This document shows positions 1-64,000 of a DNA stretch of 64,000 nucleotides, one piece after another. Each line of letters starts with the position of its first letter. Position 1 is the first letter of the stretch. This DNA is from Zygnema circumcarinatum SAG 698-1b (taxonomy: Eukaryota > Plantae > Zygnematophyceae): positions 1,364,001 to 1,428,000 of the forward strand of contig CM074817.1 in assembly GCA_037447605.1 (NCBI GenBank), given 5' to 3'. The notes under the pieces were generated by a model. It had not been told where the DNA came from and ran no database searches. It saw only the letters and a program-made list of their open reading frames with translations. The position numbers and the translations under genes are program-made.

Positions 1-75
1 TTGGACGATGAGAGGAAGGCGCGGATAATGGAGGAGGTGAATGCGGTGAAGGCAAGAGCTGACTGCTGCGAGTGA
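1..75 (+). CDS. Possible 3' end of a gene entering the window (LDDERKARIMEEVNAVKARADCCE*)
   Basis: Open frame from base 1 to TGA at 73-75 with coding-like composition, followed by AT-richer UTR-like sequence. No recognisable domain. Confidence 0.3.
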   Translation: MDDERKARIMEEVNAVKARADCCE

Positions 76-572
76 AGGATTGAAAGGAGGATGCGCGGCA
101 TCTTGTCTTTGCTTTAGGGTGCATCAAGTGTGAGAGAATGGCGGAATTCACTTTGAAGCGGTGGCGTTGCTGCTTTCAGTTAGTGTTACATTGTAGATTT
201 AGAACTATAAATGTTGATTGCTTACAACAGAGAAACAACATAAAGGTTAATGTTTATGTTAGTGTTAACAATGGTTGCAACAATACAAATTGGCATAGCA
301 GCGACCCTTTCTTTGTAACTATCTCGCTCTTACATTGACTTCGACAACAACAAACTGTTTGAAATACTCCCCATTTGCCGATGTATCTCCACTTGTTGGT
401 GCAGCAACCGCAATTGCAGGATCCATCTCCTTTGTTGTAAACATGATCTTAGCCAGCTTCTAATTGCCAGTCAAGAGAACATACAAAGCCAACAAAAAAT
501 GCACATACGAAACTCCATTTTTCTCTTTTTTACTCCCCTTAAGGGTTCAAAACAAAAAAAAAGGAAGGGAAT

Positions 573-670
573 TTCATTGAACTCACGATGGCAAGGCCAA
601 CAAATGTACATGGATAAAAGCATGATGTGGAACCACGAGGGACTGGTCGCAAAGGACCTAACTCAAAACT
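573..670 (-). mobile_element. 5'-truncated 3'-end copy of the CRE-type LINE found at 36.5-38.3 kb
   Basis: ttcattgaactcacgatggcaaggccaacaaatgtacatggataaaagc...ggaaccacgagggactggtcgcaaaggacc aligns with 36547-36635. Confidence 0.7.
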
Positions 671-1119
671 CTTTCAATACATAAACAAAAGGTATAACTC
701 GATGGTTTGGCCCACTACAGTTCTAGCCAATTATTACTCTCCAAAAAATCTCCAATAAATAAACCTTATCTTCCTCACTTAGCAGTTGTAGGGAAGATCC
801 ATCGTGAGCCATTCGTTAGGAGCGGAGATGGAGAGGGGCGCGCTAGGGAGTCGTTAGCGCTTGTGCATACGGGCTGTATTGATGAAGCACCACTTGCTCT
901 AAGGCCGAACTTGCTCTTTCCATAGTATTCCGATAAACTCCGATAAATTCCGATAAACTAAGTTCAAAAGACTCCAAAGCAAAGAACAGCACACAAGAAA
1001 ATATTGGAGAAAGTACTCAACCTAAAACTCCATTAAATTTAGCAAAGTTACAAAGGTAAAGCAAGAAGTGCCACCCCAAAAGTTCCAACTTCTAACCTTG
1101 CATTTTAACACCAAAGCAC

Positions 1120-1700
1120 CAAGGCAAGCCTTAACCCCTCCCGCACCCCTCCCGCACCTGTGAGAGGGTCGGCCATAGGCGAGGTGAAGCGCCTGCTGGT
1201 AAAGCAATAGGTGAAGTTGCAGTGGCAGGTGCTCCTCCCTCCTTCCTTGCCTTGCCTATTGCTCCCTCCCCTTCCCCCCTTTATTCTTTTTTTCTCGTTT
1301 TGTATATTCCCCCATTTGACATTGTTTATGATTTGTTTTATTTCTCCTTATTTCCATTTTAACCTTAGACATAATCCTCAATTTGCTGCTTCCTTTTTCT
1401 CTCTCCTTCTCTCTCTACGCGTGTGTGCAAACGCCGCTCTTTCTAGTCCGTCTGCCGACAACATTCCCTCCGTATCTCGTCAACTTTCAAAGTAGGTTCT
1501 TCCTTTGCAGAACACGGAGCCGGACAAAGAATGAAAGGCAACCCTTAGCCCCTCCCACACTTGCAAGAGGGTCGGCCATCCATGTCTATCCATATCGTGA
1601 TGAGCCGCCCCACTAACCCCATTATCTGCCATGTGACAGTGACTGGTTTACTATTGTATTGCATATTGTTGTTGTGATTTTGGGGTTCACACCGGACCCT
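1120..1700. repeat. Diverged direct-repeat modules A (1120-1340) and B (1440-1700) sharing a core aaaggcaacccttagcccc...gagggtcggccat
   Basis: Module B realigns at ~5950-6230 and module A at ~6735-6960. The core is seen four times (~1123, ~1535, ~6055, ~6737). Confidence 0.65.
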
Positions 1701-1919
1701 CCAACAGCCGTGTCTCTTCTTAGGTTCATCTTGGCCATGCCTGACTGCTCACTTGACTAGACAAAGAGAGATAAAATGTAAGGGAAAGCCCACTGGCTAA
1801 AAATCACTTAATAACACTCAATAACAGATACAACATGTGTAGGCAGTCTATTCCTAATACTAATACTGGCTCTATTTTACGTTTTGCAAAAGCATTTTGC
1901 TATGCTCTTATTGACTAGT

Positions 1920-2698
1920 TGTAACAAACCCGACCTCAGCAGGGTTTGAACACAAGACCTTCCGGTACCCACACCAGTGCTTTACCATTAAAAGGCAACC
2001 GCGGATGTAAGTACTAGGCCATACAACACATGTATAGCGTTTCGCTACATTCCTCCCCACCTAAACCGGGCTCGTCTTCGAGAGCACTCAAGGTTTTTCA
2101 CGAGCAGCGTTCAAGCTCTTTCAACACATGGACTACGGCCCTAGCCCCTCAGGCCACTAGGGGGACCGGACCCCGTAGCATGCTCAGAGATCACGGTGTT
2201 TTTAGGGTGGATCGCAAATACCGGGCACTGGTTCTGATACCAATGTAACAAACCTGCCAACTGCAAGGTTTGAACACAAGACCTCCCGGTACCCACACCA
2301 GTGCTTTACCATTAAAAGGCAACCGCGGATGTAAGTACTAGGCCATACAACACATGTATAGCGTTTCGCTACATTCCTCCCCACCTAAACCGGGCTCGTC
2401 CTCGAGCGCACTCAAGGTTTTTCACGAGCAGCGTTCAAGCTCCTTCAACACATGGACTACGGCCCTAGCCCCTCAGGCCACTAGGGGGACCGGACCCCGT
2501 AGCATGCTCAGAGATCACGGTGTTTTTAGGGTGGATCGCAAATACCGGGAATTAGGCTCTGATACCAATGTAACAAACCTGACCTCAGCAGGGTTTGAAC
2601 ACAAGACCTCCCGGTACCCACACCAGTGCTTTACCATTAAAAGGCAACCGCGGATGTAAGTACTAGGCCATACAACACATGTATAGCATTTTGCTACA
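1920..2698 (-). mobile_element. Tandem TRIM (non-autonomous LTR retroelement): LTR-internal-LTR-internal-LTR
   Basis: Three 130-bp LTRs (1920-2049, 2244-2373, 2569-2698) with TGTA...TACA ends. tRNA-iMet-type PBS on the minus strand (TGGTATCAGAACC / TGGTATCAGAGCC) next to LTR2 and LTR3. PPT (aggtggggaggaa) next to LTR1 and LTR2. Exact 5-bp TSD CTAGT at 1915-1919 and 2699-2703. Period 324/325 bp. Confidence 0.92.
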
Positions 2699-2879
2699 CT
2701 AGTCGACCCCTTCAACTCGCTACCTGCTACACGAGAATGCAGTGCTCCCCTACGCAGTAGGGTGAGGTTTCGAACCTCCCTATAAAGGTTCAAGGTCGAT
2801 TCAGGGTGGCTGTGCCTTTCTCCAAAGCGGGTATTTAAGTGGAGCTCACCGCAAACACTGACATGGTTTGCAGCGACTT

Positions 2880-3290
2880 TTTGCATTCGCTTGGTTCCTT
2901 AGGCGAGCTCGCCAAGTGACAAGAGCGGTAGGAGCTCTTCAATCCCGCAAACCCTAATGACAGTTTGCGCCACTTTTCGATGTGCGAGGTAATTGTCTAA
3001 AAACGTCACCACGTACGGCACGAACCAATAAGCAAACAGGTACTTGATCTGGTTCAACGCCAAGCCCCGCAGTGCCTACTTGGGGGAAGAACTTGGGGAG
3101 GATGCAAATATCGCGGATCCACACAACCATCTACACCATACAACGGTGTGCGACGAGATTATCAAGGGAAATGTCATGCGACACCAACCAAAATGCCAAG
3201 AGGTACTTCAATTGGTTGAGAGCCAGCGAGTCCACCACTCGCCAATGCGCTTGCAGGGAGACCTACTCTATCTCTTCCTAGCGAAAGTGG
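2880..3290 (-). pseudogene. Decayed copy 2 of an unidentified two-repeat protein (motif LALNQ[IL]KYL..YW)
   Basis: Minus-strand translation ...SLALNQLKYLLAFWLVSHD...*ALRGLALNQIKYLFAYWFVPYVVTFLDNYLAHRKV... with in-frame stops. Differences between motif copies are mostly at third codon positions. Confidence 0.5.
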
Positions 3291-3489
3291 CCTGTGCAAC
3301 AAAAGCAGGCACAGGCGCAACAACAAGCACGGGTCTTTTTGACAGTTCAAACCAAGAAAAAGAAATTAGCAAAAAAAAACGAGCTGAATCTCTTTGTAAA
3401 GTTAGTAATCCAAAGGAAGGGATGAGCAGAGGTGCGAACACTCATCAGTGCTCATCCATTATGGCGTGTAAAAGGCGAGCGACCATTTG

Positions 3490-3741
3490 AGTGGCGGCAG
3501 TAATGAGAGCTCTTTGATGCCACTTATGATGGCTCGTGCCACATTGTAGTGCACAACCAAGTCGTTTGACTATTTGACCAAGTAAGGAATTGCCCAATGG
3601 GCGAGCAGATATTGGATTTGGTTGAGGGCCAACCTCTCCAGCGTTTGCTTAGGGGAGAGCAAGAGCTTGGGGAGGGTCTCGATGCCCTGGATCTACACCA
3701 CCGTATGGGCTACGTGACTGTGGGCGGCGAGGTTGTTGGGG
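3490..3741 (-). pseudogene. 3' half of decayed copy 1 of the LALNQ repeat-protein gene
   Basis: Translation NNLAAHSHVAHTVV*IQGIETLPKLLLSPKQTLERLALNQIQYLLAHWAIPYLVK*... is colinear with copy 2. Confidence 0.5.
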
Positions 3742-5469
3742 TGTTGCATAGTCACTGTGAAACTATCGTATCGACAAGTCACAACATGGACATGCTAATG
3801 TGTCAGGCGGCATGCAAACAGTATTGAGATAGTCCAAGACTGAGTCAAACGCGTTAGGCAAGCTTGTCGAGCTTGGCAATGTCGTCAAGTACAAGGGCGA
3901 CATCCTACTATACTTGCCATCACTCTACGAGTGGTCCAATATCGTGTCAGAAGAAGCACAAGTGGAGTTGTCACGCCCTGTTGGTGCCAGCAACGCCACT
4001 GTCAACTATACGACAGCAGTCAAGCCTTATCTGAGACTGCTAGAGAAGAACGCGCTTGTAGTGTTATCACTACCAGTCAATTTTTGTGTTGGCAGTGTCA
4101 GGTACAAAGTCACACTCGCAGATGACAAGCTGGTGTTCAAACAGGCAAACGTGTGTGACGACAGCCGCACACATGCTCAAGACCGGCCTCTCTTGAGTCG
4201 AACGCGTTAGGCAAGCTTGTCGAACTTGGCAATGTCGTCAAGTACAAGGGCGACATCCTGCTATACTTGCCATCACTCCACGAGTGGTCCAATATTATAT
4301 TAGAAGAGGCACAAGTGGAGTTGTCACGCGCTGTTGGTGCCAGCAACGTCACTGTCAACTACATGACAGCAGTCAGGCCTTATCTGAGATTGCTAGAGAA
4401 GAATGCGCTCGTGGTGTCGTCATTGCCAGCTAGTGTCTGTGTCGGCAGTGTAAAGTACAAAGTCACACTCGCAGATGAAAAGCTGGTGTTCGAACAAGCA
4501 GATGTGTGTAACGACAGCCGTACACACATGCTCAAGACCGGCCTCTTTAGGCTGACCATTGACAACGACCATTACCCCGTCAGCTGGCTGTTCAATGACG
4601 TCTGCTCGGTGTCTTTCTACCTGTCGAGATTGTTCGTGTACGACAAGGAGTACCAATGCCTCATGTGGTTAATAGGCAACGCGCTGTTGGACCCACAAGA
4701 CTCGACCTACTTCACGATGCTATACGGGTTTGGTGGCAATGGCAAGTCGACGCTCATGTCGTGTCTGAGGTTACTACTAGCAGGCTGTTGTAGACCTGCA
4801 GATGTTAGTGGCATCATGTCAAAGAGCATGTCCAGGGTCGAGACTAATATTGTGCAGATGCTGTCATCTATCAGGGTTGCCATGTGTGGTGATGTAGACT
4901 TGGGCGTTGGTAAAGTCAACAGCCACTACATCAAGGTCACTATTGGTGGTGATCTGACGTCAGTGCCACCATTCAGTGCCACCATCAGGGCCACGATACT
5001 CATTGGCACCAACACGCTACCGTCTTGGGATGCCAACATCAAGCTAAGATTGCCTGCCATACATCGACGTGTCAGGGTGATACATATGACAGTGGACGCC
5101 CTGTCACTCAAAGACGACAAGATGACGTCAGACAAGCGTGACCACATGTCTTGGATATACAGATGTGTCTATACACGAATATCATTGACACATCCACCAA
5201 TGTTAACACAATCGTTGTTGATGTCACTCTTGTATGATAAATATACCAAAGTTTTGGAGTACGTGACTATAGACGACAAGACAACGCTGGCTCAGTGTGT
5301 GACAGTGACGACGATGATATGTGCCATCAAAGGCATTAGTCATGACACTATCAATACGTCACTAAGATACTACGGATCAGAGCGCCGAGTCACAGTCAGT
5401 AGTATCAACTACATAGCAGGCATAAGACCCACCAACAGTGTAGTGTCAAAGGGGGTGTGAGTGTTGTGT
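3742..5469 (+). pseudogene. Virus/plasmid-type D5-like primase-helicase (SF3) gene fragment, 5'-truncated, with an internal 353-bp tandem duplication; longest ORF 4267-5460
   Basis: Walker A GFGGNGKST, Walker B-like VAMCGD, motif C LIGTN, Arg-finger-like AIHRRVRVI, and an upstream D5_N-like segment (VVKYKGDILLYLPSLHEW). No introns. The block at ~3842 is duplicated at ~4195. An in-frame TAG lies upstream. Confidence 0.75.
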
Positions 5470-5600
5470 GGGGGGTGCGTCGTAAGACACCACCCAGAAA
5501 ACCAACAGGAACTTTAACTGGTTCAAAGCAAGTGAGTCCACCACGCGCCAACGCGCTTGTAGGGAGACGGCTTTGATAGCCATGGCGACAACAGTGGAGC
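5470..5600 (-). pseudogene. 5' half of decayed copy 1 of the LALNQ repeat-protein gene
   Basis: MAIKAVSLQARWRVVDSLALNQLKFLLVFWVVSYD aligns with 3170-3270 of copy 2 and stops at the helicase insertion. Confidence 0.5.
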
Positions 5601-5949
5601 GGAGAGAAACAAGAAGGAAAAAGAAAGGCGAGAAAAAAGTGAGAGAATGATCATAATTGGAAAGGCGTCCCAATTTATATAGCTTGGGACAAGACATCAC
5701 ATGATGCGTTATGACAAAACCTCAACTTTCTTAAATGTAGGGAATTGAACATTGACATGACATTGATGTCGGTGAACATTTATTGCATCACCCTTAGATA
5801 CGGCTCGGGACGGTACGAGATGTCCCCTTCCCGCATGCCACAAATATCGATGAGTGTTAATCGATCAATGAGACTACGTTTTTGGCAAGGCCAAGCGCGC
5901 CACTTGGCAGCGTGCGTTTGAAAATGCCAAAGCGCACAAATTCAATGAC

Positions 5950-6960
5950 GGCCTCAAAGTACCAACAACATTCCCTCTGCACCCCGTTGGCTTTCCAAGT
6001 ACAAGTAATTTTTTTTGTTTCTCCTTTACAAAACACAGAGTCGGATAGAGAACGAAAGGCCCTTAACCCCCCCCGCACGTGCGAGAGGGTCGGCCATCCA
6101 TATCCATTCGTATCGTGATGAACCGCCCCACTAACCCCTTTATCTGCTATATGTCAGTGACCGATTCAAAGTTGTATTGCATATTGTGATATGCCGACCC
6201 ACTAACCCTTTTTATGTCATATTGTGACAATCGATTTAATGCTATTGTAATGCGATCTAACACGACAGTGGTGCGCGACAAAGGGAAAAGGGAAAAGGGA
6301 AAAGGGTGGAGGGGGAGGCAGTAGGGGAAGGGGGGAAGAGAGGTGAGGTGAAGTGTAGGACTTTTTTGTCGCGTTCCCCTTTTTGTATTCCCATAGCGTC
6401 CCTTGCGCTGGTTTAGTCGCTCGCAAGCTTGCAAAGGTAGCTTCCTTAAAAGAGACTTGACTTAAGAACAAGTACTTTTCTCCATTTTTCATCATTTTTT
6501 GCAACCTTGCCTAAGGCAATCGCGAGACTAAGAGTGTTAATCTTCACCGACAAAAAAATGGTTCAAATGGTTGCCACGTAGTTGTTGCCCTGCCTCTACC
6601 CGCGTGCTGACCTGACCCTCACGTAGAGGGCTGCATGCAGCCACAAATGTTTTGAGACTTGCCTAATAGAGCAAGAAGATACAAAGCCCGAAGCCGGAAC
6701 TCTTCTTCTGCAAAATGCAGAACCGAATGTAAAACAAAAGGCAACCCTTAGCCTTTCTTGCATTTGCGAGAGAGTGAGCCATGAGCAAAGTGGGGCGCTT
6801 ACTAGTGAAATAGCAGGCGAAATTACAATGGCTAGTGCTTTTCCTTCCCTCCCTGCTTTGCCTATTACTCCCTCCCCTTCCCCCCTTTGTCATTTTTTTC
6901 TCTTTTTGTATGTTTCTTCCTTTGACATTGTCTGTAATTTGTTTTATATTTTTGCTTTTT
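5950..6960. repeat. Second copies of modules B (5950-6230) and A (6735-6960)
   Basis: Direct, diverged matches to 1440-1700 and 1120-1340, in swapped order. Confidence 0.6.
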
Positions 6961-7740
6961 TTTTCGTGCTTATTGCATGTGCTATTAAGGGAAGCTCAAC
7001 CTTTAGCGATCAAATTGCTCTCGTTTTCTTCCTCTTCAAAAATTTACATCTGCATAACTTTTTTGAGCTTTAATCTTATCTTCATCCTATTCTATCCTAT
7101 TTTACTTTATTCTATCCTATTTTATCTTATTCTATCTTGCATTGTTGCATCTTTCTTTAGTATACAACAAAAGTTCAAGGTTAAAATTAAGGTTCAAAAT
7201 AAGAATTTAGGTTAAAGACTAAAATATGTATTCTTTGAAAAAATGATACACTTCATGTGCATAAAATCACCTCAAAATGTTCTCTTGTCCTTGTAAATTC
7301 CTCTTTGTTGTTATTAGAGAAGTGGCAAAAACGCCTTTTGATCAAACAATCACTTTCTTTAAAAATAAAACTCAACTAATTACCTTTGTAAAAAATTTGC
7401 AAACTCTTTTTATAAAAAATGCTAAAGAAATTGTGAAGGAAACGCTTTGAAGGAAAAGGCTTATATAGCCTTATTTTGAGAGAAAGTCAAAAAAAGCTTA
7501 CAATGGGAACATTTTTAGCCACTTGTTTTCATGTATGACTCTCACGTTTATTTACAATAGTAACAAAATTGCGACCCTAAAAGTGTACCTTTTTTTATGC
7601 CTTCTCACACAAATACCTTGCACAAAGCTTTTATACAGCTGCTACAAAGAAAAAGGTTCTACACTTAACATCTTTTTTACTCTAAGCCTCAATCTTTATT
7701 GTACACTTGTACAACACACATCTATCAGACTTAACAAATG

Positions 7741-7965
7741 TGTAGTAACCTCTAGTGCGTGTCAAAGGCAATCTCATGCCACGTGATGCCTTGCCAATAG
7801 CGCTTTGCCAGTGGCTAGATCTACTCCTAATCCCTTACACTTGAAAAAGGGTTCGACACAGGGAGCTGAGGGGCATTAGTGAGCTCTTAAAGCTCGCTGA
7901 AAATTAGCACTAGAGAGAGTGTTAGGGTAAAGGGTTCAAGCATCTTACTACATTAGAATCAGAGC
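7741..7965 (+). mobile_element. Possible degenerate LTR (7741-7952) followed by a decayed PBS
   Basis: 8-bp inverted ends TGTAGTAA...TTACTACA, followed by ttagaatcagagc (2 mismatches to ttggtatcagagc). No partner LTR found in the window. Confidence 0.35.
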
Positions 7966-8536
7966 AATTTAATCTTTTTGATTTCTTTCTTGGGTATATG
8001 TGGGGGTGCTTTCCCCAATCTTCTAGTTTGCGAGGGCCTCAGCCTCTCTTTTACGTCTCCGCATACACTAAATGGCTGGCCTTTGCTCAACCAAACCGTG
8101 CCCATGCCGGCTCTCTCGGCGCTTACAATGTGTGAGAGGGGCAGAGGGATGAGAAGCAAATTCACCTTCCACCCTTTCTCCCTCTTCACTGTCCATGGAA
8201 ACTTCCCTCCTGGTGCCCGCAGCACTCTCACTCATTTTTCACTCACGTGCATACACAACACACGAGAGGCGGAATAGAAAAACGTAAGAGAGAAAGCTCC
8301 CAGCCTAAAACTCCTTTATGATGACAAGCTTTCCAACTCAAGCCCCCATAAGCCTAGTCAAGCTTTCACCACATGATCACTTCACCTTCACGTGAGGCAG
8401 CTCTCCACACACGGAGACTCCTCACAAAGGTCCACCTCCTGTTGCCAAAGCCATGCCTTCAAACTGCCATAGCCTTGCAATGCATATCAAGAAGGTTTCT
8501 AACTTACACACCCACTCTCACTATATAGTATGGGGC

Positions 8537-8561
8537 TGTGACGTGACCATGTCACGTCACA
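8537..8561. repeat. Perfect 11-bp-stem palindrome tgtgacgtgac-cat-gtcacgtcaca
   Basis: Read directly from the sequence. Contains TGACGT bZIP-type cores. Confidence 0.8.
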
Positions 8562-9162
8562 CGCGCCGGGACCATGCATGCAACAACCTTATTCAAACAA
8601 CCTAAATAAACTACTTCGTGTCTTGCTATGCATAGTACACCCAGCCTGGCAACGTACCAACACCACCGCTCTAACCCAGATGGCCATGTACTCTACCGCC
8701 GAGCTGAACTTCCCGCCGTCACCCACAAGGACTATCTTCCGTACGCAAAGTAGGCTCCGCCGACTCCACCGACTTCGCCGCCTTTTGCCGCCGCATCAGT
8801 CCACGATTCCGTACGCCAGGACCGATTCCTCGGCGCGGTACCAAATGTCGGACTCCCGGCCGTACTGTCCGTACCGACCGTACGGTCCGTGCGGTCCGTA
8901 CTATCCGTACGGTTGCGCGGTCGGTCTCGCCGCCGCGCGCACGCTGAAGTAAGTCCGTCCCCATACATGTTACACCTAGAAGCACACCCCTAGGAACTAA
9001 GCGCCAACACAAACATGCTAATCTAAACTAACTATGTACACTAACACAATGAAACCCTAATCTATATTTCTCCCAGGTCCCACAATATTGGTCGTACGCT
9101 CCCTACACCTAAAACTCGTTTTTCTCATCTTCAGGGGATACCAGACGCAAGATTCCAGAATT

Positions 9163-9366
9163 GTGACCGTTGGATTTACCACGTGTACCATATTGCCAAG
9201 TTTTGACCGTTGGATTTTCGTTTACGAGAGAGTATGTGGACTGTTGGATGATCCACGTATGCATTCGCAGAGCCCCGACCGTTGAATTCCCAAGTGTCTC
9301 TTTGCAGAATTTGGACCGTTGGATTGCCTCGTCGCGCGAGAGAGCCGAGCTTTCAAACCGTTGGAT
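9163..9366. promoter_or_regulatory. Regularly spaced array of six GACCGTTGGAT-like motifs, some coupled to CCACGT, upstream of the 10.1-kb gene
   Basis: Copies near 9165, 9205, 9238, 9277, 9314 and 9355 (about 33-41 bp apart). The reverse complement matches the ACGTGG-N3-ATCCAACGG units at 51.3 and 59.6 kb. Confidence 0.5.
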
Positions 9367-9423
9367 GTGCTCGGTTGAACTCTCGTCACAGTACCATCGG
9401 TTGGTCGGTTAGGGGGTGCAGCT

Positions 9424-9483
9424 TTAGGGTTAGGGTTAGGGTTAGAGTTAGGGTTAGGGTTAGGGTTAGGGTTAGGGTTAGGA
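9424..9483 (+). repeat. Interstitial (TTAGGG)n array, ~10 units, at the probable transcription start of the 10.1-kb gene
   Basis: 8 perfect TTAGGG units plus 2 variants. Confidence 0.9.
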
Positions 9484-10092
9484 GTAAGGCAGTCAGGGGC
9501 TTCAGTAGATGATGGATGGCTCACCTTTTGCATTCTCAGTCGGGCATGAAAGACTCGTTTGGACTGCTGAAGATGGAAAGGATAGGAATTTGTTAGCATA
9601 AGCAAGTGATGGGGCCATTCGGATCCTGGAGATTCAGTAGAGGTGAGTGCCAATGGACCTAAATTATACGCTTGTTGGTTTTTCCAGAAGTCAAAATTGC
9701 TGCAACAAGTCAAGAGTTTGATGGAGTGAAGGGTTCAAACTCTACAATAGCAGGCTCGTCATGATCGCAGATCTGAATGCTTCTTCTTTACCGTCTCGTG
9801 GTACATGTAGGTCAATTTTGAGATGTTCTCAAAATTGAATATTGAAAATCTCAAAATCAATCCAAATTGAAATCTTAACATTTTCAAAAGCGGGCAGACG
9901 TGAGTCTTTGACGGGTGTGGCATCAGCTTTTTGTACAATATGTTGTTTCTTTTCCTCCTTCCTGCTTTTCTCTCTTTTTCTCGACCAGTCATCATTCGAA
10001 CACTTGAGTGTGTCTTCTCATTGAGCTCCTCTTTTTGTTGCAGTAAAAACTTGAATTCTGTGCAGTTAGGTGGAGTTGGCGTTGCTACTATT

Positions 10093-11767
10093 ATGGCGAT
10101 CACTGCAGTGAAGCTGAGTGAGATTGAGACTTTGACTGATGATGAAAGACGTGCTCTCAGGGCAAGCCGATTTGCAGCAGAAAACCCAGGGTGCTCTGAC
10201 TGTTCAACCAGCAAAAGTATGCCCAGGTGAAGATCAGATGCTCAATCATATCATGAACCCTCATTAGAAGATGGGCCCACAAGAACGACCAAGAACAAAA
10301 TAATATTTCGCTCTGGCATGTTGTTTCCTGATATTGCGTGTTCATGAAGATGATGCGTAGGTCAAGTTCATTTCACGGCAAGTGAACGTAAGAGTCAGCA
10401 GCGTAGAGGTGTTTGTCTTTTTGGAGGATGACAGACGCATTTAACTCTTCTCTAACATTCTATGCAGAGGCGTATGTCTCTCTGCAGGTTGGCACATCCC
10501 GGAGGCCCAATCGCAACAAACAAGGCAGCGGCTCTGGCTAAATTTTTGCAGAGAAAGATAGACGCGGGGTCTGTGGCAGATTTGAATCCAGATTTGGTCG
10601 AACAAGCGGTCAAGAATGCAGAGGCATCACTCACCGGCGGTGAGACACTTAATTTTCCTGATTGCTCAGACACAGTCAGGCCAGGCTGAAGTGAAGTCAT
10701 GTTGTCTAATGCTTGGTAGATGGTAAATGGAAAACGATGCGACATATATTTGAGGGAGACTATTGCAGGCATCGTCCTGCAGAGACATACCATTAATGCA
10801 CAGATGGATGTTTACGCATTCGTATGTGCTTGCAGACGCACAGAACGAAATTCTGGTGCAGTTGTTCGCTCTTCCTGGCATTGGGTGCTGAGTGGCCCAC
10901 TGAACTGAAGTTATTTCAAATGATGGTACACTTTGTTTGACATGCTTTCTCTTTTGAAGTTAGTTTTCTCTGTCACTGCTGTTGGAGGGCAGATTCTCAC
11001 CGGGAAGTTCAGATAAAGCATGTGGCGAAGTTTGACGACTCTCAAGTTGAGGTGCGTGCTGGATGGATGGAGTAAATAGAGCTTACGAAGAGTCGAAAGT
11101 GTATGATGCTTCTTGTATGAGTCATTTGGCACTATTAATTTCAGGTAAGTTGCAAATGGCTCAACTCGTTATGTCACATTCAAAGGATTGCAAAGTTGTT
11201 GGGAACTGGGTGTGTAGAGTTTATGTGTCATAACAAACGGTTGAAGATATAAGTGGGTCAATTCAATAGTTTTGAAGAATTATTTATCATCGTATGTAGC
11301 CTGGAAGCCTGAATCATCCTTGAGCTTTTACCTTTTTTTTTTTTGTACATTACTTTTCGTAAATTGTATGCTATAGGGGGAGATATTGGCATGCTGGTTA
11401 GCTGCATATGGCGAAGTTTTACCTGTATCCAATGCAGTAGAGCCCGAGTTTAAAGCTCCCCTGCTTCGTGTTCGGCTTCCGAATAAGAAAACAATTAAGC
11501 TGTTCCTGCTTTTGCAGTTGCAGTGCGTTACATTCTCTTGCTATGTTTTCATGAAAGCACAAGGGATGAATGTGAAGATTGCGCTTGGGTCTACGAAAGC
11601 CTGAAGCCGCTTTCTTTATCGTTTTGCAGTGGACAACTTCAAGCAAGAAAAAGAAAAGGAAAAAGGAGAAAAGCAAGCGGAGTTCGGAATCTGGGGGCGG
11701 TGTGGGCCAGAAAAGAGAGAGAGTACAGAAGAAGCATTCATCCAAGAGGAAAAGGCGGAAATCATGA
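10093..11767 (+). CDS. Small conserved plant protein of unknown function with a Lys-rich C-terminus (4 coding exons)
   Basis: GT-AG exons join in frame: MAITAVKLSEIETLTDDERRALRASRFA...|RLAHPGGPIATNKAAALAKFLQRK...AVKNA|DSHREVQIKHVAKFDD|WTTSSKKKKRKK...*. The HPGGP..TNKAAALAKFL.RK motif is one I recall from uncharacterised plant proteins. Confidence 0.7.
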
Positions 11768-12835
11768 ACCACGAGGAAGAGAGAGAGGGAGTGCTAAGCA
11801 GGGCGTGCTGGAAGCCTTTTTGGACGATGGTGGCTATTAGTTTAAAAGTAAGACAAAACGTCTTTGTACAGGGGTGGCAGTGTTCTTGAAGCAAGGCAGG
11901 CAGAGGAGTTGCGAGCAGTTATGTGCTTTTGAAGGGAGAGGTTTGAACGTGAGAGGACATCAATCTGCTGCTTAAGGAGATGGGCAGGATGTGCTGTCTA
12001 TTTCCACCATTCTTGGTTTTTCTTCCCTTCTTAATTTAGGGAAAATTAATGATGTATGGTAAAGCCTCTTGTTGGGAATTTTTTTATAATGGCTCAGAGG
12101 AGTAGCCAGCTTGAGTGAGAGTACAGACCCTTTACCAGGAGCTGCCCATGAAATGTGGCCTCTCCTTTATGGTGTAAGTCTGCGGCTTGTTCTTTACCTT
12201 ATAATTCCGTCTAGATTTCAAAGGCACATAAGCACCGTCTTCAACGGATATCGAGTAACTCAACTTCTTCAACTTTACTTCATTAATTTTAGAGAAAAAA
12301 ATCTGCTTCTTCCTTCTTTCAGTAATTCTTGTAATTTTTTATAAGTGGTATGGTCTCTCTTCTTTAGATAATTTAAAGTCTTACGCAATCGTGCTACTTT
12401 CCTAAAAGAGCATTTTGGCCGGGACCTCATGAATCTTAAAAATTTTCTCTTGTTGATGCCATAAAGAGTGTTGCAATTCCAGATTCCCATGCTTGTTTCT
12501 GTTTGGGATGAAAATTGCGCAATACGTCCTCGCCACTTTGTCTATGGTGAGCCTCCAGTCTATGGTACATGGTTGTAATATATAAGGAAAAGATGGTAAG
12601 CATAACAAGCCAACAACAATGGAGGATGCTCTCGTGGGGGCTGTTTTCATCACCGCTTTTGGCAGTAAACGTAACCCAAAAACCCTAAAAACAGTGCAGG
12701 CCGTGAAAAATGGCCAATATTGTGCTCGCGATGATGGCAAGATGCCATCCATGCAGGAAGACAAAGACCAGCCAAAGACCTATTTGCATTATTTCTGTAT
12801 TTTGCGCTCGCTCCCTCTCGGCAGGAGGAGTGCTT

Positions 12836-12866
12836 GGGTTTAGGGTTTGAGGTTTAGGGTTTAGGG
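12836..12866 (+). repeat. Short (TTTAGGG)n telo-box-type array upstream of the F-box gene
   Basis: gggtttagggtttgaggtttagggtttaggg. Confidence 0.7.
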
Positions 12867-13564
12867 TAGTCACCATTGGAAGGTGCACAACTGAAGAAAG
12901 AGAAGCACTCACTGCAGAGAGTGAGAGAGGCTCTGTGCCTCGTATGGGTTTAGGAGTTTATAGAGCCTTATTGGAGATGGGCCGGTTAACCATGTGACCA
13001 TCCGCTTGTGGTTTGCAAATGGTTGGGAAACTGGTGAGGCTGGTCATGACTATTTGGGCATGACACTTTCTTGCGATACGTCGTGTTCTTGACCAACAGT
13101 CGTGACCACTGCCCATTTGACCATGACCATGACCATGACCACTATCATTCATTGACCAAGACCTCATGACCCCCTAAAGTGCTTTAAAGTGCTCTCAGGC
13201 TTTCAGGGCACACTGCAGCGCAGGGCGGTGCTGGGTGTCCATTTTTACACATGAATAACTGGGGGGAGGAGAAGGATGAATCGTGCGTGTAGGGCCTGAA
13301 GCTCCTTCGCCGTATTCCAGTAGAGAATTGCGTGAATCAGAGCTTATGAACGCTGGCCGGAAGCAGCTGGATGAATTACATGCCAAGATAGTCATTGCTC
13401 GGAGGTTTATTTGTGTTTTTGGAACGGTTTCTTGAAGGAGGAGCTTGCCGATGTTAGGCCATGACTTAGGCGATCTTCCAACGCGCGGTTTCCTTGTATT
13501 TTGGAAGTGCAGCAGGGGAGGCCTTGGACCTTCGGTTTAGGGAAGGATCCAGTTCGGAAAAGCT

Positions 13565-16366
13565 ATGTTAAGGCAGCCCTTGCATGGTGCTGCAGACGAT
13601 TGTTTCGATTATTTTCAGGGCAAAGCAGATGATGCATGGAATGATAGTAGCCGAGAAGTCACCGTCCATCATGCGATGCAGAAGCAGAATTGTGCGGAAA
13701 TTCCCACGGCAAATGTCCTCCCTCCAGTGCATACATCAGAGAAAAGTCTGGCTGTGGGTGCTGATCCATTAGCAAAAGGCAGGGAAGTTAAAAGCTTCAA
13801 AGATAAGAGGCATTCAAATGCCACAGGGAACTTCAAGATACAATCGGTTCAGCAGCTTTCCCCTAGTGTCAAAGGTCTGGGATTTTTTGCAGGAAATGAA
13901 AAGCTTCCAACAAGTATGGGTAGTGGCAGAGGTACGCATGAAAAATTAGAGGTGAATAAGGGAGAAGGTCAAGCAGCTGAGCTGCTGACTTCTTCTGGTG
14001 ATACCGCCCTACCTTCACAACAAGTGCAGCGCTATTCTCTTATTGACCTTCCTCCAGCACTTATCCTTGAAATATTTTCGCATATTGACGCGCGTGATCT
14101 GTGTGTAGCATCCTGTGTCTGCTCAACTTTTCAGCGGCTCGCTGCAGAGTCAGTTAGATGGAAGGACTTATACTGTCAGCGCTGGCTGCCACCTGCACTG
14201 TCGGAAGGAAGAGTTTCTGCTGAAGGATGCTGTAGAGATGATTCTGCAACAGCTGTTACGCAGTGGCGAGAGCTCTACTTGGAGCGAGAAGTTCGCTCTA
14301 GAGCATTTCAGGGCAGGTGAGCTGTTCGCCTTTGTTTGCAAATCCTTACAAGTGACGTTCATGTTGAAAATATAGAGTTTGACTAGCGAATATGTGATGA
14401 CCAACAACTGACTGGGAACCAGCAGGTTCATTTTGTAGCTGTAACATCACGTCAAAAGTTTTGGGAAAGGCTTAGAACATAAGTTCTTAGTGGATTCTGA
14501 AGCTGAGCCAAGCTGTTCAAAATCTCAGTCACGTCAGTTTTTATAGACTACAATGCGGTAACTGCATCAAGTGAAGTATGAGGGCCGCAACGTCCACATT
14601 CAGATGATGATTGAAGCCAAGTGGTGCATCTGAACATAATCAAATATACTTGAGATGTACAAAAGTCCGTTGCTGATGGTGCCCTTGAGTTGTTGATTCT
14701 GTTTTGTAGATTTCGCCTCGACTTTCTGCATGGGCATACAGCAGGTGTGCGTTGCGCTCGCCTTCTGCCGTCTGCCAATTTGGCGGTGACTGGTGGATAT
14801 GATTCCACTGTGCGTATTTGGGACTTGGAACAGGGATTGCCTTTGGCAGCTTCTGCACCATTGGGTGAAACAGTTCGAGCAATTGCTGTGGATAATACTA
14901 TGCTTGCAGTTGGTAGCACGGATAGTGTGATACGGATATGGCGTTCAATACCCGGCTGTCCACATCTGTTTGATGTGGGGAGTAGTTGGCCAGCTGGACG
15001 TATTGACAGGGAAACAGGGAAACCAAGAGACAAGGAAATTGATGGCTGTGGTGGTTTATTCGTAGGGATGTCATCTGCACTTCACTCTCATGCAGGGCCC
15101 ATTTCATGTATCGTATTTGACAGTGGTAAGATGTACAGTGGGTCATGGGATATGACAGTACGCATGTGGCAGCAGGATAATTTGACTTGTATCAGGACTT
15201 TCAACCATGGGGGTTGGGTGTGGGCTATTGCTGCACGGGGCACGCGCTTGTATAGCACTGCGGGGTCCAATTTGTATACCTGGGATGTGGAGTCAGGTGA
15301 GCTCTTATGCGAACGTCAAAATGTACATCAAGGGCAGGCTAGTGCAATAGAGGCGAACAGGTCAGGCGAGTTCGTGTTTACTGGAGGAGAGGATGGAGCT
15401 GTTCGGATGTTTGACGAGAGGGCGAAGCGGAGGTCAAAATTGGCTGTGGTGGTGGAGAATGGAGCGATGGATGCTGTGGCCGAGTGGAGACCTCACGTAT
15501 CCGGAATACGCGGCCTTGCACTGGAGGATCCATGGCTGGTGTGCGCATCGGCAGACAACACATGCTCACTGATGAATGTGTGGCAGGTGATACTAAACAG
15601 ATCATCTAAGAAGAGGTCTGAGGGAGGGAGGCAGAGGAGAGATTCGACGGTAGGGGAAAGCAGCCGCTCCTCTCTCAGGACAGCTGGAGGCCGTGTTCAA
15701 GCTGTAGTGAGAGAGGGAATTGAGGAACCCATACTACGACAGCTTGGAGGCTTTCCGTCCTTAGTATACAGTATTGACATAGGAGCCCACCGCGTGATCT
15801 GTGCGGGTCAGGATACCATTGTTCGTGTCTTTGACTTCACTCAGGCACTGGAGACAGAGAGGAGAGTGGAAGCTTCAAGGCGTGTGCGAGTGGAACGGCG
15901 GTTTCAACGTAGACATGGGAGGCAAAGGTCAGGCGACGGAGGCTCTGCATGGCCGGCCATGGGGCCGGGAAAGGCCCCATTGGACCTCATGGCATCTCCT
16001 TCAGAGAGCAATGAAGATGTCCATGTGGATGGCCACACCTCCATGGTGCAGCCCTTGCACTCTGAAGGTGTGTCAGATGCCAAAAGTGGGAAGGGGAAGT
16101 TTCGGGAGCCAGGAGCTGCGAAGCAGCGAGGAGGGAGGGAGGAAGAGAGGAGGGAGGGAGAGAGGAGGGAGGGAGAGAGGAGGGAGAGCGGACTCAGGAA
16201 GCCGGGGGAAGGTTCATGGCAGCAAGAGAGGCAGGGGTGTGGCAGCAGCCGAGGGGGCCACAGGTCACGCCGATATGTGGACAGCGTACACTCGAGGATG
16301 GTTCTAGGCCCATCCAGAGTTACAGACATCAGGGCTTCCGCCAAGGATAAAGGAAGCACAGGATGA
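13565..16366 (+). CDS. F-box/WD40-repeat protein (exons 13565-14316 and 14711-16366)
   Basis: F-box (LIDLPPALILEIFSHIDARDLCVASCVCSTFQRLA) and multiple WD40 repeats (GHTAGV...GYDSTVRIWD, HAGPIS...SWDMTVRMW). The GT-AG intron keeps the frame. Confidence 0.9.
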
Positions 16367-16846
16367 TAGCGATGATGGAGTGAAATATGTGCAGATTTTT
16401 GTTTTCATTTTTTTTCAAAAAACAAAATAGGGAAAAAGTGGTTTCTTTCGGCCATTTGTTGTCGCTCGTTGTTGCTTGAGGGACTTTCTTTGTGCTTCCA
16501 CAGTTTGAGGTCTGTTATCTCACACTCCTGACTTCCTTTACTTCACCGTTTTTTTTTTTTTCGTCCTCCATAGAGTGGCCTATGAATAGAGCAAAACCAT
16601 ACCGGATTTAACCTTCTAGTGCTTAAAAGTCTCGCCAAACCTTACGGCCGCACCAGCACAGAAGAATCATTAGAGGTCCAAGACCCAATGGGATCATCTG
16701 CATTGCTGCCGTGTGCACACAAAAAGGGTTGCAAACTCACAGGCCGCAAACCTTAAACTACTGACTCCTTCACGCGCAAACTGCAAACTGCAAATTGCAA
16801 ATCGCAGCCAAATTGCAGCTGGCAAACTTCTGAAGCACACTTTGAA

Positions 16847-19800
16847 TCAGAAAGTATGAGCTTCTTCCACATCAACATCGTAAAGAGAGCCTGTCGTCTG
16901 CCACCTCGGGAGGCTCGTTTGCAGCTTCACCCACAATGCCAACACGTACTCAGACCAGGCTTTTATGCTCTCCTTCCGATTGCACTCTGAGACTTTATGC
17001 CTCTTAGCGGAATCCAAATCTATTCTGCTTCCAGCCTCTTCTCCTGCTCGGCAGGGTGGCCTCCTTGGCTCATCTTCTGCTGCTTTGAGCCTTTTGCTCA
17101 TTCTTGTCTCCTTAATGAACGTATTATCTTGCTGCTGCGAGGTCCAATCTGAGGTCTTGTCGTCATGTAAGCAGTCTCTACTGCTGCTCGAATGCCAGTC
17201 CCAAAACGCCGCCACCTGCACATACACACTCCCCATGTTATGAGTCCAAATCCAAGAGGATGGGGCTTGTGAATGGCAGGCTTGCGGAACGGTGATCGAT
17301 CATCAGCTCCATGCTCAGGGTGTAAATCGATACACGACTCATGCATCTACTCCAGTTTTTATATGCTTACACAATGCCTTTGTCCATCTGTTGCTATAAC
17401 CAACCCTCTGCTTTCATTTCAATCAAAACAGAACTCCTGCAGCGACTGGGAAAAGGAAAGGCCAACCTGTAGGGCATGAAGTGATCCTTTGAACCGGAAG
17501 GGGAGGCTGCCGCCCCTTTGCTCTTGCAGCAGCAGCTGCTCTTTCCCTTCCTCCTCACACATCTCTTTGAAACGGCTATCGACTCCACTATGCTCCCTCT
17601 CACGAAAGCACGGGCCCTGCTCCTCTAAGCTTCCAGTCATTTCTGTCCCTTCCCGGGACCTCTGTATGGGCTTAACGCAGTACCCTAACTCACTCAATTT
17701 CTGCAGCCGAATATCACTGTACGCTGTAGCCTCTCTAACCATTGTCTCACTCTCCGAACAAATGGTGGGGGCCTGTTCTGCCACCACATTGACACCCTCC
17801 CCTAATCTTTTCTGCTTCCAGGCTGCATCTGAGTGCTCTGACCTTACCTCAGAGCTGGAAGTTTCCGAAGATTGATTTCTTGAAACAACATTGCTGCAGG
17901 GGACGAGGTACATGGCTTCTGAAATCTCTACAGGTAAAGGAACAGAGAGGGGAAAGCTTCCCCCAAACGAGCCATCGCTTTCAGGCCCTCCTCGCTTCTC
18001 CTTTCTTTCCTCCTTAACGATCAACTTATCTTGATATCCGCAATCTTCAGACCGATTAAGTGTGTTTTCCACGACGAAAGTCTGTCCACTTTGTTGAAGC
18101 TTCAGACCTGCCCCAACGGTTGCAGGAAGCTGGAGTTCTAGTTTTGCCACTTGTGCAGATGCGAGGGCGGAAGGAAGATGGCGAAGTATCATTGTGTCCT
18201 CACTGTGAGTTCCGTCTAAGGTAAACCACATGGCTAGTGTACATCTGTTTCCACCGGTTACCTGGAAAATTTAAAGGTCATCTAAATAATAAGATTGGGA
18301 AGGGATGCACTCGCATTGGTTTGCAGAAGGCAGCTATCAAACACCTTAAGCATGAAAGAGCAAATCTGAAGCCTCGGCTAGTGATAACTCTTGGATAGCA
18401 GTTGCTTTGGTTATATATTCTCACCTCATCCACTTTGTGCAGGTTCGCCACGTCAGCTGAGTAAATAATCACCGTCTGGCAGAGCAGAGAAAACGGTTCC
18501 ATTGGCTGAGTAATAAATCCAATGAATGCTTCCTCTATCAGAATCCTAGCCAACATGAAAATCGAAACAAGCTTATCGACTTGAAAGCAGTATGCGGTCT
18601 CTCGTCACTATATTCGAACCGACGTTCAGATGGTTAGTTGCCGATGTCTCTTGCCTACAGTTGAGCCTTGAAACAAAGATTAATGCGCAAAAGGTATCCA
18701 CTTTCTGACGAATATGAGCAGTAGCCGATGGTAATAGCACAACTTACGCCTGCTTTGGGCTCTACCACTTGAGGAACTCCGTCCTTGAATCGGAACAAAC
18801 CACCCGAGAAGTCCTCCCCATAACTGTTGAGGTAACAAACTGCCTGCATAGAAACGCAGATCGATTTTGACGTTTGCTGGAGCCAAATCATGTACCTGTT
18901 TATCAACCTCTGTAATGTTTGAAAACTGTTTGGTAACCTTAGAATGAGATGTTGTCCAGACACAGCAAGGTCACTTGTCCTCACCGAATAATGGCGCTGC
19001 TTGAGATAAGGACGGTTGTTGTCCGCATGCCATCCAATGTTGCCTCCTTTCTGCCAACTGCATAAGGGCTACTGGAGAAGCTGAGACTCAAAATGTTGAA
19101 GTCGAAACTATCGACAATAGATTTACAAAGCGTGTTCCTTCAAGAACCCTTAGACTCGGAGATAGTAACTGGAAAAAACAAAGGATAGGTTCCAAAGACA
19201 CTCACTGTGTGCATTTAGTTTGCCACAATCAGACTTATCTCCAGTTTTCCAAATTCACTTCTCTAATTTGACCTCCACCGTGACCCAGTGAACTCTGCAA
19301 CATGCATGATGGGCCATATGAAAAGCAGGCCCCAGCATCCGGCAGATACGCTTCAGAAACTAATGATTTCAAGTTTAAAGCTGTGGCCAGTTTTGTGGTG
19401 CTTGTTACATTGGGAACAAGAAAGTTACCGTCGCATAAGAAGGTCTAATTCTAACATCGAAAGAACTACTAGTCGAATAACGTTGGAACAAAGTCTGATT
19501 ACCTGATTAATCCTGTAAATTCCACAAAAAGCTCCATGCAACGGTTGAATTGGGATTCCACTAACTCCAATATGCGTTCTGGATGAAAACGACTACATTT
19601 CCAAGTTACGAGGTTTCAAACGACCTAACAATACCACCGAGAAAAGCAGGCATCTGTCCCAATACATGAAAACTCAAATGTATCATACACCGCTTCTATA
19701 CGCCTCGGTTCGCATCTCCCTACATTTAGCAACATTCACAAGATCAAGTTCCATATTGAGATTTCATTCCAGAAATGAGCAGGGCATTGAAGCCATGAGA

Positions 19801-20312
19801 GAAGGTCAAAGTTATTTCTAGATGCCATAGGTTTAAATCCAACCGTTGGATGACTTTTCATGCTTATGATTGACAACTTTTCAAGCAGTGGTGTACCGAC
19901 GATGAATACCTCTTATAGGAATGAATGGCATGATGAATGCCGCGCAGTTGCTTGCAATGAGATGCTGAAGTGTGGTTGACTGAACAAACGGCCGATAGCC
20001 CACAGTGCTGCAGCTCTTGTGAATGAAGAGAAGCTCCTGCAAAGAGTAAACCATTTGACACACACAAACGGGGGCGTAATAAGATAAATAACCTCTGAAA
20101 GGGACCTCTTTTGAAAGTTCCCAAAACTCTGCCAAAAAGCTCACCATATGCGTTCATTCAACCCAAAACTGAAAGCCTTCAACTGATACTACTTCACCAG
20201 CACTCAGAACACCACAAGAAAATGCTGAAAGCAACAGCAGATAATTCTGGACAACCTTGCATTCCTCAGCTGAGAGAATGTTTTGCAGGACGGCTCTCTG
20301 CTGCAACGCCAT
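16847..20312 (-). CDS. 2OG-Fe(II) oxygenase, prolyl-3-hydroxylase-like (resembles the Arabidopsis AT1G68080 family), about 8 exons
   Basis: Spliced translation MALQQRAVLQNILSAEECK|ELLFIHKSCSTVGYRP...|ERILELVE...EFTGLIS|WQKGGNIGWHADNNRPYLKQRHYS|AVCYLNSYGEDFSGGLFRF...|...HKVDE|...RCTLAMWF...HALQ|...SLPRWQ. HxD...H iron ligands are present. Confidence 0.85.
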
Positions 20313-20999
20313 ACTGACTAAGACCCGTTTGCCGCATTGGAGGTAAAAAACAAAGAACTCTCTGAACGTTCTCTTGTCTTCAATCATTGAAAAATTCCTC
20401 TGTTTTATCTCCCCTACATATGCAGTTTGTCCATCCGACTAATGCTGCAAACATCCTCCAAATCTCCATTCTCCCCTCAGCATATCGTTGACCAGCCATT
20501 CTTCTGCGTTTTTCACCGAAGCCTGTCGCCGCTGCTGTTCCCTCTCTCTTCAACCGTTTCAAAGACAAGGATGAGCAGTTTGCTGTTCATCTTCATAGCA
20601 AGAAAAGTCGCAAAGCACTTGCAAAGAGCAAGCGAGGAATAAGCGACTTGAGTGGCCGGGCCATCGCGAGTACTTTAAGAACGTTTCATTCATCTCGAAT
20701 TAAGCGATTAAGATTCCTCTCGCTGTATTGCTTCTGGAGCGCTCGAATACGTTTCTGTTCGACTTATATCCCTAGCTGCAAGCGCGGCAGCCGATGAGAG
20801 CAGACATGCATTCGAGCTGCAAAGTGCAGCATGGGAGAGAGACTGTATGAGAGCTTAGGGCGAAGCAGGAGGAGGAGCCTTCTCGAATCGCCAGAAACAG
20901 AAACAGCTTACGCGTTCTCTGAATTTTAGGGTCCTCAAGGGCTGAGATACCGCTCGCCTGCTTGCTGACCGTCAGTGAGGGCTGCAAGGGCTGTAAAGG

Positions 21000-23900
21000 A
21001 TGGCATTGGAGGAGGACCTCGAGAAGCTTTACAAGTTTGGAGAAAAATTGAATGCTGCCACCGATAAGTCACAGGTATGCGTCGCTTATTTCCTCTTTAC
21101 TCTGGTTCTGAAATCATAGCTCTTTGCATTTGCAGGTGTCGTGATAAGAACTAGTCAGTGCTCGTTAATTTTGCTTCCCTGTCAGCATGGTTCTTAAGTG
21201 GAAAAATCTTCTGGGAATACTCTGCAGAATGTGAAGGACTACATGGGCATCCTTGCAGCAGCGACAGGCAGCAAGAAGGCTAAGCTGCTAGCTGCCCAGC
21301 TGATCCCGCGTTTCTTCAAGCATTTTCCTCAAGTGTCTGCACAGGGCCTTAATGCTCAATTCGATCTCTGCGAAGATGACGATGTTGCGGTGAGCTGACA
21401 CAGCTTGCTATTTCCCTTGATAAACGAGATTGCTTGTTTGGATTCATTCGGAAGCAAACTCGACGCTGCCACCTTCATCATTAATATCATTGTAGTAACT
21501 TTTAACAATTTCCTCTAGAAACAGGCCGGGCGTTCATTTTATTTTAGTATCACCCCGTTTTTGTAGACAATATGTGCAGTATCTGAGAAAGCTGTGAATT
21601 TAAACTTGTCAAAAAGTATTCTTGTTGCTTTCCGAGAATTAACAGGTCACAGAAGTATCTACCATTTGATGATTGTTTCCTGAAACTCAGCATACGAGAG
21701 TTAGCCCCGCTCTAAATGTTGCAATCCTTCACCTCACCCCGCAGATAAGGATACAAGCAGTGAGAGGGCTGCCATTTCTCTGCAAAGATACTCCAGAACA
21801 CCTGCCTAAGCTTGCTGATGTCCTCTGTCAACTTCTTTTAGCAGGTATGTCATTCTGGCGGCTATTTCTAGCATAGTACATCCTGATGCTATTTACAGTA
21901 TTTGCCAAGGAAATTTACATAAGCTAATTATTGTAGTGGCACGATGCAGAGGATCAGCAGGAGCAAATAATTGTACAAAATTCGCTCATGCAAGTAGTAC
22001 GGCAAAACCCTAAAGGTGAGCCGGGAACAACATGGTTGCAACCATTAGAGGTTTTGGCGTTCTGCTACTTGCTGATGATTGGTGAATGGTTTATCTTTCC
22101 ACATTCTTGAAATGCTTTGGCGTCCGTCCCTAAAGCTTTTAAGTTGGAGGAAGGTAAAGATAAAGCGTCTACTCCTTCTGATTCGCACGGCTGGGCGACA
22201 GATTCATTGGCGACTGTTTTTAAGCACGTGGAGAATGCAGAAGACAATGTGAGAGGAAGAGTTTTTGACTTCATCAGGACAAAGGTGTGTAACTGGTGAT
22301 TTTTTTGTCGAAATTTGTATGATGATGAATGCCATCGGCATGTCTTAGATGCGATCATGTGAGGCAAATTATGTCTACTGTGGAGTATTTTTGCAACCTT
22401 TTTGCTTGTGATTTTGCAGATTTATCCAAACAGGGCGAGCCTGTTGGTGCCACCGGAAACGATGGAGAGGCATATTGCTGACCTCATAAAGGTGCATCCA
22501 TGCACTTATGCGTTTGCTTAAAAAACTGTGATGTTTTCTCAATGCTGGTTCAAACAACCTCCTGCTTTTGAACTAGATTTGCTGCTTTATCCTTTCTGAA
22601 TTAGCTAGTTGAAGCATTGAGCTTGCAGGGTCTCCAAGATGTCACTGGGGATGAGTTTCAGATGCTCATGACTTTCCTCAAAAGTTTGAGTCTCTTTGGA
22701 CCTAAAGCATCTCCGGAGCGAATGCAAGAGCTGGCGGATGTGGTTGAAGCTCAAGCCGACCTTGACAGCAAGTTTGACGTAAGTCTATTTTTTTTATCTT
22801 ACACAGTTTTGGACAGTTTCTTTTTGTAAAACACGCTACGGTGTGTCTGCGGATCCTGGGATCGTTGAACTCATTTCTTTATTGTCAAAAAAAATCTTCT
22901 CTATAGATTTTAGTGGTGAAGCGAGAGATTTAAGCCGCCTTAATAAACTGTTAGCTGAATAAGATGAAGATAGAAGATTTGAACCCCCTGCACTAGCTGT
23001 TGGTCATTGGCGGAAGCCTTAGTTATAGAGTAATGAATCATATACGATTTCTTCTCGTCAGGAGGATTCGTATGGGAGGGAGGGAGGGAGCAGTGGGAGA
23101 GTGAGAGTGGGAAAAGGAAAAGGTCTTGAAGTTGGCGGAGAGGATATTATATCCTATCCACCCATGCGATGATGATACCTCTCGGCTCCTTAGGCAGATG
23201 CTTACAAGCAGCTGCACTGCTGGACCTTATGGAGAACACATCTGAGCGATCTAAGGCTGATTCCCTACAAAAGTTACAATTGAATTTCCCTACTCACAGT
23301 CCTATTGCTGCTTGAACCATATTTAGCTTGTCACAAACTTGTCAAAATTGATGTATTGTTTCGTCCGTGCAGATTTCTGATGCTGATCATTTGGAGCGTA
23401 TCTTGGCCTGCCTTCAAATGGCTGTTCCTTTCTATGCTGTAAGAGTTTGCTATAATTTCTCTCTCTATTTCTTTAATCTACCTCTCTTTCACCTTCAATT
23501 CCTCTGTATTGCTCTCTTCCTGTCTCTGTCCTCTGATGTCTCCTCCTCAGCCTTCTTTACCTCCTGCCTTTTCCCAGCCCTTACATAGATCGGCTGAACT
23601 AATGTCAGCTGCTTTTCCCATCTTCAAGCGGCTGCTCTCTTTTACTCCCACTCCCACTCCCACTCCCACTCCCACTGCCTCCCCTCCCTCTCCCTCTCCC
23701 TCTCCCCACCCCATTCCCTCCCTCCCTCCCCTCTCCCTCTCCCCACCCCACTCCCTCCCTCCCTCCCTCCCTCCCTCCCTCCCCTCTCCCTCTCCCCACC
23801 CCACTCCCACCCCACTCCCACTCCCACTCCCACTCCCACTCCCACCCCACTCCCACCCCACTCCCACTCCCACTCCCACCCCACTCCCACTCCCACTCCC

Positions 23901-24311
23901 ACTCCCACCCCACTCCCACCCCACCCCACTCCCACTCCCACTCCCACCCCACCCCACTCCCACCCCACTCCCACCCCACTCCCACTCCCACTCCCACCCC
24001 ACTCCCACTCCCACTCCCACTCCCACTCCCACTCCCACTCCCACTCCCACTCCCACTCCCACTCCCACTCCCACTCCCACTCCCACTCCCACTCCCACTC
24101 CCACTCCCACTCCCACTCCCACTCCCACTCCCACAGGTTTGGCTCTATGGTGAACAAGTGTGGGCATGTGCAGGCTGGAGCTTCAAATGCGCGATTTCTG
24201 GGATTTATCAACAAGCATGTTCTTCCCTCCATTGGCAAGGTTAGTCCGCCTGAAGGCCCTCAGAGTGGGAAGAATGTTAAAGACCGAATCAGCAATTCCA
24301 AGAGAGCTTCA

Positions 24312-24352
<41 letters not shown>

Positions 24353-26843
24353 TTCAGCGGTGGCATTTTTCACTTGAATCGTAGTGCCTTTGCTTTTTCA
24401 GATGTGTTATTGTTTGTGAGCTATTGTGTTTCCTTGGCAGCTATCGGAAAGCAAGAAGTTGGAACTGCTCCGGAATGTTGCAGAGTGTGCTCCGTACACG
24501 GCTCCTTCTGATGCGAGGGTTATGCTTCCCACTCTTGTAGACCTTTTGAAGGTGAGTTATTTCCATATTCTTCTACAATATGAATTTCTGTATGGAAAGA
24601 CAAGGATCAGCAACATAGAGCTCATCTCAGAAATTGTACCCATATCAGCTGAGGCATCTCGGCCGCTTTGCTTAAAACAGGGAGTAGAAGCAATGATGTT
24701 TCTGAAGTGTTAGGCCCTCCAAGAGAGGGGAGAGAGAGAGAGAGAGAGGAAGAGAGGAGCTATGTTACATATCTTATAACTTAGCTGCAGGAATATTTGC
24801 TTTTCTTTCATGTTTGTTGGGTGAACAGAAGGATATCCCGAAGGAGAAGACAGAGGGGCTGAACTATCCTGCTATCGAATGTCTCGTTTACATCTTTCAT
24901 CATCTTGCATACAAGGTTGGAAGCAGCAAGGCTTTGCGATATCTATCTTTACCAGTTTCTGCTGTCTTCCTTGAGATAATCGATTGCCCACCCTGTAGAC
25001 TTATTGTAGGTCCTTTGTGTTTCATCGGTTGCTTTGTTTGTTTGTTTGTTTGGTTGTTTGGGTTTGGCCTTCAGGTTCCAAATGCCACAAATCCCCTTTG
25101 TGGCTATAAGGCCTATACCGGTCAACCGTCAGATCGACTCGGTGAAGATTTCAGTGCAGCAAATGAGGATTGGATGAAGAGGTGAGTTCTATGAAACTAT
25201 CAGTGTTCCGTCATGCTGAAGAGATAAAGACTGTAGCATCATTGCGATATATGATCTAAGGTCTCACTGGGGAGCTGTCTCTATGTGTTTTGATGCGCAT
25301 TTGTAAGATTTGAGAGTGCAGGCTGACAGTGTTGGAGGAGGACGTAAAGAAGAAGTTGAAGCAGCTGATGCAGGGGATGGTGGAGCACAATAAGGCAGAG
25401 AAGGGGGCGACGGATGAAGCTGCTAAAGCCGACGTTGTGAGTCCCTTATTTTTCAGCACATGGAACTCTGGTTTTGGAATGTTTGAACTGGAAAGGAAGT
25501 GACTCTTCTGGGCATTCTCTCACTCTTTTTGGCGAATGTGTCTGTAGAAGAAGGGTTCTTTTCAGATAGCAGTTAAGACCCTACACTCATTGAAAGGCTG
25601 GGGAGTGTTGCTGCTTGCAGAAAGCGAAGAAGGCTGTGGCAGCACAGCTGATGAGAAGCTGCACCAATATTGAGAAGATGGCAAAGGTATGCATTCTGGG
25701 TTGCAAGCACTACAGATTGCAGGTGTACTTGATGGTATTGGTGATCTATGGTCATGGAAAAAGTTTCGTCAGAAGATCTTTAAACTGAACTTAGTGGAGA
25801 AACCTATCCGAAAATTGGCACTTGAGAGTGTCTTTCCTTGCAATGCACATTGTGGACCCTTTCTCAAGAGAATTTGGAGTATTTGAAAGAATTGATGTCA
25901 CCCAGTATACAAAGGATGATTGAGCTGCCACATCCGTGTAGATGTATTTTTGTATTTCAGTTTGAATTGCGTTCTTAAGGCTTGCGTCAGGTAGCACATG
26001 CCCCTCCATGGACATGAACAGTGAAACTTTTTGGACTTCAGGTTCTCCATGCGAAGATTCCGTCGTTTATGAGCGGAACGACGGCTCCGATTCTTTCATG
26101 GAAACCCGAAAGCAACAACAAGGCAGCCCCCAAAGCGGCGAATTTGACCTCTCCTCCTGTTGCAGGGTATGCACAGCTCAGACCTATTACTGACTCCGCC
26201 CAGGACGAGCAAAAAACCAAGAGAGCACTGCATTCATTCATTCATTCATTCATCCATATTCAATAAGTATAGCAACTTAATCTAACATTGAATCGTGCTT
26301 TTGTTTGTTTCCTATTGGTACTGATAGAAACCCGTCTCAGCAAAAAATGTTCCAAGTTATTCACCTGTTTCTTTATGTTTGCCAAAACCAGCTTATAACC
26401 TGTCTCTTGTGTTCTTTTGCTGCAATGGATTCCATTCTTTGCCTCGAGTTTTTCATGAACTCTTCCATGTCGATGAACCACACCCCTCTTCCACGATTAA
26501 CTTTGACTGGTCGCACTGCCACTTCCAGAATACGGTGAACTCGATTGTTCCCTTTGCTTTGTTTGACTTTGGTTGTCTCATTCAACCCCTCCTCCTGTTG
26601 CTCAGGGTGAAGCGGCCGAACCCAACTGCAACCAACGGAGCGGGAGGAGAGGGAGCTGCTGCCAAGAGGGCGCGCCCCCCAGGGCAGCTCGCCAGTAGAG
26701 CTTTGCAGGGCCTCTCCGGGCAGCAACAGCAGCAGCAGCAGCAGCAGCAGGCACCTCCTCGTATGGGGCAGGCGGGGGGCACTTCAAACCTTAGAGGGGG
26801 GCTCGCAGGGCGGAGGCGGCCATGGCAGCAGAGAAGAAAGTAG
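21000..26843 (+). CDS. API5: Apoptosis inhibitor 5-like protein (multi-exon)
   Basis: [37 protein letters not shown]...[62 protein letters not shown]. Exons have GT-AG borders. Late exons are approximate. Confidence 0.88.
23640..24134. repeat. (CCCACT)n / CT-rich microsatellite expansion in an API5 intron
   Basis: Long perfect hexamer run, which explains the overlapping PT/GV/WE low-complexity ORFs. Confidence 0.9.
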
Positions 26844-28783
26844 GAATTAGGGTTAGGTTCCCCCTCTCCCCTTAGTCTCCAGCCGCAGTTTTGAGTCCGG
26901 TTCTTGGGTACGTAGTGGTGTGGTCATCAACACTAGCGCGAGCGTGAAAGGCATTTGCTCTCTGCAAGCAGGTTGAAGCCTTTAGCTGAGATTCCGCAAG
27001 CATGGGGATCAGTTCCACCCTGTAAGCAGAACAGGATCTCGCGAATGCACGTTTCTTTGTTGCTGTTTGAAAGGGCTTGGCAGCCATTAGTAGCAGAGGT
27101 AAATGACATGCGAGCAGCGTTTCCGGCATGTGCACATCTTCGGCCACAAGTTGAGAACGAAGTGGGTTCAGGGTCTAAATGGTGTTCGCGTCTGCCTTTA
27201 TGCCTCCTTGCTTCTTACTGGTGAAAGGGTGAGATTAATTTACACGCTACAACAGGCGACTGCCCGCTCCAAATTCCCTACAAGCTCAGTCCGACCAACA
27301 GAGCTCATGTTGTATCGGCACGTTGAATCCACACGCCGCATTTGGACTTGCGCTTATGTAGGACTGAACGACCGCTTAGACCGTCTTAGAGAAGTTGGGG
27401 AACACAAAAACACAAAGATACACGCAGGATACCCAAAATGAATCTACTTTTGGTGAAGTCGTGCGCTTTTGCGGACATCACCCTTTCGTGGAGAAGAAGC
27501 AGAGAATTCACGAAAACAAACAAATGGCCAGGACCTTAGAAAACAGCCGTGTACAAGGCAGAATATCCACACATGTAATTACACAATGTCCAAATGAGGA
27601 TGTCCTGTCTGTCAGCCTGTCTATCTGTCTGTCTATCTGTCTGATCAAATTGGTTTGCCTGAAATGGCTAATGAAACGCATGGCATTGCACGCAAAAAAG
27701 TTATTTTTAAACTCTAGTATTATCCACAGAATCTCTCTCTCTCTGTCTCCTGCTCTCTATCTATCTATCTCTCTCTCTCTCGAACTCTGCATTATTATCA
27801 CATTTCTGAGTTGGAGTACAGGACTAAACCATCCTCCTAGGACACCCGCCACCGGGCTACAGATCACTGCACAACCCTCTTATGACGAGCCTTTATGCAG
27901 TTCGTACAGCTATAAGTTTTGAGGGACTATCTGAACTCAGCTTCGTTATTTACACATACCTTCAGCAGAGCTTTCCTCACCTCCTCGACTAACCAACCTA
28001 AAAAGCGTAAACGGATCTTCTTCCTCTTACCACAGTTAAGGCAGAGCACAAATGCCGGATATACGACAAGGACTCCCCAGACTTTGACCATTGGAAGTAG
28101 AGCGAGGACGTCTTATGTACCATTGACAATCTTGAGGCAAACTTTTCCCCCCTAGAAATCAGCCACAGGTTCCAATTCCCTTACTCGAAGGAGCATTTTT
28201 CTGGACCACAGAAACAGCGGGGCTGGGATTCAGCTGCAGCAATGGGGAAAACAACATCGACAGCAAAGCTAGAATTTCTAATAGCAAGAAGACGAGCTTG
28301 AAATCCTTGGAAATTTGATCACCAATACCACCTCTTAACAAGCGCTCCCTCAACCTTTTAGAATGAGCTCCCCTTCGAAAAAACTTAGTTAATAGGGAGA
28401 GACCTCCTGCCTTTCATAGCTCCATAATCCTCCTCATAACTCAGCGACCGCCTGGGAAAACAGCAAACCTCAGCAATTTCAGCATACACACTTTTACTTT
28501 CTCATTTTTTGTCCACTTTTTTCCTCCTCCTGGGGCTGAAAAAGGCCAGTGGCCTTTCAAATTCTCAACCACAGCCACCCTGCTTCCGAACAAAAAGACA
28601 GTCACACTCACAACCAAAACAGCTGATACGAACAAGAGCAGAGTGCTGAAGGGTCTGCCGATAGGAGGCCTCTAGATTAGGGCTGCAAAGTAGTCACAGC
28701 TTTTCAAAACAAGCATAGATTCCCGATCCCCTTTTTCCTTATAGCTGTCTCAGAACTTTGCTTTCACATTAGAAAGGGGGGTC

Positions 28784-31700
28784 TCACCCTCCCCTCTCAC
28801 CTTCATCCTTGTAGTCCAGCGTTTCACCCTCTTGGGCTTCCTTGCAGACCTCCTCTGCGGTACACTTTGAGCTTCGATCCTCACTGCCTCGCCTTCGGCT
28901 AAATGACGGCAATACCACATCCTCATCTTTGTCGTCATCCTCATTTTCATCATCATCATCGCCCTTACCTTCACCATCTCCCTCGTCCTCTTTCTCAGAG
29001 TCATCATCTCTCATGTCTCCATCAATCTCCTCAGCCGTCCATTTCGGGTCCTCTGCATCCTTCACATCACATTGCTCGTCGTCGTCTTCGATTTCTACCT
29101 CCCCTCCCTCCATGCCTCCTTCCTTCCTTACACCTGTCTCCTCCAATTCTTCACGATTCTTTTTTAATTCCATCGTCTCCTTTATCCCATCACTCTTGCT
29201 TCTCCTTTGTCTCTTACTGCCCCTTCTCCCGTCGTCCTCCTCAGGCTCCTCAAGGGCTCTTGACTCTTTTCTGCTGTCCATTATCTGCGAATCCATCGCT
29301 GCATGGACAGTGTTAAATAATTGCCCCACATTAGTACATCCGCAAAACAGGTTTATCCTGCCACTAATCCACCTGTGTTAACCATTTCTCTAACGGTTTT
29401 TAACCACTGGCCCCAAACAAGGGGTTGCAAGGGGCTGTATCTCTCTCCATTCCCACTGACATTTCCTTCTCTTCTTGCCGCCTCTCTCCCTCCGCCCCCT
29501 TAGGTGGTAATAGACAAGCAACATACAAACAACCCCAGAACATGTTAACTTGTGGTTGGCTAACGCAAGAAGATAGGAAGACACAGGAAAAAGTAACTTC
29601 CTGAGATCAACTCTCCGTCTCTCTACCACTTCAGGAATCCACTCGTGTAAATTCCCCCAGAGACTGGCCCTCAAATTGCAAGACAATATCCACGACTGCC
29701 ACATCTATGTCAATTTTCATGAGCACCCACAGCTCAAATGCGATGACTAACTGAACAAGTTCGCACCTGAGGTTGTCACCATTTCCCCTCTGCATCTCGG
29801 CCTTCGACTCATTTCACTCCTTAGTCTTGCACTACCATTGGATCGGCTTCTCAACTGCATACACAGCCACCAACAAGAATATTTCATTATGACTCGCTCA
29901 TCATTGATTGGCACACATCCCAAAGTATGGCACACTTAAAGGACAGTACTCAGAACCGAATACTGAACAAAAGAGATATTTGAAGCCGAAAAATTGCAGC
30001 TTACCTTTCCACAAGTCATTGACATGGTAATGAAGATAAGACACACGAGCAAACTAGGCTAAAGCGTCCCTTATCTAACCAGACTATCTGGGAGGGGGCG
30101 CACTACGGTATAGATAGGGGAACATTAAATGGTCCTTGCCATAAGGCAGAAGCTGAGAGTACCAATTGCAGTTCACTAGCAGAGATGTCTGAAGCCTCTT
30201 TGTCGGAAACATTAATATCATTGCCAGGTTGCAAAGCAGCACTGGTAGAGTAAGGAATGCTTTGTTACTAGTTCCTTTTTAAGAAACTGCAACTCTTAAT
30301 GCCATTATGGTACTTTTTGCGGCAGCTGATGTCCAAAAAGAAGGCGACGCGTACCCTATAATTCGCTGCACTCCAAGGGACCCACTGATCGCCGAGAAGA
30401 AAAAGGGAGCAGCGCAAATTCTGAAACTCCACTACGTGTGTATCCCTTTCACCTAAAAAGGGAAGGAAGGAAAAATACAAGCGAAGCTGTCAAAACATGA
30501 ACCCTTCCTTCTCACAAACTGGCAATGAAAGATAGGGAGATAGGGGTCAGGAGAGGCAAGGGAAGTGGTCATAGAGAAAGCGAGACGGGTAAGGGAGCGA
30601 GACATGGACTAGAGGAAATGGGTGATAGATAACAGACGACAAGTAGAACAGGTGCAGAAAGATAACAGGCAAGTCGCAGATAAACAATTGCTTTTGCTGA
30701 AAAAGGCTCAAGAATAGGAGAGTCTGAAGGGCTCACCAGGGAAAAAGACTGTAGCTTTGTGCGTGTCAATGTGGGTTTCTTGCACAATTCCTTCCCACCA
30801 TCTGACCCCACAAAGTAACAGCCACCATAACACCTCCCTCTAACGAAATGAGCGTGCAAACAACCTTATCTCCTCTCCTATTCCTCAAAATCTAACATAC
30901 GTTTACTCATCTACACAGATCAAAAGCAGCTGACCTCACTTACCCGTCATCAATCCAAGCATCGACATGGTCCCCTTCTTTCCAAGAAACAGAAGGGGCT
31001 CCTCCTCGCCTTCTCTTACGGCCCGTTTCTGTTATCTCCTCATGCTTTCGTCCTGGTCTGATGAACTGCTGCTTCTCTGAGTTCATTACTTCGGCATCGA
31101 TTTTAAGAGATGTCCATTCTTCCAATGGCTGCATGCCTGTTCACCCAATGAAACAAAAAAAAGTGTTCACCACATATCAGATTTTCCCATATATGTGTCC
31201 AAAACGTACACAGTTTTAATTGTTTCACAGGTATCATGCTCCCTGACATACGCAGTTGTGTCAAAGACCACAGAAAGCTCACTCTTGATAAACTCTTTAC
31301 TCGGTGGCTACCTCATAGTAAACAACTGTATTCGAGCAATCTTCTCAACGTAATGATGAGACAAATATAAGAGAAAGGACAGGCAGGCCAAGTAAAGTGA
31401 TAAGCATGTAATTTGAAATAATGAAAGACGGCAAACCACACAAAAATCAGCTGAGATGGAAACAACTTTGAAGGAAAATGACTGAATTTTTATTCCTTGT
31501 AAAGGAAAAGCTGGTATGTGCAACTTGACTTTACGAGAACATAAGCTGCAGCTTGACAGGAGGGCATCTCACTTGATGCAAAACATGAAGAGTACTGAAA
31601 TCGTCAGCATTTTTCACGGGCAAGCAGCATCAATATCACAGTACCCTTCTTGGCATGGGGATCTTACCTTTGTCGTCTAGCAGCTCATCGAATCTGACAA

Positions 31701-34700
31701 GAGCCTTATCATTAGAGATTTCCAAAATTTCAGCTGTAAACCATCCGCCACAAAAGCCTGCCTCATTGGAACAGACCTGTGAAAATCAAACAACACCTAT
31801 TACTAGTGTAAGCATCCACCTATGATAAAGAAGTTTCCAGGCAAGAAGTCCGGAGCTTTGATTGTTAACTATGTACAATCATGCAGTCCTTATGTAATAT
31901 GAAGCCAAGGCTAAATGCATTTACACAGGGATGAAGCATTCGCACCAATGGAGCCATAAGAAGCCTCTCTGAAAAAGGTAACCAAGCTTCAGGACGCCAT
32001 ACTCAAAGAAAAATTACGAGAGTGCAGAAGGTACAGAAAAAAAATCCCATAGAACCTCCCAAAGTCCCTGCCATATAATGTTCTGGTCCTGTAGACTTTT
32101 TCTCTCAAAGATTTTGAAGAAGCCACAAATGCACCTTGTCTCCATAGTCCAAACTCACTCCTAAGGTGTAAGGCATTGACCCTTTTTTGCTTCTTCTGTT
32201 GTATGTACATATCGCATGTTTCTCTTCTAGCATTTCAAGGGTTACCGTATACAACGTTCTTCATTATCCAATCAGAGACGCTGCATGTGACATTGGACAC
32301 GTACAACCAGGTTGCTATCAAAACCGGACCTCCTTACCCTCCACAAGCACCCCTCCCCCTTTCCACCTTTTCCTCCACTGTTCTCACCTCGACAGCATCA
32401 CCAACCGCAAAAGACGCTCCTGCTGTATGAGCCACTTGTGCTTTGGGCGTACTGGCAGGTCGTGTTGCTGCCTTCATCTTCACGTCAAGTGAGTTCCTTT
32501 TATATACTGGCCGTTTGAAGGCCTCTATGTATGTCTGTGCTGCAGGCAATGCAAGAACCCAAGTTGCTCCTACCTGCAACTGCTCCGACGTGTGTTTAAT
32601 TCCCGGTTCACATGCATGAACCATCGACTTTCTAGACTCTCCACCTTGTCTAAATGACCTGATTTTCCCACGGCTGTCCTTCTGAAGCAATGCCAAGGCT
32701 CTATCTTTAGCTGCAAAAGCGACCCCTACAGCTGCATTTGCAGCAGCTTGACATGCCATTGCCACTTGAATAGCGGTAATGGCTTCTGCGGCTGCGGCCA
32801 CACCTGCTTCAACTCCTGCCATTTCGCACTTCCCTAGCTCGCCTCTCAAGTTTTCAATCTCCACATGAGCTTTAGATAAAGCAGCATACGAGGCAGCATT
32901 CCCTTTTTGGGCCTCTACTGCCGCTTCCCTGACAGCCTCTGCCCAGCTAGGGACGTTTTGGAATTCACCTTTTTGGGAAGAACCCTCAGTACCCTGATTT
33001 GCGGCTTTCTGAGCTACAGGATTAAAAGCCACTACTGAGCTTTCAGCAGCTTGCATAGCTGCCTGGGCTGCTCTAAGTGCAGCAGTAGGATTCCCAGTGT
33101 CCTTGGTTAAGAATTCTGTGGCGGCTGCTTTCGCTCTGACGCTATTAGGCGTGCTGATGAGCAGATTTCCCAACATGAGAGGATCTACAGATCTCAAGTC
33201 TTCAGCCGGAATGGAGGCAGAAGGGGAAGTCTGCACTCTAGAATTTCCGAACTTGGAGTTTCGGTTTCTTCGTCCGGGAGGCATGTCGTCAGAAAACGTG
33301 CACGAGTAAGGAAACGTGGAATGATGCTGACTTGTCTCAGCAGGCCCATTCTGTGACTTGCCCCCCCGTCTTCTTACCCTTCCATTCTCCTTCGGGACGT
33401 TAACACTGCCCCTACCCCTACCCCTGCCCCTGCCCCTGCCCCTGCCTCTGCCTGTACCCATATTCCTGCCCCTCCCACTTAATTTTCTACTGCCTGTATC
33501 AGACTCTGAGGGATCCATCGACTGTCCTATTCCTGCTGCGATATCAAAGGATAATTCTGTACGTCTCCCTCGATGATGAGAGTGAGAGCCTATCGCTTCA
33601 GAGATTGGAGATTCTGTTGACGAATGATGGGGGCCGAATTCACAAGTTGACAACGGATATGTAGGAGTTCCTCCATTAACTAAAGGAGAGGCCAAGCCTC
33701 CAGTTGGCCGAGGCAACTGATGAGGTATCGCTGAAACTGAAGATTGGAGTAGAAACATTGACTGCACCTGTGGTGAGAGTCTCTCTGGAGGCCATTGAGA
33801 ACACGAATCCGGAACAACTGTTGGAGCTTCTGGTGACAATGGGAGTTGATTAGCAGTTTCATTTGCCTCTTGTACAGCTTTCCAGGCAGCTTGCAACTGC
33901 GTCCAATGCTCAATGTCGACTGACGATAATCCTGCGCCCATAGCATTGCATGAGGACAGCATTACAATCTGCGGAAAAACGCTTGCTCTCAGAAGCTCTC
34001 TTTGACATGAGGCTGCAAGTGAAAATTGAAGTTGAAAAATCAGAAAAGCACGTAAGTATGAAGTGACACCTCAACAAAATTCTTAACTTGCCTTAAGAGG
34101 ATCTAAGGCATAGCTCAGATTGAAAACATTGGCAAACGTTTGGTGAACTTGACATGGCGGGCAATAAAGCCAGTTGAACAAGGAAAGACATGAAATGGCA
34201 TGAAATTAAACGAACCTTACTCAATATACCATTTCACACTAATCACATGCTTCAACGATCCAGAACCTCTCTTTGCTCTCGTCTGGGTTTGGTGAAGTAT
34301 AGTAACGAACCTTCCAATAATGATCCAGTTTACTTCATTTACCACTGAGGAAAGGTGAAAGATAAAAGCTTTCCTAAACACACATTGAAGCTTAAGTATG
34401 GTGCCCTTGTACATCATGATTTCCCAAAATATACCTTGAGGATAGCCGGCAAACGCGATAGCCTTCAATTCAGGTTCAAGAGGCTCCCTTCGACTGCCGG
34501 AGAAAAAAAACAGCAATGCTATGTATTTTTCAGATAACACGTTAAGATCTATTCCCTATCATACTGAGAGTTAACCAGGAAGGACTGTCTCAGAGTTATT
34601 TCAAGCCGTACGATAGCCAAGCAACCGGTGCTTTACCGACTTTATAGCATAGATTATGAATATGATATACGACCTGGAAGTTTGTTTAGCAATACAATGA

Positions 34701-35740
34701 ATATAAGCTCGTAAGTTTCTTTTACAGTTATCGTAGTTCTAGCACAAAGTATGTTAGCTCTGTATCAAGAGCCAAAAAAAAAAAAATCATCCTTGCATTT
34801 CTGCAAAGCAAGAGTCGATTCTTTTTTAGAGGAGATTGGAGTATAAGACATATTTCTGAATTATGATCCGAGCCCTTGCTAGCAGCTACCTTGTGCTGGA
34901 TGCTGAGAAAGAGCCTAAAAAAACCTACGCAAATTCCGATTTCAAAATTTCCATGTACTAGAAAATAATCACCTTTTCGTTTCCACTGTTTTAAGGCCCT
35001 GGTTCTTGCAGCACGCTACGCACCTCACTTTGAAAATTTGCACCATTCCAATAACATCTGATCAAGGGCTACAGTTAACGGTATTTATAAATTTCTAATT
35101 CTCCAAATATAAACTTTTCATGCTTGTCAAGACTCTTCTTCAAAAGCATTCTCCTGCTTTTGCACTTCGTAAACCTTGTTAATGATGTTTTTCCTTTGGT
35201 TACTCTTTAGAGAAAGTTTCTCCGCTATTCCTCTGACCATTTGTGCTGCTATCAGATGGAAACTGCAAAGCATTTGATAAAAGGTACTCACATGATTCTG
35301 CCGTAAGTGAATATGTGTGCCTCAATCTGTGCCAGCTGCATATCAATCAGAACAGGATCCCCCACGAGGTAACTTGGTGGCGGTCTTGGAAGCTGCACCC
35401 TGAGAGATTGATCAACCGCAGTTCGGCTCTCAGGAGCTTCATCGTCTAATAGTGATATTATCCGCTCGTCGCTGCCCTGTAACAATACGAATTCTCCTGC
35501 AACTTTACACTTCACATTGTTCTGAACAGAATTGGAAGAAATCTTCTCAGACACCTTTTCCAGGGGAGGGATTGAGTTTGCTTGAAAAGAAATTGAAGTA
35601 TTTCTGGCCTCCATTAGACATGAGCTTTCAGGTTCACAATCCCCTGCGGCATAACAAGGAGCTGTGTGTGAGAACATAGCCATATGCCAAAATCCATTTA
35701 TCGAATCAGCCAGAAAGGAGCTATAAACTTTCGAAGCCAA
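28784..35740 (-). CDS. Agenet/Tudor-domain protein, G2484-1-like (5' end uncertain)
   Basis: IDMQLAQIEAHIFTYGRI motif and a large Ala-rich exon (~32400-34014). Two Agenet domains: FAVGDAVEV..NEAGFCGGWFTAEI...LEEW, and WKEGDHVDAWIDDGWWEGIV...VFFPGERD...LRCSL..GDQWVPW. Acidic last exon. Confidence 0.8.
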
Positions 35741-36546
35741 CTATTAGCTTGATTGCATGTTGGAATGCATCGCATCAGTGAGGGATGGATCATCCCTCCC
35801 CCCCTTCCTCTATAGTACAATCGACGATTCTATATACGACCATATTTTTATTCAGGGTTGAGAGATGGGCATACAGTATGTCTTCCATCATGCCCGTCTT
35901 TCGACGGAAAAAAATAAACTTAAAAGCCCTCTATAAGCCAAGACAAAAGAACGAGGGGAGTGGAAGCACAGATGTAACGAATAGCCGCACAACAACACGC
36001 AAGCCTTTCGTCCTTATTCAGTTCCTTCTTATTATAGTTCTACAACAGAAGTGTGCATATTTTCCAAGCGAATGCTTGCCTTGTCCATTCACTGATCTCT
36101 GAAGAACACTGGAGCTGCCTGTCAGCCATCAGAACTACTGTGATCGTATAATTCTTCCGAAGCGCAGGAAGGCTGAACTCTAATTTTGCAGCATGGCTTG
36201 GCAAGTGTCGACTTTTTACCATGCTGCACTCCGGAACACGAGATTAAGTATAGATCCACTCGAACTGTCGGAAGTCAACTAAACAAAAAAACTGAAACCA
36301 CGAGCAACAATACCGTACAGCTACATGTACCACTGTGTAGCCGTAACCGGCTAATTAAACTGCTACATGTAACACAGCTGAGCGAGAGCATGGTGATTAG
36401 TTAGTTAGTCATCTCTTTGATTATCCATTCTATATGACCCAGCTTGGGATTCCTTCCGGGGAGCAGTATAGGGATGGATTCGTTACGACTACATAATATA
36501 TATTATATTATACAACTGTGACGACTAGATAACATGGGCGCAAACT

Positions 36547-38325
36547 TTCATTGAACTCGCGATGGCGAGGCCATCAAATTTACATGGATAAAGGCAAAAT
36601 GTGGAACCACGAAGGACTGGTCACAAAGGACCGAAACACAATAAAACGAATCTAGGAGCGGAAAACTACGCCTAGGCACAACAACGCAGCCCTAGAAGCA
36701 GCCGCGAAGGTCACCGATGTGAGGCACGTCGCGAGGAGGGAGCGGCGGAAGTCCACCAACACGGTCACCAACAACTGCAGCACGCCGAAGTAGCGTAGAA
36801 GCGAGGCAACGCTGAAGGGCCCGACGGAAACACGTTGTCGACAAAAGGGCAGCCAAGATTGCGAGCAGGGCTTCCGGGCCGCACTCGAACAGCGCGATGG
36901 GCGTTGCGAAGGAAGGATCCAAACGGGTGTCGAGGCACCCAAAAATCTCAGAGTGCGAAGGAACAGCTTGCGGGCCATCACGGTGAGCACATGCATGCCC
37001 GCCGAAAGGCCGCATCGCGAGCAGCCACGCCTTCACTTATGTGCCCTGGACGCTGAAATAAACGCTGACGCGATCGGCCAATACATCCTAAACACGCCGG
37101 GCACCATCCATAAGAGCCAAATCAGGGCGAACTCCGCCGCTGCCTTAATAGTCGGCCGCGGGGATATGTTCAGGTGGCTCGCCCGCCGCATTGCCGTAAG
37201 TTAGCTTCTTGAGCCACCGCAGCACCTGATCGCCAAGCACAACATTAAGGGAGCTGGGAAAATGCGCTCACTCGTGCACATCGAAGTAGATGAACGCCCT
37301 GTGCATCAATCGAATCATCACAAACACAACGGCAGGAACCCTGCAATGGCGATGGGGAGTCAGACGGTCATACCGCAGTCGGTAAACTGGCCTGGGGTCA
37401 AAACGGCGGTGGAAAATATCGGGTAACAGCCAACCGGGCCCCAGCCCTGCAGGACCCGCAAGCATTAAGAGCGGCCGAGCACGCTAACATCAGAAGGAAG
37501 AGCCGCAATAAGGGTAGAGAACTCAGCAGCACCAACCTCATCAGTCAAAGTGAGCTCGACACGTGCAACAGACTCGACGGCAAGCAAAACAAACGGGGGC
37601 GCACGAGCCTGAGCACTAGCAGGAAGCAAACCATGGGCGTCACGCAATGCAACCTGAAACGGAAGATCACCATCATCAACATGAGCGACAACAGACTGAA
37701 GCAACGGACGATCAGCCACAATAAAACGCGAAGCCAAAATAGGAGCAACGAGAGCCCAACTACCCAAAAACGCAGAAGGCGCCACACGAATTGTCGGGAT
37801 GAGTCCTAAACCGCCCGCCGAAATAGGGAGCGAGGCTTGCGTACGTGCAAGCGGACCCTCCGGTCGATCGAAAATACCAGGACCCAAAAGGCGATGACAT
37901 ACAGAAAACAAACGCTCATCGAAAGATCGCAATGACTCAAGGAAAGCAGGGTTAGGAGGGAGAGTTCGCAAAAGGTATGACGGACGCAAAGCAAAACAAC
38001 GAGTAAGCAAAGAAAAAGCCACCTGAGGATCTGAAAGATGTGGAAGCTCATCGACCTGAGACGTATCCTCAACCAAAGCATCATCAACAAAACGATCAAC
38101 ATAAGATGCAACGCCAAAAGGGCAGNNNNNNNNNNGGGACGCAATCGGTGCAGGGGCCTCTCGTAACTCGCGAAAAATCTCATGACGATCCACCGTATTA
38201 AAAGCGTTTGTCACATCAACCTGCAAAACAACCCAATCAGGGTGAAGATCCAACGTCGCACGAATGCCATGAACTACGGCCTCGCGGCCCCCAGGGGTCG
38301 CCACACCAAACTGGTAAGGGGAAAA
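36547..38325 (-). mobile_element. 5'-truncated, decayed CRE-clade non-LTR retrotransposon (RT, CCHC knuckle, RLE endonuclease)
   Basis: PYQFGVATPGGREAVVHGIRATLDLHPDWVVLQVDVTNAFNTVDR (RT domains). CVCDDSIDAQGVHLLRC zinc knuckle, RPDL..DG..V.DV and EIFGCL RLE-region motifs. Frameshifts and stops throughout, N-gap at 38126-38135. Confidence 0.85.
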
Positions 38326-38354
38326 ACGGTTGATAACGGATAACGGTTGATATA

Positions 38355-39262
38355 CAGGGTTCTTCAAATAGGGGATTTCGGCTTAAGATAGGGGACTGTC
38401 CCCTAACTTGGTTTTGTAAAAACACGTAAATATGGACTGTACGGACAAAATCGTGCACGTACGGACATTCATCATTTCCCAACACTGCTACCGTCGAGTC
38501 TGATTTTTCAGTAATTGGATGGGAAAAAGACGAGTTTTGAAAGAGATTGACAGACTTTTCATTGGAAGACGAGTTTCGAAAGAGGTTGACAGACTTTTCA
38601 TTGGAAGGCATTTTTCACTGCAAACAGTTTGATAGTTTGACCGCTCTTCGAGGGTCTCTTTGAGTAGTTTGCATCACTTCTATAGCTGTCTTGTTCAGCC
38701 TAAAACTCCTAAAGGAGTGAGACCATTTTTCATTTCATTTCATTTCTAATTTTAGTTCCTATTTCAGTTTTCCTTTTGTGACTACACCTAGAATTTCAGA
38801 GGTTATGATTTGGAATAGAGTTTTTGTGAGGAAATGTCAAGACTATGATGGATTTTAAAGTGATACTTGGAGTAATTAATGATGGATGGAAAAGGAAATA
38901 GAGAGCTTAGGATTGGATCTACAAAGTTTCCGTGCAACTAAGTTTTTGAATAAGTAACTATATGTTGTGATTGCCAAATGCACAGTTGTTCTAATTGATT
39001 GGTAAAATTTACCAATCTATAAGAGTCGAAGAGGTTGTACTAGTTTCTAAAGCCGTGTTATTATACCAACAAGTAAAGTTCATATACATCATTGCTATCG
39101 TGGTTGCAAATGCAATTCATTTCCTTTTTGTTTTTAACCAAAAAAATGCTTTTTTGGGGCTTGTGTGGTATTTAAGTTAAAATCACGTAAACTAATCTCA
39201 AAATCTTACATAAATAAGCTATTTACGATATTTAGGGGATCTCCCCTATTTGAAGAACCCTG
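38355..39262. mobile_element. hAT-type non-autonomous DNA transposon (MITE)
   Basis: 21-bp perfect TIRs CAGGGTTCTTCAAATAGGGGA / TCCCCTATTTGAAGAACCCTG. 8-bp TSD ttgatata / ctgatata (7/8). Internal ~41-bp tandem duplication at ~38525-38610. Confidence 0.85.
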
Positions 39263-39296
39263 CTGATATATATTAATTTACAACGCCTTTACAACA

Positions 39297-39476
39297 TGTA
39301 CGGTCGTACGGTCGNNNNNNNNNNGCTCCTGGATTATGCCGGTCCGTGACACTGAAGAGGCATATGTCAAGTACAACTGAACTGACGCGGATCCGTCGAG
39401 CGCAGCTCCACTACGCTACAACGCCAACGCCAAAACGACCTAATTTTGGTATGGTACGACCGTACGACCGTACGGT
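39297..39476. mobile_element. Small inverted-repeat element with GTACGGTC-repeat ends (spans an assembly gap)
   Basis: tgtacggtcgtacggtcg is inverted to cgaccgtacgaccgtacg. Similar CGTACGG-rich tract at 8860-8915. Confidence 0.4.
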
Positions 39477-39552
39477 CGTTAATTGTTCAAAAGGAGTGGG
39501 TATAATATATGTAATAAAGTGTTTTACGTTGTAATATATTACTAATTTTAAA

Positions 39553-40620
39553 CCCGTTGTAAAGTATATAATATAGGAAAATTCTATTCTCACACCTTTT
39601 TTGTCTACACACAGGCCTCTTTTCGCCGGGCAGATTTTAAAATAGCACAAAAAAAGAACACACCTTTCACACCTTCTCACCTTTTTTTTTTCACCTTTTT
39701 TTTCCCACCTTTTTGAAATCGATACACACCTTTCTCCATCGGGCAGATTTTACCCCTACTTGTTTTTTTCAAAGAAAAAAATATCGGCCTGCCCGAATCC
39801 ACTCGGAGCAGAAGATCCGTCCGCCACGACATCGTTCGCGGGTGGCCGTCCTTCACACGTGCAGAAACTATACACCGTCGATTCTAGAGCAGATCACACC
39901 ACGGCAGATCACCGTTCGATCGGCAGCCGGGCTCGGTTCCAGCGAATGGCACACGCCCACGTGTCCCACCCGAGCAGGCTCGAGAACCGTACACAACTCG
40001 TACGGTCGCAGCTTCGAGGAAAGTCTAAATTCCTTACATTGCGAGCTTGAACCAATCACCATCTGCCGCGTGCTCTTTTTAGACGTGGCAAACTGTGATT
40101 GGTACAGGCACTCAACTTTAATTATTACGTTTTTTGACTTTCCTCGAAGCTGCGGGCGTACGCCTTTTGTACGGTCCTTGGAGCCGGCTTGGGTGGGACA
40201 CGTGGGACAGAGCCCGGCTGCTGATCGAACGGTGATCTGCCATGGTGGGATCTGCGTGAATATCGACGGCGGAAAATTATTGCACGTGTGAAGGACGGCC
40301 ACCCGCGAACGATCTCGTGGCGGACGGATCTTCCGCTCCGAGCGGATTCGGGCAAGCAGATATTTTTTTCTCTGAAAATAAATGATAAGGAGTAAAATCT
40401 GCCCGACAGAAAAAGGTCTCACGGCGCTCGGCCGCTCAGGACTAGTAGCGTGTATCGATTCCAAAAAGATGTGAAAAAAAAGGTGAAAAAAAAAAGGTGT
40501 GAAAGGTGTGTTCGTTTTTTGTCTATTTTAAAATCTGCCCAGCGAAAAGAGGTCTGTGCGTAGACAAAAAAGGTGTGAGAATAGAATTTTCCATAATATA
40601 TTCGGAATTTATAACGCGGG
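39553..40620. mobile_element. ~1.07-kb foldback element: two ~480-bp imperfect inverted arms around a ~95-bp spacer
   Basis: Arms 39553-40035 and 40130-40620 are reverse complements. The opposite-strand ORFs 39713-40291 and 39868-40464 translate to near-identical text. No transposase present. Confidence 0.85.
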
Positions 40621-41429
40621 CCATCCCTAGAGCGGTACGGTAGTCGTTTTCTCATTCGCGTTGTCAGTGTGAACGCTCTGCAGCGGTACATTATTGTACG
40701 GCATTAAGGCCGTTAATGTGTCCACACCTGAACCCGAACCCGAAGACGGTTGCTGCACGATCTGCTCACAGTCTGGTATTGGTCTGCGCGCCTCGCGTCA
40801 ACCGAAACGACTGTACGGATGGCACAACGACATGACGGATCTGTACGGTTACGTGTGGACACGTGACCGCGTGCACTGTACCTTGTCGGCGGTCAGGTCA
40901 CAAGACGACAAACGAGCTGTACAAGCTGCAAAGTACAAATCCGGAAGGTCTTTCAAAGGCACAACATCTCTCCAATCACAGCTCTCCACGTCTGACAGGA
41001 CGTCTACGTGGCCGAGTTTGAATGGTCCGTGCCAAAGGTTTTATAACGTAACGATCGTACAGCAAGTGTGAACACGCTTCGAACTTGGAAACTGGATTAG
41101 ACCGAACTGCGGAGGAAACTGCGGGCAGGGAGCGAGTAGAAATTTCCAGAGGCCTAAAAAAATCAAATGTTTTGGGACACGGGCAGCGCCTTGCTGCCCG
41201 GAGCAGGTCTTGTGGCGTACGTGGCAGATAAAGAGCGCCTCAAGATCGTTTATTTTTTCCTGCCCGCCTGTAAAATCTGCCGCGATTCTGCACCCTTTCA
41301 ACTGGCGGTCCTGCACAGGCTGGCCACTCTGCCAGAAGTCCCCTTTCTTGCAGGCCCGTTTGGTTTGGATAGGAGGACGTTGCAGGAGGCAAGGAAGTAA
41401 TCAGGCCGATCATCTGAAAGACGGAAGCC

Positions 41430-43066
41430 ATGGCTATGTCGCGATGGGCTATTGTCATGGCGTTGGTGGCATTTGCGGCAGTCACAGTGCCGGTCGCACA
41501 TGCAGACGAGGAGACTACCTTCATCACTCATTTGGTATGGAATGTTTGATTGTCGTGAATTGGCTCGCTTTCGTTGATTTGTTCGGTAGGATGGATGAGG
41601 TTATATTTTACACATTGTGCACGCTTAGGACAGCGTGGTCGTTCTGCTATTGATGAAAGTCGAGTGCGAATGAAGAAGGCAGTTCGCAATTGGCTGTATT
41701 AAAGTACAGAGTTAGATTGCAGTTTATGGGTTTCTGCGTCAGCAGTCTCACTCAGATTTTGGTGGCTTTCATTCAGAGATGCGGCAATCATCTTGTGATT
41801 CATGAGATTCAGGTACATTTCGCTTATGCACGTTTCAAGCCTCCTCCATTAATGCTCTGTTTACCGTCCTGTTTGCGTTCGCTAATTCTAATTTCTAATT
41901 CTTTGTTGCGGACTACGATGTTTGGAATTGTTTTTCCTTCTGCAGCCAACCTATGTTGGAGGAATCAGGTTTCGCGGAGGCGCTATCTTCAGAATTTCTG
42001 GGCCGCACCCACATGTGTTGTCCATCTTTCAGGGCCTGAAAGATACCTTGGATGCTATTGAGTCTGAGCAGGCAGAGGAAGACAAGCTTAACGGATTCCA
42101 GGCCCTTAACGATGGAATTAACTATGAGAGCGGGCATTCTGTCGACGGGGCTGATGTTGAGGGAAATGAGGACAAGGTGGATATGGTGCAGCCTTGGCTG
42201 CAAACCAGCGAGGATGTTGTACAAGCAGAGTCGACGGAGGCAGTTGAGGGCAGGGTTACGATGGGACTCGATGAGCCTGCATATTATTATCGACTGAGAG
42301 ATGCTTTTCTACCAGATGATTTCGAAAATTCGGGGGCGGTTCCAAGTGGACTTCTGGGTAAGTTGTCTGACATGCACTGTTTTCTGATGGTTTGTGTAGG
42401 AATGTATGTAGGGTCCATTTTTTTTGGTCCATAGCGTCTGCTTTCCTGCATGTGTACACCGTACTTGCAGAAATTTAAATTGTCTGACCTGTAGTCTGAA
42501 GTCTAACTTATTTGTGCTGAACTTCCTCCTTTGTTTGGCGGGGTGTGATCGCTACTGCCAACAGGCTCACTCTGGAATGTCGAACCCATTGCACTTCTTC
42601 AAACATTGTTGCCCATCGCCGCAGCTATCCTTGTTGTGGCGGCAATGCTGCTGAAGAAACGGGAAGAAGAGGGGGTTGTTATGGTCTTAAACACTCCGGA
42701 CCACCGGACTCCCCTTTTGCAGGTGATAGTTCAAGTCTGTATCGATCCGTAGCGCTTGCTAATAGGCTACAAGAGTGATGCTAGGATTGTGCAGTATGGC
42801 TCGTCTTTGAATTCTAGATGAGTTGCTTCGTCATCAACCCTGGTCCTTTGCCCTGGTATGTAACTTGTGTACTGCAGTGAATGTGTTGCATTATTTTGAA
42901 GTGATGGTGCGTTTGCTATGTATATTGACGAGTTGCTGTCTTTAACTGCCTGCAGACTTATGTTGTTGATCATAATGATGCCGAGAGCAATGGAGTCAAT
43001 GCTGAGGTCGAGCACGGGGTTGTGCTTTACCAGCCGCCTGAAGCTGCAACCGATGAGAAAAAGTGA
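41430..43066 (+). CDS. Unassigned type-I membrane protein (signal peptide, acidic ectodomain, one TM helix, short tail), 4 exons
   Basis: MAMSRWAIVMALVAFAAVTVPVAHA|DEETT signal peptide. In-frame GT-AG exons 41430-41534, 41946-42357, 42566-42723, 43034-43066. TM segment LLQTLLPIAAAILVVAAMLL followed by KKR. Confidence 0.65.
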
Positions 43067-44192
43067 CAGTTGACTTCAGTACGTCTCACGTGAGTCTGTA
43101 TCACGTGGGCACAGGAGAGTGTTGCTGTCTCTAACTAGTTGTAGGTAACGTATTGGCGAGCGGAAAAAGGCTGGAATGAAACCTAAGTTCTCTTGCTAGA
43201 GTCAGCGGGAACGCTAACTTGTATATTCGTTTTCAAAGTTGCTTGGTAAGACAATGCATGAACTTTCAAGTTCTCTTTCTGCAGAGAAAATCGTGAATCA
43301 ATTGTAAAAATCAGTTATGGAAGTTATGCAAATTCTGTTGTCTGGCAGTCAGACCTTTTTCCCAGTTAGTCACTGTCTGCTTTCGTTTTTTTTTTTTGCT
43401 TCAAGACCTTTCTTGTGAGCTTATACATACGGGGACGGCAGAGATGGAAGTCCTTTCAGGTCAATTCATACTTCTACGGCATCTGATTATTTCTTAGCAC
43501 CAAATCTATATGGCTCTTCACCCTTTCTGAAAGACCTATGATCGAATCACGAGAAGCTTGACGCCCGTCATGCAAGACACTGCATCTCCCTTCGTCATTG
43601 GATGTCTTCAGTCTTCTGTTGTGAACTTCTCTTCCTTTGCAAGAGAATACCCGGAAGCCTTCAAGAAACTGACCACGTCTTTGGTAATATCTTGTTGACG
43701 TTCTGCTTCGTTTGTCCTAATGGGACTGATTTGACACAAGCCATTAATTAGGTTTTCTTGCTACAGCATCTTAAATTTTTTGGTCGGTTGGATCTGAAAA
43801 TATTTTAAAGCGGCCAAAACCCTGTGGCGCAAAGGATGCAGTGTGTGGAATGCCAAGCGTACAGCTTTCGATTTGAAGTCCAAATGTGATTTCTCAATTT
43901 TGAAACGCGTTTCTCCCTTACCGTAGAAAAGTCTCACACTGTCAGACTTTGAAATCTGTACAGGCTTTGCCGTGAGATAAGCAGTGACAGCGAAATATGC
44001 AGTACTGTACCTCCGTCAAAACAGATTCTGTGATGCCTTCGAAGTCTGAAACCATGCAACTTTTTACTCGCAAACTCAAATGGCATGCTTTTTACTAGCT
44101 AATTTCTGTCATCCGCCTTCAAGGTAGAAACCGTGTCACATGAGTCCCGGCGTAGAATACATAGAATCTAAACCTTTGTATGCGAACGATGT

Positions 44193-44352
44193 GGCATTGA
44201 TCTCACGATGGCGATGCCATCAAATGTACATGCACAAAATCATCATTGGGAACCACGAGGAACTGGTCACAGAGGAGTAGAGGACCTAAGGACAAAGGAT
44301 CAAAGCTACGACCGGAAAGCTACGCCTAGGCTCAACAACGCAGCCCTATTGC
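44193..44352 (-). mobile_element. 5'-truncated 3'-end copy of the CRE-type LINE
   Basis: Contains the last codons (RAALLSLGVAFRS*) and the 3' UTR, aligning with 36547-36700. Confidence 0.7.
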
Positions 44353-44964
44353 ATGCGTTCCTACAATTCCTATGAACAATAGTAAGTGCTAATTCCAGAA
44401 GGGCTCCTTTCGAAACAAATCATTAAGCGCGATGTCAAAGGTTAACACGCCCTAGTACTTGCATGTGGCGCTATATCGGAACTTGAGAACTCATTGACAG
44501 TAATAAAACATAGTTAGCAAGCATTGGAAACCAATGGTTGTAACCAACGGCAACGTTTGCGAACCATTCGCTAGCACCTATTGGCAAACAATGGTTGGCT
44601 GCCAGTAAAATGGTAGAACGCCTACTGTAACTGCTAATTCAACATGGATGTGCCGCGTCTACATGTAAAGGGTGCAAAAATAAATGGAACTAAAACTGGA
44701 ACTGGAACTGCGACAGTTACGGGATTTTCGCATGTAGCGCCGACGTAACGTGTGCCGCTGTACCGCCTGTCGCTCTGAACCCGCCGCCTCTATTTCCACC
44801 TCCCATCCTTCTGGCGGGCCCTCTTTTCGGCAGGGCTGCCTGCGTGCCTGCGCTGGCTGTTGCAACAGGTTATTGAATAGTCTTGGTGTTGATTACGGCG
44901 TCTGAGTGCGTCATACGAGGCGGCTATCTCCAGTCTTGAAGGGTGTATTGAACTGCCTGACATC

Positions 44965-47900
44965 ATGTCGTCCAAATTTTGGGGTCAGGTATGTGTTGGC
45001 TGAATATTTGAGAGGAAGCTTGATACTGCTCCACTACGATCGAGAATGCAATATGTCATTCGGAGAAGATGCAATCCCCTTGCATGTCTGAATTGTGTGA
45101 AGAAATGTTGTGTTGGAGTTACTGATTGGTGCGTAGCGTGCAAAGTCACTACGTCCTCCTGTATCTGGTTAATAATGAATTAAGTATGGCTGAGGCTGAA
45201 AATAGGCCCAGATATGGACGGCGCGGCCAAGGAAAGTTTGTTGAGTATTTGAAGGCTGTCTTTGCTAGTGCCAAAAAAGGGAATTTCAACCACAAATAGA
45301 CTGCTTTGCCCGACGACTGTGGACGTTATTTTTTGAGGTAACGAAGGTCATTGTCCTCTGCGCTTCTGGTATCTGCAGGGTGATAGTGACTCTGAGGAGG
45401 AAGAGGAGCCTCAAGAAGAGTCGGAGGAAGAGTCGGAAGAAGAGGAGGCGCCTAAGGCTCCGGCGGCGGCTGGTAACAAGTATATCGTGGGAGACAGTGA
45501 TGACGATTCTGAGGATGAAGGTCCAAGGAAGGTCGTCAGTGCAAAGGATAAACGGTATGCAGAAATGGGTCAGACAATTGAGCAGATGAAAAATCAGATG
45601 AAGATCAACGATTGGGTTTCTTTGCAGGTAAGCCTCGCAGGTCTAGACAAACGGGAGGTGGATGGGGTAGTGCACAGCATTTTCCTGTAGGTGTTTCAGA
45701 TAGTATTGCATCTTGCCGGTGTTTTTATTAGTATATTAAATATGCTCAGGAAGTGCAAAGCTGCAGTGGAAGACTCTGCACAGTTATGGAAGGAGGTCGT
45801 GCTTGCTTTCAATTTTATCAACCGAACTGGATAACTGAATCAAAACTGAATCACAGCTGTAGCAGCTTATATTCGGAAGTAACTGGGACATGCTTGAAGA
45901 ATTTTATAAAGTTTGACATGTGTCTTGCGTCTTTTGTCTCGATGAGGAAAAAAAGGCTTACATCGGCATTTGAGTGTTTGGTTTGATGAGCTGGATTCCG
46001 CAAGTCCAAGACGGCACTAACAGCTGGGCCACGGAGTTGTATCTTCGTGCAGGAAAGCTTTGAAAAGATGAACAAGCAACTGGAGAAGGTGATGAGAGCG
46101 AGTGAAGTTGATAGAGCTCCACGGGTGTACATCAAAGCGCTTGTAATGCTGGAAGACTATTTGACACAGTCTTTAGCTAACAAAGATGCGAAGAAAAAGA
46201 TGTCTCCAAGTAATGCTAAGGCCCTTAATTACATGAAGCAGAAGTTAAAGAAGAACAACAAGTTGTACGAGGCAGAGATTGCCGCTGCTCGTGAAAATCC
46301 AGTGTCTGACGAGGAGGACGAAGATGAGGATGAAGAGGAGGACGAGGATGAGGATGAGGAGGACGAAAGCGATTTGGAAGAGCCGGAGAAGATTGCAGGG
46401 CTAGATGATGAGGATGATGATGAAGAAGGTAAAGACTGGGAGGTACAGAAGAGCAGGAAGGATAAACTAATGGACAAGCAGTTTCAACGTCCCTCTAGCG
46501 AAATCTCGTGGGATATGGTGAACAACAAGCTTAAGGAGATCATTGCTCAGAGAGGAAGGAAGGGCACAGATAGGGCAGAACAGGTGGAACAGCTGCAGTA
46601 CTTGACAAAAGTGGCAAAGACTCCAGCGCAGAAGCTAGAGGTTATGGTCCATGTCGTTTCGGCACAGTTTGATATGAATCCTAGTCTGAACACGCACATG
46701 CCCATCCCTGTCTGGAAAAAGTGCGCCAGCAATCTGATGATAATTCTTGACATTCTTGTTGGAAACCCCAACATTACCATGGAGGAATCTGCTGAGCCAG
46801 AAGATGAGAACGAGACTGCTAAAGGAGCTGATTATGAAGGACAGATAAAGGTCTGGGGTAATCTGATTGCTTACTTAGAACGAATAGATGACGAGCTGTT
46901 CAAGAGCTTACAGGTACGCTCCTGGTCATATGTTTTCGTCAGTAAAACTATCATACTTTGACTTCTGATTGCTTCTCGAGATGACTCGTGCAGTTTATGA
47001 ATTTCTTATTACGTTTCAGTTACAACAGTAACAATGCCACACTCGAAGAAATTCACTCACTATCGTTTCTGCCGTGGTTACAAATATATACGCAGTGCAT
47101 AGATCCGCACACAAAGGAATACGTTGAGCGATTGCGAGATGAGCCCATCCTTTTGGCTCTTGCGCAAAATGTTCAGCGATACATTGAGCGCATTGGTGAT
47201 ACCCGTTCAGCTGCTAGAGTGGCCTTGAGGAGAGTTGAACACGTATACTACAAGCCACAGGTGCGCCGTTTTGACTTGTCGATGCACATGATCTTGTTTA
47301 GAAGAGTGTAAAAATCGTTTGCATGCTTATTTGCCACTTGAAGATGGTTTGCTCTTCTCAGGTATTATGCTGCAATTCTTTCTGGACCAAGTGCTAGTCG
47401 TAGTGTTTTTATTTATAGGACATTTTTTTGCAAGTGTTGAACCTTGCAAGCGGCAGAACGTGTGTTGTTCGTGCATTTCATTACATGGATCTGGTAAAGG
47501 ATGTTAGATGTTTTGTCCCCAGCGTAGGCACGAAGGAGACGTCGTCTGAAAAAAGGGTGGTTGTTGCAAATGTTATGGCGTGAAAGAAAACTCTTGTCCT
47601 CAATTGGAAATTGGGGGGCGGGGGGTGACAGCCGCATTTTGGATATCTGCTTTGATGTGTTTTTAGGTAGTCTTGCATTGGTGTGTTATTTAGAAGATCA
47701 GTTGCCGCCTGTTTGAAATGCTAAACTGATGAACATCTGCTGTGGGAGGAGGGAACAGCAAGTGTACGATGCTATGAGGTTGTTTGCGGAGCAGCAGTTA
47801 GAAGATGATGGCTTGGAGGCTGTCGTAGTCACCGGAGACGACGAGCTTGATGAAGATGGGACAGAAAAGAAAAAAGTGTCTGTGAGGCCGGAGGGGCCCC

Positions 47901-50716
47901 CAGCTTTTGTGGAGACAAAGCCTTTGGTGCCTCGTCGACCATCCTTCCCTGAAGACTGCCGTGTTCTTATGAACGAGCTTGTGGCAACAGTTTATAAGTT
48001 AGGAGATGAGCGGACCAAGGCGCGGGCCATGCTTTGTGACATCTACCATCATGCCATTCTTGATCACTTTCATGTCGCAAGGGACCTGCTTTTTATCAGT
48101 CATTTACAGGTCAGTCCTATTGTCCTTTTGCCTGTGGAAATACAGTTAGGAGAACCAGATATTGGCGGTGCTTCTCTAACTGACATAACAATTGCATTGT
48201 AAACTTAACTGGAAGGGTTTCCTTTCCTACTATTGGCCGTGCCTTACTTCAGTGCTAAGAGTCACTGCAATGCGAAGAGAAAGAATTGCTACGAGTCTGC
48301 TTTGCCTTAGTCTTCTGTTTCCGCTCATTTTGTAGGTTACGAAACGTTTTGGGGTAAACCTACATCTACAGTTCGCATGCTAATTTATCCCTTTACCTTT
48401 TTAAGGCACCTGAACAATCGTCCTCGAGACGCTGCTAGCCTCGGGACAGTCTGTTATTGACATTGAACTCCCTGTTGTTTTGGTGGGATGGCTTACAGGA
48501 TAGTGTGCAACACATGGATATTGCAACGCAGATTTTGTTTAATCGTGCAATGGCTCAGCTTGGACTCTGTGCTTTTAGAGCTTCACTCATCAATGAGGCA
48601 CATGGATGCCTGTCCGAGCTCTATGCTGGTGGGCGAGTCAAGGAGCTTCTTGCTCAGGGAGTTTCACAAAGTCGGTATCATGAGAAAAACCCGGAACAGG
48701 TGAGCTATCTTTCGTTTCAGAACACATTTTCATGTTTTCTGGAAGGCTGTCAAGTGATCAAACTTACTAGGTTTCTTTGTTTTTCTTAAAACTAATATGT
48801 CGATAGGATAGCTTTCTGCAAGAGATGTGTCATCACGGACATATCGCTGAACAATGTAGACGGACCCCGCACTTTGCCTAACAAAATTCTTAAGTACAAC
48901 TTCCGGGCATGGTCAAGCTGTGCTTAAAACGCATATTTGACGCCTAGCTTGGCTTTGAACTACAGGAGAAACTAGAGAGACGCCGGCAAATGCCCCTTCA
49001 TATGCATATCAATCTTGAACTTTTGGAAGCTGTCCATTTGATCACGGCCATGCTGTTAGAAGTGCCAAACATGGCCGCCCATGCACATGATGTTAAGCGG
49101 CGTGTCGTTTCAAAGACTTTCCGGCGGCTTGTGGACAACTACGATCGGCAGACATTCACAGGGCCACCGGGTGAGTCGAGTATCACTCTGAAGGAAGTGT
49201 ATTGAACTGTACAAGCAAAGTCTGTTGTAGGGCCTTGTGTGCTCCATGAACACTACTTTGGGAAGCAGGCAGGCATAGGATACAGGATTTGAGTTCATAT
49301 ATCTATATCCTACTTCACACTTGGAAACGGTTTGCTCGTCCACTTCCTTTTTATGTCAGTTACGTGTTTTCTTGGGTCGAATTGCATTTTTAGTACCTTT
49401 GTCATCGAGTATAAAGGGCAAACCTAGAAATGCATTATTTGTGTGTTTCTGCCCAGTAATCAGAGCCGTCATGCTCCCTCTCCCAGCCTCTTCCAGCCAG
49501 TGAAGTGAGGAGAGCAGGGGAGCTGATTTTTTTCATGGGTCCTGTGAGTGCAGAGAATGTACGTGACCATGTTATGGCGGCAACACGTTCATTGAGCAGT
49601 GGCAGTTGGGAAAAGGCGGCGGAGGTGATACACAGCTTGGACGTATGGAAACTCATTCCGGCAGATTCACGAGATCGAGTTTTGTCAATGACGACTGAAA
49701 AGATCCGGGAGGAAGCGCTTCGGACGTATCTGTTCGCCTATAGCCCTTTCTATTCATCACTCAGCCTCGAAATGCTTGTACAGGTACTGCTTGAAACTGT
49801 ACAACTGATATGCAGTTTACCCAGTAGATTGGCTCGGCATAAAGTGGCATGGATTAGGGAGGTGCCTTTCCACGTCGATGAAGAGACTTCTGCAACTGTT
49901 TTAGCACTGTACTTGAAAGCAGTGAGGATGAGATTCAAGACTCACACAATCCGCTATCTCCCTTTCTAACATATGTTAGCTTGTCTTACATGTTGTTTCG
50001 TTACTTTCTGAGGCTGGTGAACACTTAATGAACATTTTACGGGAGTTGTGGCCTTGTAGATGTTCGGGTTGACTGAGGCTCAAGTTCACAGCATTGTGAG
50101 CAAGATGATGATAGCGGAGGAGCTCCATGCCAGTTGGGACCAACCAACAAACAGCATTGTGATGCACAATGTTGAACCAACACGTCTGCAACACCTGGCA
50201 ATTCAGTATGCAGAGAAGCTCACGGTGCTGGTAGAGAGCAATGAGAGAGCCCTAGAGGCAAAGACTGGAGGCATAGGCCTTGAAGGCATGGACAGAAGAC
50301 GCGGGAAAGACAGAGGAGGAGATGGAGGAGACTATGCCGGAGCTGTGTCTGGAGGTCGCAGGGATCGCGATCGCGATGACAGAGGGAGAGGGGGAGGGTT
50401 TTCTGGAGGGAGGGGAGGGTCAAACTTTGGTGGAGGGCGTGGAAGGTCAGGCACAAGCTTTGGCAGAGACGGTGGGAGCTTCTTTGGAAATCAGAGGAGG
50501 GATGGTGGCGGAGGAGGCAGGAGCGGAGCGGTCAGCTATGGAGGCGGATTCCAGAGCTCGAGATATCAGGATGCATATGGAAGTGTTGGCAGGACGCCCT
50601 ATCAGAGTGGATCGGAGAGAGCGTCTGCGGGAGGGGGCGGTGGGAGGGCATCTGGTTCTGCAGCGGATGGGGGGAGCCGGATGGTTAGCTTAAATTACAG
50701 GAGTGGTCGGTACTAG
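44965..50716 (+). CDS. eIF3c: Eukaryotic translation initiation factor 3 subunit C
   Basis: [87 protein letters not shown] domain ([17 protein letters not shown]) and an RGG tail. GT-AG introns. Confidence 0.95.
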
Positions 50717-51304
50717 GAGCAGGGAGCTGTTGGCAGCTGTTGAAGGGATCGCCTCCTTTCCACTGGCAAGAGGGCTGCTTTACAAAAGGGGCCTGATTCT
50801 GTCAACGTGGAGGGATTGGCAATGAGCAGTAAGGCGTGCACTTTCTTTATATCTTTTACAGCCATCTCCATGTTTTTCTATCGTACTTTTGTCGTCTCCT
50901 TTTGAGAGGCAATCTCCTGCTTGTGCTTATGGAATAATGCAATCGAGAATGAGAAAAGCAGTCGTGTATGGTAGCATGCAAACGGAACTAGATGTGCAAA
51001 GCAAAGCCTAAAAGACATTTGATAGTGGATCTCAAGTTTCCACATCTTGTCTTTAGCGAGTCCTATTCCATCCAAAAGCAAAAGATGCATAGCGCTAAAC
51101 TGTACTGCAATGCAGAAATGAAAAAGGAAGGAAGAATGAAACAGGCCTCAGTAACAGTCCTGAAGAAGAGAGCAAAATGTAAAATAGTCGAACAGTAGAT
51201 GTTTTGACTCAATATTGATTCCTTGCGAGCTTGTGGCCAAATCCGAATGGCCGCGTACTTGCCGAATTCTACACCCGAGGCTCTCCAACGGTCGAAAACA
51301 GACG

Positions 51305-51910
51305 CGTGTCGACGTGGCAAATCCAACGGTTATGCACCTCCAGATCGTGCTCTTGTTTATCTAACGGTCAGTACCTGACTTATTCCACGTGGCATATCGA
51401 ACGGCCATTTTTCCCAAATGTGTGGGCACGTGACCGCCAGGTCAGACTCTATAGTACCAACGTGGCACATTTAACGGCTGTTACATCTCGTCAAGTGTCC
51501 ATCGAACGGTCTCAATGTGTCCACGTGACATATCCGACGGCCATCGTTTCCTGCATCTCGCGTCGTTTTCCAACGGTCGTCCGAAGCAAGGTAAACCTTC
51601 CCCCCGTCTTTCCTCGCCACGTGGACCTACGTGGCAGAAGGTTGGGTAGAACACGTGGCGACATCGACTGCTAGCGTGGCATATGTATGACATGGCACTA
51701 GACACGTGGCGGACGTTTTGCCCTTTTTGGGGCGTGCGTCTAATGGGCAAGCGCGCATTCCAGCGCCAATAATTACACGTTGCAACCTCCTCCTAGGGAA
51801 CGGGCGAGTGATGGAACCAATCACAACACGTCACGTGTACACATTAGCCAGCGTGACGTCGAGATAGACTAATAATAGAGCGCCACGTCTAAATACATGC
51901 CGACGTGGCG
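51305..51910. promoter_or_regulatory. Dense G-box/ABRE (ACGTG[G/A]C) cluster with coupled ATC[C/G]AACGG motifs upstream of SSADH
   Basis: About a dozen ACGTG-core motifs in ~600 bp. Four to five of them are followed at fixed spacing by AT(C/T)(C/G/T)(A/G)ACGG. Confidence 0.55.
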
Positions 51911-52187
51911 TGACAGGTCATTGTAGCTTGCCCGGGTGGGCGCACCTCCCACCCTGAAGACGAAGCGGAGAGAGGGGCTTCAAGAAGGGGGCGGAGGGCA
52001 AGCTCAGCTTTAGAAAGGAGGATGCTCTGCTTGTAAGGCTTGAGAATTAAGGCTTGAGATTTGTAACATTTGAAGGAGAAAGACATCAGAAAGGAATACG
52101 AGCGTCTTTTAAGGCAGGTTTGCTTTCTAAGGAGCGTGCTCTGCCTTCAGCTTTGACTATTTGAAGGCGCAATACGCTTGAAAAGGC

Positions 52188-59143
<6,956 letters not shown>

Positions 59144-59599
59144 GGGCTGTCCAGAAAAAAGATAAACGTTTGCAACGGGCAGCCCCAGAAACGGGAGTCA
59201 ACAAAATTTTCTTGCTATGCGAAAACAAGCTGAAATGAGTGCTGTACATTAGTTCAAGTTTAGATTGCGGCTTACTTAAATAGTGAACTCTGTCACTTTG
59301 AATCGTCACATGCTGAAAGCTATTGAAATTGATGAGGCATGCCATGGTCCAAAGCTCTTGAACATAACGGACGGCTTCAGAGGAGCCTCATGCATGAGCG
59401 GTGTAAGGCCCCCCGCGGTTCTCTATATGATCAATAAATCGGTGATGATTGAGAAAACTGCCCAACTTATTTATGACCAAAAAGATAGAAGTTAAGTTCC
59501 CCGTCGGTACAGGCCATGGGCCATGCGCTCTCTGCCCCTGCACGCTGTGGTGAAGGAAAGGAAAAACATGATGACTAGATCAAAGAAGCACACACGCTT

Positions 59600-59722
59600 C
59601 AATCCAACGGCGATGACTCTCCCACTTGTCCACGTGGCATATCCAACGGTAACATTGCAAAAGCTGGTGCCTATCCAACGGTTGGAAATATCCCACGTGT
59701 CCACGTGGCACATCCAACGGCA
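59600..59722. promoter_or_regulatory. Four ATCCAACGG (MSA-like) motifs, two coupled to CCACGTGGC, upstream of dnaN
   Basis: ccacgtggcatatccaacgg (59630-59649) and ccacgtggcacatccaacgg (59701-59720), plus solo copies at ~59602 and ~59673. Confidence 0.5.
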
Positions 59723-60051
59723 ATCCGAGATCTCGCATTGCTTGAATCCCAAACACGGTGGAATCTGCACGTGTGAGTTGAACATGACTACGACGAGTTC
59801 AAAAGTTCAATTCCAAAATCCCGCCCTAAAATCCTATAATCTCATGTCCATTCGTTTTGAACAAAAAGAAATAATCTCTTGAAAACACGACGACGAATTT
59901 TCAAATGTTAGGAAAGGCTCGGACATGAAATGCAGCGGCGGTTGTCGACCCGTGCGGCTGCTGGAGAGGGAGAGGGAGAGAGAGGGAGAGGTGAGAGGAG
60001 AGGGAGAGGAAGAGGGAGAGGGAGAGGGAGAGGGAGAGGAGGGAGAGGGTT

Positions 60052-63000
60052 ATGGCCGCAGCGCCTGCAGTCCTGGCGCCATGGCGGATATCGCACACGC
60101 GGTGCCGCATATGCTATGCACAGACAGAAGGTCAGGACGGAAATTGTTGCCAATTGGCGTTTGCTTCTCTAGAAATTCCTGACAATCATCCACTAATAAT
60201 ATAATCCTACTCCTTGTGATGCAGGTTTTGCAGGATTGTTAAATAATCAAAACATTGGGGCCACTGACAACATACCGCCTCTCAAGATAACCTTAAAGGC
60301 GGGAGATTTCCGCGCGGCAGTTGGCCGAGTGCTGCCCGCCATCAGCAAAAAGTCACTTTCAAACTCACTTTTTGAACATGGCATGTGTTTTTCCCCAACT
60401 TGATATGGAAGGGTTGTGTTGGGTGTGAACATGGCATGAAAATAACTTTCGACATTCATAGTAGCCATGTCCAGTGGTCTATTCTTTGTTTATTCGGTAC
60501 TGAATTCGAACGAAAGAGAACCGTTCCAGATTTTCTTCTACTACTGGGATTGACGTTTTTATGTGAAGGCTTTGTTGCGGTTATTTTGTCGTCTTTAGCT
60601 TATGTCAATAACTCGGAATGCAAAGAGGCCTATCTGATTATTTCTCTGGAAGCAGTTGACGATTATCTGATTTATGAAGTAATGGAAGGAATGAAGAGTA
60701 TTGTGATAAATGCAAACTTGGTCATTGATTTAGCAATGTCGTTAACTTTTGTCTACATTGAATATTTTCTATTTCGATGCATATAAGATTGATTTATGCT
60801 GTCTGACTATCAAAGGCAAAACGAGAGATAAAATTGATTGTTTGTTGGCTAATATACTAACTAGCGTTCATTAAGCAAAGTGGTGAGTTCCTTGTTTGGG
60901 TGTTGACAGTTCTTTTGGAGGTTGAGCCTAACAACGATTCTGAAGGACATGCTACGGTGATGGCAACCGACGGAATGCTCGCTTTGAAGTGTCCAGTTCA
61001 AGTAGAAGGAGTGATTTCAGGAGGTATGGCAGCAGTGCCTGGAAAACTGTTGTTTGACCTCCTGGGCCAAGAAGGTGCTACGACTTCACTGCAGGTGCTT
61101 AGCTCCACTTTTTGCCCTCCTGCATCCCTCCCTCAGTTGCTGGTCCATTTGGGGAAGGCATTATTGAAACCCGAAGCTGTTTCATGGAGAGGAGCACATG
61201 CTTTTGACTACTGGGCAGTGAAGTGGAACAGTATCATGTGGCCACTGTTTCATATGCCAGTCGAAGGTTAGGGTTTTAGTTTCTCATAATGAAGGTTCAA
61301 GAGTTAAGGGCATTTAAAGTCCGGTCTAGACGAGCTCAGCAGACCTTCCTTGTTCGTGCCAAGGATTATGGACTTTCACTTTTCATGTTGTACGTAATCG
61401 GTCAGAGCAAGCAGATGAATGATGCAGTGTGTGGTAAGAGACGATATAAGTACACCATAGTTTTGTCTGCTTGAGAGACTCACACGAGCTTCTGTTGGTG
61501 ATGGCGTGATGCATAGATCAGCGCCAATAAGGGCGGCGCAGGGCTGACTCTCAAAAACGGCCGGTCGGCCACAATTGGTCTTCGAGGAGAGAACGCAGAG
61601 GACTTTCCAGCAATGCCCAAAGTGAAGCCTGCTGTAAAAGTGAGCTCAGTCTCTTTCTTCTACTTAGAACCCTAATGGCCCTCTTTAGAGCCGTGAAACC
61701 CACCTGTGAGAGCAGCCATAGGGTAAACAACATGCAATGCAATGATGACCAACTCTGAATCTCATTAACTGCTCGATTTCTTCAAATTTCGATCAAAATT
61801 TCTTCAGCAAAAAGGCTGCGCTCCTTTATTTCATAAAAAAATTGATATGAATTACACACTGGCTGCGTGACTATTTCCTACAGATGGTTGTACAACGCGG
61901 TGTCCTGCGAGATGCCCTTTTGAGAACACGAATTGCAGCTGCACGGGAGGACGAGAGCCGACAAAACCTCAGCAGTGTGGTGCTCGGACTGTCTGCAGGG
62001 CAAGCTGTGCTCTTAGCCACGGATGGAAGACTGTTCGCTCGTCTCACATTTGCTCCCAAGGCAAGGCACATGTGCATCCCTGCCATGGCATGGCATGGCA
62101 TGGGGGGGGAGACCCGCATCCCCACATCCGCTACCATGAGCTGATTTTGTGAGTTCTCTCTCGTGAACAGCACGGAGACCAATTGGCTGAAGCTGAAGCT
62201 GAGGCTGAAGCTGGGAGCGTGGTGGTCAAGGAAGACTATGTTCTGCGTTGCTGGGAAAGCATTTATCTGAAAGGAGGACCTTACCAGGGTCAAGGGCTAC
62301 GCTGATTTGTGTGACAAGTTTGAGAATCATGTTGGTTTCTATGTTGAATGGAAGGTCCATGGTTGATTGGTGGGGGCAGGTTGATCCAAACTTCGTTGGC
62401 ACCTTCATTTTGCCATTACGTGCGGTGGATGAAATTTGTCGTGCATTTGGGGGAGTTCCGAAAGCAGCTTCCAAAAGGGCGCAAGAGGCTGCAAGGCAGC
62501 TGGATGAACAGGAGGTGACGGTTGAACTTCAGCGAGAGAGAGTTGCAATTCATCTCCTTGACGGGTGGGAATAGTGACCCTTCAAAATTGGATCCAATTG
62601 GGGAACAGAGTTTTGTCAGTCGGCACTGTTGAAAAAAGGTCCTGTCTATTGTGGTTTGGACCAGTAAGTGAATGATTAACTTTGCGGGTAATTCGAGGTA
62701 ATCTGAAAGGCTGACTCAGTTACTGCTCTTTGTTGACTGTTCTTTGCTCTGCTTCGTTCAACGGTGTTGTGTCAGACAGTACAACCTTGGGAAGCCAATT
62801 GTTGATTGGCGACTATCCCGACCTTTCCCCCTTGATGAATAGAGAGCCCAAGGTGAGAATGGGTGGAGGACCACATGTATAGCTATCCTCCTTGAAGCTA
62901 CGTCGCACAAATTAGCTTTTTTTTTGTACTTCATGTTTTCACCTTTTAATTGTGTCATGGCCTTATCTAAACGTCATCCAACACGCGCTTGAGAACCGAG

Positions 63001-63740
63001 TGCAGGTGACCTTGAGTTTAGACCGACAAGAGCTTATTTCACATTTACGCAAAGTGGCACTCTTTTGTGGGAAATCGAGTGACAAAAGCGCTAAGGGCGT
63101 GCATATGGCTCTTCGTTCGAGTGTGCTTTCATTGAGTGTCTCCAGCTCTCATGCAGGCGAATACCAGGTAAGCCTTCACCACTTATTAAATATAGCATTG
63201 AATTTGAACCCCGAGACTCTGAGAGTTTCTGTTCCTCATTTCCACTAGCACCTTGAGCAAACGATCACTAATCTTCCTATATCGGGTAACATCTTTACAG
63301 CAACTGAAAAAGATTCAATGGGAAAGATTGTCTTGTAGAGTTTCAAGTTCATACAACGTACTTTCTTAATCGGATGTGCAGGCATTCATGGAGGTCGAAT
63401 ATGATGGAGCGCCAATGGATATTGGCTTCAATCCCCTTCTATTGGCGGACATCCTGCAGCATGTAGATGGAGGTAAGGAAACCTCGCTAACTAAAGACTA
63501 CCTTGTAGTGGAGTATAGTCAAGTCAAGTTTATTCTAAATCACGTCACTGACGCGGTTCACTGGTGCCTGAGAGCATTTTTTTTAAGAGTATTTTTTAAT
63601 TGGGACCTAACGCAGTCTCGTCTGAAACAGACATAGTCAGTTTGGGCCTTACAAGGCATGGAGGGAGCGGCACAGCTATCATTCGCGATGATGTGGCTAC
63701 TTTTATTCTTGGGGGGCTCGTGGATCCGGCGGATCCCTGA
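60052..63740 (+). CDS. dnaN: Nuclear, intron-containing bacterial-type DNA polymerase III beta sliding clamp with a putative organellar transit peptide
   Basis: Exons 60052-60130, 60225-60380, 60910-61094, 61517-61639, 61884-62060, (optional ~62170-62226), 62380-62564, 62780-62852, 63006-63167, 63382-63472, 63616-63740 join without stops. All three clamp domains are visible: LKITLKAGDFRAAVGRVLPAISKK...HVLLEVE...ATDG...AVPGKLLFDLL; NAEDFPAMP; RQNLSSVVL...LLATDGRL; ILPLRAVDEI; SQLLIGDYPD; LDRQELISHLRKV; VEYDGAPMDIGFNP. Confidence 0.85.
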
Positions 63741-64000
63741 GTGCAAGTAAGGAGGAAGGTAATTAGGAAGGTGCTCTTAGGGTACGACCATGGGTTGACT
63801 TTTGTGGGACTGAGGGGCTTTGAGGGTCTCAATCGTTGTATTTGACTTTAAGCCTGAAACTTCACGTTCTGCTCTCTTATGTGATGGTTCGATGTATGAC
63901 GTCGCCCCACATTGACCTGCAATAAACGCAGTTCTATGCCTTCTCCGTCCTACTTTGGTGTTAGAACCATCGGGAATAATTCCTTTCTCTGCAATTTTGC

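What the first reader, a model, noticed from the sequence alone, without database searches (positions are those of the whole stretch)
60052..63740. Intact, intron-rich bacterial beta sliding clamp (dnaN) in a streptophyte nuclear genome
Seen: 10-11 spliceosomal exons join in frame into a full three-domain DnaN fold. It is preceded by a ~45-aa leader (MAAAPAVLAPWRISHTRCRICYAQ...) that is Ala/Arg-rich and acid-poor. Established: eukaryotic nuclei use PCNA, plant organelles replicate with POP/Pol I-like enzymes for which no beta clamp is known in angiosperms, and plants do keep nuclear DnaX-like (STICHEL-family) clamp-loader homologues. Inference: this lineage may import a bacterial clamp into plastids or mitochondria, which would be an unrecognised clamp/loader system for organellar replication or repair. 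The many introns argue against bacterial contamination and for an old EGT or HGT.
Basis: partly seen in the sequence, partly recalled or inferred. Interest (0 to 1): 0.82.

Follow-up and report, generated by a model that had tools for sequence, protein, structure and literature searches.

The report
Bacterial sliding clamp gene in alga
A green alga related to land plants carries a real, spliced, expressed nuclear gene for a very divergent bacterial-type DNA sliding clamp with an organelle-style leader, which is the replication part that a 2026 preprint reported missing from plants and green and red algae.

Summary
Spliced contigs from four studies define a 10-exon gene on the + strand (60052-63740). 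It has nine introns, two of them GC-AG, and a 446-aa product.

Single exons give only sub-threshold Pfam hits. The whole protein scores 169 bits against a profile of 13 bacterial DnaN. It is 61% identical, without gaps over 409 residues, to one other eukaryotic transcript product (P0002). P0002 passes all three Pfam DnaN gathering scores, and its predicted structure matches solved beta clamps (TM 0.83/0.91). dN/dS is about 0.08.

Both proteins have unrelated N-terminal extensions that bacterial clamps lack. Both replace the conserved C-terminal M-P-M-R-L pocket strand with F[IL]L[GA]GLVD.

The origin is unresolved. Trees place the pair on a very long stem outside cyanobacteria, but an AU test does not reject a cyanobacterial origin (p 0.32).

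A May 2026 preprint reports Pol III alpha and tau/gamma in archaeplastid nuclei, including the zygnematophyte Closterium. It states that beta is confined to cryptophytes and Paulinella; its cut-off (PF00712, E<=1e-20) would miss this clamp.

The scan had noted this same stretch before (s1-390321).

Targeting, ring formation and partners were not tested.

The parts
60052..63740 (+). Whole coding region of the DnaN-like gene, from ATG to TGA. It has 10 exons and a 446-aa product.
   Evidence: Splice joints in contigs of four studies. In-frame assembly. 61% identity with no gaps to P0002.
60052..60130 (+). Exon 1, holding the start codon and the first 26 codons of the leader (MAAAPAVLAPWRISHTRCRICYAQTE).
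   Evidence: Joint 60130/60225 with GT..AG ends in all four runs. There is no in-frame ATG upstream; the frame opens at 59995.
60225..60380 (+). Exon 2, holding the end of the leader (to about 60280) and the start of clamp domain I (KITLKAGDF... from 60284). Its donor is GC.
   Evidence: Joint 60380/60910 in four runs. Donor ATG|gcatgt. The junction SLFEH|VLLEVE aligns to P0002 PLLEH|ILLEVE.
60910..61094 (+). Exon 3, domain I.
61517..61639 (+). Exon 4, covering the end of domain I and the linker with the conserved (A)EDFP motif.
61884..62060 (+). Exon 5, the start of domain II with the TDGR motif (bacterial TDGHRLA). Its donor is GC (AAG|gcaagg).
   Evidence: Joint 62060/62380 in four runs. 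Pfam PF02767 hit at E 0.15 on the exon alone. This exon found P0002 among 1.84 billion representative proteins.
62061..62148 (+). Stretch kept when the alternative GT donor at 62149 is used. It carries an in-frame TGA at 62142-62144, so that isoform is truncated.
   Evidence: Second joint 62148/62380 in four runs. The frame is open only to 62141.
62380..62564 (+). Exon 6, domain II. It includes an insert of about 16-21 aa (62449-62511, GVPKAASKRAQEAARQLDEQE) that bacterial clamps lack.
   Evidence: Alignment with E. coli, cyanobacterial and other clamps. An extra helix of lower confidence appears in the model of the orthologue.
62780..62852 (+). Exon 7, covering the end of domain II, the conserved YPD motif (Pro = E. 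coli P242) and the start of domain III.
63006..63167 (+). Exon 8, domain III.
63382..63472 (+). Exon 9, domain III, with the conserved IGFNP..L.D.L motif.
   Evidence: Pfam PF02768 hit at E 0.032 on this stretch alone..
63631..63740 (+). Exon 10, the last strands of domain III and the stop codon. The C-terminal strand TFILGGLVD (63699-63725) stands where bacteria have ..V(M)P(M)R(L).
   Evidence: This strand is predicted in the model of the orthologue, residues 396-404.
59603..59720 (+). Cluster of four TCCAACGG motifs and two CACGTGGCA G-box-like motifs, 330-450 nt upstream of the ATG. It is either a possible promoter module or a small dispersed repeat.
   Evidence: 12 TCCAACGG in the window against 1.24 expected, in three clusters. 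The composite motif occurs 6 times against 0.01 expected.
59960..60050 (+). (GAGAGG)n purine repeat running up to the start codon.
   Evidence: Read in the sequence. The reads tool skipped 59952-60052 as repeat, so the transcript start was not seen.

Best explanation
This is a functional nuclear gene of a streptophyte alga. It encodes a highly divergent homologue of the bacterial DNA polymerase III beta sliding clamp (DnaN) behind an N-terminal organelle presequence.

The most likely working is as follows. The precursor is imported, probably into the plastid, and the leader is cut off. The three-domain protein then forms a head-to-tail dimeric ring around organelle DNA. That ring tethers the nuclear-encoded, cyanobacterial-type Pol III alpha that the same algal group keeps. 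It would be loaded by a DnaX (tau/gamma, STICHEL-like) protein.

Shown here: the gene structure, transcription and splicing, the clamp fold of the orthologue, purifying selection, and the presence of a non-bacterial N-terminal extension.

Inferred: import and its compartment, dimeric ring formation, loading, and the partner. The peptide-binding cleft is partly rebuilt, because its C-terminal strand is changed, so the docking motif it accepts may differ from the bacterial one.
For: - Transcription and splicing. Nine introns are removed in contigs of four studies. Exon depths are several times the intron depths.
- Intact frame. The CDS is 1341 nt and encodes 446 aa.
- Family membership. The protein scores 168.7 bits against an HMM of 13 bacterial DnaN over nearly the full length.
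- Orthologue P0002 (a 521-aa transcript product from another set of runs). It passes the Pfam gathering scores for PF00712, PF02767 and PF02768. It matches TIGR00663 at 123 bits. It matches 53 solved clamps, down to E 8e-20.
- Structure. The AlphaFold model of P0002:115-521 has pLDDT 80.9 and pTM 0.81. It superposes on Pseudomonas and E. coli clamps at TM 0.83/0.91 and rmsd 2.4 A.
- Selection. The two algal proteins are 61% identical over 409 residues with no gap. dN is 0.28-0.30 against a saturated dS of about 3.4.
- Cleft and DNA-facing residues that are kept. R24 is K. R152, L155 (L/I), T172, G174 and P242 are kept. V247 and V360 are both L. The hydrophobic dimer-interface pair I272/L273 is L/F.
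- Leaders. Window residues 1-45 have no acidic residue before E26 and are rich in Ala and Arg. The 120-aa leader of P0002 begins Ser/Thr-rich with no acidic residue before residue 32. The two leaders are unrelated in sequence, as transit peptides usually are.
- Context from the preprint 10.64898/2026.05.23.727376. Plastid-targeted Pol III alpha and tau/gamma occur in archaeplastid nuclei, with Closterium sp. NIES-68 named.
- Unchecked scan notes. These report a 24-exon Pol III alpha gene, a conserved clamp-binding motif and STICHEL/DnaX-like genes in this same genome.
Against: - No localisation prediction or experiment was available.
- The window leader is short and could equally be mitochondrial.
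- The C-terminal residues that close the bacterial peptide-binding cleft (E. coli M362-P363-M364-R365-L366) are replaced. H175 is R and L177 is F/C. Canonical QL[SD]LF docking is therefore not assured.
- Some dimer-interface charged residues are not kept (E304 is A/V).
- P0002 falls below the NCBIfam equivalog cut-off, 123 against 137.65 bits.
- The clamp does not group with cyanobacteria in my trees, unlike alpha and tau/gamma in the preprint. Co-inheritance with them is therefore not shown.
- I could not check alpha or dnaX in this genome myself.
Confidence: 0.6

Rival explanations
1. The clamp is organellar but rewired. It no longer serves Pol III alpha. Instead it acts as a platform for other organelle DNA enzymes, such as POP polymerases, MutS/MSH1-type repair proteins, ligase or recombination factors. 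Its rebuilt cleft would recognise a lineage-specific motif.
For: The C-terminal cleft strand is replaced by a sequence conserved between the two algae (F[IL]L[GA]GLVD). H175 and L177 are changed, and there is a helical insert in domain II. The stem leading to the algal pair is very long, at 3.2-4 substitutions per site, which suggests an episode of changed constraint.
Against: Most other cleft residues are kept. The same algal group keeps alpha and tau/gamma (preprint). An unchecked scan note reports a conserved clamp-binding motif in this genome.
Confidence: 0.2
2. The clamp is a later horizontal acquisition from a non-cyanobacterial bacterium, near Nitrospirota, Planctomycetota or another Gracilicutes group. 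It is not an endosymbiotic inheritance from the plastid ancestor. This rival concerns origin and is compatible with either function above.
For: - The maximum-likelihood trees place the algal pair outside a well-supported cyanobacterial clade: 100/99 with 41 rows and 99/98 with 26 rows.
- In the larger tree the pair sits next to a Nitrospirales MAG (83/82).
- The best database hits are not cyanobacterial.
- The cyanobacterial HMM gives the lowest score (77-85 bits, against 112-155 for the others).
Against: - The AU test does not reject algae plus cyanobacteria (delta lnL 4.5, p 0.32).
- The stem is so long that its placement is unreliable.
- Early cyanobacteria (Gloeobacter, Gloeomargarita), the cryptophyte and Paulinella clamps, and many phyla were not sampled.
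- Some rows had been picked for their likeness to the algal protein.
- HMM scores depend on how diverse each training set is.
Confidence: 0.35
3. The gene is a decaying relic, a processed copy or bacterial contamination with no present function.
For: The sequence is highly divergent. Single exons fall below Pfam thresholds. Only one other member of the family was found.
Against: - The frame is intact across 10 exons.
- Splicing is seen in four studies.
- The gene is embedded among eukaryotic genes.
- The alignment to a distant orthologue has no gaps, and dN/dS is about 0.08.
Confidence: 0.03

Closest known systems
Bacterial DNA polymerase III beta sliding clamp (DnaN; E. coli 1MMI/2POL, P. aeruginosa 6PTH/6AMS, T. 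maritima 1VPK)
   Same: - It has three DnaN domains in the same order, and the model of the orthologue superposes at TM 0.83/0.91.
- The conserved motifs TDG, EDFP, YPD and IGFN are present.
- Cleft residues T172, G174, P242, R152 and L155 are kept.
   Different: - Identity to bacterial clamps is only 19-28%.
- It falls below the TIGR00663 equivalog cut-off.
- The C-terminal M-P-M-R-L is replaced, H175 is R, and there is one residue fewer after TDGR.
- There are inserts in all three domains, the largest being a helix in domain II.
- It is encoded in a nucleus, with nine spliceosomal introns and an N-terminal leader.
Nuclear-encoded, plastid-targeted Pol III beta of Pyrenomonadales cryptophytes (Teleaulax and relatives), preprint 10.64898/2026.05.23.727376
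   Same: It is a bacterial clamp encoded in a eukaryotic nucleus with an N-terminal targeting extension, in a lineage that also keeps Pol III alpha and tau/gamma.
   Different: The cryptophyte clamps are conserved enough to pass PF00712 at E<=1e-20, and they nest inside cyanobacteria near Gloeomargaritales. The orthologue of this one reaches only E 2.2e-8 on PF00712 and does not group with cyanobacteria in my trees. I had no cryptophyte sequence to compare directly.
Nuclear Pol III alpha and tau/gamma genes of Archaeplastida (for example Closterium sp. NIES-68), same preprint
   Same: They belong to the same proposed machinery and, per the scan notes, the same kind of host (a streptophyte alga). 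They are also intron-bearing nuclear genes with plastid-type leaders.
   Different: They are different subunits. The preprint states that no archaeplastid has the beta subunit.
PCNA, the eukaryotic nuclear sliding clamp
   Same: It has the same ring architecture of six repeated domains and the same job of tethering polymerases.
   Different: PCNA is a trimer of two-domain subunits (established knowledge). This protein has three domains and matches only the bacterial family: all Pfam and PDB hits are DnaN.
Plasmid-borne dnaN-dnaX pairs of Nostocales cyanobacteria (for example pCC7120beta)
   Same: They are extra, divergent clamp genes outside the main chromosome.
   Different: They cluster firmly with chromosomal cyanobacterial DnaN (100/99) and not with the algal pair. 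They are bacterial genes without introns.

Membership tests
DnaN / DNA polymerase III beta sliding clamp (Pfam PF00712 + PF02767 + PF02768) | All three domains are present in order and score above the Pfam gathering scores. | tested here: met
   Orthologue P0002 scores 34.7, 37.5 and 49.5 bits against cut-offs of 24.4, 27 and 27. The window protein could not be handed to Pfam as one piece. It is 61% identical to P0002 without gaps and scores 168.7 bits on my own DnaN HMM. Its single exons are sub-threshold.
DnaN / DNA polymerase III beta sliding clamp | The protein is an equivalog of bacterial DnaN by NCBIfam TIGR00663 (cut-off 137.65 bits). | tested here: not met
   P0002 scores 123.3 bits, E 1.1e-35, covering profile positions 2-341 of 367. 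It is a clear homologue but falls below the curated equivalog score.
DnaN / DNA polymerase III beta sliding clamp | The fold is three topologically identical beta-alpha-beta domains forming half a ring. | tested here: met
   The AlphaFold model of P0002:115-521 has pLDDT 80.9 and pTM 0.81. All top Foldseek matches are beta clamps, with TM 0.79-0.83 (query) and 0.86-0.92 (target) and E down to 1.9e-29.
DnaN / DNA polymerase III beta sliding clamp | A hydrophobic peptide-binding cleft lies between domains II and III, closed by the conserved C-terminal strand (E. coli V360, M362, P363, M364, R365, L366). | tested here: inconclusive
   T172, G174, P242, R152 and L155 are kept, and V247 and V360 are both L. 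However, M362-P363-M364-R365-L366 is replaced by GLVD plus a variable tail, H175 is R and L177 is F/C. The strand itself is still predicted.
DnaN / DNA polymerase III beta sliding clamp | The protein forms a head-to-tail homodimeric ring that encircles DNA. | not testable with these tools
   Only single chains can be folded here. The hydrophobic interface pair I272/L273 is L/F, but E304 is A/V.
Nuclear-encoded organelle-targeted Pol III subunits of photosynthetic eukaryotes (preprint 10.64898/2026.05.23.727376) | The gene is a eukaryotic nuclear gene and it is expressed. | tested here: met
   There are nine spliceosomal introns. Spliced contigs occur in four studies. The neighbouring genes are eukaryotic.
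Nuclear-encoded organelle-targeted Pol III subunits of photosynthetic eukaryotes | [quoted passage not shown] | tested here: inconclusive
   Extensions of 45 aa (window) and about 120 aa (P0002) precede the clamp. Their starts are acid-poor, and P0002's is Ser/Thr-rich. No predictor or experiment was available, so the compartment is not established.
Nuclear-encoded organelle-targeted Pol III subunits of photosynthetic eukaryotes | The gene is of cyanobacterial ancestry. | tested here: inconclusive
   The trees place it outside cyanobacteria. The AU test does not reject a cyanobacterial position, p 0.32.
Nuclear-encoded organelle-targeted Pol III subunits of photosynthetic eukaryotes | It co-occurs with Pol III alpha and a DnaX-type loader in the same genome. 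| not tested
   Only unchecked scan notes say so (s1-350927, s1-350986, s1-404128). I had access to this window alone.

The most novel reading that the evidence does not exclude
Zygnematophyte-type streptophyte algae may run a complete bacterial-style replisome core (Pol III alpha, a beta clamp and a DnaX loader) in their plastids. The clamp would not be the cyanobacterial original. It would be a replacement acquired from another bacterial lineage and then remodelled at its partner-binding cleft. That would make the organelle replisome a chimera of endosymbiotic and horizontally acquired parts.
Probability: 0.2. Interest if true: 0.8.

Novelty: new variant of a known kind. Interest (0 to 1): 0.68.

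Why it matters
The standard view is that plastids and mitochondria of plants and algae replicate with POP (Pol I-like) enzymes and lost Pol III. A May 2026 preprint revised this by finding alpha and tau/gamma in red and streptophyte algae. It concluded that no archaeplastid keeps the clamp, which left a replicase without its processivity ring.

This gene supplies a candidate for the missing ring in that kind of alga, according to unchecked scan notes on this genome. It also shows why the clamp was missed: it is too divergent for the cut-off used.

That makes a concrete question testable. Does a streptophyte plastid use a clamp-dependent bacterial replisome, when did land plants lose it, and was the clamp inherited or replaced? 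It also offers a natural variant of the clamp's partner-binding cleft for structural study.

Tried and rejected
- Single-exon Pfam and PDB searches gave only sub-threshold hits or none. They are useless by themselves for so divergent a protein.
- The spliced protein has no reference, so it could not be given to Pfam, the fold predictor or the big searches. I worked through the orthologue P0002 and through scripts instead.
- The other hit of the exon-5 search, P0001, is a 2242-aa repeat protein matched in 15 short stretches. I rejected it as spurious.
- A word search with the C-terminal half of P0002, meant to catch fragmentary transcripts, found nothing. It did not find this alga's own fragments either. 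Absence from that database is therefore weak evidence.
- Two metagenome scans found no relative.
- The genome scan with the P0002+P0003 motifs returned only two MAGs.
- P0005 and P0007, both 389 aa, were checked as possible cyanobacterial clamps. Their dnaA-dnaN-recF-gyrB context says otherwise.
- Long cyanobacterial-type clamps with N-terminal extensions (P0079, P0110, P0114, P0130) were looked at as possible eukaryotic clamps. The extensions look like mis-called starts.
- An attempt to name the organism through an exact protein look-up failed, as did paper searches for the run numbers.
- A mitochondrial (alphaproteobacterial) origin was tested and is disfavoured but not rejected (delta lnL 10.7, p 0.07).
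Full report
**1. What is in the sequence**

I read 59500-64000 and translated it in three frames.

The gene model does not rest on my reading alone. Contigs of four public runs from four studies, laid on 59600-64000, carry nine joints that skip exactly the proposed introns. Seven joints have GT..AG ends. Two have GC..AG ends once the small ambiguity of the joint is resolved: 60381-60909 (ATG|gcatgt) and 62061-62379 (AAG|gcaagg).

The resulting exons are 60052-60130, 60225-60380, 60910-61094, 61517-61639, 61884-62060, 62380-62564, 62780-62852, 63006-63167, 63382-63472 and 63631-63740. They join into 1341 nt, or 446 codons, with no internal stop.

Exon bins are several times deeper than intron bins in every run, and unspliced contigs exist at low depth. 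The runs carry no firm RNA label, but nine precise intron removals in four studies show processed transcripts.

A second joint from 62148 to 62380 (GT..AG) is present in all four runs. It keeps 62061-62148, which contains an in-frame TGA at 62142, so it gives a truncated isoform.

The rest of the window holds eukaryotic genes: eIF3c N-terminal and PCI domains, an F-box plus WD40 gene, and an aldehyde dehydrogenase. Bacterial contamination is therefore excluded.

**2. Is it a beta clamp?**

Exon by exon the signal is weak:
- PF02767 reaches E 0.15 on exon 5.
- PF02768 reaches E 0.032 on exon 9.
- Exon 3 finds nothing in the PDB.

Because the spliced protein has no reference, I searched 1.84 billion representative proteins with exon 5 alone. 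One real hit came back: P0002, 521 aa, 67% identical over the exon. A repeat protein, P0001, was spurious.

P0002 is encoded on about 2-kb transcript contigs of six runs, SRR8128902-08. The window protein aligns to it at 61% identity over 409 residues without a single gap, across every exon junction. This independently validates the model, including both GC-AG introns.

P0002 gives the following results:
- It passes the Pfam gathering scores of all three DnaN domains (34.7, 37.5 and 49.5 bits).
- It matches TIGR00663 at 123 bits, below the equivalog cut-off of 137.65.
- It matches 53 distinct solved clamps, the best being T. maritima 1VPK at E 8e-20.

The window protein itself scores 168.7 bits on an HMM I built from 13 bacterial DnaN, over profile positions 2-342 of 366.

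An AlphaFold model of P0002:115-521 has pLDDT 80.9 and pTM 0.81. It superposes on Pseudomonas, E. coli, Bacillus and other clamps at TM about 0.8/0.9 and rmsd 2.4-3.3 A. The language-model search also returns only DnaN clusters.

**3. Is it maintained?**

Between the two algal coding sequences dN is 0.28-0.30. dS is saturated at about 3.4, which gives a ratio near 0.08. The saturated dS makes the ratio rough. Together with the gap-free alignment, though, it shows purifying selection over a long time.

**4. What is conserved and what is changed** (E. coli numbering, with the roles of residues taken from established knowledge of the E. coli clamp)

Kept:
- R24 as K.
- R152, L155 (L/I), T172, G174 and P242.
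- V247 and V360, both as L.
- The hydrophobic dimer-interface pair I272/L273 as L/F.

Changed:
- H175 is R. Some bacterial clamps, such as P0003, share this (TDGRRL).
- The algal proteins have one residue fewer after TDGR.
- L177 is F or C.
- The C-terminal strand is replaced. In bacteria it ends in M362-P363-M364-R365-L366 and closes the partner-binding cleft. In the algae it reads F[IL]L[GA]GLVD followed by a variable tail. That motif is identical in both algae, so it is under constraint, and the strand is still predicted in the model (residues 396-404).

There are also inserts. One is a helix of about 16-21 residues in domain II (62449-62511), which has lower confidence in the model. Smaller ones lie in domains I and III.

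So the ring scaffold looks intact, while the docking site is partly rebuilt.

**5. The leaders**

The clamp domain begins at residue 47 of the window protein and at about residue 121 of P0002. The 45-residue window leader is rich in Ala and Arg, with its first acidic residue at position 26. The leader of P0002 starts Ser/Thr-rich, with its first acidic residue at position 32. The two leaders share no sequence.

This is what organelle presequences look like, but I had no predictor. The compartment is therefore inferred, not shown. The transcript start is hidden by a (GAGAGG)n repeat that the reads tool skipped. There is no in-frame ATG upstream of 60052.

**6. Distribution**

A word search of 5.8 billion proteins with P0002 found only P0002 itself plus bacterial clamps at 23-28% identity. 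So no full-length relative of this family turned up there among annotated plant or algal proteins.

A search with the C-terminal half, meant for fragments, found nothing. It also missed this alga's own fragments, so that database is a poor witness for fragmentary transcripts.

Two scans of JGI metagenome contigs found nothing. The second used motifs conserved between the two algal proteins.

So far the family has two members.

**7. Origin**

I gathered the following rows:
- Chromosomal cyanobacterial clamps, reached through a search seeded with the Nostoc plasmid dnaN.
- Clamps of other phyla from mislabelled chromosomes and plasmids in PLSDB.
- E. coli.
- The best database hits.
- Two MAGs found by motif scan, one Planctomycetia and one Nitrospirales.

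In a 41-row tree (LG+C20 PMSF) the two algal proteins form one clade (100/100) on a stem of 3.2 substitutions per site. They fall outside a strongly supported cyanobacterial clade, which includes the Nostocales plasmid clamps (100/99). They sit next to the Nitrospirales MAG with unstarred support of 83/82.

I then dropped all rows that had been picked for likeness to the algal protein. This 26-row tree gives the same exclusion from cyanobacteria (99/98), with the stem at about 4 substitutions per site.

HMMs built per group score the algal proteins lowest for cyanobacteria: 77-85 bits, against 112-128 for proteobacteria and other Terrabacteria. This measure depends on how diverse each training set is.

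The AU test does not reject algae plus cyanobacteria (delta lnL 4.5, p 0.32). It only marginally disfavours an alphaproteobacterial sister (delta lnL 10.7, p 0.07).

My conclusion is that there is no positive evidence for a cyanobacterial origin and some against it, but the branch is too long and the sampling too thin to decide. Early cyanobacteria and the cryptophyte and Paulinella clamps were not available to me.

**8. What is known**

Paper searches for DnaN or a sliding clamp in plastids, streptophytes or green algae found no report of such a gene in Archaeplastida.

The closest work is the preprint by Antoine et al. (bioRxiv 10.64898/2026.05.23.727376, May 2026). Its relevant points are:
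- Plastid-targeted Pol III alpha and tau/gamma are encoded in nuclear genomes of red algae and of green algae outside Chlorophyta, and they group with cyanobacteria. Closterium sp. NIES-68 is named.
- No archaeplastid has all four subunits.
- The beta screen was PF00712 at E<=1e-20 on 17 streptophyte genomes.

The orthologue of the present clamp reaches only E 2.2e-8 on that model. It would have been missed.

Unchecked notes of this scan say that this genome is a streptophyte alga close to land plants. They also say that it holds a 24-exon Pol III alpha gene, a conserved clamp-binding motif and STICHEL/DnaX-like genes. I treat these as leads.

**9. Verdict**

The steps that would make it a mechanism remain untested, namely import, ring formation, loading and partner.

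The most likely working is a plastid sliding clamp for the retained Pol III alpha. I put this at about 0.6, of which near-certainty attaches only to 'real, expressed, selected beta-clamp homologue'. A clamp rewired to other partners is the main functional rival. A non-cyanobacterial origin is a live possibility.

Relative to the literature I could search, the clamp in an archaeplastid is new. It is a divergent variant of a known family, within a system that was itself described only months ago.

Noticed in passing
window 9167-9365 (-), 51284-51576 (+), 59603-59720 (+): The composite motif CACGTGGCA[Y/A]ATCCAACGG (a G-box core plus an MSA-like TCCAACGG) occurs in three clusters. One lies 330-450 nt upstream of the clamp gene's ATG. 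TCCAACGG occurs 12 times against 1.24 expected, and the composite 6 times against 0.01 expected. Contigs show loose ends and a 47-nt skip there, so it may be a dispersed repeat or a shared promoter module. An unchecked scan note reports an MSA cluster at the STICHEL-like gene of the same genome.
   Followed up: partly
window 62061-62148: An alternative GT donor at 62149, seen in all four runs, competes with the productive GC donor at 62061. It adds a stretch with an in-frame stop at 62142. This could be unproductive splicing used for regulation.
   Followed up: partly
window 63660 and beyond 64000: Contigs of runs X2 and X7 have 216-255-nt loose ends before 63660. One contig of X2 runs about 800 nt beyond the window's end. 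There may be a long 3' UTR, an alternative upstream exon of another transcript, or an overlapping downstream gene.
   Followed up: no
window 59960-60050: A (GAGAGG)n purine repeat of about 90 nt abuts the start codon. It masks the transcript start in the reads tool.
   Followed up: no
L008 (Nostoc sp. PCC 7120 plasmid pCC7120beta, 1444-3954): Nostocales plasmids carry their own divergent dnaN (about 440-480 aa with a low-complexity tail) directly followed by dnaX. This forms a large family (P0015-P0064) that branches as sister to chromosomal cyanobacterial clamps in my trees.
   Followed up: partly
window 13565-16366, 46047-50716, 57286-58101: Other genes of the window are an F-box plus WD40 repeat gene, eIF3 subunit c (N-terminal and PCI domains) and an aldehyde dehydrogenase exon. 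ORFs of 397, 542 and 300 aa at 4267-5460, 32334-33962 (-) and 37465-38367 (-) have no Pfam match.
   Followed up: no
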